Origin: a virus
Length of the DNA: 64,000 nt
Strand: one strand, 5' to 3'
Virus record (IMG/VR): IMGVR_UViG_3300036770_002724
Location: 64,001-128,000 of that record
The notes below the pieces were generated by a model that did no database searches, was not told the origin of the DNA, and saw nothing but the letters and a program-made list of their open reading frames with translations. Positions 1 through 64,000 of this stretch are shown here, one piece after another. Each line of letters opens with the position of its first letter. Positions within the stretch are counted from its first letter, which is position 1. The position numbers were made by a program, and so were the translations under genes.

Positions 1-663
1 ACCACCTACGGGCTCGCAGGATACCTTCGGGAGCGGGTGCAGCCGGGAGGTACGGCGGCGCCTCTAGCGGGCCGTATGACCGCTGCGAACGCGGTTCTAC
101 AGGCGGCAGCAATCCAGTCGGCAGCAAACTCCGGTTCGGCATTGACCTTGGCAGCGATCAATGCCATCTTGGTGAACGTCGGGGTCGGCGGAACGGCGAA
201 CACCGACCTGGATGGAGCGGCGTCCAGTTCGTTTGGGTCGGTTCTCGACATCCTTCGGATTCTCGCGGGTGAGACGTACCGGACGCCGGAGTTCACCATC
301 GTCTGCAACCAGCTCAACCAGTTCCGGTCTTTGGCGGAGCGGACCACGCTGGTCGCGGGTCAGAACACGACGGTTACTGGCCAGAACTTCGTGAGCCAAG
401 GGTACTTCGTCGGCCCGACGGAACCGGGCTACCGGCTTCTCCCGACGTACATCGAGTCCGGCTACTTTCACGTCTCGGTCGCGGCAGGCTACCTCGCCGC
501 CCACAAGAATCCTGTGACCTTCCGCAATCCTGTTTTCGCCTATACCGCAGCGGCGGTTACCCCGTTTCTCCCTCGTGCCTATGCCTTGGACGGTACGGCA
601 ATTCCGTCCAGTGGCACTTACCCAGTCCTCGTGGTTTACGACGCGCAGGGTAACGTGCTGTAG
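1..663 (+). CDS. Hypothetical, probably virion-associated protein; 5'-truncated by the window edge
   Basis: Frame 1 is open from base 1 (TTYGLAGYLRERVQPGG...) to TAG at 661-663. Ala/Thr/Gly-rich composition; first of a run of tightly packed + strand genes leading into the neck genes. Confidence 0.6.
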   Translation, partial: TTYGLAGYLRERVQPGGTAAPLAGRMTAANAVLQAAAIQSAANSGSALTLAAINAILVNVGVGGTANTDLDGAASSSFGSVLDILRILAGETYRTPEFTIVCNQLNQFRSLAERTTLVAGQNTTVTGQNFVSQGYFVGPTEPGYRLLPTYIESGYFHVSVAAGYLAAHKNPVTFRNPVFAYTAAAVTPFLPRAYALDGTAIPSSGTYPVLVVYDAQGNVL

Positions 664-714
664 GGCGTCTCAGTCCGCTCGCCGGGTGGACCAGAGCCGT
701 CAACAGGACGTACC

Positions 715-951
715 ATGTCTAACGAAATCCACAAGACTTCTGACATCTACTATGCGGCGTACTTGAAGGTCGCCGGGGTCACTTTTTTGGGATCGGAGAG
801 AGACGGGGGTCGTGTCATCTTCCAGTTCGATGCCCCCGACCCCAATGTTCTTCGCGATCTCAAGACGCAGTACTTCAATCGGACGGCCAAAGTCGTCGCC
901 ATGACCTATGCCGACGAGTGTCGGGCGATGAAGAGCCTCACGCATACCTGA
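715..951 (+). CDS. Small phage protein, DUF5659-like
   Basis: 78 aa with TSDIYYAAYLKVAG...GRVIFQF pattern, recalled for DUF5659-type phage proteins; not verified by search. Confidence 0.55.
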   Translation: MSNEIHKTSDIYYAAYLKVAGVTFLGSERDGGRVIFQFDAPDPNVLRDLKTQYFNRTAKVVAMTYADECRAMKSLTHT

Positions 952-956
952 ACCGA

Positions 957-1277
957 ATGGGGAGCCGGTATCTTGATTCGATGCTCCCTGGTGCTCCTCC
1001 GGTCTTCTACTTGCTCGTGGCCTCGGGCCTGTGCTTCGCCTTGAGGAGCAAGATCGACCCCCTCTATGGGCGGTTCGGAGTCCTCGACCGGACCCTCGAC
1101 TGCGCCTTCTGTACGGGCCTTCATTGTGGCTGGATAACCTGGGGGATGTTCTGGGTCGAGTCCGGCTTCACGGAGGTCGTGTCCCTCGGTTCCCTTGCCT
1201 CATGGTGTCTGGCTTGCGGGTGGTTCTGTTACCTCTCCGAGACGGTCTTTGACCGGCTAGAGAACATCCATGACTGA
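957..1277 (+). CDS. Small membrane protein with CxxC motif (DUF1360-like)
   Basis: Hydrophobic segments flanking LDCAFCTGLHCGW. Start uncertain (GTG 918, ATG 957 or ATG 981). Confidence 0.55.
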   Translation: MGSRYLDSMLPGAPPVFYLLVASGLCFALRSKIDPLYGRFGVLDRTLDCAFCTGLHCGWITWGMFWVESGFTEVVSLGSLASWCLACGWFCYLSETVFDRLENIHD

Positions 1278-1569
1278 TCGTCGAGTCCACGGGGTCTCTC
1301 TCCATGTCCCTGACGACCTTGTCGCGGGGGCGTATGCGAACGCCTTTCGGATCCTCCAAGATGAGGGGTCGGACCTCTTCCTCGATTTTTGCTCTTATTC
1401 TGAGAGGGATAAGAAGGGGGTCGTGGTGGCGAGGGTCCGCGTACACGTCTCTTTCATCGAGCACATACGGGACCGGCTCTCTTCGACCCTCAAAGAGCTA
1501 GCCGATGACACCCTTCCCCCGACCGAGACTTTCTTGGTCAAGGGGCCGGGGGAAGGAGCGTTGAACTGA
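1270..1569 (+). CDS. DUF3467-like small protein
   Basis: YANAFRI...LFLDF...VVARVRV pattern typical of DUF3467-like proteins; overlaps the upstream stop codon. Confidence 0.55.
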   Translation: MTDRRVHGVSLHVPDDLVAGAYANAFRILQDEGSDLFLDFCSYSERDKKGVVVARVRVHVSFIEHIRDRLSSTLKELADDTLPPTETFLVKGPGEGALN

Positions 1570-1570
1570 C

Positions 1571-2524
1571 ATGTCGTTCACCCCAGGGCAAACGCTAGGG
1601 CGAGGGGATCTCGACCTGTTCCTCACGGACGCCAACGGCATCGCGACGAACGCTGCCGTCATCACCTACGCGCTCTACTATGTAGATCCGGGTCCGCCCG
1701 AGGTCGAAGTCCTCATTGGCTCTGCGACCCGGACGCCGGTCAATCCGGCCATCGGGGAGTACTACGCAGCCCTCATGGTCCCTCCGACGGCGACGCCGGG
1801 GACTTACAGGATTCGTTGGACGTTCCAGCAGTACGTCAACTCGACGCCCCAGCAGGTCGTTCAGGAGTGGCAGGTCGTTACCCCGGATACCCAGCTAACG
1901 GCGGTCCAGTATACGCCTTGTCAGACAGACCTCATCCGGAGGCTTCGGATTCTCCTTCGTGACAACAACCCCGATAAGAACTACCATTTCCGTCCGCCCC
2001 AGCACGAGGGGGCTATCGACCAGTTCAACCGCATCTTCGGTCGAATCTGGGAAGACGACGAGCTTCTCGAATACCTGGAGCGAGGGCTCGACTGGTGGAA
2101 CATGTTTCCCCCTTCGACCCGGGGTATGGACACCCTTGACAAGCTGTGCGCTGAGTATCCTGCTTGGAGGACGGCGGTCATGTGGGCGGCGATCACGCAC
2201 GCCTGTTTTGCCGTTGCTGCGAACTGGGTTGCGGACGAGTTCGATTACAGCATCGGCGGCGTTTCTTTGAGCATCGAAAGGTCGAGCAAGTACGAGTCGC
2301 TCAAGCAGAACGCCGAAGGCCAGTTCGACAAGGCCACCGAGGCGAAGGCGCGAACCGTGAAGTTCATTCGCGGTCTACAACAGCCCAAGTATGGGGTGGG
2401 CGTGCGAAGCGCCTTCGGACCATATGTAGGTAGAGGTGTGTTGAGTCCGAGGTCTTTCCTCGTTTTGCCTTTTTTCCTGTGGTTCTCGGGACTTGCGTCT
2501 TCTTCGTTGGGCTTGATGGCGTGA
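1571..2524 (+). CDS. Putative head-tail adaptor/neck structural protein
   Basis: N-terminal Ig-like beta domain (GEYYA...GTYRIRWTF) followed by a helical connector-like region (LIRRLRILLRD...DDELLEYLERGL...YSIGGVSLSI). Context upstream of the tail genes. Ends in a 20-aa hydrophobic tail. Confidence 0.55.
   Translation: MSFTPGQTLGRGDLDLFLTDANGIATNAAVITYALYYVDPGPPEVEVLIGSATRTPVNPAIGEYYAALMVPPTATPGTYRIRWTFQQYVNSTPQQVVQEWQVVTPDTQLTAVQYTPCQTDLIRRLRILLRDNNPDKNYHFRPPQHEGAIDQFNRIFGRIWEDDELLEYLERGLDWWNMFPPSTRGMDTLDKLCAEYPAWRTAVMWAAITHACFAVAANWVADEFDYSIGGVSLSIERSSKYESLKQNAEGQFDKATEAKARTVKFIRGLQQPKYGVGVRSAFGPYVGRGVLSPRSFLVLPFFLWFSGLASSSLGLMA
2447..2522 (+). repeat. 76-bp direct repeat, copy 1 (last 25 codons of the 1571-2524 gene)
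   Basis: ccgaggtctttcctcg...gggcttgatggcgt is identical to 5580-5655 on base-by-base reading. Confidence 0.95.
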
Positions 2525-2584
2525 CATCAAAGAAAATACGGGTAGGGGATAGACGTAACTAGAATCTTCGGCTAGATTAGTCGA

Positions 2585-3640
2585 ATGAGCGACCCCGTTT
2601 CTTGTCCGGCCTGTAAGAAGACGCTACCTATCAAGGGTATTCCGAAGCACGTTTCGGGTTGTCCGAGTTGGTCATCAAAGATTAGTATTCCGCCTTCCGA
2701 TTACAACTGGGACCTATATTTCAAGCGAGGCCCCTACGCGGAAGGGCTCCTCGAAGGAACTGATTGGGTACGTTGTCAATTGTGCTTCTCTGAAGGCAGG
2801 GACGCTCGTTTCAAGAGAATGATGGACCATCTCAAGAAAGTTCATTCCCTTACTGAAGAGTCTTACCTCGCGTCCTATCCCGGAGCCTCTGTACGGATTG
2901 AAGGTACTCGCCAAAAACGAGAAAAGACAGTCCGTGCCCGGTACGGTGTTGAGAACGTCTTTCAGGCAATTTCCGTAAAACGGGAGATTCGCGATTCGAT
3001 GATTCGGAACTACGGGGCTCCGAGTCCTTTGCAGGTCCCGGCCTTACGGGCGAAGGTCGCAGCGACTAATCTAGAACGCTTCGGAGTCGAAAATCCTTTC
3101 GCCTCACCAGAGGTTCAAGCGAAGATCCGAAAGACGAACCTTGATCGTTTCGGGGTAGCGAATCCGAATCAGTCTCCGGTTTTTCGGTTAAAAACGATTG
3201 AGAGCAACATTCAGAAATACGGATCTCCCGTACCTCAAGGCTTCGGATTAGAACGCAAGACCCGCCCCGAAGAGATCGTGGACGCCTTCAAAATTGAAGG
3301 TCTCTACTACACCGGAAATCGATCATATTGGGTTCGATGCGAGGGAGGAGACGGCGTCCCTAAGAACCGCAACCCGGACTTTGTGGTCTACGCGCCGGAG
3401 CAAATCGCTCTCGTCAATTCGGGAACCCCGCCCAACGAAGTCCGAACGAATAAGATCGTCGAGGTTATAGGCGATTGGTGGCATCGCGAAGAGATTGTAG
3501 GTCTTCCGCGAGACGCATACGTCGCTTCGAGGATTAAAGAGTATGCTTCGATCCGAATCTCCTGCCTCGTCATCTGGGAGTCGGAGGTCAAGACTCAACC
3601 CGAGGAGGTTCGGGCTCGGCTAGCGGATTGGTGCCGGTAG
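2585..3640 (+). mobile_element. Free-standing homing-type endonuclease: Zn fingers, tandem ~22-aa repeats, C-terminal Vsr/DUF559-like nuclease
   Basis: CPAC...H...C and CQLC...HLKKVH motifs; repeats of the TNLERFGVENP type; C-terminal RNPDFVV...KIVEVIGDWWH...CLVIWESE. Lower GC than neighbouring genes. Confidence 0.7.
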
Positions 3641-3678
3641 TCCGTTGTTGGTCTAGGGGGTTCGACGAAATCGCATAA

Positions 3679-4464
3679 CTAGCGCGTAGCTAGGTGGGTC
3701 TCGACCTTTCTCACCGCTTCGGAGAGGCGTTTCGACAGGTCCTCGAAGGTTGCCCCCGACACCGTGCTATCGCGAAACAGCTTTTTGTGTTCGGGTCTTT
3801 TCGGGGTGATCGTGAGTTTATAGGCCCCTTCCTTCCCCGTGATCCGGATACTCCCGTTCCCGAAAAAGTCTTCTCCCTGGCGAACAATCAACGCTTTCTG
3901 TTCGTTCAGGGTCGGACCCTTCCGCTCTTTGATTTTCTCCGGAAGGGGTTCGATCTCGACCCATTCCCCATCTTGGCTCACCGCGTAAAGGGGAAGCTGA
4001 TGGAGGTAGGGGTCGGATGAACTGAGGGCTTTTTTCCCTGTAAGGTTTTGCTGTACTTTGATTCCTGCCTTGAGCGCCCCCGATTTGTTCGATGTCTTCG
4101 TGAAGACGAGCCACGCCTTTCGATTCCAGTAGCGGACGCTAGGTTCCGCGAGAAGACCGAGTCCGGCGGGTTTGATGAGCGGACGGGCGTCTAGTACCTG
4201 GGAAGGGCTTCCCATCTTGCGCTCGATCTCGGAGATCGCCCTGGTCGTAGGGGGTGAGGGGTCTTCCTCTCCGACGTCGAAGAATTCAAAGCCGTCGAAA
4301 GCGGAGGTTTTTTCTCGCGGTCCTTCTCGTCGGGGGCCTGATGAAGTTCGACTGTTCCCTGTAACGGTAAGTTCTCCGCCTCTCTTTTTCAGCAGAGGGA
4401 GGAGTTGGGATCGAAGCTCAGGTTTGGAGAACGCGAGACGGATGACCTTGGACCGTAGGCTCAT
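3679..4464 (-). CDS. Hypothetical protein carrying the conserved N-terminal LRSK...LLPLL leader
   Basis: 261-aa ORF beginning MSLRSKVIRLAFSKPELRSQLLPLLK; the remainder has no recognised family. Confidence 0.75.
   Translation of the reverse strand: MSLRSKVIRLAFSKPELRSQLLPLLKKRGGELTVTGNSRTSSGPRREGPREKTSAFDGFEFFDVGEEDPSPPTTRAISEIERKMGSPSQVLDARPLIKPAGLGLLAEPSVRYWNRKAWLVFTKTSNKSGALKAGIKVQQNLTGKKALSSSDPYLHQLPLYAVSQDGEWVEIEPLPEKIKERKGPTLNEQKALIVRQGEDFFGNGSIRITGKEGAYKLTITPKRPEHKKLFRDSTVSGATFEDLSKRLSEAVRKVETHLATR
4387..4464 (-). repeat. Leader-peptide repeat copy (N-terminal)
   Basis: Encodes MSLRSKVIRLAFSKPELRSQLLPLLK. Confidence 0.9.
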
Positions 4465-4555
4465 ATACGCAGGGTTCTATAGAAGGGCGAGCGGAGGGGA
4501 TCAGACGTTACGGGATTCGGATTCGTCATTATTCTTTCTCTAGCGTCTTTTAGGT

Positions 4556-5500
4556 ATGCGTCATCGTCAAGCGGCTCGACCGATTACAATTGACAAGTCC
4601 CTAATTAACTCCATCATTCATTTTCTCGTTCCGGAAATCGAGAAATGGCTAAGGCGTCGTCCGGATCAGGACTCTCCGATTGGGTCTGTTCGCAATATCG
4701 CTAAGGACGACCTTCGTGTCGAGACGGCGGACGGGTATCGCTCGCGCAACGTGAAGGTTTATGTCCACGCGCGCCCGGCTGGGTCCAAAATCAAGGGGGT
4801 GGGGTTGGCGGTTGTCGGAGGGAAGGCTCAAAAGTATTCCGACAATACTTTTGATATCCAGTTGTTCATAAACGGCGACCTAAGCCCGAAAGAGTATCTG
4901 GTTCCTAGGGAATTTTTCGGTCAACCAGTCTTTGATCGCATGGGTTGGAGGAATACCAGCCTCACTAATCTACCTCACGGGCTATACATGACTCTGATGC
5001 ACGAGGTCACCCACATCGCAGATTTTCTCCTCAACGAACGCATTAAGCAAACGTACTCCTCCAAAGAAGTGGAGGGGAAGCTCGACTCGGATCCCTCTGT
5101 TCTATCAATGTACTACAACGACCCGCTTGAGGTTCGGGCGAAAATGCAGGAGATCGCGGATGACGCGGTGCGTCTGGCCAAGCAATTGCGCCCGCTTGTA
5201 GACGGCTCTAATCAGAGGCTAATGGACACAATACTAAGGCTCAGTTCTAGCTGGCAGGAGATCGAAAAGGAGCTTACGCCCCGGAACCGGGCGCTTATCT
5301 TGAAGGCAGTCTACACCGAACTCGATGATAGGGATCTTCTTTTTGCAGACAGCCCCGCTCCGCGTATCGCCTCTCGGTACGCCCGGCGTCTACTCCCCCT
5401 ATCTTCTTCGTCTAACATGAGCGATCTACGTTCTCGTCTGGTCCGCCTCGCTTACGCTCGTTCGGACCTTCGACCCCACTTGCTTCCTCTTCTTCGGTAA
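4556..5500 (+). CDS. Putative zincin-type metallopeptidase with C-terminal RIASRY motif and leader-peptide copy
   Basis: LMHEVTHIAD (HExxH) plus downstream YYNDPLEVRA; ends ...RIASRYARR...MSDLRSRLVRLAYARSDLRPHLLPLLR*. Confidence 0.65.
   Translation: MRHRQAARPITIDKSLINSIIHFLVPEIEKWLRRRPDQDSPIGSVRNIAKDDLRVETADGYRSRNVKVYVHARPAGSKIKGVGLAVVGGKAQKYSDNTFDIQLFINGDLSPKEYLVPREFFGQPVFDRMGWRNTSLTNLPHGLYMTLMHEVTHIADFLLNERIKQTYSSKEVEGKLDSDPSVLSMYYNDPLEVRAKMQEIADDAVRLAKQLRPLVDGSNQRLMDTILRLSSSWQEIEKELTPRNRALILKAVYTELDDRDLLFADSPAPRIASRYARRLLPLSSSSNMSDLRSRLVRLAYARSDLRPHLLPLLR
5417..5500 (+). repeat. Leader-peptide repeat copy (C-terminal/orphan, with own ATG, followed immediately by stop)
   Basis: Encodes MSDLRSRLVRLAYARSDLRPHLLPLLR*, in frame with the 4556 ORF. 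Confidence 0.85.
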
Positions 5501-5579
5501 GCTGCTGAACGGCCCTCCTATCTTCCGGGTTGGGGTCTCGTTCCTTTCACGTTGGCGCAAAGCGAGTTCGATTCGCTTC

Positions 5580-5655
5580 CCGAGGTCTTTCCTCGTTTTG
5601 CCTTTTTTCCTGTGGTTCTCGGGACTTGCGTCTTCTTCGTTGGGCTTGATGGCGT
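5580..5655 (+). repeat. 76-bp direct repeat, copy 2 (intergenic)
   Basis: Identical to 2447-2522. It is followed by AA, so the same frame also ends in a stop (TAA here, TGA in copy 1). Confidence 0.95.
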
Positions 5656-5678
5656 AACGGAGGATCGACTAAACGGCT

Positions 5679-6497
5679 TTACCGAAGAGCCGACCGGATG
5701 TAATCCATCCACACGTCGTCGCGCGCCCACTGGGTCGCTTGGATGTCGATGCTCTTGAGATCAATGCCTTTGCGAGCGACATAGGCGTCGACCCGGTCGA
5801 GATTCAACAGTTTGTCGTACAGCTTGCCCGTGACGAACGCTTTGGCTTGTCGCTCTACTGAAGACCCTTCAGGGTCGGCCTTGAACCCCAGCGGCGTCAC
5901 TCCGCGCTCTACGTCTGAGAGAGCGCGGTCCATCGCAGGGCGAACCTCGCGGTCGAAGTACTCTCGCACTAGGTCGTCCACCTTGCGCTGGGTGTCCGTC
6001 TTGAGTTCCTCGACCCACTGTTCCAAGGCACGGGCGTTTTCATCTTCGCGACGGGACATCTCCCGCTCGATCTTGTTGTATTCTTGGTGGGTCACCCGGT
6101 TGATTTCGTTCTTCTTATCCAGTGCCCGGATCAGTCCTGCGTACTCACGAGCCCCACCTACTTCCTTGAGGTTTCCATCCGTCACCCGCCACATGGACAC
6201 TTCCTGTTTGTCCGTGTCGTACACCCATAGGTATTTCCATTGAGGCCCACTTCGGACGCGGATCTCTCGGGCGCCGGGTCCGCCGACCTCGGGCTCTTCA
6301 GCCGTGTCTCCGGCCAGGCTTCCGGAGTGCGTGGACAGGACGTATTTCGTTCCTGCGACGGTCTCAGTGTGCGTGTTCCGCACGAAGGGCCGGATCGGGA
6401 TGATGTCCACGGCAGTTTTCAGAAGGGGCAACAGGTGGGGGCGAAGCTCAGGCTTGGCGTGGGCCAGCCTGATGACCTTGGATCGTAGGCTTGCCAT
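5679..6497 (-). CDS. Hypothetical protein carrying the conserved N-terminal leader
   Basis: 272-aa ORF beginning MASLRSKVIRLAHAKPELRPHLLPLLKTA; helical/coiled-coil C-terminal half. Confidence 0.8.
   Translation of the reverse strand: MASLRSKVIRLAHAKPELRPHLLPLLKTAVDIIPIRPFVRNTHTETVAGTKYVLSTHSGSLAGDTAEEPEVGGPGAREIRVRSGPQWKYLWVYDTDKQEVSMWRVTDGNLKEVGGAREYAGLIRALDKKNEINRVTHQEYNKIEREMSRREDENARALEQWVEELKTDTQRKVDDLVREYFDREVRPAMDRALSDVERGVTPLGFKADPEGSSVERQAKAFVTGKLYDKLLNLDRVDAYVARKGIDLKSIDIQATQWARDDVWMDYIRSALR
6417..6497 (-). repeat. Leader-peptide repeat copy (N-terminal)
   Basis: Encodes MASLRSKVIRLAHAKPELRPHLLPLLK. Confidence 0.9.
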
Positions 6498-6506
6498 GTG
6501 ATTCGC

Positions 6507-7079
6507 TCAGGGTGCATGGAGGTGGATCTGGATGGTGATAAGCAGGTCTTTTGCGAGTTGCTCGTTGATCGTCTTTCGCATCCGGTCGAACCGCATTTCG
6601 GCAATTTCGTAGTGACCTGTGGGGTCAACGTCGTCGAGGTATTTGCTAAGGTTCGTTATCTCTCCCTTCTCGAACACCTGAAAAAGCTGTTTGAGTGGAA
6701 GTTTGATGCTTGGGTCTTGGCTCAAGAACGCGATGTAATCGCCACCCCACTTGTTCTTGATATAGTTCAAGAGTGAGGTGTCCAGATTAGCGTCGAGTGG
6801 TCCATCCACATTGAAGTCGTACCCCATGAAGTATGACTCCTCCACCCGGCGTTTCCCTGTTTCTTTGACGTACTTCCTGAGCCACGGGCTCTTCCTCATC
6901 TTGGCGAGAGCCTTTTGGTAGAGCCCTTCCATTTTCGGGTTCTGGCGGGTGGGCTTGGACACGTCATACCAGGACATGTCGTATATCGACGTCGACGCTT
7001 CTTTCAAGAGGGGCAGCAAGTGAGACCGAAGCTCAGGACGCTGGTGCGCGAGGCGGATGACCTTGGATCGTAGGCTCAT
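6507..7079 (-). CDS. Hypothetical protein carrying the conserved N-terminal leader
   Basis: 190-aa ORF beginning MSLRSKVIRLAHQRPELRSHLLPLLKEA. Confidence 0.8.
   Translation of the reverse strand: MSLRSKVIRLAHQRPELRSHLLPLLKEASTSIYDMSWYDVSKPTRQNPKMEGLYQKALAKMRKSPWLRKYVKETGKRRVEESYFMGYDFNVDGPLDANLDTSLLNYIKNKWGGDYIAFLSQDPSIKLPLKQLFQVFEKGEITNLSKYLDDVDPTGHYEIAEMRFDRMRKTINEQLAKDLLITIQIHLHAP
7002..7079 (-). repeat. Leader-peptide repeat copy (N-terminal)
   Basis: Encodes MSLRSKVIRLAHQRPELRSHLLPLLK. Confidence 0.9.
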
Positions 7080-7122
7080 ACCCCAAGACGGGGAATAAGA
7101 AGGCTAACGAAAGGGCTGGGGG

Positions 7123-8022
7123 TCAGGGATACCGTCCTCGGCGGTGGTTTTGGACGATCCGCATGGCTTCCTGCTCCGACTTCGCCTTCTCGATGAGTGC
7201 GTACAAGAAGTTCAGTTCGTAAACCGTGATCTCCCCTTTGCGGTAGTCGTCGCTCACGGCATCATACGCGCGACTGTAGGACTTGGCACGTTTCAACAAG
7301 GGGAGGAGAGCAGGTCGAAACTCTGGCTTTTGGTAAGCCAGCCGGACGATTTGGCCTCGAAGGCTAGACGTCTTGCGGATGTTCGGCGTGATCGCCTGGT
7401 GCATCCAGTGCTCCGAGGTCTGGACGTGGCCCGCTCGGACGAACTTCGCAACGTGCTTGTCGAACTGCGACATCGGGAACGCCTTCGCCACCCGCACGAC
7501 GTAGCCCTCTGCTGGAGCCGACGAACTGAACAGGGACTTGAACGGATAGAGCCCCATGATTTTCTTGGTGTCCCACCGTCCGCGCCAGACGACCGGGGCG
7601 TGAGGGATGTCCAACAGCTTCGCCCATTCCTCCACCTCGTCCCAAGGACGAGCGTTGTTGCTCCCGTCTGCGACCCCGAACAATACGAAGTAGTCGGGAA
7701 GAAGGTCATACGCGATGGAGTGCTTGGCGTAGAGGTTCTCCCCCATGAACCGCCAACCATCGGGCGCCCCCATGCAACCGATCTCGCGAGCCTTGCCCTT
7801 GACGTAGTCGCGCGAAGGATGCCCCTTTGATTCCGTGGACCGAGCGTGACATTCGCCTGACGAGTAGATGGTGGTGTTCTCCCCGTCCATCTTCTCAGTC
7901 ACGACGACCTCTTTGCCCTCAAACATCTTCTCGACGGTTTCTAGGCTGTGCGTCTTGTCGTCAGACGTGGATCCTAGAGACCACGGAAGATGGTATGTCC
8001 GAGGGTATTTGGTCTTTGTCAT
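7123..8022 (-). CDS. ATP-dependent RNA ligase family protein (Rnl2-like nucleotidyltransferase) with a C-terminal extension containing a leader-peptide copy
   Basis: KYPRTYHLPWS, motif I TEKMDGEN (KxDG), GENL, YFVLFGV, EGYVVR, AKFVR. Likely start ATG 8022 (MTKTKYPRT). Confidence 0.85.
   Translation of the reverse strand: MTKTKYPRTYHLPWSLGSTSDDKTHSLETVEKMFEGKEVVVTEKMDGENTTIYSSGECHARSTESKGHPSRDYVKGKAREIGCMGAPDGWRFMGENLYAKHSIAYDLLPDYFVLFGVADGSNNARPWDEVEEWAKLLDIPHAPVVWRGRWDTKKIMGLYPFKSLFSSSAPAEGYVVRVAKAFPMSQFDKHVAKFVRAGHVQTSEHWMHQAITPNIRKTSSLRGQIVRLAYQKPEFRPALLPLLKRAKSYSRAYDAVSDDYRKGEITVYELNFLYALIEKAKSEQEAMRIVQNHRRGRYP
7291..7368 (-). repeat. Leader-peptide repeat copy (internal, after the RNA ligase domain)
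   Basis: Encodes SSLRGQIVRLAYQKPEFRPALLPLLK. Confidence 0.85.
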
Positions 8023-8169
8023 GGCTCGTCTTAGCCGGGTTATCCAAGAAATAACGGAGCCCCCAGCGTGTACACAGGAGGGCTTGGTGCGACGTGTGAG
8101 GGGGTGATTTTTTTTGTCTGGAACCGTGTCCGTTTTGAGTAGTGCCTTGCAGGACGAAAGGACGGACAG

Positions 8170-10608
8170 ATGCACAGCAAGTTCGCACTCCACAACCTCA
8201 AGGGAAACCCCACGACCTACTACTTGGTCGAGTCCGAAGCGGTCTCTGCGCCGACGACTCCGGGACCGAAAGCCAGCCACCATATCGCGATCCTCGATGT
8301 GTCGGGATCCATGTACGGGGACATGGAGGCTGTTCGTTCGACCGTCGAGAAGGTCTTTACTGCACAGGAGTTCAATGACCCCTCTCAGTTGATCTCCCTC
8401 ATCACCTATTCGTCGAACCCTGATTGTCGGGTTCACTTCAGCCGCATCACCGTGGCAGATGTTCTTGCTCCAGGCAGCCTTCCGCTACGGGAGATCCGCT
8501 CGCTTCATACGCGCGGTTTGACCTGCATCTCCCAGGCACTTGAGGCTGCCGAGGAGTTGATCCACGACGACGAGATCACCGCGATTTCCCTCCACTCGGA
8601 TGGCTACGCGAACGATCCGTCGCCCTTCGCGGAAAGCCAGCGGTTGCTCCAGGCCGCACGGGAGATTGCGGCTCACCCTAACGTCTTCTGCAACACGGTC
8701 GCGTATCGCTCTTCTTGCGACTTCGCTCTCCTCACGGCGGTAGCGAACCAGCTTTCCGGCAAGTGTGTTCAGGCAACCTCCGCCAAAGGCGTCTACGATG
8801 CCCTGGTCGATTCCCAGAGACTTCTTGGTGGTCGCGTAGCTCCCACGGTCGAGGTGGGGCTGGGCTCTGCTGACTTCGTCACGTTCGTCTCAAAGAAGGC
8901 TCGCAAGATCCTTGGAGGCACCGCATCCCTGATGGTCCGGGGGCTTTCGGCAGATGACGACATGACGGCTTACAGGTATCGGCGCGTTGATGAGGCGGCT
9001 TACGCGGCCTCCCCCGCTTCCGAGAACGATCTGGATGCTCTCTTGGCTTTTTGCCGGTCGAACATCGCCCTGGGCAACCTCAATCCGGCCAAGTACGCCA
9101 TGATCACCACTCGGATCCCTGACCTAATCGGGCCGCACGTCCGAGCGATGGTCAACGCGGAGGTAGCCTCTTGGGCGCTTGCCGTCGAGACCCTGCTGTT
9201 CCGCGACCTCACGACTCCCGTTCACCAGAGCCCTTCCTATGGGCTCTCGGGGGCATCCACGAACACCCTGGCTGTCTTGGATGTGCTTGCGAAGCACAAG
9301 GGCTCGTTGCGGGTGCATATGCCCACCCTGCTGGACGGTTACAAGCGGCGAGGGGTGAAGAGGATTCCGGGCACCCGTGAGTCGGATGGTTCCGTCACGA
9401 AGCCGGACTTCTCGACCAAGCTCCGGTCCAAGGAGGAGTGGGTTCCGGTCTCCGGGGTCGAGATCAACCGAGACACGGCCACCGTCAATCTGCGTCTGGT
9501 GCAGGATGTTGACCTCGTGGACTCCGCTGGGACGGTCATCCCAGAGGTGGCAGGCATCAAGCTCGATCTCAAGGACTTCAAGAACTACACGCTCGTGTCC
9601 GACGGACAGGTCAACGTCGGGCGTCTACAGGTGAGGACATCCGATAAGCGGTGCTTCTCGGATCTCAAGTCTCTGGGGGTCGCTCAAGGGGACTTCGACC
9701 CCAATCAGGGGTCCGAGATCCATCTTGCGGATCTCCCGTTGGTCGATTACGACCGTCCGGTCGGCAGCATCACGGCACAGGGGTATGACCGGCTTCTGAA
9801 GCTCACGGTCCTTCAGAAGATCCTGAACGGCATTTCCGGTGAGGCGTCTGAGGTGTTCACGTCTGAGCAGATCGTGGAGTTGAAGCGGCACTACCTCACT
9901 CCCGCTCTGTACTTCAGCCCTCCCACGACCACGGCCCATGCGGACTTGAAGGCTGCGCTGGCGGCAGGCGAGGTCGATGTTCGGACCTCGTACAAGGTCA
10001 AGATGGGCATCCCGTCTATCCGCTCTGTCGCAGAGCTTTACTCGGGCAACGCTTATCTCCAGCGGAGGTTCACGTTCACGGGGGAGGACGGTAAGGCTGC
10101 TGAGAAGCCTCTCCTTTCGATGTTTTCCCAGAAGGGGGTCTGGGGTATCAAGGCGCTTTCTTCTCGTACCAAGCTGGATGAGATCGACGCCTTGACGTAT
10201 CCGATCTACGCCGAGGTCTTCGGTCTCGACTCGACGGGTGCCCTCAAAGACCTTCTTTCTTCTATCGGTGTTGATTCGACGTCCGTGCTGGATGCCTTGG
10301 CTCATCGGGTCACGGCACCAGACAAGGTGGGCGAGGTTCTTCTCGGGGTCTCTCGGCAAGTGGACGCCGCTATCGAAGCGATCTACTCCGAAGACATCAT
10401 CCCGCTGGCCTTCTACGTTGGGGCCACGGGGCTTGTTCCAGATGCTCTTGGGGCCAAGGCCATGACGCCGGATGACTTCGTTTCGAGTCATCCGGCGGTG
10501 AAGCTCTCCAAGGATGAGAAGGAGGCGATGTTCTATGCTCTTCCTGGGGGTCTTGTCCTGAGCGTTTTCACTTCGGCGGAGCACTTCACGACGGATACGG
10601 CAAAGTGA
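8170..10608 (+). CDS. vWA (MIDAS) domain protein with a large uncharacterised C-terminal region
   Basis: AILDVSGSM (DxSxS), GLTCIS (MIDAS Thr) and LHSDG (MIDAS Asp) in the first ~210 aa of 812 aa. Confidence 0.8.
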   Translation: MHSKFALHNLKGNPTTYYLVESEAVSAPTTPGPKASHHIAILDVSGSMYGDMEAVRSTVEKVFTAQEFNDPSQLISLITYSSNPDCRVHFSRITVADVLAPGSLPLREIRSLHTRGLTCISQALEAAEELIHDDEITAISLHSDGYANDPSPFAESQRLLQAAREIAAHPNVFCNTVAYRSSCDFALLTAVANQLSGKCVQATSAKGVYDALVDSQRLLGGRVAPTVEVGLGSADFVTFVSKKARKILGGTASLMVRGLSADDDMTAYRYRRVDEAAYAASPASENDLDALLAFCRSNIALGNLNPAKYAMITTRIPDLIGPHVRAMVNAEVASWALAVETLLFRDLTTPVHQSPSYGLSGASTNTLAVLDVLAKHKGSLRVHMPTLLDGYKRRGVKRIPGTRESDGSVTKPDFSTKLRSKEEWVPVSGVEINRDTATVNLRLVQDVDLVDSAGTVIPEVAGIKLDLKDFKNYTLVSDGQVNVGRLQVRTSDKRCFSDLKSLGVAQGDFDPNQGSEIHLADLPLVDYDRPVGSITAQGYDRLLKLTVLQKILNGISGEASEVFTSEQIVELKRHYLTPALYFSPPTTTAHADLKAALAAGEVDVRTSYKVKMGIPSIRSVAELYSGNAYLQRRFTFTGEDGKAAEKPLLSMFSQKGVWGIKALSSRTKLDEIDALTYPIYAEVFGLDSTGALKDLLSSIGVDSTSVLDALAHRVTAPDKVGEVLLGVSRQVDAAIEAIYSEDIIPLAFYVGATGLVPDALGAKAMTPDDFVSSHPAVKLSKDEKEAMFYALPGGLVLSVFTSAEHFTTDTAK

Positions 10609-10617
10609 AGTCCCTTG

Positions 10618-10651
10618 GGACACCGACCTGATCGAAATCAGGTCGGTGTCC
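10618..10651. terminator. 15-bp perfect hairpin between convergent genes
   Basis: ggacaccgacctgat-cgaa-atcaggtcggtgtcc, at the convergence of the vWA and methyltransferase genes. Confidence 0.7.
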
Positions 10652-11165
10652 AAGGCACAACGTCATCGGACAACGCCGCTCGTTCCTCGGGTCTCAGATC
10701 GCGCGGGCTCCCCTCTCCCCCGTAGACGATCAGATCGTTCTGGGGATGGCGGACTTCGGCCAAGACGGTTCGCCGGGCCAAGGCCCGAAACAGGTCGGGC
10801 GTCCCGCAGGACGACCCTCCGGTGTTGCAGCCCAAGTAGATCACGACCGGGCTCGTTTCGATGATCTCCAGAAGACCTGGGGACTTCCAGTTGACCGGCC
10901 AAGCCAAGAAGGCTACGTCCGGTCTTTCCTGACGGCGAGCAGTCGCCTCAAAGTACTCGGTTCGGACGACCAGTTCCGGAGGCTCGCGGGAGAAGACCCC
11001 GAGGTTCATGGGCGTCCGGTCTATCGCGACCACCTGGGAGGCGCCCATGCCCAGGAGGGCTCTCGTGTGCGTAAGGTCGCCTGCTCCGAGATCCCAGACG
11101 GCTCGGTTCCAGACGAAGTTTGCGACGACCCGCTCCATCTCGCGGGTCAGTGAGCCGTAGGGCAT
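10638..11165 (-). CDS. SAM-dependent methyltransferase-like protein
   Basis: Motif I VWDLGAG followed by VVAID. Likely start ATG 11165 with GGAGGGG RBS. Confidence 0.65.
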   Translation of the reverse strand: MPYGSLTREMERVVANFVWNRAVWDLGAGDLTHTRALLGMGASQVVAIDRTPMNLGVFSREPPELVVRTEYFEATARRQERPDVAFLAWPVNWKSPGLLEIIETSPVVIYLGCNTGGSSCGTPDLFRALARRTVLAEVRHPQNDLIVYGGEGSPRDLRPEERAALSDDVVPWTPT

Positions 11166-11326
11166 AGCCCCTCCTTGTGCCCTCCAGAGAGGACGCCTCA
11201 AAACCCGTACCCTTTGGGTAGCGGGCTTTAGCCCCGGAGCCGGACAACGAAACAGCCCCGGGACTTCATCAGGTGGGAGGCGAGATGTCGAGGCGCCCTC
11301 CCGGGAGGGCACAAGGCCCTCTGATA

Positions 11327-11545
11327 CTACCGGGGCCGGACCAGCCGGTAGTACTCGGTCGTCTTGTCTGCGGCGTCGGTGACGCGCATGAAGCGGGCTC
11401 CCGGCCCGCTCTCATACTTGTCGTCCGCCGCGAACTCCAGGGTCACCATCTGACCCTGGAAGGCGCGGGGGACATCCCAGCGCCCCTCCGCCACCTTGGC
11501 GGGGACGGTCTTAGTCGCCTTGTAGTTGAAACCGTTGACCTTCAT
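11327..11545 (-). CDS. Small hypothetical protein, directly downstream of a conserved promoter motif
   Basis: MKVNGFNYKATK... 72 aa; the ATG lies 4 nt after the TAGCTA box. Confidence 0.65.
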   Translation of the reverse strand: MKVNGFNYKATKTVPAKVAEGRWDVPRAFQGQMVTLEFAADDKYESGPGARFMRVTDAADKTTEYYRLVRPR

Positions 11546-11549
11546 GCCA

Positions 11550-11583
11550 TAGCTACTCGTGACCGAGCCCGGTTTAGCCACAA
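11550..11583 (-). promoter_or_regulatory. Promoter-like motif TTGTGGCTAAA-N17-TAGCTA (copy A)
   Basis: One of five copies with an invariant 11-mer and an exact 17-nt spacer, all immediately upstream of gene starts. Confidence 0.8.
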
Positions 11584-11648
11584 AACGACAGACGCTTCCC
11601 GAATTCCCACGGGGGTCTCGCTTTTTGTTCAATGCACTCAATCAAGTG

Positions 11649-11729
11649 ATGAGCACCCTACGTTCCAAGCTGATCCGACTGGCTCGCCAGCAGCCTACCC
11701 TTCGCCCGCACTTGCTGCCCCTACTGAGG
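11649..11729 (+). repeat. Leader-peptide repeat copy (N-terminal)
   Basis: Encodes MSTLRSKLIRLARQQPTLRPHLLPLLR. Confidence 0.9.
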
Positions 11730-11984
11730 GAGGCTTCTTCTATGGATGATGATCTGGAGTTGTCGGTCTATGAACTCTTTCCCCGCCCCGAGACTGCTAG
11801 GGCTGAAGCTGAGATCCGAAAAGAAATCGACGACGCCGTCATGGCTACCGTCAAATCCTACAAGAACATCGAAAAACTGATTAAAAAGTACAGCCACCTG
11901 GGCACGGAAGACACCGAGTCTCGGAAGCTGATCTGGGACGACTGGGAAATCTCTATGGAGAAGGCCCTTCGCGGAAAGATGTGA
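11649..11984 (+). CDS. Small acidic hypothetical protein carrying the conserved N-terminal leader
   Basis: ATG 11649: MSTLRSKLIRLARQQPTLRPHLLPLLREA... Confidence 0.75.
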   Translation: MSTLRSKLIRLARQQPTLRPHLLPLLREASSMDDDLELSVYELFPRPETARAEAEIRKEIDDAVMATVKSYKNIEKLIKKYSHLGTEDTESRKLIWDDWEISMEKALRGKM

Positions 11985-12024
11985 CGGACGCTTCCCACAC
12001 GGGTTTGCGGGAGAGGGTTCGACC

Positions 12025-12105
12025 GTGGGTATTCTACGTTCCAAGCTGATTCGACTGGCTCACCAGCAGCCTCATCTGCGGCCCGATCTGTTGCCCCTAC
12101 TGAGG
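12025..12105 (+). repeat. Leader-peptide repeat copy (N-terminal)
   Basis: Encodes MGILRSKLIRLAHQQPHLRPDLLPLLR. Confidence 0.9.
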
Positions 12106-12666
12106 GAAGCGGGATTTGCCAGGCGCGCGGTGGATACCACCTATGAGACGAAGCTGCTTCCTCCTGTCCTCAAGACCGTATTGGGCGGTCTAGGCTTCCG
12201 GAAGCGTCTGGTCAACGTGAGGGTGAGCACCCAGTATTCGATGGCTTCTCCAGGTAACGAGGGCAGCCGGGGTTTCTTCGGTATGGTCAGCTTGAATCCT
12301 CCCAAGCTGGTCGGGTCCATCCAGTACGGTAACTGGGGCGGAGGCGGCTTGGGTAAGCCTTCCCCTGTGGACACGGATACGACCTCCCGTTCTCTTGCTG
12401 ATGGGATGGTCGTGGTCCAGGGTCAAACCGGGGGCTACGTTTACGTCAATCTCGTGATGACCCCGGAGACCTTTGAGTTCATCCAACAGGATCCCCGGAT
12501 GCCCCGGAAGCCCCAAAAGAGCCTTCTGCCGGTCTATGTCCTGAAGAATCACAATGGGGTCGAGCTGGCCCGGCATACGGACATCCGAAAGCTCACGGAT
12601 GAGATGTTGCGCTACGAGATGCAGACCGGAAATCCGACCCGAATCGAGATTCTTCAGGACTCGTAA
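12025..12666 (+). CDS. Hypothetical protein carrying the conserved N-terminal leader
   Basis: GTG start with upstream GGAGAGG; MGILRSKLIRLAHQQPHLRPDLLPLLREA... Confidence 0.8.
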   Translation: MGILRSKLIRLAHQQPHLRPDLLPLLREAGFARRAVDTTYETKLLPPVLKTVLGGLGFRKRLVNVRVSTQYSMASPGNEGSRGFFGMVSLNPPKLVGSIQYGNWGGGGLGKPSPVDTDTTSRSLADGMVVVQGQTGGYVYVNLVMTPETFEFIQQDPRMPRKPQKSLLPVYVLKNHNGVELARHTDIRKLTDEMLRYEMQTGNPTRIEILQDS

Positions 12667-12674
12667 GCCGTAGG

Positions 12675-13043
12675 TCAAGTCTCTTCCTTTGGTTTGATCG
12701 GGGGGCAGCACCCCGTCTCAGTCCACCACCAGTCCACGACCTCCAGATCGAGCTTATCCCAGATCCACTCGGGAAGCTCGGGCAGCGAGTCGTAGGCGAA
12801 CCACTCCTCGCCTCCTCTCGTCCGTCCGCGTCGCAGTCGCTCGTGGAGCATCCCCTCCAGGTGCCCTTGATCCTTGAGCACCAGGATGATTCTTAGCTTG
12901 TAGGGGCTTCCCGTCTGAAGCTGCTTGAGGCGACGCTCCGGATCCCTCGACCGACCGATCTTCACGGCCCCCGTCGTATGGCTCTGGATGAGGTAGAGGT
13001 GAACCCCGGGTGTCGGGTTCTGTGGGGGGCTGGTGTATCGCAA
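12675..13043 (-). CDS. GIY-YIG superfamily protein, T5orf172/MUG113 type
   Basis: LYLIQ...VKIGRS.DPERRLKQLQTGSP...EGMLH...GEEWF signature. Confidence 0.8.
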   Translation of the reverse strand: MRYTSPPQNPTPGVHLYLIQSHTTGAVKIGRSRDPERRLKQLQTGSPYKLRIILVLKDQGHLEGMLHERLRRGRTRGGEEWFAYDSLPELPEWIWDKLDLEVVDWWWTETGCCPPIKPKEET

Positions 13044-13118
13044 CTCGGGGGCCTTTTTGGGGGACCGGCTATCGTCATTTTACCCTGATGGTTTTTTCAG
13101 GTTCGGGTATGTAGAGGC

Positions 13119-13397
13119 ATGACAAGGCTTCAACTCGTCAAGCTGGCAAGGCAGAGGGGCATCAAGGGGGCGTCGAAGATGCGAGTCGACGAACTCAAGT
13201 ACCATCTGTCCGATAACGGGGTGTTGCCCCAGATCCCCGAAGAGGATACGGTAGTGGAGGACGAAACGCCTCGTCCTCCTGAGATCACGATTCGACTGAA
13301 CACTCCGATGTTCCGGCACCGTCCTGTCCTGATGGCGTTCGCGGAGCTTGTCATCGCCCTCAAGGAAGCCGAGGAACTGGGCATCATCGAGACATGA
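13119..13397 (+). CDS. Small protein with Rho-N/HeH-like nucleic-acid-binding motif
   Basis: MTRLQLVKLARQRGIKGASKMRVDELKYHL resembles the Rho N-terminal helix-extension-helix. Confidence 0.6.
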   Translation: MTRLQLVKLARQRGIKGASKMRVDELKYHLSDNGVLPQIPEEDTVVEDETPRPPEITIRLNTPMFRHRPVLMAFAELVIALKEAEELGIIET

Positions 13398-14065
13398 AGG
13401 ACAAGCACATTCGGGTTCGGATTGAGCAGTGCCTTCTGCTGGCCAAGGCGTCGAATTGCCCTCGCAGGTCTTTCGGTGCCCTTCTGCTCGACCCCGAGCG
13501 TAACGTCGTTCTCGCGGACGGCTACAACGGTGCTCCCCGTGGAGGAGGGTCTCTCTGCGGGGGGCACCGTTGTCTTCGCGACGGGCTCGCTCCCGATCAG
13601 GTCGAGATCCGTTCTTTCGGAGACCAATGCGCCGTCCACATTCGTTCGGGACAATCTTGGGAGTCTGCCCTCTATCCAGACGGGCGGGTCTTGGGGTCTC
13701 CCGATCAAGCAGATGCCTTGAAGGCCCGGCTCCTCAAAGAAAACCTCCCCGTCGCTTCGGGGACGCGCGTCGAGATCGGGTGCGTCCACGCCGAAATGAA
13801 CGTCATCTGTAACGCGGCGGCGGGCGGGGTAAAGTCAGCAGGGGCTTGGTTGATCGTGACCGGCGAGCCCTGCCTCCAATGCGCCAAGCTCGTCCATCAC
13901 GCGGGAATCGTCCACGTCATCGTGGTCGCGGGCGGGTACGCCGGGGCGAATGGACTGGAGTATCTGCGGGAGCACAAGGTTCGAGTGACCGAGGTGGACG
14001 GTCCGCAGGATCCCCGGCTTGGGAAGGCGGTTCAGTCTGGTATGTGTACGTCCTCCAGTCTTTAG
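13394..14065 (+). CDS. dCMP (deoxycytidylate) deaminase
   Basis: SNCPRRSFGA, GYNGAPRG, zinc ligands HAE and EPCLQC, AKLVHHAGI. Confidence 0.9.
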   Translation: MKDKHIRVRIEQCLLLAKASNCPRRSFGALLLDPERNVVLADGYNGAPRGGGSLCGGHRCLRDGLAPDQVEIRSFGDQCAVHIRSGQSWESALYPDGRVLGSPDQADALKARLLKENLPVASGTRVEIGCVHAEMNVICNAAAGGVKSAGAWLIVTGEPCLQCAKLVHHAGIVHVIVVAGGYAGANGLEYLREHKVRVTEVDGPQDPRLGKAVQSGMCTSSSL

Positions 14066-14382
14066 AGCCTCGACCCCGAGGACTCCCTGGCTTCCACTAC
14101 GTCGGCTGTACCACAGATCCCGTCCGGCGACTTCGCCAGCACAACGGTGAGATCGTCGGCGGAGCCAAGTACACGTCAAAGCATCGCCCGTGGGTCGCCC
14201 GTGCATTGTACGGTCCCTATTCCGGAAAGGTCTCTGCCATGAAGGCGGAGTACGCCCTGAAGCATGGGAAGCGGGGGACGGCCCGTACTCGATGGTCCCC
14301 CGAGGATTCGATCTGGTGTCGCGGGGCGGGACCGGATCATCCTTGGGTAAGCGACCCGACGAAAGACCCTTCCTGGGACTGA
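14038..14382 (+). CDS. GIY-YIG nuclease, SLX1-like; start codon unclear
   Basis: WYVYVL...HYVGCTTDPVRRLRQHNGEIVGGAKYTSKHRPW...AMKAEYALK. The nearest in-frame start is GTG 14044, inside the first conserved motif. Confidence 0.8.
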   Translation, partial: WYVYVLQSLEPRPRGLPGFHYVGCTTDPVRRLRQHNGEIVGGAKYTSKHRPWVARALYGPYSGKVSAMKAEYALKHGKRGTARTRWSPEDSIWCRGAGPDHPWVSDPTKDPSWD

Positions 14383-14425
14383 GCCTAGTCCTCCTATAGT
14401 CCGTCTCCTTTCGAGGGAGATCGCG

Positions 14426-14713
14426 ATGCCCGAATCTGCACCGAGGCGGGGGAACGAAGTTACCGTCACGCTGAACTGGGTTGAGATCCTGTTCAAAGTT
14501 CTTGCGGCTTCCGTCTTACCGCTCCTCTTGTGGGGGGTTCGGCTGGAGTCCAAGCAGACGACGCAGGAACTGAAGATCCAGCAGATAACGGAGGAGGTGG
14601 CGGCGACCCGGGGTCACGCCACGGCGCTCGTTCGACTGGAGGAGCAGGTCAAGTCCGCGAACGAAAAGCTGGTCGAGATCAAGGTTCTTCTGAACAAGAG
14701 GCCCGTGGAGTGA
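14426..14713 (+). CDS. Single-TM coiled-coil protein (holin/antiholin-like candidate)
   Basis: One N-terminal TM (ILFKVLAASVLPLLLWGV) then coiled coil; GAGGGAG RBS. Confidence 0.5.
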   Translation: MPESAPRRGNEVTVTLNWVEILFKVLAASVLPLLLWGVRLESKQTTQELKIQQITEEVAATRGHATALVRLEEQVKSANEKLVEIKVLLNKRPVE

Positions 14714-15075
14714 TGAAGGATTTACGGAAGCCGCTTTTCCTAGCGGTCATTTTCACGACGATCTTTGTTTCCGTGCTATTCGTGAGCTTTCCCTCGCCGC
14801 TCCCTTCCGAAGAGGTTACGGTCATACGGCTACCTCTCCCGAAGTCGGAGACGAGTACCTTGACGCTAGGGACCGCGACGACGGCGATCAGTCGGATCGA
14901 GAGGGACCTGTCGGCTATCCAGAAGACCCTCGAAGATCGAAGGGCGAAAGAAATCGAAGGTTACGCACGAAGAAACGGCTGGGACAAAAAGCTCCCCACC
15001 AAGGTCAAAGACCCGATCCTCTACGACGAGTGGAAAGACCTTCGGGCCAAGGGAAAGGTCTATGGGACTCCCTAG
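14713..15075 (+). CDS. Single-TM membrane protein (lysis-cassette candidate)
   Basis: TM LFLAVIFTTIFVSVLFVSF followed by a Pro-rich linker and a helical region; start overlaps the upstream stop. Confidence 0.5.
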   Translation: MKDLRKPLFLAVIFTTIFVSVLFVSFPSPLPSEEVTVIRLPLPKSETSTLTLGTATTAISRIERDLSAIQKTLEDRRAKEIEGYARRNGWDKKLPTKVKDPILYDEWKDLRAKGKVYGTP

Positions 15076-15256
15076 AATCTACGAATACAAGGCCGAGGAC
15101 GGAACGACCTACTGGACGTTCAAGCTCATCCAAGGGAAGATCACCCCTCCTACGAGGCTAGAAGTCCAGAGCCGTCTAGGCATACACCTGATCAACTTTC
15201 TTGTCTGGCTTCGGGCCGAGGGTCGCCGTCGGTCTGAGGGTAACATCCCGGAATGA
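15062..15256 (+). CDS. Small hypothetical protein
   Basis: 64-aa ORF overlapping neighbours in operon-like fashion. Confidence 0.55.
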   Translation: MGLPRIYEYKAEDGTTYWTFKLIQGKITPPTRLEVQSRLGIHLINFLVWLRAEGRRRSEGNIPE

Positions 15257-15585
15257 ACGACACCGAGATCCCCACTCCTGTTGAAACTTCGTCCGAGGCT
15301 TCGAGCGATCCTCGCATCAAGGGTTACCTGAGCCCTCAAAAGCTGAAAGCCATGCAGGCACTCCGGCAATCTGGGCGTGACCTCGTGACTGAAATCGGGA
15401 TGCTGGAGGTCCGCAAGACTCGGCTCATGTCGAATCTCGCTCAGATCGAGGCTCAGGGAGAGGCTCTTGTGACTGAAGAAGCTCGAAAGGTGGGTGTTCC
15501 CGAGGGTGCTGCTTTTTCGGTGACGCCCGAGGGTGCGATTCTCGTGAACGGACCCGTTGCAGTACCTGCCCCCGACGGGGGTTGA
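15253..15585 (+). CDS. Small coiled-coil hypothetical protein
   Basis: 110 aa, ATGA overlap with the upstream gene. Confidence 0.6.
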   Translation: MNDTEIPTPVETSSEASSDPRIKGYLSPQKLKAMQALRQSGRDLVTEIGMLEVRKTRLMSNLAQIEAQGEALVTEEARKVGVPEGAAFSVTPEGAILVNGPVAVPAPDGG

Positions 15586-15603
15586 GAACACCAGGAGGGG
15601 GCC

Positions 15604-17097
15604 ATGCCCGAGGGATGGGATCCGACATCAACCGACCGACCGTTGCCTCCGCAGAACGGTCAGGCGGTCAGTCCTTTCATCACGGGCATCTTGGACATCC
15701 GCTGGGATGACCCCGCCCTTCTCGCGGGAAACAGCATCTACACGGTCGTAGGCGTCAACGTCTATCGCTCTGACGCCTCCGACCGTGGACCCTACTTTCG
15801 GCTCAACGCCCTTCCCGTCGGCGGCGGGTTCTACCGCGACCTCACCGACATGGTTCCGGTTCACCGGGAGGTCATCCCCTGGGATACCGGCTGGATCTTC
15901 CGAGGTGACGCCCCTAACCTTCGGCGGTGGACTCTGCGGACCTCGCAGCCTATCGTGAAGGCGGTCTTTCAACCGCCCTACAGCCGGGCGACGCCTGCGA
16001 ACTCGCCTTCTGACGTTACCGTTTACATCAACGGCATCCTCGTTCCGGTCGAGTCGGTTTTCGGTCCCACGGGAGAAGTGACCCTCGTCAATCTGGGGGA
16101 CATCGACGTTGCTCGCCAGAAGATCGACAACCCGGTTTTGCCGACGGAGACGTCCACGGTCGAGGTTTCTTACTTCGCCGCCCAGAACATCGTTCGGTCG
16201 GGCCTCGAACTCCACAGCTACTACCGGCTGACGACGGTCGTGATCGATCCGACGACTCCTTCCGGATACCGGGAGTCGGGTCTAGGCTACTGTCCGCCGA
16301 TCATCAGCAAGCAAACGGAAGCCCTCGATTACATCTGGCGCGAGGCGGTTCGTCGGAACCAGTGGATCGTTCAGCAGGGCGGGGAGCGGGCCAAGATTTT
16401 CATTCGCAGAACCGCTGGGATCCCTTGTACGCACGGCATGGATCCCCGGACCATTGAGTTTGGGGGTCAGCCTTCGATTCGGTGTCAGATTTGCTTCGGC
16501 ACGGGTTTCGTCGGGGGCTATGACGGGCCTTTCGACGTTCTTATCGCGCCGGATGACGCCGAGCGGAAGATCACCCAGACGATGACGGGTCGGCGCAGGG
16601 AGCACACGCAGGACGTCTGGATAGGGCCGAGCCCCGTCGTCACGATGAGGGACTTCATCGTGAAGCAAACGAACGAGCGGTACTCCATTGGGCCTGTCAG
16701 GAGGCCCACCAATCGAGGCGTCTACCTTCAGCAGCACTTTATGATCGGCTCTCTGGACGAGGCGGACATCCGTTACGCGGTCCCCATCGACGGAGTCGAG
16801 AAGTACGCCTGGCCCCAGAACCGCTGGTCTATCGTCCAGACGCCGACCTCTTTCGTGGACGGCTACCCGCCGACCCCCCAGCAGCGCCAGATCAACGGTC
16901 TCACGCCGACTGCCGATCCGTGGCCCCTTGGACCTACGGCAGAGGCTCCGATGGGAACCTCGAACGGTTCCTCTCCGCCCGAGCTTGAGCAGAGAGGCCG
17001 AACGACGGTCTGGTCCAACATTTCTCGCGCTTTCTGGCCTATACTTCTGCTTCCTAGTATGTGGGAGACATTCTGTGCAGTATCTTGGCCCCTGTGA
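15604..17097 (+). CDS. Putative head-completion/neck protein with Ig-like insertion and Cys cluster
   Basis: GGAGGGGG RBS; Fn3/Ig-like N-terminus (DIRWD...GVNVYRSD); C-terminal head-closure-like beta region with C-x19-CQIC.GTGFVGGY; context. Confidence 0.55.
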   Translation: MPEGWDPTSTDRPLPPQNGQAVSPFITGILDIRWDDPALLAGNSIYTVVGVNVYRSDASDRGPYFRLNALPVGGGFYRDLTDMVPVHREVIPWDTGWIFRGDAPNLRRWTLRTSQPIVKAVFQPPYSRATPANSPSDVTVYINGILVPVESVFGPTGEVTLVNLGDIDVARQKIDNPVLPTETSTVEVSYFAAQNIVRSGLELHSYYRLTTVVIDPTTPSGYRESGLGYCPPIISKQTEALDYIWREAVRRNQWIVQQGGERAKIFIRRTAGIPCTHGMDPRTIEFGGQPSIRCQICFGTGFVGGYDGPFDVLIAPDDAERKITQTMTGRRREHTQDVWIGPSPVVTMRDFIVKQTNERYSIGPVRRPTNRGVYLQQHFMIGSLDEADIRYAVPIDGVEKYAWPQNRWSIVQTPTSFVDGYPPTPQQRQINGLTPTADPWPLGPTAEAPMGTSNGSSPPELEQRGRTTVWSNISRAFWPILLLPSMWETFCAVSWPL

Positions 17098-18106
17098 AGT
17101 TTGCGGGAAACTGAACCGAAACTATAGGGCACTGGCAGCACATCTTCGTCACACGTCCGATCAAGCACATCGGGATTTGCTCTTCAAATGGCATCATTGG
17201 CGTTCCGAGTACAGGGCTACTCTTCGTTGTCGAAAGTGTGGTCAGCTTTGGACCACGAAACACAAAGCTGACCACGAAAACAAGCGGTGCCCAAGATGTG
17301 AGGAACTGAGGCGTGTTCTTGGGAAACGTCGATATGAACAGCTAAAGTTTGATATGGTCTCCGACACCCGCCATGTGATGACTGATTCTGGAACGAAGGC
17401 GGGTTGGGACGGGCTGGAAAAACGACATACCGTTTGGGTTATGGGGGATGACCTAACTTGGAAGGTTTTCGAGGCTTTTGAGGAGGGGCTTCCAGTCAAT
17501 AAGGTAATTCATAGCCTGGGCATTACATATCAGGTCTATGCTGACATTTTGATGGCTATTTTAGGTGCGGACGTGTATCAAGCCGCCCACAAAAGACGTA
17601 AGAGATTGGTGGGGTCGGTAAACGTGCAGCGCGCCCATGCTAAGTGGGCTTCCATGTCCTCAGACGACAAGGCTGCGTATTATCAGAAGCATTTCGGTAA
17701 AGGTTCAGCCTTAGAGGCAGGTTTTGCTGGTGCTTTACGTCGTTCTGGGATTACCGATCTATTGCTGAACGTGTGGCAATCTTTGAGTGTGGGGGGTCGT
17801 GTGTGTCCCCGTGAAGCGGACATCAAGATTTCCCTCGAAGACGGTCGAAAAGCGGTCATATTGTGTGACGGTGAGGCTTTTCACGGCCCCAGATTCATTT
17901 ACGGGTCACCAACTGCCCGCATCGCAGAAGACGTTGCAACCGCAGAGGCTTACTTCGATGTAGGCTATTCTGTGTTTCGATATTCAGAAACGGAGATAAA
18001 GTCTGGTTGGGCTTTAGATCATCTATTGGGTGCTCTAATAAGGCTTAGGTCAGGTACGTCGAAGATTTACCGCACTTGGTGTCCTTCGGAAGAACGGGCT
18101 TCTTAG
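17075..18106 (+). mobile_element. Free-standing endonuclease: C2H2/C4 zinc fingers plus Vsr/DUF559-like nuclease
   Basis: GTG 17075 with GGGAG RBS; CEVC...HLRH, CRKC...CPRC; C-terminal ALEAGF...EADI...ILCDGEAFHG...GYSVFRYSETEI. Clearly lower GC than flanks. Confidence 0.7.
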
Positions 18107-18108
18107 TT

Positions 18109-18714
18109 ATGGCGAAGATCCAGATGCGGAGGGTTCGAGGGAAGCCTTGGTCCAAGACCAAGGAGATTCCCTTGACCCCTTCGACGTTGCGGCGTCTCGG
18201 TTATGCCATCGTCAAAGAGTTGAAACGGGAAGCAGCCAAGGACTTCGCCAAACGGGGGTGGTCAGGCGAGGATCCGATGGGAGGCAAGCCGATCTGGGAG
18301 TCCTTCCACTTCAGCGTGAGGGGTCAAGATGTGATCGTTTACTCGACCTTCTATGGGATGAAGGAACTTGCGAAGGGGGACATCCCGGCTCGGAAGATGA
18401 CATGGCTCACGCAGAAGGCCAAAGAGGAGCACCCCTCCCAGTATGCACTCACCGACCGCGAAAAAGAACTCGGTATGAGGGTCACGGGCAAGCCGAGCAA
18501 AGGTGAGCGTCTGCCTCTGATCGTTCCGGTGGAGTCGAACGGGTCCGTTGTTTTTCGGGTCGCGCCGCTTCGTTTCGCAGATGCTTGGGTCCATCCTGGG
18601 ATTGCCAAGTTCACGTTCTTTGGGCGGGCGATACGAAAGGGTCGGGAAGCCTGCATGGAGATCATCGCGGAGGAGATCGCGAAAGCCCTTGCCGAAGGGG
18701 ATCCGACCCGATGA
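18109..18714 (+). CDS. Putative neck/tail-completion protein (HK97 gp10-like position)
   Basis: Basic protein ending WVHPG...FFGRAI...EEIAKAL, a pattern typical of head-tail joining proteins; context. Confidence 0.5.
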   Translation: MAKIQMRRVRGKPWSKTKEIPLTPSTLRRLGYAIVKELKREAAKDFAKRGWSGEDPMGGKPIWESFHFSVRGQDVIVYSTFYGMKELAKGDIPARKMTWLTQKAKEEHPSQYALTDREKELGMRVTGKPSKGERLPLIVPVESNGSVVFRVAPLRFADAWVHPGIAKFTFFGRAIRKGREACMEIIAEEIAKALAEGDPTR

Positions 18715-19313
18715 GAGAAGCGGAGATCACCTGCTTGTGTTCGCCTGGGGTCCAGATTGCGGACCTGGGACTCTCTTTGAAACGTGGGGATGTCATTTAC
18801 CTCTCCGAAGACAAGATCCGTCGGTCGCAGCACTTGGAGACGGTTCGGCGCGCGAACGGGGTGTCCGTCCGATGGGTCGAACGCTGTCGAGAAAAGCGCG
18901 AACCTAAGATCGAAGCTCCCTTCATGGCTCCTGTCTCATCATCCCCTTCGCCTGTTCTGGGGGTTCCCCTTGCACCCATTCCGGAGACTTCCTCTGGGTT
19001 GCCCTTGGATATGGTCGAACTGGAAGCCCTCCTCAAGCGGGTCGTCAGTCCTTTGATCGAACAGGTGTCCGCCTTGCGGCAAGAGATCGCCCAGCGACCT
19101 TCCGTGGTCATGGCCCGTGAGGCGGTTCCTGTTTCTTCACGACCCTCGATTCCCGGGTCGGGTACGGTGGCTTCTGAAGCCCCTTTGTTCATCCCTAGCG
19201 ATCTGGTGAATTCGGGGCTCAAAGCGGACATCGCCTTCGTCGAGAAGGAGCAGTCGGTAGGGGGGCTGGACTCTGCTACTGAGGCTCTGAAGGCGCTCAA
19301 GAAAAAACGGTGA
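18711..19313 (+). CDS. Hypothetical protein: small N-terminal domain, Pro/Ser linker, coiled coil, basic C-terminal helix
   Basis: ATG 18711 overlaps the upstream stop; ends DSATEALKALKKKR; lies 4 nt before the actin-like gene. Confidence 0.65.
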   Translation: MREAEITCLCSPGVQIADLGLSLKRGDVIYLSEDKIRRSQHLETVRRANGVSVRWVERCREKREPKIEAPFMAPVSSSPSPVLGVPLAPIPETSSGLPLDMVELEALLKRVVSPLIEQVSALRQEIAQRPSVVMAREAVPVSSRPSIPGSGTVASEAPLFIPSDLVNSGLKADIAFVEKEQSVGGLDSATEALKALKKKR

Positions 19314-19317
19314 AATC

Positions 19318-20325
19318 ATGTCGGAGAAGATCATCAAGGGGCGCGGCCTCGACATCGGGACGATGAACATCGTAGCGGCTCGTCGGACTTCCAAGGGGGT
19401 CACGACGTCCCGTATGCGGGACGTGTTCCTCGACCTCCCGGCAAGCGCCAAGAAGATGCTCCGTCTCGCGAAGACGAGCTTCGTGGAGCGGGGAGACGAG
19501 GTCTATATCCTGGGGGATGCCGCTCTGGAGACGGCCAACATCTTTGGTCGCGAGCCCCGTCGCCCGCTCTCCGCCGGTCTGGTTTCGGCAGGGGAGACTG
19601 AGGCTCTCGAAGTCCTCGCTCTCCTCATCAAGCACGTCTTGGGCGAGCCTTCGTCGCCGGGAGAGGCTTGCTACTTCTCGGTCCCGGCGGCGCCTATCGA
19701 TCAGCCGGATCGGGACATCGTTTACCATCGAGGGGTCTTTGACCGCATCGTTCGGGACTGCGGTTATCGCCCTGTCGCCTCGAACGAGGCTATGGGGATC
19801 ATCTTCAGCGAGTGCGCCGAAGACGGTTTCTCTGGAGTGGCGCTCTCCTTCGGAAGCGGGATGACGAACTGTGCCCTCGCGATCAACACCATCGAAGGTC
19901 TTTCCTTCAGCGTCGCGAGGGGCGGCGATTGGATCGACGCCGGAGCGGCCAACTCGGTCGGTTCGACCAAGGCCCGTATTTGTGCGATCAAGGAAGCGGG
20001 GGTGGACCTCAACGCCCCCAAGGGTCGAGATCAGGAGGCTATCGCCTTCTACTACAAGAACTTGATTGAGTACGCGCTCGACCAGATCGCGCTCCGCTTC
20101 AAGGCCATGCAAGGCCAGTTTGCCCTCCCTCGGCCTATCCCGATGGTCATCTCAGGGGGAACGAGCATGGCGGGCGGGTTCATGGAGTTCTTCACCAAGG
20201 TTTTTGAGGAGAAGCAAAAGCGGTTTCCGATCCAGGTGTCGGACATCCGGGCTGCCAAGGATCCGCTGAACGCTGTGGCTTATGGGATGCTTGTTCAGGC
20301 CATGCAAGATGACGATGATGCCTGA
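19318..20325 (+). CDS. Actin/HSP70-fold ATPase (MreB/FtsA/ParM-like)
   Basis: Phosphate-1 GLDIGTMNIV, connect NEAMGII, phosphate-2-like LSFGSGMTN, adenosine ISGGTS, C-terminal DPLNAVAYG. Confidence 0.8.
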   Translation: MSEKIIKGRGLDIGTMNIVAARRTSKGVTTSRMRDVFLDLPASAKKMLRLAKTSFVERGDEVYILGDAALETANIFGREPRRPLSAGLVSAGETEALEVLALLIKHVLGEPSSPGEACYFSVPAAPIDQPDRDIVYHRGVFDRIVRDCGYRPVASNEAMGIIFSECAEDGFSGVALSFGSGMTNCALAINTIEGLSFSVARGGDWIDAGAANSVGSTKARICAIKEAGVDLNAPKGRDQEAIAFYYKNLIEYALDQIALRFKAMQGQFALPRPIPMVISGGTSMAGGFMEFFTKVFEEKQKRFPIQVSDIRAAKDPLNAVAYGMLVQAMQDDDDA

Positions 20326-20342
20326 ACGGCGGAGGCGTTGAC

Positions 20343-21557
20343 GTGTACTACCAGCTTTCGGCGGCGCTCAAGAACCGTTTTGTCATGGAGCTACGCCGGT
20401 TCTGGGCGACGCATCCGAAGTACCGAGACCTTGTGGACCGAATCCAGGGCAAGTACAGCTTTCGTGAGCGCCCTCAGTTCGGGATCATCGTCAAGACCTC
20501 GGGGGCCAACAAGATCGATCTCGCCGCCGATAACTACGTCGGTGTCGTCCAGAGCTACACCTATCTGACGCGGGTCAAGAACTCTCCCGGTCTAGCTATC
20601 GAGTGGGTTCGCGAAGACTCCCTGGCGATCCAGCGGAACGATGGGATGTTTCCTTCTCCACCTGGGGTCTACTACATCGAGATCGTGGAGGGTCCGAGAA
20701 CCGCGACCGGGCTGGAGACTCTTCAGTTCTACGTCGACCCCCTCTTGGACGTGAACCACGAACAGGTGATGCAGATCGACGAGACGACGGCGCAGCTTGC
20801 TCACCCTCCATTGGACGGGACGCTGCGGCTGTACGAGTCGCCCTCCGGCTATATGCTTCAAGAGGGCATTGAGTACGTCGTAGACTCCACGGGCCTCATC
20901 ACGATGACTCGTCCGGTGAACCGGGGTCGGTCCTTGGTTGCAGACTACAGGTATCCCATCGACACCCGGGGGCCTTTTCCTTATCACGAGAACACGGCGA
21001 ACAACTCGGCCATCCCAGGGGTGGTCATGGCTTTTGGGCGCCGGGGGGAAAAGGGGGACAAGCTCGCGGTGGTCGTTCACCCGATCCGTATGCCAGCAGC
21101 TTTGGAGTACGGGGGACGCTGGGACGTCAGCCTGGAGTTCGAGGTCATCGCCCGTGATGTCTATGCCCAGCAGGAGATCACCGATCTTTCGGTCATGTTC
21201 ATGCTAGGCGTCCTTCGCACGGCCCTCACCAAAGAAGGCATCGAGATTACCGAGCTTTCGATGGGAGGGGAGAGCGAGGAAGTCTACGACGAGACGGGAG
21301 ACGACTATTTCTACAACGCGACCTTCTCTGCGACCGTCCAGACTGACTGGTCGATCCACGTCCCCCTCGACCTGATGATTCGTGCCGTCACCCCTCTCAC
21401 GAATGAGGAAGCCAAGATCCAGGCGAACCTCCCTGAAGACGAGCAGGAGTCCATGAGTCAGGCGGGGAACATCAGAGTCCTTGAGGGGCTCGGTCTTGAG
21501 GGGCTCACGGATCCGTTTTTCCGGGACCGTACAGCGACCTTTGAGCTTATCCGCTAG
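20343..21557 (+). CDS. Putative tail terminator/completion protein with inserted Ig-like domain
   Basis: Position before the sheath; ...SLEFEVIARD...EITDL...ATFSATVQTDW pattern typical of tail-terminator folds. Confidence 0.55.
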   Translation: MYYQLSAALKNRFVMELRRFWATHPKYRDLVDRIQGKYSFRERPQFGIIVKTSGANKIDLAADNYVGVVQSYTYLTRVKNSPGLAIEWVREDSLAIQRNDGMFPSPPGVYYIEIVEGPRTATGLETLQFYVDPLLDVNHEQVMQIDETTAQLAHPPLDGTLRLYESPSGYMLQEGIEYVVDSTGLITMTRPVNRGRSLVADYRYPIDTRGPFPYHENTANNSAIPGVVMAFGRRGEKGDKLAVVVHPIRMPAALEYGGRWDVSLEFEVIARDVYAQQEITDLSVMFMLGVLRTALTKEGIEITELSMGGESEEVYDETGDDYFYNATFSATVQTDWSIHVPLDLMIRAVTPLTNEEAKIQANLPEDEQESMSQAGNIRVLEGLGLEGLTDPFFRDRTATFELIR

Positions 21558-21566
21558 GGGGCCGTC

Positions 21567-22013
21567 ATGCCTGTGTACCGATGGCAGTGCTTTGAGTGCG
21601 GTCTTCAGTTCGACGCCTCGGCGTCGCTGTCTCAGCGTAACGACAAGAAACCCTGCCCGGACTGTCAGGCTCTCTCTGAGCGCATGGTCCCCGAAAGCGT
21701 CACCGGATTTTTCAACAAGTCCGTCACCGGGCCGGTCCCTCAGAACACGGGCATCTCTCAGCTTGATACCCACATTGATCGGGCCATCGGAACACACGCT
21801 CATCAAGGGTGGGAGGCACACCAGCAGCGCGAAGTGGACAAGCGCAAGACCTTTGCCCACCAAGGGGTTCATAGGGCTCCGCTTTCCAAGAATCCTGATG
21901 GCTCCTACCGGGTGATGTCTGCGAACGAAACCGAAGTCCAGAGACGCGCCCTCAACATTCACGATCTGGCGATGCAGAATCGCAAGGTCGCCAAGGGTCC
22001 GCCCTCTCGCTAA
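21567..22013 (+). CDS. FmdB-family zinc-ribbon protein
   Basis: MPVYRWQCFECG...PCPDC...ERM is the FmdB-type signature. Confidence 0.75.
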   Translation: MPVYRWQCFECGLQFDASASLSQRNDKKPCPDCQALSERMVPESVTGFFNKSVTGPVPQNTGISQLDTHIDRAIGTHAHQGWEAHQQREVDKRKTFAHQGVHRAPLSKNPDGSYRVMSANETEVQRRALNIHDLAMQNRKVAKGPPSR

Positions 22014-22123
22014 TCACCTTATCCGAAGCCCGTTTCAGAGAACCCTCAGTTCTTCCGGCCCCCGGGTCGGCCTGATGCACAACTCTCCTTGGGCTACGCT
22101 TCGGATACGAGAGGATAACCCCG

Positions 22124-25100
22124 ATGGCATTTCCGAATGATCAGTACGCCCCTCCTGGGGTATACACCCAGACCAACTTTGAGAACCCGCTGGCCTCGAC
22201 CCTTGCTTCGGTCAAGGTGCCCGTGATGATCGGGGAGGGAAACGAGTCCCTCTTTCAGCGAAACCTCGAAGTCGTCCGGGGTTCCTCGAAGTCCGTAGAC
22301 ATCTTTGTTCCCCAGGAGGACGAGACGGGTCGGGCGGTCGTTTCGATTTCCCAGACGGGCCAGGTGACCCTCGGGGACTTCGACGGAATCCGCACCCGTT
22401 TCCGGGTCCGCCAGTTTCCCATCGTCACGGGCGACGGGACCGCGACGACCACGAACAATCGGTCGGACGTTCAAGTCACGACGACGAACAATCAGCCCCT
22501 CGTGGTCCTCTCGGTCGATGGCGCTCGGGGCATCATCGAACTGGCCCAGCCCCCGGCGGTCGGTCAGGTCGTCCGCTGCTCTTACTACTTTGACCGGACG
22601 GACACCCTGGCGACCGACAACGTGTCGGATCAGGTGACCCCGACTCCGGCTCTTATCCGAGCCGTCACCGGGATCATCGACGCCAACTCCCCGAACCAGA
22701 CGGGTCCGCAGACGCCCCTCACTTTCTACGGGGACGTCCTGAACTCGCTCGGTCAGGTGGTCGTTCCGGCGAACAACGTCCTCCTGCTTACCGTGGACGG
22801 GGTCGGACGGAACATCGTCATTCCGCCTCGCACCGGGTACACGATGGCTCAGGTGGCTTCGGCCATCTCGGCGGCGGCGGTCGGAACGCTCACCGCTTCG
22901 ACCTTCGTGAACCAGTACGGTATGTCCGCCCTCTCCCTCTCGGCGGACTTTGACATCACCGTAGGGGCAGGGTCGGCTAACGCGCTCCTGGGCCTGGTCG
23001 AAGGGGCTTCGTCGAACCGGACGAATGTCTTTTACGTCTTCAACGGGCCGATCACCGACGGCTCAAACGGCGGCGTGACCACCACCGACACCGCACACGT
23101 CACCGTGAAGGTCGATGGGCGTCAGGTCATCCCGACCAAGGTAGACGGTACGACCCGGGCGGTCACGCTCCCCTACGCGCCCAAGGCGGGCTCGACGGTC
23201 GCGATCACCTACTACTGGAACACTTGGCAGGATACGTTCGATTACCTTGCGAACATCGGGGTCAGCCAGATCACCGCTTGCGGCTTTACCCCGGGCGGTT
23301 CGGACTACATCCAGGGGGCCGACTTCATCCTCAAGGATGACAAGGTCGTCTGGGGTACGGCTTCTTTGGTGGCGGCGGGGGTCAATACCTCGGGGAGCGA
23401 GTTCTTCAACGAGTCGAAGATCACTCCGGTCCTCGTGGACAACAAGACCTTCCTCTCGCCGTGCGACCCTATCGTGGACGTGACCACGGGCGTCGCTTCG
23501 GCGCGGGACTTCACCCTTCCGTTCCAGCCGACCCTCGGAAACGGTCGAGACACTTCGCTCGGCCAGAGCCTTTTCCAGAGCGTCAGCAACGGGCGTATCG
23601 ACCTCCCGGTCAATCGCCCAGACGTGATCGACGCCTACTGGGGCTATGACGTTCCCGACGCTCTCGCTCGCGGGAAGATCAACGTCACCAAGGTCGATGG
23701 TCTGGTCATCACCCTGGAGTCGGATGTCCCGGTGGGGGCGAACGTCTACGCGACGTTCTACTACAACCGGCTGGTCGATCAGGAGTACACGCTTACCTGC
23801 ACGATTCCCGGGGTCTCGGGTGTCGGTCAGTACACGATTCAGGACAATGGCGCGAACGACCTCTTCAACGCCAAGTTCCCCACTAGCTCGAAAGGTTCGT
23901 CGCTCAACGGCGTGACCATCGAGTTCCCGTCAGGCTCGGAGTTGACTCCCGACCTTCGTCACGAGGGGTTGAGCGGGTCGGACTTCATTGGTCCGGTCGA
24001 AGAAACCGTGACCGTCCAGTTCGCCTCTCGGTGGGCGGGTCCGGCTCGGTTCTCCCTTCCGGGTTCGGCTCCATACCAGTTCATCCCGGGCCAGTCGGAT
24101 CGTCTGCGGATCCAGATCGACGGTTCGGATCTCGTGTCGGGCCTTACGGGCGCGAGCCTCAACGCGATCACGACTTCGACGAGCGCGTTTGGCAGCCTCC
24201 TCGGAAACGAGATTGCGTACACGGGCGGGACGGGCGCTACGGTCGGCCTGACCTACAGCCTAGACTCCGATGAGACGGTCAGCCTTCTCATCGACGGTTC
24301 GGATGTCGAGGTCACGGTCCCGGCGGCGAACAACGTCAACGCTAGCGTTTTCGTGGATCGCATCAACGAGGCGGCGTCGGGTCACTCCAGCACGGCGGCG
24401 GCGGGTGCAGCGGCGAACACCGAGATCGTCCTCAACGCGACGCCTCGGTCGAGCATCAACGGCTACTATGTGGGCTGGGTGGTCGTCATCGGTAACGGCG
24501 CAGCCGGTGCCGTTGCGGGTACGACGGCGGTCGTTACCGCGTACAACGGGTCCACGGGCGTCGCGACCGTGGGTTCTTCGCTCGGTGGTATCCCGCTGGC
24601 TCTCGACCCATACCACATCTACAATCCGACGGCTCGAAGCTACCTGAAGGGTGCGACGAAGTTCAGCGGTCCCGTCACGATCACGGCGGGTCAGCACGAC
24701 GACCTCCAGTTTACCTACATTGGAACGCCTTCTGGAACCTTCACGGATACCATCACGATCACGGCGGGGACTTACGCGAGCGTCGCAGCCCTCGTGACCG
24801 AGATCGAGACCCAGCTTGCGGCTTCCATCGGCGGTGCGGGTGCGGCGTTCGCGGGCCTCGACATCGAATGTTCGGCGGACGCCGACGGACGGCTCCAGTT
24901 CGCTATCCAGCTTCCGGGTGCCGATTCGGCGGGGTCGCTCCAGTTCCTCAACGCAGCTTCGGTTGCTCAGGACTTCGCCATCCTCGCCGGACTCGATACG
25001 GCGGCGGCAAGCGGCGGCGGTCAGGCGGCGCTCATCCAGGCTCCGGTCGCGGTCCTCTATACGGTCACTTCGGGCGGTGTCCGACCGTATGACCGGATTA

Positions 25101-27400
25101 TCCTACGGAACCGGATTCTTTCGGGCGGCGGAGCCAACAGTTCGATGGCTCCGGCTTCTGCGGAAGCCCAGACGGGCCTCGTAGTCCGGGGTGGAACCGG
25201 GCTGACGAAGGCAGGTTTGGAGCAGGGGTCGTTCGCGGAGGCCACGGCGAAAGCGGTGGTTCGTGCGGCGACGATTGCGGGCGAGGTGGTTCAGGACGGC
25301 GGTTACAGCGCCAACAGCGAGCTTCAGGTCACGTTCTATGACGGGACCGGAAGCGTGGCGGCGAACAACCAGTTCGCCTTCACGATGGACGGAGTTGCGG
25401 TGAACTTCGCTTTCATCGCTTCCGCGACGGGAACCGTCACTCCGCTGGGTCCGATCACGACTGCGACTACGGTCCTCGGTCAGATTGCGGCGGCGATGGC
25501 GGCGGTCGCCGGGCAGCCCTTCGGTAACGCGGCGGCGATCATCGCGGCCCGCTATGTCCGTCAGGAAGGTCTGGGGATCCGGCTCACCAGTTCGCTCTTC
25601 TCGGAGCAGTCGGTCATTACCGTCGGTTCGGGGAGCGCCAACGCGGTCCTCGGATTCACGGCAGGGACCACGGTGCAGAGGACGCTGGTGACGGCTAAGG
25701 CTTTGGCTTCGGCGGTCATGGGTCAGCGTCACGCGACGTTCAGCACCCTCCTGCTCGGGCTCGCGTCGTCGAACACCTACTTCTTCGACGAAGCCTTGGC
25801 GGGCGTCATCGAGGATGCGGCGGGGGCGGAGTACCTGTACCTCCAGTCTCGGACGGTCGGGACTAGCTCCCAGGTTCGGATTCGCTTCACGAGCGTGGGC
25901 GGTATTCGGACCCAGGACGCGACGTTCCCGGGAACCGGCCTCGACGTTCAGGATTCGGCGGGCGACATCGGAGAGGCGGCGATCAACGGGTTCTTTGTGA
26001 CCTCGAACGTCGTGAACGGCTCCGGGTCGGCTAACGACTCCATCTTGAACAACGGGACCGGGTCGGACGGTGTGATCGGCCAGACGTACCGGGATGCGGT
26101 CACGGGCCTGACCTTCACCATCTTGCCGAGGGGCTTCCAGACGAACTCGACCGGCCCGTGGGTTGCGTATCCGACGGGGGCCAATGCGACGTTCCGGGTC
26201 CAGGTCTCGAAGACGGTCACCTGTGACGCGAACCTTCCGATCACCGCTTTGCCGGGGGTCGAGTTGAAGGTGGCGAACACCTTCAACGTAGCGGCGGGGG
26301 ACACGGGCATCGTCAGCACCTTCAAGCGAGGGGGCAACGAGCCTGCGATTGGCGACCTCTACTACGTCAGCTACATCTACGAGAAGCAGGACTACAACAC
26401 CCAGTTCTTCACGAAGATGTCGTCCATTGAGGCGGCGTTCGGTTCGATCTCGCCGGACAACCCGGTTTCCCTTGCGAGCTACCTGGCGATCTTGAACGGC
26501 GCGATCCTGATCGGGATCAAGCAGGTCAAGAAGGCAGAGGGGTCGCAGCAGGGCAGTTTGGAGTCGTACCGGGCGGCTATCGAGGATCTGGAAGGGGTGC
26601 AGCCGGGCCAAGTGGCTCCGGATCTCATCACTCCGCTTCGCGGGGATTCGCTGGAGCTATTCCAGATCCTCAAGAAGTCGAACGCGATCATGTCCTCGAT
26701 TCGCTATCGCTCGGAGCGGACGAGCATCATCGGGCTCTCGGCGGGGACGCTTCCTGATGCGGCGCAGCGGGTCGCGGAGCAGCTTCGCGATACTCGGATG
26801 CGTCTCGTCTATCCGGACATTGTGACCGTGGACATCACGGATGCCTTTGGCCGGATCAAGGAATACCTGGTAGACGGGACGTACCTTGCGGCGGCGATGA
26901 CGGGTTCGGTGGTCTCTCCGAACTACGACGTAGCGACTCCGTGGACGAACCGGCTTCTCACCGGGTTCAACAGTCTCGCTCGCATCCTCGATGCGGTCGA
27001 GATGAACCAGATCGCGGTGTCGGGCGTCACGGTGCTTGAGCAGCGGGGGAACAATATCCGGGTGCGCCACGGGCTTACCACGGACATGACCAACCAGCTA
27101 ACCAAGCTCCCGACGATCATCCAGATCGCGGATGAGGTTCAGCGTCAGGCTCGGGCGACGTTGGAGCGGTTCATCGGCCTCAAGTACCTGCCGGGCATCG
27201 CTTCGCAGGTCGAGGGTCGGTTGTCGATGATGTTCAAGAACCTGGTCGCCGCTCAGATTGTTGCGGCGTACACGGGGGTGAAGGCGACTCCGGATGCGGA
27301 GGATCCGACGCTCTTGAACGTGGAGGCGTACTACAGCCCGATCTTCCCGCTGCTGTACATCGTGATCACGTTCAACCTGCGGTCGCGGTTGGCTGCCTAG
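22124..27400 (+). CDS. Contractile tail sheath protein with very large insertion (1758 aa)
   Basis: N-terminal YAPPGVYTQT; C-terminal sheath core (ERTSIIG, RLVYPD, YLAAAMTG, N.IAVSGVTVLEQ...IRVRHGLTT, ADEVQRQARATLERFIG, VEAYYSPIFPLLYIVITF). Confidence 0.9.
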   Translation: MAFPNDQYAPPGVYTQTNFENPLASTLASVKVPVMIGEGNESLFQRNLEVVRGSSKSVDIFVPQEDETGRAVVSISQTGQVTLGDFDGIRTRFRVRQFPIVTGDGTATTTNNRSDVQVTTTNNQPLVVLSVDGARGIIELAQPPAVGQVVRCSYYFDRTDTLATDNVSDQVTPTPALIRAVTGIIDANSPNQTGPQTPLTFYGDVLNSLGQVVVPANNVLLLTVDGVGRNIVIPPRTGYTMAQVASAISAAAVGTLTASTFVNQYGMSALSLSADFDITVGAGSANALLGLVEGASSNRTNVFYVFNGPITDGSNGGVTTTDTAHVTVKVDGRQVIPTKVDGTTRAVTLPYAPKAGSTVAITYYWNTWQDTFDYLANIGVSQITACGFTPGGSDYIQGADFILKDDKVVWGTASLVAAGVNTSGSEFFNESKITPVLVDNKTFLSPCDPIVDVTTGVASARDFTLPFQPTLGNGRDTSLGQSLFQSVSNGRIDLPVNRPDVIDAYWGYDVPDALARGKINVTKVDGLVITLESDVPVGANVYATFYYNRLVDQEYTLTCTIPGVSGVGQYTIQDNGANDLFNAKFPTSSKGSSLNGVTIEFPSGSELTPDLRHEGLSGSDFIGPVEETVTVQFASRWAGPARFSLPGSAPYQFIPGQSDRLRIQIDGSDLVSGLTGASLNAITTSTSAFGSLLGNEIAYTGGTGATVGLTYSLDSDETVSLLIDGSDVEVTVPAANNVNASVFVDRINEAASGHSSTAAAGAAANTEIVLNATPRSSINGYYVGWVVVIGNGAAGAVAGTTAVVTAYNGSTGVATVGSSLGGIPLALDPYHIYNPTARSYLKGATKFSGPVTITAGQHDDLQFTYIGTPSGTFTDTITITAGTYASVAALVTEIETQLAASIGGAGAAFAGLDIECSADADGRLQFAIQLPGADSAGSLQFLNAASVAQDFAILAGLDTAAASGGGQAALIQAPVAVLYTVTSGGVRPYDRIILRNRILSGGGANSSMAPASAEAQTGLVVRGGTGLTKAGLEQGSFAEATAKAVVRAATIAGEVVQDGGYSANSELQVTFYDGTGSVAANNQFAFTMDGVAVNFAFIASATGTVTPLGPITTATTVLGQIAAAMAAVAGQPFGNAAAIIAARYVRQEGLGIRLTSSLFSEQSVITVGSGSANAVLGFTAGTTVQRTLVTAKALASAVMGQRHATFSTLLLGLASSNTYFFDEALAGVIEDAAGAEYLYLQSRTVGTSSQVRIRFTSVGGIRTQDATFPGTGLDVQDSAGDIGEAAINGFFVTSNVVNGSGSANDSILNNGTGSDGVIGQTYRDAVTGLTFTILPRGFQTNSTGPWVAYPTGANATFRVQVSKTVTCDANLPITALPGVELKVANTFNVAAGDTGIVSTFKRGGNEPAIGDLYYVSYIYEKQDYNTQFFTKMSSIEAAFGSISPDNPVSLASYLAILNGAILIGIKQVKKAEGSQQGSLESYRAAIEDLEGVQPGQVAPDLITPLRGDSLELFQILKKSNAIMSSIRYRSERTSIIGLSAGTLPDAAQRVAEQLRDTRMRLVYPDIVTVDITDAFGRIKEYLVDGTYLAAAMTGSVVSPNYDVATPWTNRLLTGFNSLARILDAVEMNQIAVSGVTVLEQRGNNIRVRHGLTTDMTNQLTKLPTIIQIADEVQRQARATLERFIGLKYLPGIASQVEGRLSMMFKNLVAAQIVAAYTGVKATPDAEDPTLLNVEAYYSPIFPLLYIVITFNLRSRLAA

Positions 27401-27420
27401 TCCATGACGGATTAGGACTG

Positions 27421-27458
27421 GGAAGGGGGTGTCGGGTGAGAGCCTGACACCCCCTTCC
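27421..27458. terminator. 16-bp hairpin between the sheath gene and a convergent gene
   Basis: ggaagggggtgtcggg-tgagag-cctgacacccccttcc (one G-T pair). Confidence 0.75.
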
Positions 27459-27472
27459 TGTTTCCTGGGAGT

Positions 27473-27940
27473 TCAAGCGGCAGCGGCGAGTCCGTCAAGC
27501 TGCTTGAGGATCTGCACCTTCCGCTCATTCGAGGGCTTCACGCCCGAGGGGAAGTAGCTGTTCACGGTCTCAGCGTCCACACCGAGGTCCAGAGCCCGCT
27601 TGCAAATCTCCTCCTTCGAGGGGAGCGCCACCCGGCCCTTGTCCGAGACGGTGAGCGTGAAGCCCGCGAGGGTGCGAGTCTCACCCGACGGGGCCTCGGC
27701 CTTGTCGGTGGCCTCCTCGACCTTGGCCTCGGCCTTGGGCTTCCGCTTCACCACGACCTTCTCGGCCTTCGGAGCCTTGGGCGCCTTCGGAGCCTTCTCG
27801 GCCTTGGGCGCCTCGACGGTCTCGGTGGTCGCGGCGGGCTTCGCCTTCAGCGACTCGATCTCGTTGAGCGCCGCCTGAGCGGCGTTCGCGAGCGCGAGCG
27901 ACTGGTGGTACACGGTCTTGAGGTGCATTTCGAGCGACAT
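27473..27940 (-). CDS. Lys/Ala/Pro-rich histone-like protein on the opposite strand
   Basis: EAPKAEKAPKAPKAPKAEKVVVKRKPKAEAK tract; AAAGGA RBS; strong G/C third-position bias supports coding. Confidence 0.7.
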   Translation of the reverse strand: MSLEMHLKTVYHQSLALANAAQAALNEIESLKAKPAATTETVEAPKAEKAPKAPKAPKAEKVVVKRKPKAEAKVEEATDKAEAPSGETRTLAGFTLTVSDKGRVALPSKEEICKRALDLGVDAETVNSYFPSGVKPSNERKVQILKQLDGLAAAA

Positions 27941-28141
27941 TGTTTTGTCCTTTCGTTTTGAGGTCTTTGCTGACCCGGCCTTTACCTTACCTGCCTTTTC
28001 GTTTTCCGCTACCCTTTTTTTATCGCGTCTTCGTTTTTTTCCTTTTCTCGTGCGCTAGGCTTTACCCTTCATTGAGGGTTCTGGCCTCCCGTTTGCCAGC
28101 CTATACTGACCACTTCAGAGAAGACCTCGGGAGGTCCACAC

Positions 28142-28978
28142 ATGGTTGCCAGCAGCGATAAGAACCCACAGAACGGCGTACAGGGTACGTCGTACCTCTA
28201 TCAGTTTGGTACGACTCCAAACACGAGGACTGCGGTATCTCAGCGTAACCGCGTCCTGACTCCCGTCTACGGCAACAATGCGGCGCTTCATCAGATGGGC
28301 GTCTTGGGGACGTTTGGTGTCGATCAGTCGCGGACCATCGACAATGTCCGTGGCATCGGCTTCGGAGACAAGGTCGCGGAGCTTGTCCCTTCGATCCAGG
28401 AGCCTGTGACCGTCAGCCTGGAGCGTGCCCTTCTTTACCTCTGCAACATCTGGCAGGCGACCGGCTACGCAGCGGGAGTAGACGGCCCCGTGCGTATGCT
28501 CACGCACCATCGCTGGCCCTTCGACATTGAGCAGCAGTTGGTTTTCTCGACGCTCGCGGATGCGGACATCGGGGCTGCTTCGACGGGCGGTTACGGTGGG
28601 ACTTCGGGTAACTTCGACGGTGGCGTAAAGGCCATCGCATATCCCGAGGTCACCCAGGATGCGGGCAATCCTCGGAGCCCGACTTCTGCATCGCGCGGTC
28701 ACACGGCGATCATCACGATCTACGAGGCGTGCTGGTTCAACGCTACGGGCTCTTCTTTTGCCAAAGACTCCGGGCTTGTCATGGAGACGGCGAACGTCAC
28801 GGTGTCGGACATTCACGATTTCGCTTCGGTCTACGGCGAGTTTCTCGCGACCGGAAACGATCCGACCATCGGGCAGCTAGGCTCGATTCGTTTCGCTTCG
28901 CTGGAGGGCGCTCGATTCGACGGCGCTAGCGGTAGCGGAATCGGGGGCGGGGGTGCTGCTCTTCAGCTAGGCGGATGA
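28142..28978 (+). CDS. Tail tube protein
   Basis: Follows the sheath. Pattern GVLGTFGVDQSRT...RGIGFGD..AELVP...VSLERALLY...PFDIEQ...IYEACWF...VMETANVTV; GGGAGG RBS. Confidence 0.8.
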   Translation: MVASSDKNPQNGVQGTSYLYQFGTTPNTRTAVSQRNRVLTPVYGNNAALHQMGVLGTFGVDQSRTIDNVRGIGFGDKVAELVPSIQEPVTVSLERALLYLCNIWQATGYAAGVDGPVRMLTHHRWPFDIEQQLVFSTLADADIGAASTGGYGGTSGNFDGGVKAIAYPEVTQDAGNPRSPTSASRGHTAIITIYEACWFNATGSSFAKDSGLVMETANVTVSDIHDFASVYGEFLATGNDPTIGQLGSIRFASLEGARFDGASGSGIGGGGAALQLGG

Positions 28979-29205
28979 TGCTAGCCCCTTTGATGGGGTA
29001 ACGTGACCTCAACAGCTTCGGTGGCATCCGACCGACAGACGTACAAGAACGTATTATCCTTGTGCTTTCCCCGGCCCGTGTTGATAAGGGTCGGGGCCTC
29101 CGGCCAGACAAGCCGGTCAGACAGACGAGACGACTGAGAACGACATCGCATTGTGCTGTCTAGGGCCGACCGTTGCTGTTCCCTACCAGGACCAAGGGAG
29201 CAGAT

Positions 29206-30351
29206 ATGACCCTCACACTACAGGCACTAGAGAAAGCACTTGATACCATTGGCTCCGTCGGCAAAGGCGAGATTGCCTTTGATGTCGCCGGTACGTCCGT
29301 TGTTCTTCGGATCATTCCCCCTGAAGAGGAAGCCCTGATTCACAGGCAAGCCTCTCAGATGATCGTCGCTGACGAGTCCGGGAAGCAAGATCAGTATTCC
29401 GCTTTGGCCTACATCAACGAGGTCAAAACCGGCATCGTCGCCCATGCTCTCATCGAGATCGATGGGATAGACCTCCGGGGCTCCCCGTTCATTGAGACAG
29501 GGGAGAAGCTCCCGAACGGCAAGGCGGTCAAGATTTCGCGTGCGGAGGCCATCCGCAAGATCATCCGGCAAAAGGAGTGGTCAAGTACGCTCCAGGCCAT
29601 GATGTTCCGCAAATACGGCGAGTTGATCGAAGAGGTCGAACGCCAGGCGGAGAAGGCCATCGTCTTCAACCCTTCGGATCGACCTGCCGAGATCGACCGG
29701 CTGCGGAAGCGGCTTGAAGAACTTGAGGAGCAGGAGCGCCAAGCCAAGGAAGAGGGTGAAAAGACCGTAGGGACCGAGTTCGCCCGGAAGGTCCGGTCCA
29801 TCGTCGCGATGGAGGACCGCGAGGAGTCCCCAGAGCCCCCCGTCCAGGAGGTCCCTCCCCAGCCGGAACCTCAACTACCGGAGCAGGAGCCTATGGGGGC
29901 GGCTCCCAGTCGTCGTCCCTTGATCCCGCAGAGGGCCACCCCTCCCGCCCCCGTGGCTCAGACGGTAGTCCCTGATAGCCCTCCCCCCCAAGTTCTTCCT
30001 GTGGTGGACGACTCGTTCCTCGACACGAGCGACTCCGATGAAGCGATGCGGGAAATCGAGGCAGAGAATCAGCGGTTGCTGCGGGCTCGCATGGGGGCGG
30101 GTCAAGCCCTATCCCCGGCCCCTGAGTCGGCGCTTACGGCTCCGAGGGCAGCACGGCGTCCACCACACCTCGATGCCTTGGAGGCCAGTCAGCCAGACAG
30201 GAACTTTCTTGGTGGTCTGAACCAAGGGTCTTCTTCGCTCAAGGCTCCAGTAGAGGAGGTGTCGCGAGGCCCACAGCCGTCACGTCAGGTGTCGATCAAC
30301 ACGCCCGCCAAGGGTGGGTCGAATCCTCGGTTCAAGCCCACGGGTAGGTGA
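29206..30351 (+). CDS. Tail assembly chaperone (with Pro-rich low-complexity C-terminus)
   Basis: Position between tube and tape measure; ATG 29206 with GGGAG RBS. Confidence 0.6.
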   Translation: MTLTLQALEKALDTIGSVGKGEIAFDVAGTSVVLRIIPPEEEALIHRQASQMIVADESGKQDQYSALAYINEVKTGIVAHALIEIDGIDLRGSPFIETGEKLPNGKAVKISRAEAIRKIIRQKEWSSTLQAMMFRKYGELIEEVERQAEKAIVFNPSDRPAEIDRLRKRLEELEEQERQAKEEGEKTVGTEFARKVRSIVAMEDREESPEPPVQEVPPQPEPQLPEQEPMGAAPSRRPLIPQRATPPAPVAQTVVPDSPPPQVLPVVDDSFLDTSDSDEAMREIEAENQRLLRARMGAGQALSPAPESALTAPRAARRPPHLDALEASQPDRNFLGGLNQGSSSLKAPVEEVSRGPQPSRQVSINTPAKGGSNPRFKPTGR

Positions 30352-31559
30352 GCCTCATGTCGCTTCTCCCGGAGACGACGGCGGCGCAACGGGATCCTTT
30401 TTACGAGGACGTCGAGTCCTTGTTGCTCCCGGGTTTTTTGTCTCATCCCGTCGTCGTCCAAGACACCCCCCTTTGTCTGCGGACCCTTGGGCCGGGTGAC
30501 ATGTTCGCCCTCAAGGCCCGGATGACCACGTTGAGTTCGGAGTGGCGAGCCTGGACCGTAGCCTCGTCAATCTGGATGATCAACGGGATCAGTCTGTTGG
30601 ATGAGCCGGGTCTGGTTCCTCGATTGGCCGACACTGTCCGGTCGCTCCCAAAGAACGCCCAAGACATCCTGTTCGCCGTCATCGTCGGTTTGTTCGCGCG
30701 CCAGAACCGGGCGGGGACTTCCATCGAGTCCTACTGTTACGAGATCCAGTCCCGCTACCAATGGCGGTCCTTGAAGGGCACCAGTTTTCCGGACCATGCG
30801 GGCATACCGGGTGTCCAGCGGCTTGGGACGAACGTCATCCAGCGGATGTGGTCGGCGTACAACATGTACGAAGACCAGCGGGAGCAAGATGACACCTTGT
30901 GGGAGGGCTTCAAGCTCTCCGCGTCTGCGATGTCACCCAAGGGCATCCAGAAACTCGACCAAAGGGACAAGGAGCGACGCTCCAAGGAGAACCAGCGTCG
31001 CCAGGAGGTGATGGATCGGTTCTTCTACTGGAAGCTCGGGATCTTGGATACCCCGAAGACGTCCGGTGACCGTCGCAGGTCGCTCGATCACGGGTCTGGC
31101 GGGTCGAAGTCGGTCGAGGAACTAGAGGAGGAGATGCGGCGTTGGGTCAGCGGGGAAGAGGACTGGCACGACCGCGTTGTCCGCGAATACAAGCAGAAGA
31201 TCGTCGCCCGGATCGAATCTGACAAGATCGAACAGGACCGACGTATCGCAGCCCTACAAGCAGAGGCTGCGGCACAGGGTGCAGACCTGCGACCGAGTAC
31301 GGCCCTTGTCGGCTACACCCCGGATCAGCTTACCAATATCGTGGGGGATCGTCAGGTAGGTGCTCCTGGAACCCGCAGGGTCTCCTTGGGTGGCGGTCAG
31401 CAAGAATACCTCTATGAGAAGTACCTTGGGAGTGCTCTGACGCCGGGCAAGCTCAAGGTCGAGGGTGAGAAGCTCGTGGTGGAAGAGGACGCACAGCGGG
31501 CCAGTTTGTCCGAGCAGGTTGCTCAACGGCAAGTGCCCTTCACAAATGGGGGTAGCTAG
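30348..31559 (+). CDS. Second tail assembly chaperone
   Basis: GTGA overlap with the previous gene; LCLRTLGPGD motif; immediately precedes the tape measure. Confidence 0.55.
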   Translation: MSLMSLLPETTAAQRDPFYEDVESLLLPGFLSHPVVVQDTPLCLRTLGPGDMFALKARMTTLSSEWRAWTVASSIWMINGISLLDEPGLVPRLADTVRSLPKNAQDILFAVIVGLFARQNRAGTSIESYCYEIQSRYQWRSLKGTSFPDHAGIPGVQRLGTNVIQRMWSAYNMYEDQREQDDTLWEGFKLSASAMSPKGIQKLDQRDKERRSKENQRRQEVMDRFFYWKLGILDTPKTSGDRRRSLDHGSGGSKSVEELEEEMRRWVSGEEDWHDRVVREYKQKIVARIESDKIEQDRRIAALQAEAAAQGADLRPSTALVGYTPDQLTNIVGDRQVGAPGTRRVSLGGGQQEYLYEKYLGSALTPGKLKVEGEKLVVEEDAQRASLSEQVAQRQVPFTNGGS

Positions 31560-31561
31560 CG

Positions 31562-34453
31562 ATGGCTTCATCGGCAGTACTGAATCTTCTTGTAACTCCC
31601 CAGTTCACCAATGATGCGAGCTATCTCAGGCTATGGAATAGGCTGGCGGGTAGGCAGGGGGATACTCTCCGTAAGAAAATTCAGGAGGCCGTCGGAGCGG
31701 CTACGACCAAGGGCTTTTCGATCCAAGCGGCGGATCGATATGGTCAGAGGCTATTGCAGCAAGCCTCCAGGATCTCGGACCTTCAGGAAGCTCAGATCCA
31801 TCGGGACGCCGAGCTTGAGCGGAAACTCCAGAGTGAACTTCTCAGCGACCGGGAGAAGCAGACTCTACGAATTGAATACCTCCGTCACCAGCAGGAAATC
31901 GACAACCTTGAACGCAAGTTCAAGCGTGAGATGGAGGAAGCTGAGAAGATAGGTGACGCGATTGCGGAAAACGCCGCCAAGTCTTTCAGTGAGCGTTCCG
32001 AAGAAATAGGTGAAGGGATTTCGGGTGCCTTCCAAGACGCTATGAAGGCGGACCTCAAGAGCTGGGGTGATCTGCTGAAAAGCGCAGGCCAACAAGCTCA
32101 AGTCTCTGGTGCCCAAATGGGGGACGCTGGTGGCATCGGGAAGATGCTCGGACCCCTCCTCGGGAAGATCGGCAAGTTTCTTACCCTCGTAGGTCCGCTG
32201 CTCTCTGGGTTTGGTTCCATCCTGACCATGTTCTTTGAGCTAGACGCTGCCTTGAAGGAATTCAACAAAGAACTGTTTGATGGCGGGGCGGCGGCAGGCG
32301 AGTTGATAGACCAGTTCGGGGACATGGAGCAGAGCCTCGACAATGTTCGCGACGCTTTCACCAGCTTTGAGGGAATCAACATCAGTCGGTTGTATGGGAC
32401 AACCGCCAAGGAAAACGCCAAGATCATCGGTCAGTTCGCCGCAGCCGGGCATACCTATCAGGAGTTGACCCACGGGATCCAGGACGCCACCAAGGCCCAA
32501 GAAAAGCTCCGTGACGCGACTGAGACAACGCTCATCTACTCCCGGCTCTTCGGTGAGGAGGCGGGGCAAATGTCGGAGCGGGTCTCTGACTACATGGAGT
32601 CTCTTGGCTACAGCCTAGAATCGGTCGCTCAGAGTCTATCCCAAGTCCACATGCAGGCCATGCAGTCGGGGTTCGGGATCAAGCGGTTCTTCACCCTGCT
32701 CAACCAGGCGACGGCGGACATGTCCATGTACAACGTCCGTCTGGAGGAGGCAGGTCAGCTTCTCGCTAATCTCGGGAAGGTCATGGGGGCTGAAGAAGCC
32801 GGACAGCAAGTCGCGGGCTTGACTAAGGGCTTTGCCGAGGAAAGCGTTGAGGCGAGGCGCAAGCGCATCTTGACCACGCCGGGGATGGCGGAGTTGATGA
32901 AGAGGAGTGCCGAAACTGCCTCTGACATGTTTGTCAAGAACCTTGAGACGGCCAGAGGCGGCAGTATACTCAAGGACGTGCTCACAGGGGCCGGGTTGGA
33001 GGTCACCCCTGGTGGTCTTGTCTCCGGATTGGGCGCCATGTCCAAGGAGGAACAGGCAAAACTGCTGGTAGAGGCCGGGAAGTCGGGGAACGACGATCTG
33101 GTGCGATCTCTCGAAGTCTTGATGAGGGCTTCGGCAGGGGCTACGGGATCTATGGAGGGCATGATTGCGGGTATGGGAGCCCTTGGTCCTGGAGCGAAGC
33201 TCGTCGCCATGATGACTCAGGGCATGGATATCTTCGGGGCGGGCAAAGCTCTGTACCAGTTCACCAGCGTCCAGAGGCAAGCCTTTGAGACCTTCACGGG
33301 CATCTCTGGTCAGCAGTACGAGCAGCTTTCCGCTCTCAGCAAGATGATGGAGGGTCGCTTCCTGAAGCTCCAGGAGGTCTTGAAATCGGGCGAGACCATG
33401 ACTGAGGCTCAAGAAAAAGAGCTGATCAAGCTGACCGGCGCGACGATTGAAAACGGCAAGATCGTCCAGGCTGCCATCAAAGATGACCAGATCGTGAGAG
33501 GCAAGCGGGAGGTGAAGTCCTCCAACGACCTTCTGATGATGGACGAAAGTATGTCCAACATCCTCGCGCAAGGTGTGGATCAGGACAAACTTCTCGCGCA
33601 ACAGATGGCGAGCCGTGTCACGGAAATCTCCAAGATCCTTGAGGTTGGGATCGAAGCGTTGCTTCTTCGGATCGCGGGGGCTGTAGACAATATCTGGTCC
33701 CACATCAGTTTCTCTGGCCTAGATGAAGACGAGAAGGCAAACCTCAGAGTCATCCTCGAAAAGCTGGAGGCCCGGACCAACGAACTCCGAAATCAGGAAG
33801 CAGAGACAACCAAAGAGCAAAGAAGAATCTCAAGTGAGATTGAGAGGGCGTCCCAAGCCGGAGATGTGGCGAAGATCACCGAACTGAAAAGTGAAGGCGA
33901 TCTACTGGAAAAGAAACTCGGTCAGATCAGAACGCAGCAAGACATTATCGCTAAGGCTCGCAAAGAGGCTAGGGAGTCCAAAGGTCAGGGCATAGGCAGC
34001 AAGACCGTTGATGAATTCTCAGTAGCAATCACTAAAAAACTGAAGGAGACGGCTCGGGAAGAGGACGTCTATGAGGCTCTGGGGTCTATTGCTGCGAAAG
34101 CCCGCGAGGAATACCTGCCGGGTGAGACCTACTTGATGCGACAGGAAAGACTGAGGGCAAGTGGTAGTCAACTCCCAACCGATAGTGCCCAAGGCATCCC
34201 TCCTGCACAAGACTTCTTGCTCCAGGTGGGTTCCGGTGGTCGGGTCAAGTTCGCTCAGAGGGTGGACGCGAACGACGTCGCCGTCCTGTCCAAACCGGGT
34301 GGCGCCATCGACCGAGCACGAGGTTCTGCTGCGATAGCAGGTACGGCTGCCGTCCCTGGGGCCGGGGGTGTGACCAACGTCTTCCACCTGTATAATGACG
34401 CTCCGGGCATAGTCAGCGCCATCGCCAAGGCGCAGCGCGCGGGGGTTCTCTAA
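31562..34453 (+). CDS. Tape measure protein
   Basis: 963 aa, helical, Ala/Gly/Glu-rich with coiled-coil segments; canonical position after the chaperones. Confidence 0.8.
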   Translation: MASSAVLNLLVTPQFTNDASYLRLWNRLAGRQGDTLRKKIQEAVGAATTKGFSIQAADRYGQRLLQQASRISDLQEAQIHRDAELERKLQSELLSDREKQTLRIEYLRHQQEIDNLERKFKREMEEAEKIGDAIAENAAKSFSERSEEIGEGISGAFQDAMKADLKSWGDLLKSAGQQAQVSGAQMGDAGGIGKMLGPLLGKIGKFLTLVGPLLSGFGSILTMFFELDAALKEFNKELFDGGAAAGELIDQFGDMEQSLDNVRDAFTSFEGINISRLYGTTAKENAKIIGQFAAAGHTYQELTHGIQDATKAQEKLRDATETTLIYSRLFGEEAGQMSERVSDYMESLGYSLESVAQSLSQVHMQAMQSGFGIKRFFTLLNQATADMSMYNVRLEEAGQLLANLGKVMGAEEAGQQVAGLTKGFAEESVEARRKRILTTPGMAELMKRSAETASDMFVKNLETARGGSILKDVLTGAGLEVTPGGLVSGLGAMSKEEQAKLLVEAGKSGNDDLVRSLEVLMRASAGATGSMEGMIAGMGALGPGAKLVAMMTQGMDIFGAGKALYQFTSVQRQAFETFTGISGQQYEQLSALSKMMEGRFLKLQEVLKSGETMTEAQEKELIKLTGATIENGKIVQAAIKDDQIVRGKREVKSSNDLLMMDESMSNILAQGVDQDKLLAQQMASRVTEISKILEVGIEALLLRIAGAVDNIWSHISFSGLDEDEKANLRVILEKLEARTNELRNQEAETTKEQRRISSEIERASQAGDVAKITELKSEGDLLEKKLGQIRTQQDIIAKARKEARESKGQGIGSKTVDEFSVAITKKLKETAREEDVYEALGSIAAKAREEYLPGETYLMRQERLRASGSQLPTDSAQGIPPAQDFLLQVGSGGRVKFAQRVDANDVAVLSKPGGAIDRARGSAAIAGTAAVPGAGGVTNVFHLYNDAPGIVSAIAKAQRAGVL

Positions 34454-34456
34454 GCC

Positions 34457-35155
34457 ATGTTGCCGGGAAGTCGCAGCAAAAGCGCGCCGGTATTCCGAAG
34501 TGCCTTTATGAGCCCCGACGATGGGGCCACAGGGCTCGGTATCCGTCCCGTCGTTTTCGACATCCTTGCTCCTGATATGGAGACCAGCATCCTCCCTCCC
34601 GACATCCGCATGGTCCTCCACGTCAATCCGAACTCGATGGCCCTCCAGTACGAGAAGGCCATTGAGCGGATCCAGACGAAGGGGGGCTATGTCGAGCAGC
34701 ACTGGGGCGAAGGCTCGAAGTCCATCGACTTCACCGCAGCGACCGGGGGGTTCAAGCGGCTTTACACGGGCCTGTCTCACATCACCGGAGGCGGGATTGA
34801 CGTCGGCGGGACACGCCGTGAAACCATCGCTTACGACAAGTACCTGGATTTCTTGGCTCTGTTCCACAACAACGGGTCGGTCTATGACACCACGGGCCAG
34901 ATCGTTTTCCAGGGAATCATCAAGGTTCTCTTCGACGGGGGGATCTACCTCGGCTGGTTCAACAACTTCGTCGTCACGGAGACTGCCGAAAAGGGCTTCA
35001 TGTTCGAGCTAACCGCCAGCTTTGGCATCAAGCACGAGGTCTTGCGCCTCCGGTCGCTGCCGTACACGGCCCCCACTCCAGACCAGAGCCGTAATGGCTC
35101 CTTGGTCTCTCGTGCAGGAAACTTCGTCGGCGGTCTCTTCTCCGACGAGACGTAG
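34457..35155 (+). CDS. Baseplate tube-initiator-like protein (paralog 1)
   Basis: VLHVNPNSMALQYEK...TKGGYVEQHWGEG...IDF...YLGWFNNFVVTE...FELTASF; tube-fold pattern. Confidence 0.6.
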   Translation: MLPGSRSKSAPVFRSAFMSPDDGATGLGIRPVVFDILAPDMETSILPPDIRMVLHVNPNSMALQYEKAIERIQTKGGYVEQHWGEGSKSIDFTAATGGFKRLYTGLSHITGGGIDVGGTRRETIAYDKYLDFLALFHNNGSVYDTTGQIVFQGIIKVLFDGGIYLGWFNNFVVTETAEKGFMFELTASFGIKHEVLRLRSLPYTAPTPDQSRNGSLVSRAGNFVGGLFSDET

Positions 35156-35164
35156 GAGCGAGTC

Positions 35165-36652
35165 GTGGTAATTCGTGTAGACTCCGTCGATTTCTCTGAG
35201 TCTGAGGGGGCTCGCATAGAGGTTCCACGACCCGCAGGGGCGTCTCCTGGTCGAATCGCCTCTCCGCCTGCGGCCCAAGGGGGGCCTCTTGCGGCCTCCC
35301 TTGGGGCTGATGCAAATGTCTCCACGCCTGACCCGCAGGCAGCACAGGCAGACCGGGTGGGTTCCGTGGCGGTCCCGGAGCGTGGTGGGACCACCCTCAA
35401 TGCACAACGGGTGACGGAACCCTCGCCCCCTCTCGCTTACCAAGGGTTGCGAACCGGACCTGAACTACAGATCGAGTACGAAGCCCCTCAAGAACTGCCC
35501 GTGTCGGCAGCTTCCAACCTTCTTCGTAATCTGTCCCCCTTCGTCATCCAGGTCGAGCCTCCACTAGTCTTTGGAAATCTCCCGCCCCGTGAAGGTCGTG
35601 CGAAACGTCGCCTGGTGGGGATCTACGACTCTGCCGCCAATGCTTCGGCGTCTAGCTACAGCGCCGCACGGTCCCGTCTTGACCAAGAACCCTACGCGAG
35701 CCCTAGCTTTGGCGGGGCTACTGATGAGGTGCGGGCTCTCAACTCTACGGGGGTTCAGAAATCTAGTTCTAGTGATGGGCAGGCTCCCCCGGTATCGGCG
35801 GACGGCTCAGGGCGACTGGCGGCACCCGCCATCGCGGATCTCCAGACCGCTATGGACATCGCGATGCAGCTACGGGCGATTCGGGACACGCCTCCGCTTG
35901 TCCTGTTGATCAACCCCCAGAGCCTTCAGCGGACCTTCACCAAGGTCCAGCAGTACAGCGACCGATCTCGGTACGGGTACATCTTTCAGGCATGGGGTGA
36001 GGATCAGCCCAAGCTCGGGATCAGCGGCAAGGTCGGAGCCTACATATCAGGGACACGAGGCGTCCAGTTTGCCAGTCGCAGGGACTCTGCGGCTTGGCAG
36101 AACTTGATGACGCTTTTCCACGTCTACAAGAACAACGGCTACATCTACGATACGATAGGCCGGTCGAACGCTCACCATCACGTTGGAGCCCTTTCCATCC
36201 GGTATGACCAATGGGTCTACTACGGGCACATGCAGTCATTCAGCTTCACGCTCGACGAGTCCAACGTCTATGGCGGGTTGACCTTTGAGATGCAGTTCGT
36301 GGTTTCGGCCATGCAGGATACGGCTCAGACCGTCACGGCTGTGCAGCCTATGAGGGCTCCTACGCCAAGCTGGAGCGACCCTCGCTATACAGGACAAGGG
36401 AGTCGGGCTCGAAATGAACCTGGTGCCTACTACGGTTTCGAGTCCGAGGAGCCCATCCAGTACTCCCCACCTCCGACCGGATTCGAGGCGAGGACCGCAT
36501 CCTCGGCGCGACCTACTTCGCAGCCGGTGAACAGTCAAGGTTTTCAGCCGGTAGTCTCGACTTCTCCGGCGCAACCACAACAGGCTCCGGCCAATAGCCG
36601 GTCCCTTCGCGTTCCCTTCACCTTGGCTCGGACGGGGGTCAACCTTCCATGA
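35165..36652 (+). CDS. Baseplate tube-initiator-like protein (paralog 2) with low-complexity flanks
   Basis: VLLINPQSLQRTFTK...SRYGYIFQAWGED...YYGHMQSFSFT...FEMQF aligns by eye with paralog 1. Confidence 0.6.
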   Translation: MVIRVDSVDFSESEGARIEVPRPAGASPGRIASPPAAQGGPLAASLGADANVSTPDPQAAQADRVGSVAVPERGGTTLNAQRVTEPSPPLAYQGLRTGPELQIEYEAPQELPVSAASNLLRNLSPFVIQVEPPLVFGNLPPREGRAKRRLVGIYDSAANASASSYSAARSRLDQEPYASPSFGGATDEVRALNSTGVQKSSSSDGQAPPVSADGSGRLAAPAIADLQTAMDIAMQLRAIRDTPPLVLLINPQSLQRTFTKVQQYSDRSRYGYIFQAWGEDQPKLGISGKVGAYISGTRGVQFASRRDSAAWQNLMTLFHVYKNNGYIYDTIGRSNAHHHVGALSIRYDQWVYYGHMQSFSFTLDESNVYGGLTFEMQFVVSAMQDTAQTVTAVQPMRAPTPSWSDPRYTGQGSRARNEPGAYYGFESEEPIQYSPPPTGFEARTASSARPTSQPVNSQGFQPVVSTSPAQPQQAPANSRSLRVPFTLARTGVNLP

Positions 36653-39600
36653 CGCTTGCCAACTCCCCTTATGTCGGGACGTGGAAGATCGACGGGAAGC
36701 GGCTCGTCCAGCACACCCCGGACGCTCTCGTTTACCTGAACGGGGATACTGCTCTTCCCGGTTGCCAGAAGTGTCATCGGCGCATCGACGTCCAGCAGTT
36801 TTTGACCGAGGTCGGTGTCGAGGCCGGGACGGAACCGGGAGGGGCGTCGGCCAACTTCAGCCTCACCGTCCCGATGCACCACACGGACAGCTTCGCTCGG
36901 GACGCCAAGTTCTTGTTGCGTCCTGGCTTGGAGGTCCACATCTACTACCGGGGCTACTTCCCTACGGATGGGATGTTTTCAGCCCTGGACAAGCCGACCA
37001 TTCAGGCCGAGGTTCAGACTGGGACGACGGTCGTCGAAGAAGCCCAGCTTACCGAAGAAGAGCGAAAAGAGCGCGAACTCAAGCTCCAGCAGCAGCGAGA
37101 GCAAGAGGCCAAGGCACGTCAGCAGCAGGGCCGCATATCGGCGGAGTACGTCAATCCGCCCATCTTTGACCCGGAGAAGGGTTTGACGCGCCGAGACGTG
37201 AACGACTGGGCTCGCCGTCTCAACGTCACCGAAGACATGCTGATGGCGGCTATCGTCGTGAAGTCCGAGACGGAACGCCCCGACGAGTCGATCACGATTG
37301 CCCACACGCTGTTCAATCGCCAAGCGACGGGTCAGTACCGGAATCCCCGGAACGGCGACAACTCCATCTGGTACATCGCCAACAAGGGCAACACCTATAC
37401 TGCGGCTCAGGATGTTGGGTCTCGGGAGTATAGCACCGGACGAATTCCGACCGGAAAGGATCTGGATCGAAGGCTTGCTTTGGTTGAAGACACCCTTCGT
37501 CAGCGCCAAAGGGGCGAGACTGCGGAGGCGGTCGTCAACTTCGTCCACAGCGACACCCAAGAGAAAGAGCACGCGGAATGGGTAGCCGGTGGAAGAAAAG
37601 GGACGCGCTATCGGAGCACGGCTGAAGTCTTGAAGTCTTGGGAAAAAGAGGGGCTGAGTCCTGTTTCCCTTGGCTACAACCCGAATCGGGTCATTTTCCT
37701 CTCCTCCAAGTACCAGAGAAGACGAGCGACCCCAAGCGCAGCCGCTTTCTTTGCGACTCAGGCGCTCGGACCTTACGACCCTACAGCGGCCCCCCCATTG
37801 GGGACTGTGGCGGAACCCGGAAAGCCCTATGTCCTGAAGCAACAGGTCGGAGACGCTGACCCCAAGCAGGGACCATCCCTTCTCGACACCCTCGGCTTGG
37901 GGGACTCTGGGATCGATGAGGTCATCGCTTACCCTTACTACCATGTCTTTCATGGTGTTGTGACCCAGGTGACCTTCAACTACTCAGGGGGCTTTCAGAA
38001 CATCACCGTTCAGTGCGGGTCGATCCTCCACTTCTGGTCGTACCAGCAGCTATCGGAAAACGCTTCCTTCCTCGGCGCGCGTCCCACCAACTCCAAGCTG
38101 AAGATGAGTCTCGTGGGGAGCAACTTCAGCGGCAAGCACCCCTACCAAGTTCTTTACGAGCTATACTCCGACGTAGGCGGAGCCGCTCACGGGGTGGGCT
38201 GGGCGCTCGGGTCTACGACTAACCAAGAGGCTCTGTCTTTCAACGGGGAGAGCCTGTTTTCCATCAACCTGAGCTACTGGGAAAAGCGGTTCAAGAGCCG
38301 GATGAACAAGCTCCGGCTCCACGGAGCTTCGGGAGAGCTTTTCAGTGCCGCTCAGGCAGCGTACCTGTCTCGACTCTCGACGACGGACCTCGTCAACCAG
38401 ATCAAGAATCGCCATACGCTCGCCCAACCGGCCTCCAACGATGCCAAGGCTTTCCTCAACAACTCGTGGGCCTTGCACGTCAGGACCAAGGCTGCGCTAG
38501 ACGCTTTCATCCAGCAGCAGCGAAGTCGCCCCCAAGGAGAGGCTCGGGAGGAGTCCCAGATCCAGGAGCTTTCCGAAGGGGAGCTTCAGGGGTCTTCGGC
38601 CAATCCGCAGGTCAACATCGCGGAGATGCAGCCCTTCCCCTTGGATCTCGGGAAGATAGGCCAGTTCGAGCTTTTTGAGTCCACCTACGTCTCGAAGCTC
38701 GACGTGGCCCAAAAGGTCATGGAGGTCACGGGCTTCGAGTTCTATCAGGACGTGGACGGGGATTTCGTCTTCAAGCCCCCCATGTACAACCTCGACACCA
38801 GTTCATCGCGCGTGTACCGGATCGAGGACATTGACATCATCAGCATCAACTTCTCAGAGAAGGAACCCGAGGCGACGTATGTCACAGCCAAGGGGTCGCA
38901 TTTCAAGAACCTCCAAGGGACGGGTCTCGAAAGCGAGTGGGGTGTTCGAGGTCAGTACATCGACTATCGCTTGGTGGCTCAGTTCGGGTGGCGACCGGGA
39001 TCGCTGGATACGACGTACTTCAATGACCCCAAGTCCTTGTTCTTTGCGGCGGTCAACCGACTCGACATTATGAACGCCGGGGTCAACTCCGCATCCGCGA
39101 CCATCCCTCTGCGTCCGGAGATGCGGCCCGGTTACCCCGTCTACATTCCGTATCTCGACTGCTACTACTACTGTCCGAGCTTCAGCCATTCCTTCTCGGT
39201 CGGGGGTTCGTGTCAGACCACCCTTCAGCTTGTCGCCAAGCGGTCAAAGTTCTTTGCGCCTGGTGTAGTGACCCCCGGCATCGAAGGGATTGACGCTATC
39301 GACCTCAGTCGTCCGGAACTGCCGGAACGCCCACTACAGGTGATGGGCCAAGACGGGCGTCCTCGACTGTCCGGGTTTCCCAACGTCGTCATGGCGCTCG
39401 ATCCGTACCGACTGAACCCCGCGTTCTTTTTGCTCGGGACGGACATTGATAACCTGTCTGACCCGGAGACGCTGCAAAACCTGCTCGACATGGCAGTCGA
39501 GTTTGGGGTCATCCGATTCGACGACAAGACGGGCTTCTACACCTACGAGGCCCTGGACGCCTCCTCTCAGCCCCAGAATGTCTACTTCAGCTTGCAGGCC

Positions 39601-42021
39601 CCCGGTAACAATCCGGACCCACGGCTACCAAGAGAGGGGGCCAAGGTCATCGACCTTCTGACCGTGGGTGAATCCTACACTCAGCTTACCGCGACCCGAG
39701 CCAAGGAGAAGGATGCCCTTCAGACCCAACTCATCGAAGTCCGAAGCGAGATTCAGAGGAACGAGAACATCCTCCAGGATGCTCGACCCAATGTCCAGCC
39801 GGGGGAAAAAGAAATCGCTCGCGCTCTCTTGTACGGGGCTCCGGCAGGGTCCACTCCGACACCGCAAGCCCAGACCGACGCAGGTCAGCCGGGGTCGAAC
39901 CCAAGTGGTCAGCAGGCTCAGAGCATCAAGGATCAAGAGGTCCGTACCGGGCTCTACGACCAGCGGAGCGACTTGGAAAAGCAACTCAGCGATCTCAATA
40001 ACTCGACCACCAACGATAAGCTCAACGCCCAGATCAACGGGCTACCTGAACTGATCCAGCTTATCGAGCGGACAGGGTCGAAGCTGCGGATCTCCGGGCG
40101 CCAAGAAGTTCCCGATCTGGAATCCACGGTCAACCTTCTCGACCTTCTCAGCGAAAAGAAGGCCGTCTTTTCCAACGGTCAACAGCCCGGTTACTACCGC
40201 TACTACTCGGCCTCGCACCCCAAAAAGGAGATGCAGGGTCAACCTCTCATCCGGCAAACCCGGGAGCCCAAGACCCCTGCTGGGGGCGAAAACGCCAAAG
40301 GGGCTCCTATTCTCGACCCTGTCTACCAGAACGCCACCGTCTTGGGTTATCGCCCTGCGCCGACATCCATTTTCCCTGGTGGGGAGCGTCCTGAGTCGGA
40401 GCTTGCCGAGGACCAGCCCGTGACCTGGGGCATCCGCATCCAGACATCGGATGTGACCAAGTATCCCAAGGGCATAGTGACTCCAACCCACTTGATTCGT
40501 GAACTGTCGTTCGCGCGGCATGAATCAAAACTCCGCCGCCCTTTGTCCAACACGAACAGGACCGAGATCCCCTTGGTGTCCACCGGGGTCACGGAAGCCC
40601 TCAATGGGGTCTTCGAGCAGCAGAGCAACAACTTGCCCGACAAGGCAGCCTCTATCTCCAGTTTCTTCAAGGAAATCTGGACTGCCAACGCAACCTATCT
40701 GAAGGACGCTCGGGATGTCGCAGCGTTGGCCGTCCAAGGGCAAGAGACGGTCCCCGACATCACCCCGCCTGAATTTCCCCTGTCCGTCTTGCTCAATGGA
40801 CTCGATGTCGAATCCATCGTGGCCTTGGAATCCTTCTTTGGCGCGATGGACTACTCCGGAACGTCTTCCTCTCTGGAGGACCTGACGGCTCCTGACCCCC
40901 AAGCCCAAGCAGTCCAAGCGATGACCTCCAACTCGCCGCAGACCTTCATGCAGATGGCTGGGGTGTCCTTGGGGCTTGCCCTCAGTGTGGACGTCCAGCA
41001 GGTTCGCGGGGATTGGATAAGCCGGATCGAGGTCAAAAACCCTGAGAACCGGGAGAAGATCATCGCGACCTTCGACTCGACCCTTTCCGCCAAGCTAGGG
41101 GTCAAGAGCGTCCCGAACGACAAGGTCAAGAAAAAGGAAGACTTCTCCCTAGAGACGGTATTTGAGAGTCCCGTGTTCCCGGTCTCGGATGAAAAGGGCT
41201 ACCACGTCTATGGGACGTACCGCTACGGTCGCGGTATCAGCGTCGAGCCTAATGGGGTCTTCGACGTCCTGCACAAGCAAGATCCTGTTTCGATGTTGTC
41301 CCGACCTCTCGTGGAGAACATCATACGGGTGCTGGTGGACGGACAGGCTGATGTCACCGTCTTCGTCGAGGAAGTCACCCCGAACGGGCAGATCAAGCGC
41401 GTGCCCAGGACACCACAAGGCGAGGGTGCAGCAAGACTCCAGAGCGCCCTCTCCCTGCTTGAACAAGCGGCGCTCCAAGAGCTACGGAACAAGAACGTCA
41501 CGGACAAAGACCTTCTGGACCTCGGACTGGCGACCCGGACGGACAACCCTTCGGTCATACAGCTTTCGCTCCAGAACTTCTACGCGAACAAGAAGGAATC
41601 CTTGATGAAGGTTCCTTTGCTGAACGCCGCGTACTCCTTGGCTGACCTTACTGAAGTCTCTTCGGGGTACGTCTGTTCCTGTAAGGCTGCCGAAGCTGGA
41701 GTTCTTCTGGAGGCTTTCGGCCAAGCGGGCTTCGTGAGCGTGGATCCCACAGCCGCTTCGTCCGAGGCCCTGGAGAGCCCCGACAAGTTGACTCAGTGGC
41801 TCGGACAGCGTGTAGCCGAAGCCGTTCCTCCGTGGGCGCTTCAGCAGCAGGCGCTTCGTGGGACGGTCCTCGACCGAAGAGGGACGAACATCATCGACAC
41901 CTTCAATGATCTAAGGAACTTCTCCGCTAGTGATGCCATCACCCAAGCGGAACGATCCTTCAACACCTCTGTGGGCCGGTTCAACCAAGCGGTTGAAAAC
42001 CTGGGTGACGAGGAGGCTTGA
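36649..42021 (+). CDS. Baseplate hub-like protein (1790 aa) with an inserted cell-wall-hydrolase domain
   Basis: Hub signatures (VFHGVVTQV, FEFYQDVDGDFVFKPP, SASATIPLRPEMRPGYPVYI...YYCPSFSHSFSVGGSCQTTLQL); SleB/Hydrolase_2-like segment at ~37210-37700. Confidence 0.7.
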   Translation: MTLANSPYVGTWKIDGKRLVQHTPDALVYLNGDTALPGCQKCHRRIDVQQFLTEVGVEAGTEPGGASANFSLTVPMHHTDSFARDAKFLLRPGLEVHIYYRGYFPTDGMFSALDKPTIQAEVQTGTTVVEEAQLTEEERKERELKLQQQREQEAKARQQQGRISAEYVNPPIFDPEKGLTRRDVNDWARRLNVTEDMLMAAIVVKSETERPDESITIAHTLFNRQATGQYRNPRNGDNSIWYIANKGNTYTAAQDVGSREYSTGRIPTGKDLDRRLALVEDTLRQRQRGETAEAVVNFVHSDTQEKEHAEWVAGGRKGTRYRSTAEVLKSWEKEGLSPVSLGYNPNRVIFLSSKYQRRRATPSAAAFFATQALGPYDPTAAPPLGTVAEPGKPYVLKQQVGDADPKQGPSLLDTLGLGDSGIDEVIAYPYYHVFHGVVTQVTFNYSGGFQNITVQCGSILHFWSYQQLSENASFLGARPTNSKLKMSLVGSNFSGKHPYQVLYELYSDVGGAAHGVGWALGSTTNQEALSFNGESLFSINLSYWEKRFKSRMNKLRLHGASGELFSAAQAAYLSRLSTTDLVNQIKNRHTLAQPASNDAKAFLNNSWALHVRTKAALDAFIQQQRSRPQGEAREESQIQELSEGELQGSSANPQVNIAEMQPFPLDLGKIGQFELFESTYVSKLDVAQKVMEVTGFEFYQDVDGDFVFKPPMYNLDTSSSRVYRIEDIDIISINFSEKEPEATYVTAKGSHFKNLQGTGLESEWGVRGQYIDYRLVAQFGWRPGSLDTTYFNDPKSLFFAAVNRLDIMNAGVNSASATIPLRPEMRPGYPVYIPYLDCYYYCPSFSHSFSVGGSCQTTLQLVAKRSKFFAPGVVTPGIEGIDAIDLSRPELPERPLQVMGQDGRPRLSGFPNVVMALDPYRLNPAFFLLGTDIDNLSDPETLQNLLDMAVEFGVIRFDDKTGFYTYEALDASSQPQNVYFSLQAPGNNPDPRLPREGAKVIDLLTVGESYTQLTATRAKEKDALQTQLIEVRSEIQRNENILQDARPNVQPGEKEIARALLYGAPAGSTPTPQAQTDAGQPGSNPSGQQAQSIKDQEVRTGLYDQRSDLEKQLSDLNNSTTNDKLNAQINGLPELIQLIERTGSKLRISGRQEVPDLESTVNLLDLLSEKKAVFSNGQQPGYYRYYSASHPKKEMQGQPLIRQTREPKTPAGGENAKGAPILDPVYQNATVLGYRPAPTSIFPGGERPESELAEDQPVTWGIRIQTSDVTKYPKGIVTPTHLIRELSFARHESKLRRPLSNTNRTEIPLVSTGVTEALNGVFEQQSNNLPDKAASISSFFKEIWTANATYLKDARDVAALAVQGQETVPDITPPEFPLSVLLNGLDVESIVALESFFGAMDYSGTSSSLEDLTAPDPQAQAVQAMTSNSPQTFMQMAGVSLGLALSVDVQQVRGDWISRIEVKNPENREKIIATFDSTLSAKLGVKSVPNDKVKKKEDFSLETVFESPVFPVSDEKGYHVYGTYRYGRGISVEPNGVFDVLHKQDPVSMLSRPLVENIIRVLVDGQADVTVFVEEVTPNGQIKRVPRTPQGEGAARLQSALSLLEQAALQELRNKNVTDKDLLDLGLATRTDNPSVIQLSLQNFYANKKESLMKVPLLNAAYSLADLTEVSSGYVCSCKAAEAGVLLEAFGQAGFVSVDPTAASSEALESPDKLTQWLGQRVAEAVPPWALQQQALRGTVLDRRGTNIIDTFNDLRNFSASDAITQAERSFNTSVGRFNQAVENLGDEEA

Positions 42022-44456
42022 TGAGCCGCACGCATTTGACTCGACGCCCTATCACCGTACTGGAATCCGTCCGTCGGGGCAGCCTCCTTGTCTCCTCGGA
42101 AAAAGCTCGCCGTGACAAGGAGCGGATGCGCCCTGAGTCGGGCAACGTCCTCGGTATCGGACGGGTCGTCAATCTCGACTACGAGGAGTTCTTCGTCACC
42201 CTGAAGATCGTCGGCGGGAATTCCGTGGACTCTGTCCGGGTGCCCGTTCCTATGACCTTCCCTGGTGCTGGGAACCGGCATTTCTTTGGGGCTCTCCCCC
42301 AGATCGGGGACTACTGCGTTGTCGGCTGGATGAACCAAGAAAGCAGTCAAAAGTCGGATCGGTCTCCCGTCATCTTGGCCTGGCTACTCCCCGGCATCTT
42401 CCCGGGCCGTGACTGGGTCACGACGGCGGAGTTTGAGAAGGACGAGTTCGACATCGAGTCCCCCAAAGACAAGGCTCTCTTTGACGGGATCTTCAATCCG
42501 ATTCGACACAAGCTACGGCACATCCAGCCGGGAAACATCGTCGGCTCCTCGGCCCAAGGCTCTGACCTCGTGCTCGACGAAGGCGTGATCTTGGCGAACC
42601 GGCGAGGTAACGAGTTCCGTCTACGGGACCAAGATCAAGCGGCGGTCACTCGCGCCCTTCAGCGATTCGACGCCTTGGCGGGTGTTCGGGCCTATCAGGG
42701 CATGGTCCAGCGGGACGCGACGCTGCTCGCCCCGTACATGGTGTCCGACAGCTACCAGTGGGATGCTAAAGAACAGATGATCGGGGATGACCCGGTTCGC
42801 CAATCTCAGCTTCCCCTCGACGCTCGCGCACCCAAAGGCTTCCTGACACCTGCGGGAGTCCTCCGCAAATCCCCCCAACTTGGGACAGCGGATCAACCTT
42901 CCGCGACCTTGAGTCGTCCTCGTCTGCCCTTGGACCGTGACCTCGACCCCTATGAGTTTCTTCAGCGCGGCGGCTTCATTGACTCGACAGGTTTCGTTGT
43001 AGATGACAAGCACCTCCCAACGGCTCTGTATGGTGGCAAGCCCATCCTGCGGGTCGCCGCACAGACCCGCGCCAATCCGGTCTTGGACCCAGATGCTCCG
43101 ACCCTGACCGAATACCGGGTCGAAGTCACGCACACGTCGGATGGCCGTCTCCCGGTTACTGAGCAGACCGACCTCTTTGACGCGGAACGTCTGCCGGGGG
43201 TCAATCCTTCGAGCATCCAGGGATTGCCGCCCAACATGCCCTTCATCGAATGGGTCATGGGCAGCGTGGTCGGCAACGATCCGTTCAGTCAGACAGGTCG
43301 AGCCAAGTACGGCTTGCCCCTGAAGGCCATCATCTTCGAGGGGGACCGTCCGGTCCCTAGACTCGAAGCCATTCCCCTCCCTCGGAACGCAAACAACCAG
43401 ACGAAGCCTGTATCCCTGGGGGACCATGCCGCTACCCTGTTTCGCCTCTCTCCCATAGCGGGAGGGGCGGACACCTTCTGGTCCGTCAACAAGAAAGGTC
43501 AAATGCGGGCTTCTCTCGGAGGCCCTGCTGCGGAAAACTCCCTTGAGGCTTATCTCCAAGGAGGGCTCAAGCTGGGGGTCGCTGGAAAGTTCGACATCCT
43601 GCTGAACGGCCACATTGGCTTTCGGACGCTCGGGAAGTCGAGCATGAACTTCACGGCAGATGACGGGTCCGTCGTCATCTACGGTGGAGGTCCGGTCAAA
43701 GACGCCTCCGCGATGGGCGAACGTCTCTTCGGCTCGGGCGGTGGCGAAGGCGCCCTCCCTGCGGTGAAGATCGAAGCCCGGACGAACACGCTGATCACGT
43801 CGGGAAAGACCACGACCGTCCAAGGGAACATCGTAGACGTCCAGGGGCCTTCGGTTCGTTTGCGGGCGAATCAGGACATGGCCCTTGAAGCCGTGGACCG
43901 CATCGGCATGAGCACAGAGACGCTCAGTGTCGCGGTCAACGGGAAGGCGTCGGAGACGTTCAGCGGCCCGAAGAACCTGCTACCGACGAACGGAGCCCTC
44001 CACGAACGGACCTACGTCCACTTGCTCGCTGGGACGTGCGAGAGCGTGACCTATGCTCTCGGAAGCCGGGAGGAGACCTTCGTCCTCGGAAATCACGATA
44101 CGACGATTCTCGTGGGGAACCTGTCGTACACGACTTTGGCCGGGACGTACACGGCGAGAGCGGTCACGTCGAGCATGGAGCTAGGCCCGACCGGAGTAGC
44201 CGGAACGGCGCTCGCGGGCAACGTGACGCTCCAGGCAGTCGCAGGAGCGGCGGTGATGACGGGGCTGACCTCGGCTAGCCTCGTGGCGACCGCCGGTCCT
44301 GCGGTCGTCCGGGGTTCTACTAGTGTCTATCTAGGGGCGCCCGTCGTCGGGACGGAGTTCGGCGGCATCCTGTCCTCGGGGACTCGCGAGCCCTTCACGA
44401 ACTTGCCCTTCGCGACCTGGGGCCTCGGGAGCCCGACGCATATCCTCGGCGTGTGA
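42018..44456 (+). CDS. Baseplate central spike/gp5-like protein (N-terminal OB fold, C-terminal beta-repeat region)
   Basis: IGRVVNLD...LPQIGDYCVVGW OB-fold signature; C-terminal Thr/Gly/Val-rich beta-strand repeats. Confidence 0.65.
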   Translation: MMSRTHLTRRPITVLESVRRGSLLVSSEKARRDKERMRPESGNVLGIGRVVNLDYEEFFVTLKIVGGNSVDSVRVPVPMTFPGAGNRHFFGALPQIGDYCVVGWMNQESSQKSDRSPVILAWLLPGIFPGRDWVTTAEFEKDEFDIESPKDKALFDGIFNPIRHKLRHIQPGNIVGSSAQGSDLVLDEGVILANRRGNEFRLRDQDQAAVTRALQRFDALAGVRAYQGMVQRDATLLAPYMVSDSYQWDAKEQMIGDDPVRQSQLPLDARAPKGFLTPAGVLRKSPQLGTADQPSATLSRPRLPLDRDLDPYEFLQRGGFIDSTGFVVDDKHLPTALYGGKPILRVAAQTRANPVLDPDAPTLTEYRVEVTHTSDGRLPVTEQTDLFDAERLPGVNPSSIQGLPPNMPFIEWVMGSVVGNDPFSQTGRAKYGLPLKAIIFEGDRPVPRLEAIPLPRNANNQTKPVSLGDHAATLFRLSPIAGGADTFWSVNKKGQMRASLGGPAAENSLEAYLQGGLKLGVAGKFDILLNGHIGFRTLGKSSMNFTADDGSVVIYGGGPVKDASAMGERLFGSGGGEGALPAVKIEARTNTLITSGKTTTVQGNIVDVQGPSVRLRANQDMALEAVDRIGMSTETLSVAVNGKASETFSGPKNLLPTNGALHERTYVHLLAGTCESVTYALGSREETFVLGNHDTTILVGNLSYTTLAGTYTARAVTSSMELGPTGVAGTALAGNVTLQAVAGAAVMTGLTSASLVATAGPAVVRGSTSVYLGAPVVGTEFGGILSSGTREPFTNLPFATWGLGSPTHILGV

Positions 44457-44667
44457 CCTGGGGCTCGGGGAACAACCTTCGGTACATGAACCGGGTCGGT
44501 AGATAGGCCAGCCCTAGCGCCAGCGGGACCGGGATCAACAAGGCCATTGGAGGCATCCAGTCGGAGGCTGCGATACCTTGGAGCGAAAGGCCCAAGGTCG
44601 CTCCGAAGACCGCTCCGAAGGTCACGATGACGGTCAAGAACCGAGTCCAGAAATCCAGTGTCCACAT
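44395..44667 (-). CDS. Small two-TM membrane protein
   Basis: Two hydrophobic helices; 3' end overlaps the spike gene by ~60 nt. Confidence 0.4.
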   Translation of the reverse strand: MWTLDFWTRFLTVIVTFGAVFGATLGLSLQGIAASDWMPPMALLIPVPLALGLAYLPTRFMYRRLFPEPQVTRRGYASGSRGPRSRRASS

Positions 44668-44668
44668 A

Positions 44669-45712
44669 TCAGACCCTCCTCTGCGCCAGGAACGACGCGA
44701 CGGGCTTCGGCCCCCTCGGGCCTCGAACCGTCTTGTCCTCTGGGTTCTCTGAGTCCGGGTTCACCGGGCGACTCACCGTATCGAGGGGCTTCCGGACCCC
44801 CACTTTCAATCGCGCCCCCTTGTCGATCTTGGTCGTCTCGGTCGGCGTCGTCACCCCTTCGGTCTTTCGACGCGCGATGGCGTCCTGATTCACGGCTCCC
44901 ACGTCCGCCTCTTCGACCCCCGGACGAGTTGCGAGTTCACGACGGCTGACCCAGCCCGTGCGCTCGTGTCGCGAGGGCGGGACGATGAGGACGCCGTCGG
45001 GAGCGGACTCCTGACCGGGCACCATGCTCGACTTAGCTTTCTGCTCGGCAGGCTTCGTCTCAGACGGCTTTTCCGTAGGCTTTTCGGACCCTTCCGTACC
45101 CTCCGCCGCTTTCGGCGGAGGGTCTTTGGCGGCGGGCTTCGGTGCGTCCGGGTTCATCTTCTCGTAGACGGTGTCGGCCATCGTCTCTCCCGCGAGAGCC
45201 GTGTACGTCTCGTCGATCAGGTTCCCGACCGTAGCGCCCGCCAACCCGGCTGCGCCTACGGCACCAGCGGCGCCGACGATCTCCGCTACGGTTCCGGCTC
45301 CGGCGATCAGTCCGACCCCTTCCTTGAGGATCGATGAGACGCTGACCGCTTCCTTGATCGCGTTGAAGGCTGCGGCACCTGCTGCGATAGCGGCGTCTCC
45401 GACCTTCGAGCCCAGTTGGTCCCCCATAGAGGGTCGATCACGTCCCGACATAGAGCCCGGCATCGGAACGTCGGATCCGAAGAAGTCTGCCTTACCGCCC
45501 GTCTGGCTCGCGAGCTTCTCGTTGGGGAGCAGATCGCCCTCCCGGTCCACGGGCTTCTTTCCCAGATCGAGTTCCGTCAGTCGGGTCGCCGCCCGATCCA
45601 GTCCGTGGCGCTCGAAACGGTCTACGGGCTTTTGGGCTACAGGCTTCTCGGCCAGGGTCAGGAGATTGGTTGAAAGGGTCGTCTGTCGAACGTCGTTTTT
45701 CGTGATTTTCAT
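44669..45712 (-). CDS. Low-complexity protein with glycine-zipper-like hydrophobic segment
   Basis: ATG 45712 with GAGGTGAG RBS; GLIAGAGTVAEIVGAAGAVGAAGLAGATVG. Confidence 0.6.
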   Translation of the reverse strand: MKITKNDVRQTTLSTNLLTLAEKPVAQKPVDRFERHGLDRAATRLTELDLGKKPVDREGDLLPNEKLASQTGGKADFFGSDVPMPGSMSGRDRPSMGDQLGSKVGDAAIAAGAAAFNAIKEAVSVSSILKEGVGLIAGAGTVAEIVGAAGAVGAAGLAGATVGNLIDETYTALAGETMADTVYEKMNPDAPKPAAKDPPPKAAEGTEGSEKPTEKPSETKPAEQKAKSSMVPGQESAPDGVLIVPPSRHERTGWVSRRELATRPGVEEADVGAVNQDAIARRKTEGVTTPTETTKIDKGARLKVGVRKPLDTVSRPVNPDSENPEDKTVRGPRGPKPVASFLAQRRV

Positions 45713-45722
45713 GTGTCTCACC

Positions 45723-46184
45723 TCACCGGAGGTACAGGGTCAAAGCTAGGCTCGCCAGGATCATCGTGACCCCACAGAACACTCCACAGGCGAACGCCAA
45801 GGGGGGCCAGGAGGGCAGGTAGGAGCCCGTCGGGATGATCTCCCGACGGCTTCTCTTCATGTTGACGGGAGCTTCGGCCCCCGGAGGAAGACGAGGTGCA
45901 ACCAGAAGTGGAGGTGGCACCTCTTTGACCACACGGCTCGTTTTCCTTGGAGCAGGCGCAGGGACCAAAGTCGGAGTTGGCAGAGGCAGGTTCCTAGCGT
46001 ACTCGGGAACCTCCATGTCTTTGAGCGTCGGCCCTGATGACCTCCAAGAGAAGTCGGCTGGAGGGGGCGGAAGCTCCGCGAAAAGGTCCAAGAGCATGGG
46101 GACCGTATGGACAATCTCAGGTCTCTCCCTTGAGATGTCCCTCGGGTGTACGAGATGTCCAGGTGATGTTTTTGCTCGGTTCAA
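45723..46184 (-). CDS. Pro-rich protein with C-terminal TM
   Basis: 153 aa; TM LAFACGVFCGVTMILASLALTLYL. Confidence 0.5.
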   Translation of the reverse strand: MNRAKTSPGHLVHPRDISRERPEIVHTVPMLLDLFAELPPPPADFSWRSSGPTLKDMEVPEYARNLPLPTPTLVPAPAPRKTSRVVKEVPPPLLVAPRLPPGAEAPVNMKRSRREIIPTGSYLPSWPPLAFACGVFCGVTMILASLALTLYLR

Positions 46185-46362
46185 GGTCGCCTTTCCCTGA
46201 CCCTCGTTTCGGGGGGTCCGTCTGACCCTTGCTACTCGGTTCCGACGGGAACCGACGAGGGCCGCACCGCTTTTAGCGAGCGGGACGCCGACGGAAAGGA
46301 TTGGGTTTTTCGGGCTGCGAGGCGTAACGCGAACGTACAGGGGTGTACGTCCAAGGCTGGAG

Positions 46363-47034
46363 TTACGCTTTCAGGGCATCCAGAAAGCGTCCCAAGGCTC
46401 GCTTACCCGTAGGGGTCGAGAGCCACCGTTCGGCGTAGGGCTTGTCCGGGTCGGGGTGCTCGAAGTCGAGGTCTTGACTCCGCTGCCACACGAGCGAGGT
46501 CGTCTCGAACCCGTAGAACCGGAAGACTTCTTCAAGGTGTTGGGCGACACCCTGCGCGTTCCAATGGAGTCCGCCGACCACGACTCCGAGACGCTTTCCT
46601 CGGAGCGGGTTCGGCTCCCCGTAAGAAACGTGCCGGTTCTCCAGGGTGTTCATCCGCTCGATGATCGACTGAGCGAGGGCGTTGTGGCTTCCCCATCGAA
46701 CGGACACCCCGAAGAGGACCGCGTCGGCCCAGGCGAGTCCGTCGTAGATGACGGGCATCTCATCTTTCCCCCCGTACTTCTCGGGATCCTGTACGGACAG
46801 GTGATGCGCCCAGCATCGGTAGGGACCAGCCTTGGGGTCAGCGCAGTTCTTTTTACCTCCCGCGTAGCAAGAGAGGTTGGGGACGATGTGGAGGTCCGCC
46901 GCATGGACGGTCTTCACCTCCACGTCGAGGTCGGGCTGCGTCTGTAGGGCGACGAGGGCAGCGTCGATCAGGGCGACCGACGTGGACTTCTTGGGGTCGT
47001 GGGTCGTCGTCGAGAGGGCAAGGACGCGCATCAA
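46363..47034 (-). CDS. Flavodoxin-fold NAD(P)H-dependent FMN reductase / iron-sulfur-flavoprotein-like protein
   Basis: VLALSTT...STSVALI, Cys cluster SCYAGGKKNC...RCWAHH, D(E)M..IY...WADAVLFG.SVRWG...IIERM, GKRLGVVVGG. Confidence 0.8.
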   Translation of the reverse strand: MMRVLALSTTTHDPKKSTSVALIDAALVALQTQPDLDVEVKTVHAADLHIVPNLSCYAGGKKNCADPKAGPYRCWAHHLSVQDPEKYGGKDEMPVIYDGLAWADAVLFGVSVRWGSHNALAQSIIERMNTLENRHVSYGEPNPLRGKRLGVVVGGLHWNAQGVAQHLEEVFRFYGFETTSLVWQRSQDLDFEHPDPDKPYAERWLSTPTGKRALGRFLDALKA

Positions 47035-47055
47035 AGACCGGAAACTATCGGGCCT

Positions 47056-47244
47056 TTAGGGTCCAGTCCACGAGTCCTTCTGATTTCTTTCGATGATCCG
47101 GGCTCGTTGTCGGAGCGAAGGAATGACGTGGACTCGAATGTGCTCGATCTCCTCGGGTGGCCCATCCTTTTCGGTCAAGGCTTCAAGGAGGTCCGCTGCG
47201 AGATCCCAAGCTCTAGCCTTCATCGACTTCATCAGGGAGGTCAT
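47056..47244 (-). CDS. Small hypothetical protein
   Basis: Start ATG 47244 or 47223; helical, in a run of minus-strand genes. Confidence 0.45.
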   Translation of the reverse strand: MTSLMKSMKARAWDLAADLLEALTEKDGPPEEIEHIRVHVIPSLRQRARIIERNQKDSWTGP

Positions 47245-47731
47245 ACGCTTTCGGCAGGGGCTTCCCGATGTGTTCGGCATGATTCCGACCTCGGTAGACG
47301 ACTCGACGGATTTGCGCCTCAGTCATTCCGAGCGTTGCGGCGAGCATCGCCCATCGCTTCGTCCCGTGACCTTCGTTACGCAACCGTAGCTCTTCCTGAG
47401 CTACGCGGAGGGCTTCGGCCTTGGGAGTCAGCCCTTTTCGCTCGTGGTCGGTGACGGGGGCGAGCCATCGTCGGATGCTCTGCGCTCCGACTCCTAGACG
47501 GCGAGCGATTTCCTTCTGGTTTAGCCCTTCGAGGGCGAGGTCCAGGGCAGCGATCTCCAGGGCCTCTCGCTTGTACGCCTGACTTCGGATCATGGCGGGG
47601 TCGCGAAGAACAAGGTGGTGGTAGACGGTTCGGGCAGACCGACCTTCGCGCTTCGCGATGCTCGCGGTCGATTCCCCTCCCTGGTAGGCTTCAGCCCACC
47701 GGGAGACATCCTCTTCGGTCACGGCTCTCAT
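47213..47731 (-). CDS. Multi helix-turn-helix protein
   Basis: Two to three HTH units (ESTASIAKREGRSARTVYHHL; GLNQKEIARRLGVGAQSIRRWL; LAATLGMTEAQIRRVV); ATG 47731 overlaps the upstream stop. Confidence 0.7.
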   Translation of the reverse strand: MRAVTEEDVSRWAEAYQGGESTASIAKREGRSARTVYHHLVLRDPAMIRSQAYKREALEIAALDLALEGLNQKEIARRLGVGAQSIRRWLAPVTDHERKGLTPKAEALRVAQEELRLRNEGHGTKRWAMLAATLGMTEAQIRRVVYRGRNHAEHIGKPLPKAYDLPDEVDEG

Positions 47732-48156
47732 TCGGGCTCGTCCAGGTACACGGGATTTGCGCCTTCGGGAAGCGGCTCGACCTTGATCATGGATCGGCCA
47801 ACATAGCCCGTCACCGAATCCCTGTACTCGCATCCGGTACAGCGCACCGCTCCCGACCAAGGGGAGGAGAGCATGAGCCCCTTGGTCCGCTCCAGCCTTG
47901 CGTTGCACCGGGGGCAGTCGAAGCCTTCGGGCGCCGGTTCCCAGGAGATAGAGAAGAGGTTAGTTATCTGGAGCGGGATCGGGTTCTTCAGAGCTTCGAG
48001 AAGCAGCCGCGCTTGTTCGGTGGTGTCCGGCAACCGCTTCTTCAGGCACCACTTGCACGTCACGTCCGTCCAGTCGGCGGACTGTTGAGCGACGGCTTTA
48101 GGGGTGCGACCGCAGATCGGTTCGGCGTCCGGCTTTTCGCGGTAGTGGGTTTTCAT
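47728..48156 (-). CDS. Zinc-binding protein (two Cys/His clusters)
   Basis: H...C...CKWC and CPRC...CTGC. Confidence 0.65.
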   Translation of the reverse strand: MKTHYREKPDAEPICGRTPKAVAQQSADWTDVTCKWCLKKRLPDTTEQARLLLEALKNPIPLQITNLFSISWEPAPEGFDCPRCNARLERTKGLMLSSPWSGAVRCTGCEYRDSVTGYVGRSMIKVEPLPEGANPVYLDEPE

Positions 48157-48171
48157 GTCCTGCCTTTCGGG

Positions 48172-48342
48172 TCAAAGACCGATCTCAACGAAGCCTTCGG
48201 GGAGAGATTCTTCCGACACCCCGCTGAACGAGCACCTAGTACATCCTATGGCGACCCCTTCATCCGGGGGCGTAAGCGGGGTGGATTGAACATCGGACCC
48301 GCACTCCGGACAAGTCTTTGGGATGACGGGAGCGTCGCTCAT
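48172..48342 (-). CDS. 56-aa zinc-ribbon protein (not in the supplied ORF track)
   Basis: Translated by hand: MSDAPVIPKTCPECGSDVQSTPLTPPDEGVAIGCTRCSFSGVSEESLPEGFVEIGL*; AGAGAG upstream. Confidence 0.65.
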   Translation of the reverse strand: MSDAPVIPKTCPECGSDVQSTPLTPPDEGVAIGCTRCSFSGVSEESLPEGFVEIGL

Positions 48343-48370
48343 CTTCTCTCTTACTCAAAAATCGTCTGTC

Positions 48371-48604
48371 TTACCGCTCGCCCGGCGGATAACATCGAGT
48401 GCAGCCGACGCCAGTCCCATCGACGGGGAACGGGCGAACCGGGGCTCCGCAGAGGTCGCACATCGCGCTAGGAAGCTCAAAGACCTCGGTCGGAGGTCCG
48501 ACCTCAGTACAGGGGTTTCGTTCCCGCTCGGGGAACGGGATCAGGTGTCGGTCCCCGACGAGGGTTCCGAAGGGAGGGGCGGAAGGGAAGTTTCGGTTCG
48601 TCAT
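48371..48604 (-). CDS. Small zinc-ribbon protein
   Basis: CDLCG...GVGCTRC. Confidence 0.55.
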   Translation of the reverse strand: MTNRNFPSAPPFGTLVGDRHLIPFPERERNPCTEVGPPTEVFELPSAMCDLCGAPVRPFPVDGTGVGCTRCYPPGER

Positions 48605-48643
48605 AGCTTCTTACCCGGTCATGTTTGATCAGAAACTGAGATT

Positions 48644-49231
48644 TCACCCCGCCTTCTTTTTCAAGATGAGGGGGCGAGTGAGGTCTCCCGGACGCAATAC
48701 CAAGAAATCCGTGCTGCCGTCAATTTGAAGAAAGTCCGCAGACCTCAGAAGCCCCTCTTCCCAGCAGGCTTGTACGACAAGCTGGTTTTCCATGATTGGG
48801 AGTCCTGCCCAGGTTTTGATGTCCATCCCGCTAGGGATCATCGTCCTGGTGCGGGAGAGCCACGGGGCGATCAGACGGTCGTCCCTCACGACGATGCTAT
48901 GCTGGGATGATCGTATGACGCTTCCAGGTCTCAATCTGAGGTCGTTGCGAAACGAAAGCGGGGTTTCTACGGAAACCCGAATGTCCTCTTCCACCCAGTT
49001 CAGTTCGACTTGTGTGTCCCGGAACTTCGGTACACACAGCCGCACATGGATCTGGTGCATTTCAGCCAGCCTGCTTGGGGCCGTGGCTGATGCGACATAG
49101 GCGTGGACTTCCAAGGCTTCGATCTGGTGAAGAACTTGGATGACTGCCAGAGGGAAAAGCGTTGTCAGGTAGTTGATGACCGTCTTCGTCCGTTCCAGGG
49201 CAACGGCTTCCTTCTGTTCGGCAGGTGTCAT
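48644..49231 (-). CDS. Hypothetical protein
   Basis: 195-aa ORF with GGAG upstream, ATGA overlap with the upstream gene. Confidence 0.6.
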   Translation of the reverse strand: MTPAEQKEAVALERTKTVINYLTTLFPLAVIQVLHQIEALEVHAYVASATAPSRLAEMHQIHVRLCVPKFRDTQVELNWVEEDIRVSVETPLSFRNDLRLRPGSVIRSSQHSIVVRDDRLIAPWLSRTRTMIPSGMDIKTWAGLPIMENQLVVQACWEEGLLRSADFLQIDGSTDFLVLRPGDLTRPLILKKKAG

Positions 49232-49500
49232 GGGATTTCTTCCGAACGGATCCGGGCTGCCAGGTCCGACCAGACCTTGTGGTCTTCGGGCCAGCCCAGC
49301 GTCTTACCGACACGGGTTCGCATCTCAAGCTCCTCTTCGATCTCGCGCATGACTTGGAGCCTCATGTCTCGGCTCAAGCAGCCCCGGTATCGCGCGTACA
49401 TCTCCGCGCAAAGAGTCGGCATGTAGGTCGCCCTGCCCATCGAATACCGGATCGTCGAGAGGAGCATGACCCAGAGGTCTTCCAGCGGAACTTCGTTCAT
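49228..49500 (-). CDS. Small hypothetical protein
   Basis: MNEVPLEDLWVMLLSTIRYSMGRATY... 90 aa from ATG 49500. Confidence 0.55.
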   Translation of the reverse strand: MNEVPLEDLWVMLLSTIRYSMGRATYMPTLCAEMYARYRGCLSRDMRLQVMREIEEELEMRTRVGKTLGWPEDHKVWSDLAARIRSEEIP

Positions 49501-49538
49501 TGGAGCGGGTTTCCTTCCGTCAGTGGGGAAGCGTCGGT

Positions 49539-50501
49539 CTAGGACGAGGGCTTCGACTCCCAGGAGTATGCCTCCTGACCGTGGATCGCTACGCGAGCGG
49601 AGACCTTCTGGTCCTCTTGCGGACCCGGACTCGCTTCGTATTGCTTGTGCGCCTCGCAACAAGCCGCGAACTCTGCCTCCAAGACTTCGAGTCGAGGCTT
49701 GGGGTCGAATCCGTCCAGACGCCTGACCATATCCTTGAACTTGTGCTCGTAGTGGAAACGTCGTCCCGCGATGCGAAGGGCCAGGACGAGACGGTTTTCC
49801 GGCGTCATCTCTCGCTGAAGCCTCCAAGCGTCCCACTCCATGATCTCGGCCAGGTCCGAGTCGACCATCGGTCGAGACAGATCGTGGTGGATGTGTTCCT
49901 CGACGAAAAAGGTCCGGACGGGATCGTTCTGGTCTACTCCGTAGAGAGCCGCGACAATCCGGTGAAGGACGTAGGCTTTCGTGAACGCCTCGCTCTTCCT
50001 GAAAAAGCCGTAGCAGGCCCCCTGTAGATCCGCTACGACCTTGTCGAGCCGGGAAAGCTCGCGAAGGAAATCGTCGTCGTATCGACGCAAGGCGTAAGAC
50101 AGACTCTCCGATAGCGCGAATACGTCGTAAACGATCTTACAGACCCGCCCCTCCCGATCCTGGGCGATCAGGGACGACACGCTAAGACCGTCGAAGACGG
50201 GATCGTACTCCCGACAAGAGTCTTCGTTTCGCGAATCGGAGATGTTCCGAAGGATCGCGGCGCTCCAAGGACCGTTCGGGGCCACGACATCGTTCGAGGC
50301 GTCCCCCCCGAAGATCCAGAACCCCGAGTGCCGGTGGTGTCCGATGAAGGCGTACCAGAGCTTGTCGGCTTCCTTTCGGATCGCCTTGAAGTCGGCCCTC
50401 TGATGAGAGGGGATCTTGATCCCCGTCGTGTCGAGGCAATCCTTGATCTGGCGGATCACCTCGTAGATGTTGGAGGTCCGCTCCTCGTTTGACAGCCCCA
50501 T
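49539..50501 (-). CDS. Hypothetical helical protein
   Basis: 320-aa ORF with GAGGA upstream. Confidence 0.65.
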   Translation of the reverse strand: MGLSNEERTSNIYEVIRQIKDCLDTTGIKIPSHQRADFKAIRKEADKLWYAFIGHHRHSGFWIFGGDASNDVVAPNGPWSAAILRNISDSRNEDSCREYDPVFDGLSVSSLIAQDREGRVCKIVYDVFALSESLSYALRRYDDDFLRELSRLDKVVADLQGACYGFFRKSEAFTKAYVLHRIVAALYGVDQNDPVRTFFVEEHIHHDLSRPMVDSDLAEIMEWDAWRLQREMTPENRLVLALRIAGRRFHYEHKFKDMVRRLDGFDPKPRLEVLEAEFAACCEAHKQYEASPGPQEDQKVSARVAIHGQEAYSWESKPSS

Positions 50502-50527
50502 ATGATCCTCTGATCCTCAGATCGCGA

Positions 50528-50674
50528 TCAGCGAAGGAAAGGCCCGACCTCGTAGGCGAGGAGGCAGGCCACGGCTACGGCCAGCCCCAGCAGGGCAGAC
50601 AAAGCCATGTTGAGGAGGACCGGCTCGCGGTCCTCGACCTCGATCTTCGACTGGCGGTTCATGTGGCGGTTCAT
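50528..50674 (-). CDS. 48-aa single-TM protein (not in the supplied ORF track)
   Basis: MNRHMNRQSKIEVEDREPVLLNMALSALLGLAVAVACLLAYEVGPFLR*; AAGGAG RBS. Confidence 0.55.
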   Translation of the reverse strand: MNRHMNRQSKIEVEDREPVLLNMALSALLGLAVAVACLLAYEVGPFLR

Positions 50675-50743
50675 GGTCGCTCTCTCCTTACTCGATCTGG
50701 GGGTGGAAGGGATGGGGGCGGGAGCACATCCCGCCCCTCCGTC

Positions 50744-51175
50744 TCAGTAGTCGTCGCCGCTGCTCCAGCGTGCTTCCAGGGCGCACGAGTAGCCCTTCGC
50801 CTTCGCTGCCCGCTCCTTGGCGGCGTAGGCGAACTCCTCCGCCACCGCTTCGGCGGCGTTGACCCACGCGGCGGGGGTCACGTCGCCGTCCATGCGGCGG
50901 CGGCAGAGGGTCTCAAACCCCCGCGCCGACCGCACCCCGGAGGCCAGGGCCTCCGCCCGGAAGGTCGCGAACGCCTTCCGGTACTGGAGTCGGACGTGCT
51001 CCGAGATCCCCTCAAAGTCGTCCGACTCCGGGTGGAACTTGTCACCTGCGTTGTGCAGGTGGCACGGGTCCACCGAGTCAAAGTCTGAGACGGCCCAGCC
51101 GTGACCCCGGCAAGGGCAGCGGGCGGGGTTCATTTCCGCCCAGTTACGCGAGTCAACTTCCTGCCAGATTTCCAT
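50744..51175 (-). CDS. Hypothetical protein with Cys/His cluster, downstream of promoter copy B
   Basis: CPCRGHGW...DPCHLH; GGGAGG RBS; a 9-bp-stem hairpin follows at 50715-50737. Confidence 0.7.
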   Translation of the reverse strand: MEIWQEVDSRNWAEMNPARCPCRGHGWAVSDFDSVDPCHLHNAGDKFHPESDDFEGISEHVRLQYRKAFATFRAEALASGVRSARGFETLCRRRMDGDVTPAAWVNAAEAVAEEFAYAAKERAAKAKGYSCALEARWSSGDDY

Positions 51176-51193
51176 GATTGCCTCCCTACACCA

Positions 51194-51227
51194 TAGCTAT
51201 CCGCGACCCGGCTCGGTTTAGCCACAA
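51194..51227 (-). promoter_or_regulatory. Promoter-like motif TTGTGGCTAAA-N17-TAGCTA (copy B)
   Basis: Exact match to the consensus, upstream of the 51175 start. Confidence 0.8.
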
Positions 51228-51285
51228 AAGTGATGCAGGGTTTTCCGGCAGCAGGTTTCTTATCTAGCGGGTGGTACAGTTGAGC

Positions 51286-51804
51286 ATGAGCGACTTCGAG
51301 CAAGCCCTTGCCTTGACCCTTCAGTTTGAGGGTGGCTATTCCAACCATCCCAAGGATCCGGGGGGCGCCACGATGAAGGGTGTCACGCAGCGGGTTTTCG
51401 ACAAGTACTGCACGGACAACCGGATTCCTCATCGGGACGTCCGCACGATCACGGACGACGAGGTGGAGGACATCTACCTCAACCGCTACTGGATTCCGGC
51501 GAAGTGCATGTTGTTTTCTTGGCCCCTCAACGCGGCCATCTTCGACTTCGCGGTGAACTCGGGGGTCTCTCGGGCCATCATCGAGCTTCAGCGATGTGTC
51601 GGGGTCAAGACGGACGGGATCTTCGGTCCCGTCACGAAGAAAGCGGCGACTCAGATGGACCAGACGAAGCTCGTCGGTCAGTATCTCGACGCGCGCGTGG
51701 CTTTCCTGGAGGTCATTATGAAGCAGAACCCGGCGCTCGAAGCCTTTAGGAAGGGCTGGATGCGTCGGGTCGCTACGCTTCGGAAGGGGCTTTTGGGGAA
51801 GTGA
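51286..51804 (+). CDS. Endolysin, glycoside hydrolase family 108 with peptidoglycan-binding region
   Basis: EGGYSNHPKDPGGATMKGVTQ catalytic motif; FDFAVNSG; DGIFGPVT; FRKGWMRRV. Confidence 0.9.
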   Translation: MSDFEQALALTLQFEGGYSNHPKDPGGATMKGVTQRVFDKYCTDNRIPHRDVRTITDDEVEDIYLNRYWIPAKCMLFSWPLNAAIFDFAVNSGVSRAIIELQRCVGVKTDGIFGPVTKKAATQMDQTKLVGQYLDARVAFLEVIMKQNPALEAFRKGWMRRVATLRKGLLGK

Positions 51805-52333
51805 TGTTCGCGGCCTTACGTTCCATGCGCCGGGCTCGAAGGCTCTTTTTCAGTTCGTCGAACAACGCCCACAGGTGAGGGTCATGGGGTTTACGGACTT
51901 GCTCAAGGACATCTTCGACGGTGGCTTCGGGCAAGGCTTTCTTCAAGTGGGAGAGGCACTTCTGGTAGAAGACGTAGAGGATTCCTCGGGGCTGCGCCGA
52001 CCATCCCAGAGCCTCCACCACGTCCAGGGAGTCTCCGGCAGCCATGATCGTCTGGGCGATGACCTCGGGAGCGATGATCGCCCCCTCGTAGATCGTAGGG
52101 AACAGGGGTGTCCAGGAGCCTTCGTCGGCGTTTGATGTCAGATAGTTCGCCCCTTGGCATATCCAAAATAGCTGGTCCTCAAGGGGGAAAAGGCTGACCG
52201 GGGGCCAGCCTTCGGGCAAGGCATTGGTGGACGCTTTCGGGCGGTCGTGTCGAAGGTTCCGTTGCTTTTCGAGTCTTTTGCGTCGGGACGTTTTCTTTTC
52301 GTCCGCCCGTTTATCTCGTCTCGTTTTGGTCAT
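51773..52333 (-). CDS. Hypothetical protein with basic N-terminus
   Basis: MTKTRRDKRADEKK... from ATG 52333. Confidence 0.55.
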   Translation of the reverse strand: MTKTRRDKRADEKKTSRRKRLEKQRNLRHDRPKASTNALPEGWPPVSLFPLEDQLFWICQGANYLTSNADEGSWTPLFPTIYEGAIIAPEVIAQTIMAAGDSLDVVEALGWSAQPRGILYVFYQKCLSHLKKALPEATVEDVLEQVRKPHDPHLWALFDELKKSLRARRMERKAANITSPKAPSEA

Positions 52334-52445
52334 GCCGAAGAACCTTACCCGCAGACCCTGCAAGCCTCGTTAGACTTCTTATAGCCTCGCTTCAAGTGAC
52401 GACACGGGTTCGTGTCGATGGACCGATCTCTGGAGGAAGATTGAC

Positions 52446-53333
52446 ATGAGCAGGTCTCGTTCTCAGATGCTTCGTATGGCGGCTTCGCTCCCTGCGGGGT
52501 CTCCGCAGCGGCGTCACATCCTTGACCGCCTTGAGGCTACTCGTACCGCTTCGCTCTCGAAGCTGGCCGTCTCTGCCGACACCGAGGACTTCATCGAGTG
52601 GGTGCTAAAGACCCAGGCACCGATGAAGTCGGATAAGGTTGAGCGGATCATCGAAATGGCGACCGGGATGACGCCGAAGGCTCCGTCGGCCAAGGCTCCC
52701 CGCAAGACCGGCGACCTTTCCGTTGGTGAGACCGTTCTTGTGGACAGATACAAGAACACCAATCCGGCCAACACGGACGCCTGCGAGCAGTATCACAACC
52801 GGGTAGGCATGGTTGAGAGCCTGACCTCTAGTGGTGTGTCCATCGCGTTTTACCGGGGCGATGCTGAGAATCCGAGCACGGACCTCTCGGGGGACAAGCA
52901 GTTCTTTGACGGTCTCGCGACGGGCAAGTCGAGTGGTCTGTATCGCTGGACCCCGAAGCCCGCTTATGCTTCGGGCGTTGGCGATGGTGAGGGGGGCGGC
53001 AAGCGCATCATGTTCGAGCTTGTCTATCTCCGCGAGGGTCAGGCCGTGGATCGTCGCTCCATCGAGCAGATCGAGAAGTACGTTGAAATGGGTGAGCAGA
53101 AGGGCGAGAACCGGAGCCGGGTCTATTACACCGGCCTGATCGTCAACTTCGCTTACGGCCAGGATGGTTCTATGTACTTCGGTCTTGCCGCCCAGCAGCG
53201 AGATCGTCCGACCTTCATCAACCCCTCGAAAGGCAAGCTCCTCTACATCGCTCCTCTCGGTAAGCGCCCGGCGGGCTGGAAAGCCGAGGCTATCGAGTTG
53301 GGGATTCGCACGGACTCTTCGTCGGAGGAGTAG
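52446..53333 (+). CDS. Hypothetical protein with a divergent leader-peptide copy and an SH3-like region
   Basis: MSRSRSQMLRMAASLPAGSPQRRHILDRLEATRTAS aligns with the leader allowing a 4-aa insertion; GGAGGA RBS. Confidence 0.7.
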   Translation: MSRSRSQMLRMAASLPAGSPQRRHILDRLEATRTASLSKLAVSADTEDFIEWVLKTQAPMKSDKVERIIEMATGMTPKAPSAKAPRKTGDLSVGETVLVDRYKNTNPANTDACEQYHNRVGMVESLTSSGVSIAFYRGDAENPSTDLSGDKQFFDGLATGKSSGLYRWTPKPAYASGVGDGEGGGKRIMFELVYLREGQAVDRRSIEQIEKYVEMGEQKGENRSRVYYTGLIVNFAYGQDGSMYFGLAAQQRDRPTFINPSKGKLLYIAPLGKRPAGWKAEAIELGIRTDSSSEE

Positions 53334-53999
53334 TCACTCTCTCCCAAGGGAACCGTCCAGCACCCGCCTCACCATCTCCGTCACCCGGTCGATCTCCGAC
53401 TGCCCGTCCAGGATGACGGGTTTGCAGTCTGGGTGAAGAAAAGCCCCCAACCGGGCGTCGTCGAGCAAATTGAGATACCTCTGACGGACCCTCTCCAGGA
53501 TGTCCCGTTGCTCGTAGACCTCGACGTTCGTCCGCAGGTCGATTCGCTCTGCACTTGTCTTGGGGTCTACATCAAGGACGACCAGGTGCGTCGGTTGAAC
53601 GGGGAGCTTCGTGTGCAGCGCGTAGAGCCAGTCAAGGGGCCATTGTTCTTGCTGGTACACAAGGGTCGAGAGGAACGACCGGCAAGAAATGACCGGGCGC
53701 CCCTCCGCGAGCGCAGGCAGGATGACCTCGTGCTGAAGCGCCAGACGGTTTGCAAGAAAAAGGGCTGCGTGGCTCTCGGGATGCCCGCCCGTTTTCAGTA
53801 GCTTGCGAAGAAGCTGGCCGAACGGGTTTTTCTCGTAGGGCTCCTCGACGCGAAGTACGTCGTAGCCTTCCCCGCGCAAGAGCCCGGACAGGCGATACGA
53901 CTGCGTGGACTTCCCAGAACCGTCCGGGCCTTCGATCACAATGTAGACAGGTTTTGAGGTTCGACGGGACACGGCGAACCGTACCCCGTCGGACCTCAA
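53334..53999 (-). CDS. tmk: Thymidylate kinase
   Basis: IVIEGPDGSGKST P-loop, EEP, ALFLANR, ISCRSFLSTLVYQ, VVLDVDP. Confidence 0.9.
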   Translation of the reverse strand: MRSDGVRFAVSRRTSKPVYIVIEGPDGSGKSTQSYRLSGLLRGEGYDVLRVEEPYEKNPFGQLLRKLLKTGGHPESHAALFLANRLALQHEVILPALAEGRPVISCRSFLSTLVYQQEQWPLDWLYALHTKLPVQPTHLVVLDVDPKTSAERIDLRTNVEVYEQRDILERVRQRYLNLLDDARLGAFLHPDCKPVILDGQSEIDRVTEMVRRVLDGSLGRE

Positions 54000-54005
54000 A
54001 AGTCC

Positions 54006-54359
54006 TCAGTTGGGGATCCCAGCAGGGGTCGGGCGCAAGCGCCACACGCGGGCATACTGCGCGACGAAGCCCGCAGGGACATCGACGCCCAGATCGTCGA
54101 ACAGCCCCGTTGCGAGGATGCGCTGGAGGCAATCCTCGTAGTTGTGGGACCGGACGAAAAAGCACCCCTCGGGCAAGGGCTCATCCGGCAGGTTGACGGT
54201 GAGCATCATGTCCGGTTCCCACCAGACTTCACCGTCTTCCCGCACCTCGACCTCCAATCCCAGGGCAGGACGCCCGTTGGGATAGGCCCCCGTGGTGAAC
54301 CGGCGAACACCCTGCTCGCCGGGGATCTGGACCTCTCGGCCCTTCAGGGACTCAAACAT
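54006..54359 (-). CDS. DUF4313-like protein
   Basis: YPNGRPALGL...EPDMMLTVNL...FFVR...LATGLF...AGF pattern recalled for DUF4313; not verified by search. Confidence 0.6.
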   Translation of the reverse strand: MFESLKGREVQIPGEQGVRRFTTGAYPNGRPALGLEVEVREDGEVWWEPDMMLTVNLPDEPLPEGCFFVRSHNYEDCLQRILATGLFDDLGVDVPAGFVAQYARVWRLRPTPAGIPN

Positions 54360-54508
54360 CACACCCCCTCCTTGGGCCGGACGACCAGCCAATGATGCCC
54401 GTCCACGACTTCGTGGACGACCGTGAAACGGGGCGCCACAGGCGCCTCGTCGCAGTCGGGCTCCATCGCGAGGAGCTGGACTGCGGTGAAGTCGATCTCG
54501 TTGCTCAT
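54359..54508 (-). CDS. 49-aa hypothetical protein directly after promoter copy D
   Basis: ATG 54508 lies 4 nt after the TAGGAT box; stop overlaps the next gene. Confidence 0.55.
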   Translation of the reverse strand: MSNEIDFTAVQLLAMEPDCDEAPVAPRFTVVHEVVDGHHWLVVRPKEGV

Positions 54509-54512
54509 GTCT

Positions 54513-54546
54513 ATCCTATCCGCGACCCGACCCCTTTTAGCCACAA
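54513..54546 (-). promoter_or_regulatory. Promoter-like motif TTGTGGCTAAA-N17-TAGGAT (copy D)
   Basis: Divergent partner of copy C. Confidence 0.75.
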
Positions 54547-54571
54547 TCGGAAAAGGTCGCCCCTTGTCGTT

Positions 54572-54605
54572 TTGTGGCTAAACCGAGGTCGGTCGAGAGT
54601 AGCTA
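54572..54605 (+). promoter_or_regulatory. Promoter-like motif TTGTGGCTAAA-N17-TAGCTA (copy C)
   Basis: Exact consensus, 7 nt upstream of ATG 54613. Confidence 0.8.
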
Positions 54606-54612
54606 AGGGGAG

Positions 54613-54960
54613 ATGAACATCATCAACCTCACTCCCCACCCCATCAACCTCCGAGCCGCCGACGGCTCGGACACCATCATCCCCGCTTCGGGGACCGTCG
54701 CCCGGGTGACCTCGACCCCGGGCACCGCGACCTCGGTCGCGGGCGTGCCTGTCCCGGTCTATGGCCGGGACTCCTATGGGGAGGTCACCGGCCTCCCCGC
54801 CCCCTCCGAGGGGACCTTCCTGATCGTCTCCGCCCTCGTGGGCGGGGCGGTCGCCGGGACTCGGGACGATGTCCTGGTCCCGGGCACTGGCCCCGCCGAC
54901 GGGGCCATCCGCGATGATGCGGGTCGCATCATCGCCGTGACCCGCCTCAAGCGGGTCTGA
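54613..54960 (+). CDS. Conserved small phage protein (NLTPH motif)
   Basis: MNIINLTPHPI...IPASG.VARV...LP...GTFLIVS...RDD.GRI; pattern recalled from many phage hypotheticals. Confidence 0.75.
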   Translation: MNIINLTPHPINLRAADGSDTIIPASGTVARVTSTPGTATSVAGVPVPVYGRDSYGEVTGLPAPSEGTFLIVSALVGGAVAGTRDDVLVPGTGPADGAIRDDAGRIIAVTRLKRV

Positions 54961-55015
54961 CCCGGCATCCCCATGCAGCCTCCCCCGCCTGCATGGGGAT
55001 CAAACGGAACCCCCC

Positions 55016-55501
55016 ATGAACATCTTTCACGTTGACCGAAGCCCTGTGGTCGCGGCTCAAGCTCTGTGCGACGTCCACGTCGTCAAGATGGTGGTCGAAA
55101 GCGCCCAACTCCTTTCGACCGCCCAGCACACGTTCGGGCTCGCCGCTCCCTACAAGCCGACGCATCGGAAGCATCCCTGCGCGCTATGGGTTCAGGAAGG
55201 GGTCGAAAACTACCTCTGGCTCCTCGACCATCTCAAAGCCCTGTGCGTTGAATACACGGCGCGCTACAAGCGCAAGCACTCCACGGAGCGTCACCTGTGG
55301 GACTTGATGCACGTCCCTACTGACATCCCAATCCGGTGGACATCCCCACCTCAAGCGATGCCCGATCAGTTCAAGCACCATGACCCCGTTCAGGCGTACC
55401 GAGCCTACTACCGCCACAAGGCAAAGACCCTGCCCCGTTTCAGCTACAAGGGACGCCAGCCGCCCGCTTGGCTCTCCGAGGTTCCGGATGCGACCAGATG
55501 A
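55016..55501 (+). CDS. Pyrimidine-dimer DNA glycosylase (T4 endonuclease V-related family)
   Basis: MNIF...AAQALCDVHVVKMVVESAQLLST...YKPTHRKHPC..W...NYLWL...EYTARY.R.H...PPQAMPD. Confidence 0.8.
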   Translation: MNIFHVDRSPVVAAQALCDVHVVKMVVESAQLLSTAQHTFGLAAPYKPTHRKHPCALWVQEGVENYLWLLDHLKALCVEYTARYKRKHSTERHLWDLMHVPTDIPIRWTSPPQAMPDQFKHHDPVQAYRAYYRHKAKTLPRFSYKGRQPPAWLSEVPDATR

Positions 55502-55745
55502 GCGCCAGTCGGGTTCGAGGGTCCGGGTCGTCCAACTGCTCTCGACGCAGGGACTCCTGGTCGAGCCTGCCTATCTGGACCAACGCCGATCAGGGGCCGA
55601 GGGCGTCCTGGTTCGGGCGCTCCGAGGCAACGCCGACTTCTGGTGGGTTCGACATCCTGACGGGTCGATGGCCCCCTACTCCTATCTGGAGGTCCAGCCC
55701 CTTGAGCCCCTGGTCTCCGAGGGCTGGGAAGACTCGCCCCTGTAG
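55488..55745 (+). CDS. Small SH3-like hypothetical protein
   Basis: ATG 55488 with GAGG; GSRVRVV...GVLV...WWVRH pattern. Confidence 0.5.
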   Translation: MRPDERQSGSRVRVVQLLSTQGLLVEPAYLDQRRSGAEGVLVRALRGNADFWWVRHPDGSMAPYSYLEVQPLEPLVSEGWEDSPL

Positions 55746-55803
55746 ACGACGCGGGTATCTTTCATCCTGTGAACCGTTACGACGGTAAACACAGGGCAGC
55801 TAG

Positions 55804-58800
55804 ATGAAGACCGCCGTTTTCTTTGTCGCCACGACGTACCGGCCCACGCTTCTTCGACAATCCTTGAAGCGGCTCACGAGGCAACGGGGCGTCCCTTCCG
55901 ATTGGAGGATCGAGGTCCATGTCGCTGGCGAGCCCGGAGATCCAGGAAAGGGGGTCGTATCGAATCACCCAGGGACTTTCTACCACGATGTCGGTAGCAG
56001 GTCGGTCACGGACAAGCTCAACTCGCTTCTGGTAGCCACCAAAAGCGATCTGGTGATGCTCGCGGACGATGACGACATCCAGTCATGGGATCGAGCGGCA
56101 GAAGCTATCAAAGCCTACGAGAACGGAGCGGAGTGGTCCTGTTCGGGGACGTGTCTCTACTACGATCTTCACCACGATCTGTTGACCCGGTGGACCGGGG
56201 TGTCCGCCGAAGGGCTCATCGGGACGATGGCTTCTTTCGCGACCCCCTTGCTCCAGGCGGTTCGCGGATGGCCCTCGGTGTCTCGCGGCAAGGACGGTCG
56301 GTTGGTAGCCCGGATACGGTCGCTCCGGCGTCCTGTTCGGTTCGCGGATTTGACGGTGGCTCTAGGCAACAAGACGATCTGCCTCCAACACGATAAGAAT
56401 CTTTGGAACCGCCCCCTTGTCCCTCAAGGGGCAACGGATCGTCGAGGTCGTCATGCTATCCTGGGCTTGGGGGGAATCGCGAGCAACGTCGCCCTTCTGG
56501 GGGAGGACACCGTAAGTCTCTTGACTGAAACGGCGGGAGAACTCAGGTCCAGAAAAGCCGAAAGCTCTTCCCTCCCGCCGCCTTCTCCATCCCAGCCTCC
56601 CCCTCCTATTCCGGCGAGGATTTCTGCCTATCTACCGAAGGCTCCTGCTCCGTTCCAGGCTCCGGCTCCTCCCTTGTCACCCGCTGTTCTGGAACGACCC
56701 CCGCGACCCGCACACCCGAAAGAAAGCCTTGGAACCGTTTGCGACGTACACGTCGCCATAACGACCTACAATCGTCCGGGTCCGCTTGCGGATCTTCTGA
56801 AGGACCTTGTTCGGGAGCGCGGGGATCGAAAGGTCCACGTCGTCATCTACGACGATGGAAGCGATCAGGATTACAGCGAAGTGCGCGCTTTCGCTATTTC
56901 CCAAGGGTGGTTGTTCCGTAGGTCGGATTCCAATCGGGGCAAGAAAGGCTACTACAGGACGGTGTCCGAGGCTCTGAAGGAAGCAGAGCGGAGTCAGACA
57001 GATCGCTTCCTGTTCATACAGGACGATATGCGCTTGTGTGCCGATTTCTTTAGTCGGGTCTTTGACTTGTGGGACCAGATCCAAGACCCCAAAAAAGTCT
57101 CGCTCTATCTTCTCAGGGACAGTAACAGGTCCGAGATCGGGACCGTCTGCTGGACTGGGTTTCGGTCCCGGGTCGAAGGTCCCGTCGAACGAACCCAATG
57201 GGTAGACTGCAACGCTTTCCTTTTCAACCGGGACTTCTTGGATGTCCTGGGCGCGGAGCTTCGACCCATACCGGAAAGCCGTTGGCTCAAAGGCGACGTC
57301 TTGTCCTCGGGTGTCGGCCAACAACTCAGCCTTCGTCTTCACCACGCCGGGAGGGGGCTCTACCGGAGTCTCTTGTCCTACGTCTCTCATTCCGAGGGTC
57401 CGTCTAGGATGAACCCGAAGATCCGAAAGAGGGTTCCGATGACGACAGAGTCCTTCGCAGACGAGAAAGTTGTTCAGAAGGCCCGCTACTCGGATAAAGT
57501 TACGGCCCCGGCCCTACCGGAAGCTGGACGAAAGTCGCTTCCTTCCGCCCAGACTGTCTCGGTCTTGATTGCCGCCTACAGGGCCGACAAGTGGCTGATC
57601 GAATCCGTGAATAGCGTTCTGAGCCAAGAACTTCCTCCTGGCTGGAATCTGGAAGTCCTCGTAGGGGTGGACGGTTGCCCGGAGACGCTCGCCGTCGCTC
57701 AGACTATTGAGGACAGGCGGTTTGGCGTGGTTTCCTTCCCGGTAAATAGCGGGACTTACGTCACCTTCAACTCCCTCGTTCCCTTGTCCAGAGGCTCTAT
57801 TCTTGTACGTCACGATGCGGATGACGTGATGCTTCCGACGCGCCTGCACAAGATGATCAGAGCGTTCGAGGACCCGGAGGTGGGCCGCGTAACGACGTGG
57901 GTCGCGGAAAAAAATGTATACCCTGAGCCTCTTATAGAGTCCCCCTCTAAGGGCCGCAAAATACGCGACGGAACGTGGTCTTACCGTCGAGATGTCTTTG
58001 AGAATCTTCTCGGAGGTTTCCTACCTTGGAGGTGTGCGGCAGACACGGAAATGGATCTCAGGTCTCGTTCTTTGGGGGTCAAGTCGCACATAGTGTGTGA
58101 ATACTTATATCTTCGACGTTCGCATCCCGGCCAACTCACTCAGACTGAAGAAACGGGCTACGGAAGCGCCCTTCGGAAAGACTACGCGAAGCGTATAGAC
58201 GAATTGATAATAGAATACGCGGCGAATAAGCCTAAGCCCGTCGTCCCCACCAGAGTTGAGGGGGTCAGGCTTGGGGGCTTGTTCTCCGACAAGATCACAG
58301 CCTCGATGGCTTCGATCCCCGGTCGTCGCGAAGGGCTTGAAAAGGTTGTCCGAAGCCTGCTCCCGCAGGTCGATCACCTGAACGTCTACCTGAATGAGAC
58401 CCCTTCGATTCCGGGGATTGAGTATCCGCACACCCCGGATTTCTTGAGACACCCTAAGATCACGGCGATCTGGTCACGGGATACGCCGTTCGGAGATAGA
58501 GGGGATGCCGGGAAGTTCTACTGGGCGGATGAGGTCCAGGGTTACCACGTCATCTGCGACGACGACCTCCTATACCCTTCAGACTTCGTTGAGACGTTGA
58601 TCGCGGGTGTCGAAAGGTACGGTCGAAAGGCTGCGGTCGGGTTCCACGGGGCCGTGCTTACCGAACCTTTCACCGAATACTACAGGTCGCGCCGGGTTTA
58701 CCACTTTCAGCGATCCCTCGACGCCGACGCTCCCGTTCACGTCCTCGGGTCAGGCACGCTCGCCTACCATACAAGCGCGCTCGTCTTGACGCGAGAGGAC

Positions 58801-59718
58801 TTCAGAACGGCGAACATGGCTGACATCTGGTTTGGCTTGAAAGCCCAGCGAGAAGAGGTTCTTCTAGTCTGTCTGGCCCACAAAGAAGGGTGGTTGACGG
58901 ACGATTCGTCCACAAGGACGGATTCGATCTACGCGCACTCAATCAAGAAGGCTCAGACTCAAAAGAACACGGCGGATCTACAGACGAAGGTAGTCAAAGA
59001 GTCTTGGCCTTGGACGCTCCCAGTAGACAGGAAGGGAGGGGCCGTCTGCAAATCCGATCCTTCGGTACTTGAGGTCAAAGGACCGACTCGGACTGCTAGG
59101 ATCTCGGTCGAGTCTGGAGACCATACCCACAAGTTCATCTGCGCTACAGGGACCTACTACGAGTTCGACCTTCTTCATGCCGTTCGAGACCTGAAGATAG
59201 AAGGGCTCTATGTTGACGTTGGGGCTAATACGGGGAACCATACGACGTTCTTCCGTCTGGAGTGCCCTTCGACTCGGGTGGTAGCTATCGAGCCCGACTC
59301 GGAAAACCTGGCCCATCTTTACAGGACGATCCGTCTGAACGACCTCGAAGAGTCCGTGGACGTGCGACCTGTCGCGATCCACCCGACGCTTTCTCGCGTT
59401 TCGATGGTCCAAGGTATCCCGAAAAACAAAGGGACCATGCGAATCGAAGGCGAGGGGGACATCGAGGCTCAGACCTTGGATCGTTGCCTGGAAGGTCTTG
59501 AACCCGCCTTGATCAAGATCGACGTCGAGGGCTTGCCCCTAGAAGTGCTTCGCTCTGGGAGGAGTATCGTCGAGCGTTGCCTTCCCGTGATTGTCTGCGA
59601 AGCCAATGATCACGAGGCTTCCTCGATAGACGCTTTCCTCGGTGATTTGGGGTACGAAAGAAACCCCAAGCGGTACTGCGCCACCGCGACTTGGATATGG
59701 CAGGCGAAGACCGGGTGA
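55804..59718 (+). CDS. Multidomain protein: four GT-A/GT2-type glycosyltransferase domains plus a C-terminal FkbM-type methyltransferase
   Basis: DxD-type motifs LADDDD, IQDDMR, HDADD and CDDDL each follow a Rossmann-like start (FFVATTYRP, VAITTYNRP, VLIAAYRA, SMASIPGR); C-terminal YVDVGANTG...VAIEP...LIKIDVEG. Confidence 0.85.
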   Translation: MKTAVFFVATTYRPTLLRQSLKRLTRQRGVPSDWRIEVHVAGEPGDPGKGVVSNHPGTFYHDVGSRSVTDKLNSLLVATKSDLVMLADDDDIQSWDRAAEAIKAYENGAEWSCSGTCLYYDLHHDLLTRWTGVSAEGLIGTMASFATPLLQAVRGWPSVSRGKDGRLVARIRSLRRPVRFADLTVALGNKTICLQHDKNLWNRPLVPQGATDRRGRHAILGLGGIASNVALLGEDTVSLLTETAGELRSRKAESSSLPPPSPSQPPPPIPARISAYLPKAPAPFQAPAPPLSPAVLERPPRPAHPKESLGTVCDVHVAITTYNRPGPLADLLKDLVRERGDRKVHVVIYDDGSDQDYSEVRAFAISQGWLFRRSDSNRGKKGYYRTVSEALKEAERSQTDRFLFIQDDMRLCADFFSRVFDLWDQIQDPKKVSLYLLRDSNRSEIGTVCWTGFRSRVEGPVERTQWVDCNAFLFNRDFLDVLGAELRPIPESRWLKGDVLSSGVGQQLSLRLHHAGRGLYRSLLSYVSHSEGPSRMNPKIRKRVPMTTESFADEKVVQKARYSDKVTAPALPEAGRKSLPSAQTVSVLIAAYRADKWLIESVNSVLSQELPPGWNLEVLVGVDGCPETLAVAQTIEDRRFGVVSFPVNSGTYVTFNSLVPLSRGSILVRHDADDVMLPTRLHKMIRAFEDPEVGRVTTWVAEKNVYPEPLIESPSKGRKIRDGTWSYRRDVFENLLGGFLPWRCAADTEMDLRSRSLGVKSHIVCEYLYLRRSHPGQLTQTEETGYGSALRKDYAKRIDELIIEYAANKPKPVVPTRVEGVRLGGLFSDKITASMASIPGRREGLEKVVRSLLPQVDHLNVYLNETPSIPGIEYPHTPDFLRHPKITAIWSRDTPFGDRGDAGKFYWADEVQGYHVICDDDLLYPSDFVETLIAGVERYGRKAAVGFHGAVLTEPFTEYYRSRRVYHFQRSLDADAPVHVLGSGTLAYHTSALVLTREDFRTANMADIWFGLKAQREEVLLVCLAHKEGWLTDDSSTRTDSIYAHSIKKAQTQKNTADLQTKVVKESWPWTLPVDRKGGAVCKSDPSVLEVKGPTRTARISVESGDHTHKFICATGTYYEFDLLHAVRDLKIEGLYVDVGANTGNHTTFFRLECPSTRVVAIEPDSENLAHLYRTIRLNDLEESVDVRPVAIHPTLSRVSMVQGIPKNKGTMRIEGEGDIEAQTLDRCLEGLEPALIKIDVEGLPLEVLRSGRSIVERCLPVIVCEANDHEASSIDAFLGDLGYERNPKRYCATATWIWQAKTG

Positions 59719-59773
59719 GGATCGAGGAGGCGGGTCGGAGACTTCGCGATTTTCTTTATAGCCAAAGATAGAG

Positions 59774-60079
59774 GTGAGCAACCTTATCAGGCGCATCGCT
59801 TCGCGCTACATCCGAGCCGCCCGTTTCCGACGCGGGGATCTCGCGACTTACAAGGGTAAGACCTATCGGATCGGCTTCGCTGGTCCGACGAAGTTCGGGG
59901 ATCGGGCGAAGCTCGTGTTCCTCGACGGAAGCAAAGAGTTCTGGGTCGATCTTAGTCTCGTCTCTCCCGCAGAGGAGAGCGAGGAGCGCGTCTCCTGGGA
60001 GGAAGCCCAGCTTCTCGACGAAGACATGGGAATCTACCGGCCCGATAGCTACTACCGCAGCCGTTACCGCCGGGGCTGA
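59774..60079 (+). CDS. Small SH3-like protein with N-terminal RRIASRY motif
   Basis: MSNLIRRIASRYIRAARFRRGDLATYKG... Confidence 0.65.
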   Translation: MSNLIRRIASRYIRAARFRRGDLATYKGKTYRIGFAGPTKFGDRAKLVFLDGSKEFWVDLSLVSPAEESEERVSWEEAQLLDEDMGIYRPDSYYRSRYRRG

Positions 60080-60089
60080 TCCGACTTGA

Positions 60090-60455
60090 TCAGGCGTCGT
60101 AAGCGCCCTTCAGAAGCGCGATCTCCGTTCGGGCCTCTACCAAGGCTTTCTCGGCTTGTTCAGCCCGCCGCTTCCAGTCATCCGCGTCCACAGGGCTTGG
60201 TTCCGCACCCAGAAGGAAGGTCGCGAACCCTGGGGTATACTCCCCAACGTAGGCCCCTTGCTTGTTGGACGAGAAGTAGTCCTCGGCTTCTTCGTAAGAC
60301 ATGCCCTCATCAATGAGGATGCGGATGCACTTGTCCCGGTCGTACAAGGCCACGACGCTGGTGAACACCTCAACGTAACCGACCAAAGCCTCATCAAACC
60401 CGTCTGCGAACATTAGGTCCGGATGGATCTCTGCTAGGCGTTCTTTTCTGTTCAT
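60090..60455 (-). CDS. Conserved phage hypothetical protein
   Basis: DGFDEALVG...YDRDKC..IL...MSYEEAEDYF..N.QGAYVG..TP pattern; GGAGG RBS. Confidence 0.7.
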   Translation of the reverse strand: MNRKERLAEIHPDLMFADGFDEALVGYVEVFTSVVALYDRDKCIRILIDEGMSYEEAEDYFSSNKQGAYVGEYTPGFATFLLGAEPSPVDADDWKRRAEQAEKALVEARTEIALLKGAYDA

Positions 60456-60877
60456 GGTTCCTCCTCCCCGTCCAGGAGGCTCACGGGAGTCTCGGGTGTC
60501 TTGAGGTAGGTGCAGGCCATTGTGATAGCCTGCACGACTCCCATGAGGCTCTGACGGACCCGCTCTAGTTCCGCTCGAAGCTCCGGCATATCCCCTGTTG
60601 CCAGGGACCTGACGACCCGGGGCTGTTGCTTCATGTCATCCGAGGGGTACTCCATGAGCATGAAGACAGCATCCCCAGATTTCTCAATCTCGTTCATCGC
60701 CTCCAGCGTGACCGAGACGTTGACCTTGTAGCGCCATACTTGGACTTCGTAGCAGACTCCGCCAATGCGGTCCCACTTCTTCAGTCGCGACCCGGGAAAC
60801 AAGTCATTGAGCGCGACCTCTACGGCGTTGGGTCGGACCTTGATTTTCACCGGCTCCAACGGATCCAAGGTGTCCAT
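60452..60877 (-). CDS. Hypothetical protein
   Basis: From ATG 60877 with GGGGG RBS; stop overlaps the next start. Confidence 0.55.
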   Translation of the reverse strand: MDTLDPLEPVKIKVRPNAVEVALNDLFPGSRLKKWDRIGGVCYEVQVWRYKVNVSVTLEAMNEIEKSGDAVFMLMEYPSDDMKQQPRVVRSLATGDMPELRAELERVRQSLMGVVQAITMACTYLKTPETPVSLLDGEEEP

Positions 60878-60885
60878 TTCGCCCC

Positions 60886-61146
60886 CTACCCAGAGATCAT
60901 GCTGAAGACCAAGACAAGAAGCCCTGCAAAGAGCAGTAGCCCGCCTAGTCCTGAAGTCACAAGGGCGCGGATGATCTTCTGATCTTCCGCATCTTCGTCG
61001 ATGATCGGGTCGTTCCAAGACCGGAGGTGACTCATGGATCCCCTCCGGTTCGGTCGCTTCCGGTACACGGACGCTAGCTCGGATGCGATCACCGCGATGA
61101 CCAAAGTCAGTCCGAAGACTGAGAGGAGAAGCCCCAAGATGATCAT
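60886..61146 (-). CDS. Small two-TM membrane protein
   Basis: Hydrophobic N- and C-terminal helices; ATGA overlap with the LuxR-type gene. Confidence 0.5.
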   Translation of the reverse strand: MIILGLLLSVFGLTLVIAVIASELASVYRKRPNRRGSMSHLRSWNDPIIDEDAEDQKIIRALVTSGLGGLLLFAGLLVLVFSMISG

Positions 61147-61445
61147 GTCGTCTGGCGGGTGGCCAACTCGGTTGTCAGTTCTTCCGTCGAATAGAAGCTC
61201 AGAGGCGTGCGAAACATCCCCCTCTGGAACGAGAGGACGATAGCCTGGGGCGCGTTCACGGCACCCAGCTTCTCAAAGATCCGCGCGCGGTGTGCTTCGA
61301 CGGTCTTGACCGAGATCGACATCTTCTGTGCGATCTGGCTGTTTGTTTCACCCCCGGCGAGGCTCAAGAGAACCTCGGTTTCCCGAGGGCTCAAGTCTCG
61401 ACCCAAGAGCTTCTTTCGATCTGACGGCAACTCGACTTCGTTCAT
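61143..61445 (-). CDS. Stand-alone LuxR/GerE-type HTH regulator
   Basis: LSPRETEVL..LAGGETNSQIAQKMSISVKTVEAHRARIFEKLG; start ATG 61445. Confidence 0.85.
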   Translation of the reverse strand: MNEVELPSDRKKLLGRDLSPRETEVLLSLAGGETNSQIAQKMSISVKTVEAHRARIFEKLGAVNAPQAIVLSFQRGMFRTPLSFYSTEELTTELATRQTT

Positions 61446-61548
61446 GTCTTTTTTACTCCGTAGGCAGGAAACCATACCCGCCGCCGCTTTTCTACTCGAT
61501 CCAGGGCTTCTTTCAACCGTCCGGCCTGTCTTCGTTGGGCTTTTACGA

Positions 61549-61582
61549 TTGTGGCTAAACTGAGGTCCGATTGGAGTAGCTA
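61549..61582 (+). promoter_or_regulatory. Promoter-like motif TTGTGGCTAAA-N17-TAGCTA (copy E)
   Basis: Exact consensus, 5 nt upstream of the ligase ATG. Confidence 0.8.
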
Positions 61583-61587
61583 GGGAT

Positions 61588-63504
61588 ATGGAGATCGAAG
61601 CCCTCGTCACGAGGCTGGAAGCGGCACGGGATGCCTACTACAACGGCATCCCGTGTATGTCGGATGCGGAGTACGACGCTCTGGAGGACTCCCTCCGAAG
61701 TATCGATCCGCAGCATCCCTTCCTGGGGAAGATCGGGGCGATGGTCCCGGTCAACGGTGCGTGGCCCAAGGTCGCGCACCGTCAGCCCATGTCCTCGCTC
61801 AACAAGGCCCAGACGGCAAGCGACTTCGCCGCCTGGTGGCGGGACTGCGGCTACAATGAACTGCGACCGGACCTGTGTCCGGTCCTGGTGATGGAAAAGC
61901 TCGACGGAGCCTCCATCTCCCTGGAGTACCGTCGGGGTCGCCTGGTCCGCGCCGTCACGCGGGGTGATGGCACGACCGGGGAGGACGTGACCCGGAACGT
62001 CCGTCTGATGCAAGGGACGGTCAAGCAGGTCCCCGGCTTCGACGGGTTCATCCGGGGTGAGGTGATCGTCACCCGGTCCAACTTCAAGCGGTACTTCCCG
62101 GGCGAGTCGAATCCGAGGAACACCGCTGCGGGAACGATGAAGCGCCAGTCAGGGAACGACAAGTGCCGTTACCTGACGGTCATGGCTTACCGCGTCATCT
62201 CGGATGATCATACGTTCGAGGATTCGATGGCGGAGATCGTCACCCTCAACAACTGGGGGTTCCTGACGCCTTTCGCCCTTCGGTGCGACTACATCGCGGA
62301 CGTGGACGCTCTGTATTACGAGTACGTCAACCACAAGCGGGAGTCGCTCGACTACGACATCGACGGTCTGGTGGTCGAAGTCCTGAGCGCCGGTCACCGG
62401 GAGCATCTGGGCGAACTGAACAATCGACCGAAGGGTGCGGTAGCCTACAAGTTCCCTCACGAGCAAAAGCAGACCTTCCTGCGGGCGATCAACTGGCAGG
62501 TGGGGAACAGCGGGCGCATTACGCCCGTGGCCGTGTTCGACACGGTCAATCTCGCAGGCGCCAACGTCAGTCAGGCTAGCCTCCACAACGTGAGCTACGT
62601 CAGGGAGCTTGCCCAGCAGGTCGGGAATCCCTCGTTGGCCTTCGGTGATACGATCCTCGTGTCCCGTCGGAATGACGTGATCCCCTATGTCGAGGCTGTG
62701 CTTGCGACGGCGAAGATCGCGCCTTATGACATCCCGACGGCGTGTCCGTGCTGCGCTTCGACCCTCCTGATGGAAGGGGAGTACCTCGTCTGCCGGAATG
62801 AGGACTGTGACGCCCAAGCCTCGGGTGCGGTCAAGCGTTGGGTCAAAAAGGTAGGCATCCTCCACCTTGGGGATGCCATCATTGAAGCCTTGATCGACCA
62901 GCAGATCATCCAGGATGTTGCTGACCTCTACACGCTGACTGAGGACAAGCTGGCTTCCGTGGACATGGACGGAAAGGTCGTCGGGGGGAACGCCTCCCGG
63001 ATCGTGAAGCAGATCCAAGGGAAGCGAGTCCTCCCGCTTCACGTCTTTGTGGGGTCACTCGGTATCCCGCTCATCGGGCGGTCGATGGCAAAGACCATCG
63101 TGGATGCGGGTTACGACAGCCTACACAAGATGGCGAAGGCAAAGATCGCAGAGGTGGCGACCATTCCGGGGGTGGGGCAAACCAAGGCGGACGCCTTCGT
63201 TCGCGGCTACTGGGCGAAAATGCACATCGTCGCCAAGCTGATTGCCAACGGGGTCGAGATCCAAAAGGTCGTGACCGGGTCTATGTCCGGCAAGTCCGTC
63301 TGCATGACGGGCTTCCGCGACAAGACGATGGAGGACGAGGTCGAGGCCCAGGGGGGAACGATCAAGTCGGGTGTCTCCAAGGGCTTGACCTATCTGGTGG
63401 CGTCTGACCCGAACAGTAACTCCTCCAAGATCCAGAAGGCTCGCGAGTACGGGACGCAGATTGTCGGGATCCAGGAGATGTGGAGCTTGCTTGGTCGGCC
63501 TTGA
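61588..63504 (+). CDS. ligA: NAD-dependent DNA ligase
   Basis: AYYNG...SDAEYD, MSSLNKA, EKLDG, TRGDG..GEDVT, RNTAAG, DGLVV, AYKF, VGNSGRITPVA, ASLHN, DVIP, Zn finger CPCC...C...C, HhH, C-terminal BRCT. Confidence 0.95.
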   Translation: MEIEALVTRLEAARDAYYNGIPCMSDAEYDALEDSLRSIDPQHPFLGKIGAMVPVNGAWPKVAHRQPMSSLNKAQTASDFAAWWRDCGYNELRPDLCPVLVMEKLDGASISLEYRRGRLVRAVTRGDGTTGEDVTRNVRLMQGTVKQVPGFDGFIRGEVIVTRSNFKRYFPGESNPRNTAAGTMKRQSGNDKCRYLTVMAYRVISDDHTFEDSMAEIVTLNNWGFLTPFALRCDYIADVDALYYEYVNHKRESLDYDIDGLVVEVLSAGHREHLGELNNRPKGAVAYKFPHEQKQTFLRAINWQVGNSGRITPVAVFDTVNLAGANVSQASLHNVSYVRELAQQVGNPSLAFGDTILVSRRNDVIPYVEAVLATAKIAPYDIPTACPCCASTLLMEGEYLVCRNEDCDAQASGAVKRWVKKVGILHLGDAIIEALIDQQIIQDVADLYTLTEDKLASVDMDGKVVGGNASRIVKQIQGKRVLPLHVFVGSLGIPLIGRSMAKTIVDAGYDSLHKMAKAKIAEVATIPGVGQTKADAFVRGYWAKMHIVAKLIANGVEIQKVVTGSMSGKSVCMTGFRDKTMEDEVEAQGGTIKSGVSKGLTYLVASDPNSNSSKIQKAREYGTQIVGIQEMWSLLGRP

Positions 63505-63584
63505 CGCTCTAAAGTGCCTATCGGCCCCGTTCCTTTGCGGAGCCAAGGGGCTTCGCTCGTTCGCCGGGGTAAAGAGCAACCACA

Positions 63585-64000
63585 ATGGATCGTTTCCGTT
63601 CTGATCGTCCCAAGCTAGAGTTCGTCACCGTCCACACCATCCAGGGGTCGCAGGAGACCGAGGTCCGGATCTCCCGGGCTGGAGATCAACGGCCTCTGTA
63701 TAGCGTCCAGATCGGTCGTCGCAAGAAGGTTCCTGACGAGTTCAACCGTTTGTCGCCCTTCGTCCCGGTACGAATCGTGTTCAGCGGCGACTCGCTCGAC
63801 GTGGATCGTTCTGCCGAAGACCTGATGCGGCAGGCCCACGAGTGGATTCGCGAGGACGTGAAGAACTTTCAGGCCAACTACTCCTCGGCGGACACTCGCC
63901 CGCGCACGGAGTTCGTCGAGGAGAAGGTACAGCGTCCGTCTTGGGACCGAGATCGTGGTCGGGACCGGGAATCGAATCGAGGCGGACGGGGGCGTGGTGG
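63585..64000 (+). CDS. Hypothetical protein with Arg/Asp/Gly-rich tail; 3'-truncated by the window edge
   Basis: ATG 63585 is open to the window end: MDRFRSDRPKLEF...DRDRGRDRESNRGGRGRG. Confidence 0.65.
   Translation, partial: MDRFRSDRPKLEFVTVHTIQGSQETEVRISRAGDQRPLYSVQIGRRKKVPDEFNRLSPFVPVRIVFSGDSLDVDRSAEDLMRQAHEWIREDVKNFQANYSSADTRPRTEFVEEKVQRPSWDRDRGRDRESNRGGRGRG

Follow-up and report, generated by a model that had tools for sequence, protein, structure and literature searches.

The CTS of phage T4, carried by the internal proteins IPI-III and by Alt, is a peptide of about 10 residues that is strictly N-terminal and that the prohead protease cuts off at a site of known consensus. Encapsulin cargo-loading peptides are short and extended, with cargo genes that adjoin the shell gene, and the P22 scaffolding protein binds the coat through a basic helix-turn-helix. 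These encapsulin and P22 elements are small and terminal, sit on flexible linkers, are sometimes repeated and dock inside an HK97-fold shell. In cellular defence, EAD and Death-like domains are alpha-helical adaptors of 80-100 residues in prokaryotic conflict systems with NTPase cores; homotypic contacts have been proposed for them, and vWA proteins take part in such systems (PMC7159879, PMC8195603). Polyvalent proteins of phages and conjugative elements, finally, carry many domains covalently in one polypeptide (PMC5512222).

We analysed a peptide tag that recurs on proteins encoded in a window of 64,000 nucleotides (positions 64,001 to 128,000 of the IMG/VR record IMGVR_UViG_3300036770_002724; window positions are used unless genome positions are stated). 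A profile made from the seven copies in the window was scanned in six frames over the whole contig (139,036 bp, 26% complete, 156 ORFs). The seven copies reported by the initial annotation proved correct in coordinates and translation, and each was matched at E 3e-14 to 3e-17, with the next-best match unrelated to the tag at E about 1, indicating that they are far beyond chance (Table 1). Two extra copies were identified elsewhere on the contig, at genome positions 24574-24640 and 63337-63417, and the 'divergent copy' that had been proposed at 52446 dropped out of the family. The conserved core comprises 23 residues, L-R-x-x-[LV]-I-R-L-A-[HY]-x-x-P-x-L-R-x-x-L-L-P-L-L, over which the logo is sharp, with 13 positions above 3 bits spread on all helix faces, and similarity stops no more than one residue from the motif edge.

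Table 1. Genes of the contig referred to in the text, and the position of the tag in each
Feature	Position	Strand	Tag and other features
261-aa protein, function not assigned	3679..4464	(-)	N-terminal tag 4387-4464, E 5.7e-16
314-aa HExxH protein	4556..5500	(+)	tag 5417-5497 at the extreme C-terminus, stop 5498-5500, E 3.4e-14
272-aa protein	5679..6497	(-)	N-terminal tag 6417-6497
190-aa protein	6507..7079	(-)	N-terminal tag 7002-7079, E 1.1e-16
RNA ligase	7123..8022	(-)	tag 7291-7368; PF09414 2.4e-27; phrog_24030
812-aa VWA protein	8170..10608	(+)	no tag; N-terminal VWA domain, MIDAS DxSxS
111-aa protein	11649..11984	(+)	N-terminal tag 11649-11729
213-aa protein, GTG start	12025..12666	(+)	N-terminal tag 12025-12105
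Head-operon gene	contig 42773-43876		motif B, E 3.7e-14
295-aa ORF	52446..53333	(+)	not a tag member, no profile score

The description of the peptide as a shared N-terminal leader did not hold. In the HExxH protein, which carries the metallopeptidase-like motif HEVTH, the tag forms the final 27 residues ahead of the stop, and in the RNA ligase it is internal, at residues ~221-243 of 299, right where the ligase homology stops, and is followed by a 56-aa tail. Translation of this ligase probably begins at the ATG at 8022, and the longer frame reaching 8436 is probably untranslated. Among 243 retrieved relatives we counted 473 tags, of which 206 were N-terminal, 194 internal and 73 C-terminal; the architectures included N+C and N+internal, and often 2-5 tags per protein were placed on charged linkers. 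The tag flanks consist to 66% of K/E/D/G/S/P/Q/N/A and are rich in disorder-promoting residues. A low-complexity linker of ~60 aa directly follows the N-terminal tag of the 261-aa protein, and the 272-aa protein has a tagged orthologue in another genome (G007, 59% identity) with a much longer linker between tag and core (~125 residues, against 22 here). The 111-aa protein also has a tagged orthologue, P0209, on a 170-kb NCBI contig; a short upstream element is common only to its gene and the gene starting at 12025. A RIASRY motif private to the contig lies just upstream of the tag in the HExxH protein. The RVASRY motif, likewise private to this contig, was found neither in the 243 tag-family proteins nor in five related genomes, indicating that it is not part of the tag system.

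The copies differ in their codons as the initial annotation had noticed, with a mean nucleotide identity of 62% versus an amino-acid identity of 67%, 327 synonymous versus 277 non-synonymous differences, and invariant residues that are written with 3-5 different codons. Selection is on the peptide, not on the DNA. Moreover, no promoter/RBS cassette was found to be common to the regions upstream of the tagged genes, and the tag therefore does not belong to a portable DNA module. When the tags were masked, all-vs-all BLASTP of the tagged proteins gave no pair below E 0.1, which confirms that the cargo parts are unrelated and that the tag is a modular, swappable element on non-homologous proteins, maintained by selection on the peptide. 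As had been suggested, the cargo includes enzyme types typical of host conflict: RNA ligase, RelA/SpoT, HAD and 2H RNA-repair domains of the 'Swiss-army-knife' kind, ART-PolyVal, ParB-like and WGR domains, and pentapeptide repeats. Some tagged proteins are enzymes with a single tag, others are linker proteins with several.

The tag is not private to this phage, since 3,688 protein clusters (50% identity, counted as cluster representatives) match its profile. Tag-bearing viral contigs are 94-536 kb long with 5-15 copies each; in a search of 185,579 species genomes, the tag turned up on just two tiny MAG contigs. It is virus-specific and confined to uncultured phages of 94-536 kb with a capsid protein matching PDB 6WKK. 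No cultured relative with the tag was found, the nearest cultured phage being without it, and the only deposited phage that carries it is an unannotated metagenomic assembly. The further claim that no described family has this sequence stood for Pfam, PHROGs, PDB and the searchable literature. Pfam had no family at threshold over the tag (PF19692 lay sub-threshold over the motif), the largest tag proteins matched only PHROGs families of unknown function, a profile search of PDB sequences returned only a designed protein at E 0.57 and no solved capsid-binding peptide, and literature searches for the motif found nothing relevant. Taken together, these results show that the tag is a real, undescribed and sharply bounded peptide on thousands of otherwise unrelated phage proteins.

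Like the T4 CTS, the tag is a short, portable peptide that a large phage has on unrelated, non-essential proteins of conflict type. It differs in having 23 conserved residues, in lying at the N-terminus, at the C-terminus or inside the protein, with several copies being common, and in lacking both sequence similarity to the CTS and a conserved cleavage site. No conserved protease site was detected after the tag: information falls to ~1 bit or less right after L26, and only 24% of the copies have E at position 28. It is therefore not a leader in the T4 sense. With the encapsulin and P22 elements the tag shares small size, terminal placement on flexible linkers and occasional repetition, but the tagged genes are scattered and not beside the shell gene, and docking of the tag to the capsid is only putative. 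As with the EAD and Death-like domains, one small helical module occurs on many unrelated effectors and hub proteins, although the tag has 23 residues, is confined to viruses and has no copy on the VWA protein. The cargo types resemble domains of injected polyvalent proteins (PMC5512222), the shared set being ART-PolyVal, ParB-like, metallopeptidase-like, RNA-repair and nucleotide-signal enzymes, whereas here each of these domains has its own gene and the proposed docking tag is what they have in common. A TopoIB-containing polyprotein is encoded after the portal of this phage as well. Among the proposals of the initial annotation, binding to one common phage partner fits best.

Structure prediction was applied to two multi-tag proteins. 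The AlphaFold model of a two-tag protein (P0035) placed its four helices in a compact bundle (pLDDT 78, pTM 0.55) and superposed over all 63 residues on compact four-helix bundles, the matches being generic with Z below 7. AlphaFold readily bundles short amphipathic helices. On the strength of this one medium-confidence model, the tag probably self-associates. Foldseek against the PDB gave nothing below E 6.8, and the ESM Atlas returned only generic helices for the tag. The core positions are invariant across genomes with terminases ~57% identical, which is what an interface that is self-complementary or highly conserved would show, and genome-specific co-adaptation of tags is small (identity 0.73 versus 0.69) and restricted to loop positions.

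A second element, motif B, is acidic, 48 residues long and present in 19 of the 243 tag proteins, usually directly after a tag. Outside the putative hubs, it was found only in the head-operon protein P0244/P0245, which is encoded between the portal-proximal polyprotein and the prohead protease, and this gene is its sole occurrence on the present contig (Table 1). No protein of Tag-B-Tag layout was identified on this 26%-complete contig. The AlphaFold model of such a protein showed no confident packing (pLDDT 59) and thus lent no support to motif B as an intramolecular receptor of the tag. An apparent degenerate tag in P0244 ('LLRLAKTSP...') was dropped at a profile score of -3.2 bits.

One terminase subclade (11 genomes) has lost the tag, and only seven of the 156 contig ORFs share the phyletic pattern of the tag. 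These co-lost ORFs include the motif-B protein, the VWA protein of the tagged island and three genes that flank another tagged gene. Of 19 tag-positive genomes, 17 have the motif-B protein, whose gene is missing from all 11 genomes of the loss subclade. The phyletic tie between tag, motif-B and VWA genes amounts to essentially one loss event. One genome (G012) has three recognisable tags with neither the motif-B gene nor the VWA gene.

Based on these results, we propose, with a probability of roughly one in three, that the tag is a position-independent, self-associating docking module that gathers accessory enzymes, most likely with the head as the destination. The tag would fold as helix-kink-helix on flexible charged linkers and would bind another copy of itself, two tags forming a four-helix bundle. 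Clients would be the single-tag proteins, here the RNA ligase, the HExxH protein and others of no assigned function, and in other genomes RelA/SpoT, 2H/HAD RNA-repair, ART, WGR, ParB-like and pentapeptide proteins. The multi-tag proteins, built of tags and other short motifs, would act as hubs, and clients and hubs together may be the non-covalent analogue of the 'polyvalent' multi-domain proteins known from other phages. The assembling head is the most likely destination: as the hubs share motif B with a head-operon protein, the assembly could be anchored at the procapsid and then delivered together with the DNA. Head loading is plausible in view of this motif-B link, of two tagged head-operon genes in a relative, and of the co-loss with head-operon and VWA genes. 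Against head loading, most tagged genes sit in mixed-strand accessory islands outside the head operon. On this contig the capsid gene is at genome 50139-51011, with the gene of a 229-aa protein in the scaffold position at genome 49431-50120; a distance of 12 kb separates the capsid gene from the closest tagged gene, and among genomes with the tag, head-operon placement was seen only in G030, where one of the two tagged genes lies two genes upstream of the capsid gene. A more specific form of the proposal is tentative: a two-level, programmable cargo loading in which the self-associating tag would gather a changing set of counter-defence enzymes on multi-tag hubs and motif B would tie the assembly to the procapsid.

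It is possible, if doubtful, that the tag instead works in the infected cell, where it would bring accessory enzymes together, on the 812-aa VWA protein or among themselves, in an assembly such as a complex or condensate for RNA repair or counter-defence, and that nothing is packaged in virions. The VWA protein is a candidate partner or hub: its gene tracks the distribution of the tag and is missing from all 11 loss-subclade genomes, and a tagged gene begins 40-53 nt after it in G001, G007 and G018 and 319 nt away in G029, with tagged genes on both sides here (placement test, P<=1e-4). The location of most tagged genes in accessory islands and the layout of stickers on disordered linkers also suit a cytoplasmic complex, and VWA proteins of other large viruses serve as co-chaperones or adaptors (PMC7824862). 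However, the VWA protein itself has no tag, no MoxR ATPase partner is encoded, and conservation does not extend to the gene adjoining the VWA gene. In G005, G027, G028 and G030 the VWA gene lies 6.6-20 kb away from any tag, G006 has the VWA gene and no tag in 143 kb, G012 has tags and no VWA gene, and VWA look-alikes occur in organisms without the tag. A search of the ESM Atlas with the VWA protein returned only other uncharacterised VWA proteins. Moreover, recruitment to the VWA protein leaves motif B in the head-operon protein unexplained.

Direct binding of the tag to the interior of the HK97-fold capsid or to the scaffold, with no contact between tags, is unlikely. Capsid proteins of the clade share 86-88% identity, in line with the invariant tag core, the tag is a basic helix-kink-helix that is terminal, linker-tethered and sometimes repeated like cargo-loading peptides, and one tagged gene of G030 is beside the capsid gene; however, the tag-free subclade retains the same capsid protein, most tagged genes are distant from the capsid gene, and there is no sequence similarity to solved capsid-binding peptides. 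We regard as slightly less probable again that the partner of the tag is a conserved host hub (chaperone, RNA polymerase, ribosome, clamp or membrane), or that a modifying enzyme recognises the tag, so that varied phage proteins would be steered to a single host machine. Chaperone-binding peptides are Leu-rich segments flanked by basic residues, which the tag resembles, and its core is invariant across divergent phages. Nevertheless, the helices have hydrophobic moments of only 0.42 and 0.32, a moderate amphipathicity that argues against a generic membrane anchor, multivalent proteins of only tags and linkers are hard to explain by a host partner, the loss of the tag coincides with the loss of phage genes, and no family recurs among the neighbours of tagged genes, at most 3 of 17 loci having one in common. 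That the tagged proteins are an ordinary paralogous family of diverged full-length homologues with the peptide as the best-conserved end, for which the grouping of several tagged genes in one island might speak, is highly improbable and was ruled out as full-length homology by the masked BLASTP, by differing Pfam domains and unrelated known folds in the cargo (RNA ligase, HExxH, RelA/SpoT, ART, WGR), by the varied tag positions and by similarity that ends at the motif edge.

Very few shared address peptides on phage proteins are known that have been studied experimentally, and the present tag is unusually large and well defined and, unlike leaders, is used at any position and in several copies. 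By sequence alone, it picks out the accessory and counter-defence proteins of an entire clade of uncultured huge phages, the majority of them without an annotated function, and the analysis gives a shortlist of candidate partners, namely the capsid protein, the VWA protein, the head protein with motif B, and the tag itself. Should the tag self-associate or dock to the capsid, it would be a compact, portable handle to assemble or encapsulate proteins, and loading at two levels, if true, would be equivalent to polyvalent proteins without the covalent linkage and would give phages a counterpart of encapsulin cargo loading. If the docking module that we favour is real, it would mean that phages can make 'polyvalent' effector sets by docking, not by gene fusion.

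All seven peptide copies reported in the initial annotation were confirmed in the ORF list of window 3000-13500. A profile of these seven peptides, run over six frames of the whole 139,036-bp contig, of which the window makes up bases 64001-128000, retrieved nine copies of the tag with E values from 9e-9 to 3e-17, and all other matches had E values of about 1 or worse. A divergent copy had also been proposed at window 52446, and this one obtained no score with the tag profile. After masking of the tags, no BLASTP pair among the nine proteins had an E value <0.1, in agreement with the earlier view that the attached parts are unrelated. The synonymous codon variation was likewise borne out: mean identity was 62% for the tag DNA versus 67% for the peptide, 327 synonymous versus 277 non-synonymous codon differences were counted, and the invariant residues were each encoded by three to five different codons. 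These results demonstrate that the repeat is real, old and maintained at the protein level. Ordinary paralogy of the tagged proteins was excluded, as the masked proteins showed no mutual similarity. No upstream DNA cassette shared by the tagged genes was found; two adjacent genes have a common short element (GACGCTTCCC...CACGGG) that is missing from the remaining tagged genes. No obvious Shine-Dalgarno sequence precedes the majority of tagged genes. CheckV puts the completeness of the record at 26%, so the full genome probably measures several hundred kb, and the part not covered by the contig may hold more tagged genes and hub proteins.

Features of the contig discussed in the text
Feature	Coordinates	Strand	Remarks
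Tag peptides	window 4387-4464, 6417-6497, 7002-7079, 7291-7368	-	
Tag peptides	window 5417-5500, 11649-11729, 12025-12105	+	
Extra tag copy	genome 24574-24640		in gene 24511-24927; profile match
Extra tag copy	genome 63337-63417		just upstream of window start; profile match
314-aa HExxH-motif protein	window 4556-5500	+	tag = final 27 residues
GACGCTTCCC...CACGGG element	window ~11590-11615, ~11985-12005		upstream of tagged genes 11649 and 12025
Tag-pattern ORFs	genome 24194-24511, 24931-25617, 25622-26857		flank tagged gene 24511-24927
Tag-pattern ORF, motif-B gene	genome 42773-43876		P0244/P0245
Tag-pattern ORF, 812-aa VWA gene	window 8170-10608		middle of tagged island
Tag-pattern ORF, small DNA-binding protein	window 55016-55501		
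Prohead protease gene	genome 44539-47280 (L021:6539-9280)		intein inside (Hint and LAGLIDADG matches)
Major capsid protein, 290 aa	genome 50139-51011 (L021:12139-13011)		phrog_2522 1.6e-48; PDB 6WKK 3.5e-62
ORF wrongly listed as tag copy	window 52446-53333		52%-identical homologue within structural region of G007 (106959-107795)
R-[VI]-A-S-R-[YV] sites	window 5360-5385; genome 27487, 29126, 38544, 38667, 39148, 44272, 57149, 58618		

The peptide had been regarded as an N-terminal leader, and this did not hold: it is C-terminal in the HExxH protein and internal in the RNA ligase, where it begins three residues past the last position of ligase homology, with a 56-aa tail behind it. This enzyme matched PF09414 (2.4e-27) and phrog_24030; the phrog_24030 match stops at residue 355 in the long ORF, and the ligase start is most likely the ATG at 8022. 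Among 473 tags in 243 retrieved proteins, 206 were N-terminal, 194 internal and 73 C-terminal; common architectures were N-terminal plus internal (81), N-terminal alone (53) and N- plus C-terminal (46), with 4 to 680 residues between successive tags. The logo is sharply bounded, with 13 positions above 3 bits within positions 4-26 and about 1 bit or less beyond. Conservation was 100% at A12, 98% at R19, 96% at P16, 95% at L23, 94% at P24, 93% at L11, 91% at L4, 88% at R5, 85% at I9 and 84% at R10. The motif has two similar halves, LRxxLIRLA and LRxxLLPLL, and its flanks are abundant in K, E, D, G, S and P. In the 314-aa protein the tag is accompanied by an 'RVASRY' motif, which recurs close to the ends of several proteins encoded around the head module. 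This motif is private to the contig: none of the 243 tag-family proteins has it, and in five related genomes it is essentially absent.

Searched against 1.84 billion cluster representatives, a 33-column tag profile matched 3,688 proteins at a cutoff of E<=1e-3 and 506 at a cutoff of E<=1e-10; two to seven matched stretches per protein were seen in many of them. All database matches were metagenomic. As had been stated, no described family was found: no Pfam or PHROG family covers the tag (PF19692 matched only below threshold), PDB sequences did not contain it, and full-text literature searches with tag strings returned nothing relevant. In IMG/VR, viral contigs of 94-536 kb carry 5-15 copies apiece. 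The only deposited phage record with the tag, LR745208.1, is an uncultured, unannotated 485-kb phage that contains the tag 11 times and shares 58% terminase identity with the contig; no tag was found in Tunturiibacter phage Tunturi_5, the nearest cultured phage (terminase ~30%). When 185,579 prokaryotic species, each represented by a single genome, were scanned with a pattern, the tag was confirmed on two contigs only, of 1.3 and 1.9 kb and both belonging to Acidobacteriota MAGs, indicating that the tag is virus-specific and that the host is probably an acidobacterium.

The majority of regions attached to the tag have no known family. Recognisable cargo comprised the RNA ligase and HExxH protein on the contig and, in relatives, RelA/SpoT, 2H-SAK and HAD-SAK RNA-repair domains, ART-PolyVal, WGR, pentapeptide repeats, GNAT, DUF2958 and a ParB-like 'DGHHRW' domain. 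This is the domain repertoire described for polyvalent proteins, which are injected with phage DNA (Iyer et al., PMC5512222). The contig encodes a 1,425-aa TopoIB-containing polyprotein directly after the portal. A second class of tag proteins lacks any enzyme; here tags and charged linkers are strung together with additional short conserved motifs such as 'GCEKLPxGPMRxNCxKK', 'YLKDHPNADPKNH', 'AKPETKERMKG', 'EEGKPADPTENM' and the acidic 48-residue motif B. The vocabulary on charged linkers in the 243 proteins also includes 'NPDTGN..SLP'. Leaving motif B aside, this makes five motifs, none of which is described or present on the contig.

Motif B (FDPEEI..EPG.L....DEPYMKGEFT.QE..EL.D.QE.G.L) has a mean charge of -8.8, versus +2.7 for the tag. 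Among the 243 tag proteins, 19 contain it, usually beginning <=2 residues from the tag end (Tag-B-Tag). On the contig it was detected once (E 3.7e-14), in a gene that has the polyprotein gene on one side and the intein-bearing prohead protease gene on the other. The 32 homologues of this head-operon protein have an N-terminal helical domain, motif B, an Ala-rich charged helical stretch and a conserved C-terminal 'HGYDLFA'-type end, and none carries the tag. Motif B links the tag to the head operon. In three relatives the motif-B protein lies in very long open frames (G004:97483-, 1337 aa; G023:106441-, 2334 aa; G018:82511-, 1107 aa), which suggests fusion to neighbouring head genes. Besides the intein-bearing protease gene of the contig, the terminase genes of the relatives G001 and G004 look interrupted, with split matches in open frames of 1071 and 682 aa. 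The relative G030 is syntenic with the contig over the terminase-to-capsid stretch, but has a same-strand insertion of a tagged gene (134 aa) two genes upstream of the capsid gene. This tagged gene is flanked by the protease/'638-aa' pair on one side and by the 229-aa gene preceding the capsid gene on the other, and a second tagged gene (351 aa) lies a few genes further along. Outside the G030 head operon, tagged genes are scattered, chiefly in mixed-strand accessory islands.

P0035, a natural 63-aa protein in which an eight-residue linker joins two tags, was modelled with 27 additional rows, nearly all single-tag segments. The model (pLDDT 78, pTM 0.55) had four helices, each tag being predicted as helix-kink-helix, and its full length of 63 residues could be superposed on compact four-helix bundles (Z 5-6.7). 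These matches are generic and would indicate only that the two tags of P0035 pack on each other. A Tag-B-Tag protein gave a poor model with no packing (pLDDT 59). The hydrophobic moments of the tag, 0.42 and 0.32, were moderate and speak against a simple membrane anchor. Our leading reading, with a probability of 0.35, is a self-associating adaptor network tied to the head via motif B.

Related terminases (51-65% identity) were found in 66 IMG/VR records, and 13 of the 25 large ones searched carried the tag. In the terminase tree the tag is present throughout the clade, and one subclade of 11 records (support 100/99) has nine without it and weak copies only in G012 and G025; a broader profile confirmed this absence. 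The 156 contig ORFs, with tags masked, were compared with the complete tag-free G009, G016 and G022 and the tag-positive G007 and G030. Of these ORFs, 48 were present in all five genomes, and only seven were in both tag-positive genomes and missing from all three tag-free ones; the six of >=80 aa are listed in the table. Across 31 genomes, the motif-B gene was present in 17/19 tag-positive records, 0/11 of the loss subclade and 2/3 tag-free records outside it. The VWA gene occurred on the contig and in nine other genomes, none of them in the loss subclade, and the co-loss of the tag with both genes is essentially a single event. A cytoplasmic assembly around the VWA protein is the next most probable reading. 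On the contig, the VWA gene is flanked by tagged genes, and a tagged gene starts 40-53 nt past it in G001, G007 and G018 and 319 nt away in G029; this proximity differed from random placement at P<=1e-4, yet represents only about three independent lineages. The gene after the VWA gene is not conserved, and no MoxR ATPase gene is encoded. The 143-kb G006 fragment has no tag, although the motif-B and VWA genes are both present, and G012 has neither gene but retains three tags, which are eroded at sites conserved in other copies (R10H, P16T, L4V, L25A).

Tags were barely more alike within than between genomes (identity 0.73 versus 0.69), with the difference confined to positions 14, 15 and 17 of the loop, whereas the core was invariant. 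This suggests that the tag's reader has a highly conserved interface, as would be the case for another tag or for a partner such as the capsid protein. The capsid protein is 86-88% identical across the clade, tag-free genomes included, and a peptide joining cargo directly to the capsid seems improbable. This identity is unusually strong for a capsid protein, compared with ~57% for the terminase and ~61-66% for the portal; the PDB match is titled 'Gp27 major capsid protein' and is the capsid of Bacillus phage G. A host hub or modification site is the least probable reading, and no protein family recurred beside tagged genes at 16 related loci and the contig island, so a tightly linked modifying enzyme or receptor is absent there.

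Altogether, these results establish a modular, position-independent, multivalent and virus-specific tag with a putative docking role. With the adaptor network as the preferred reading, loading of the tagged proteins into the head is a plausible inference.
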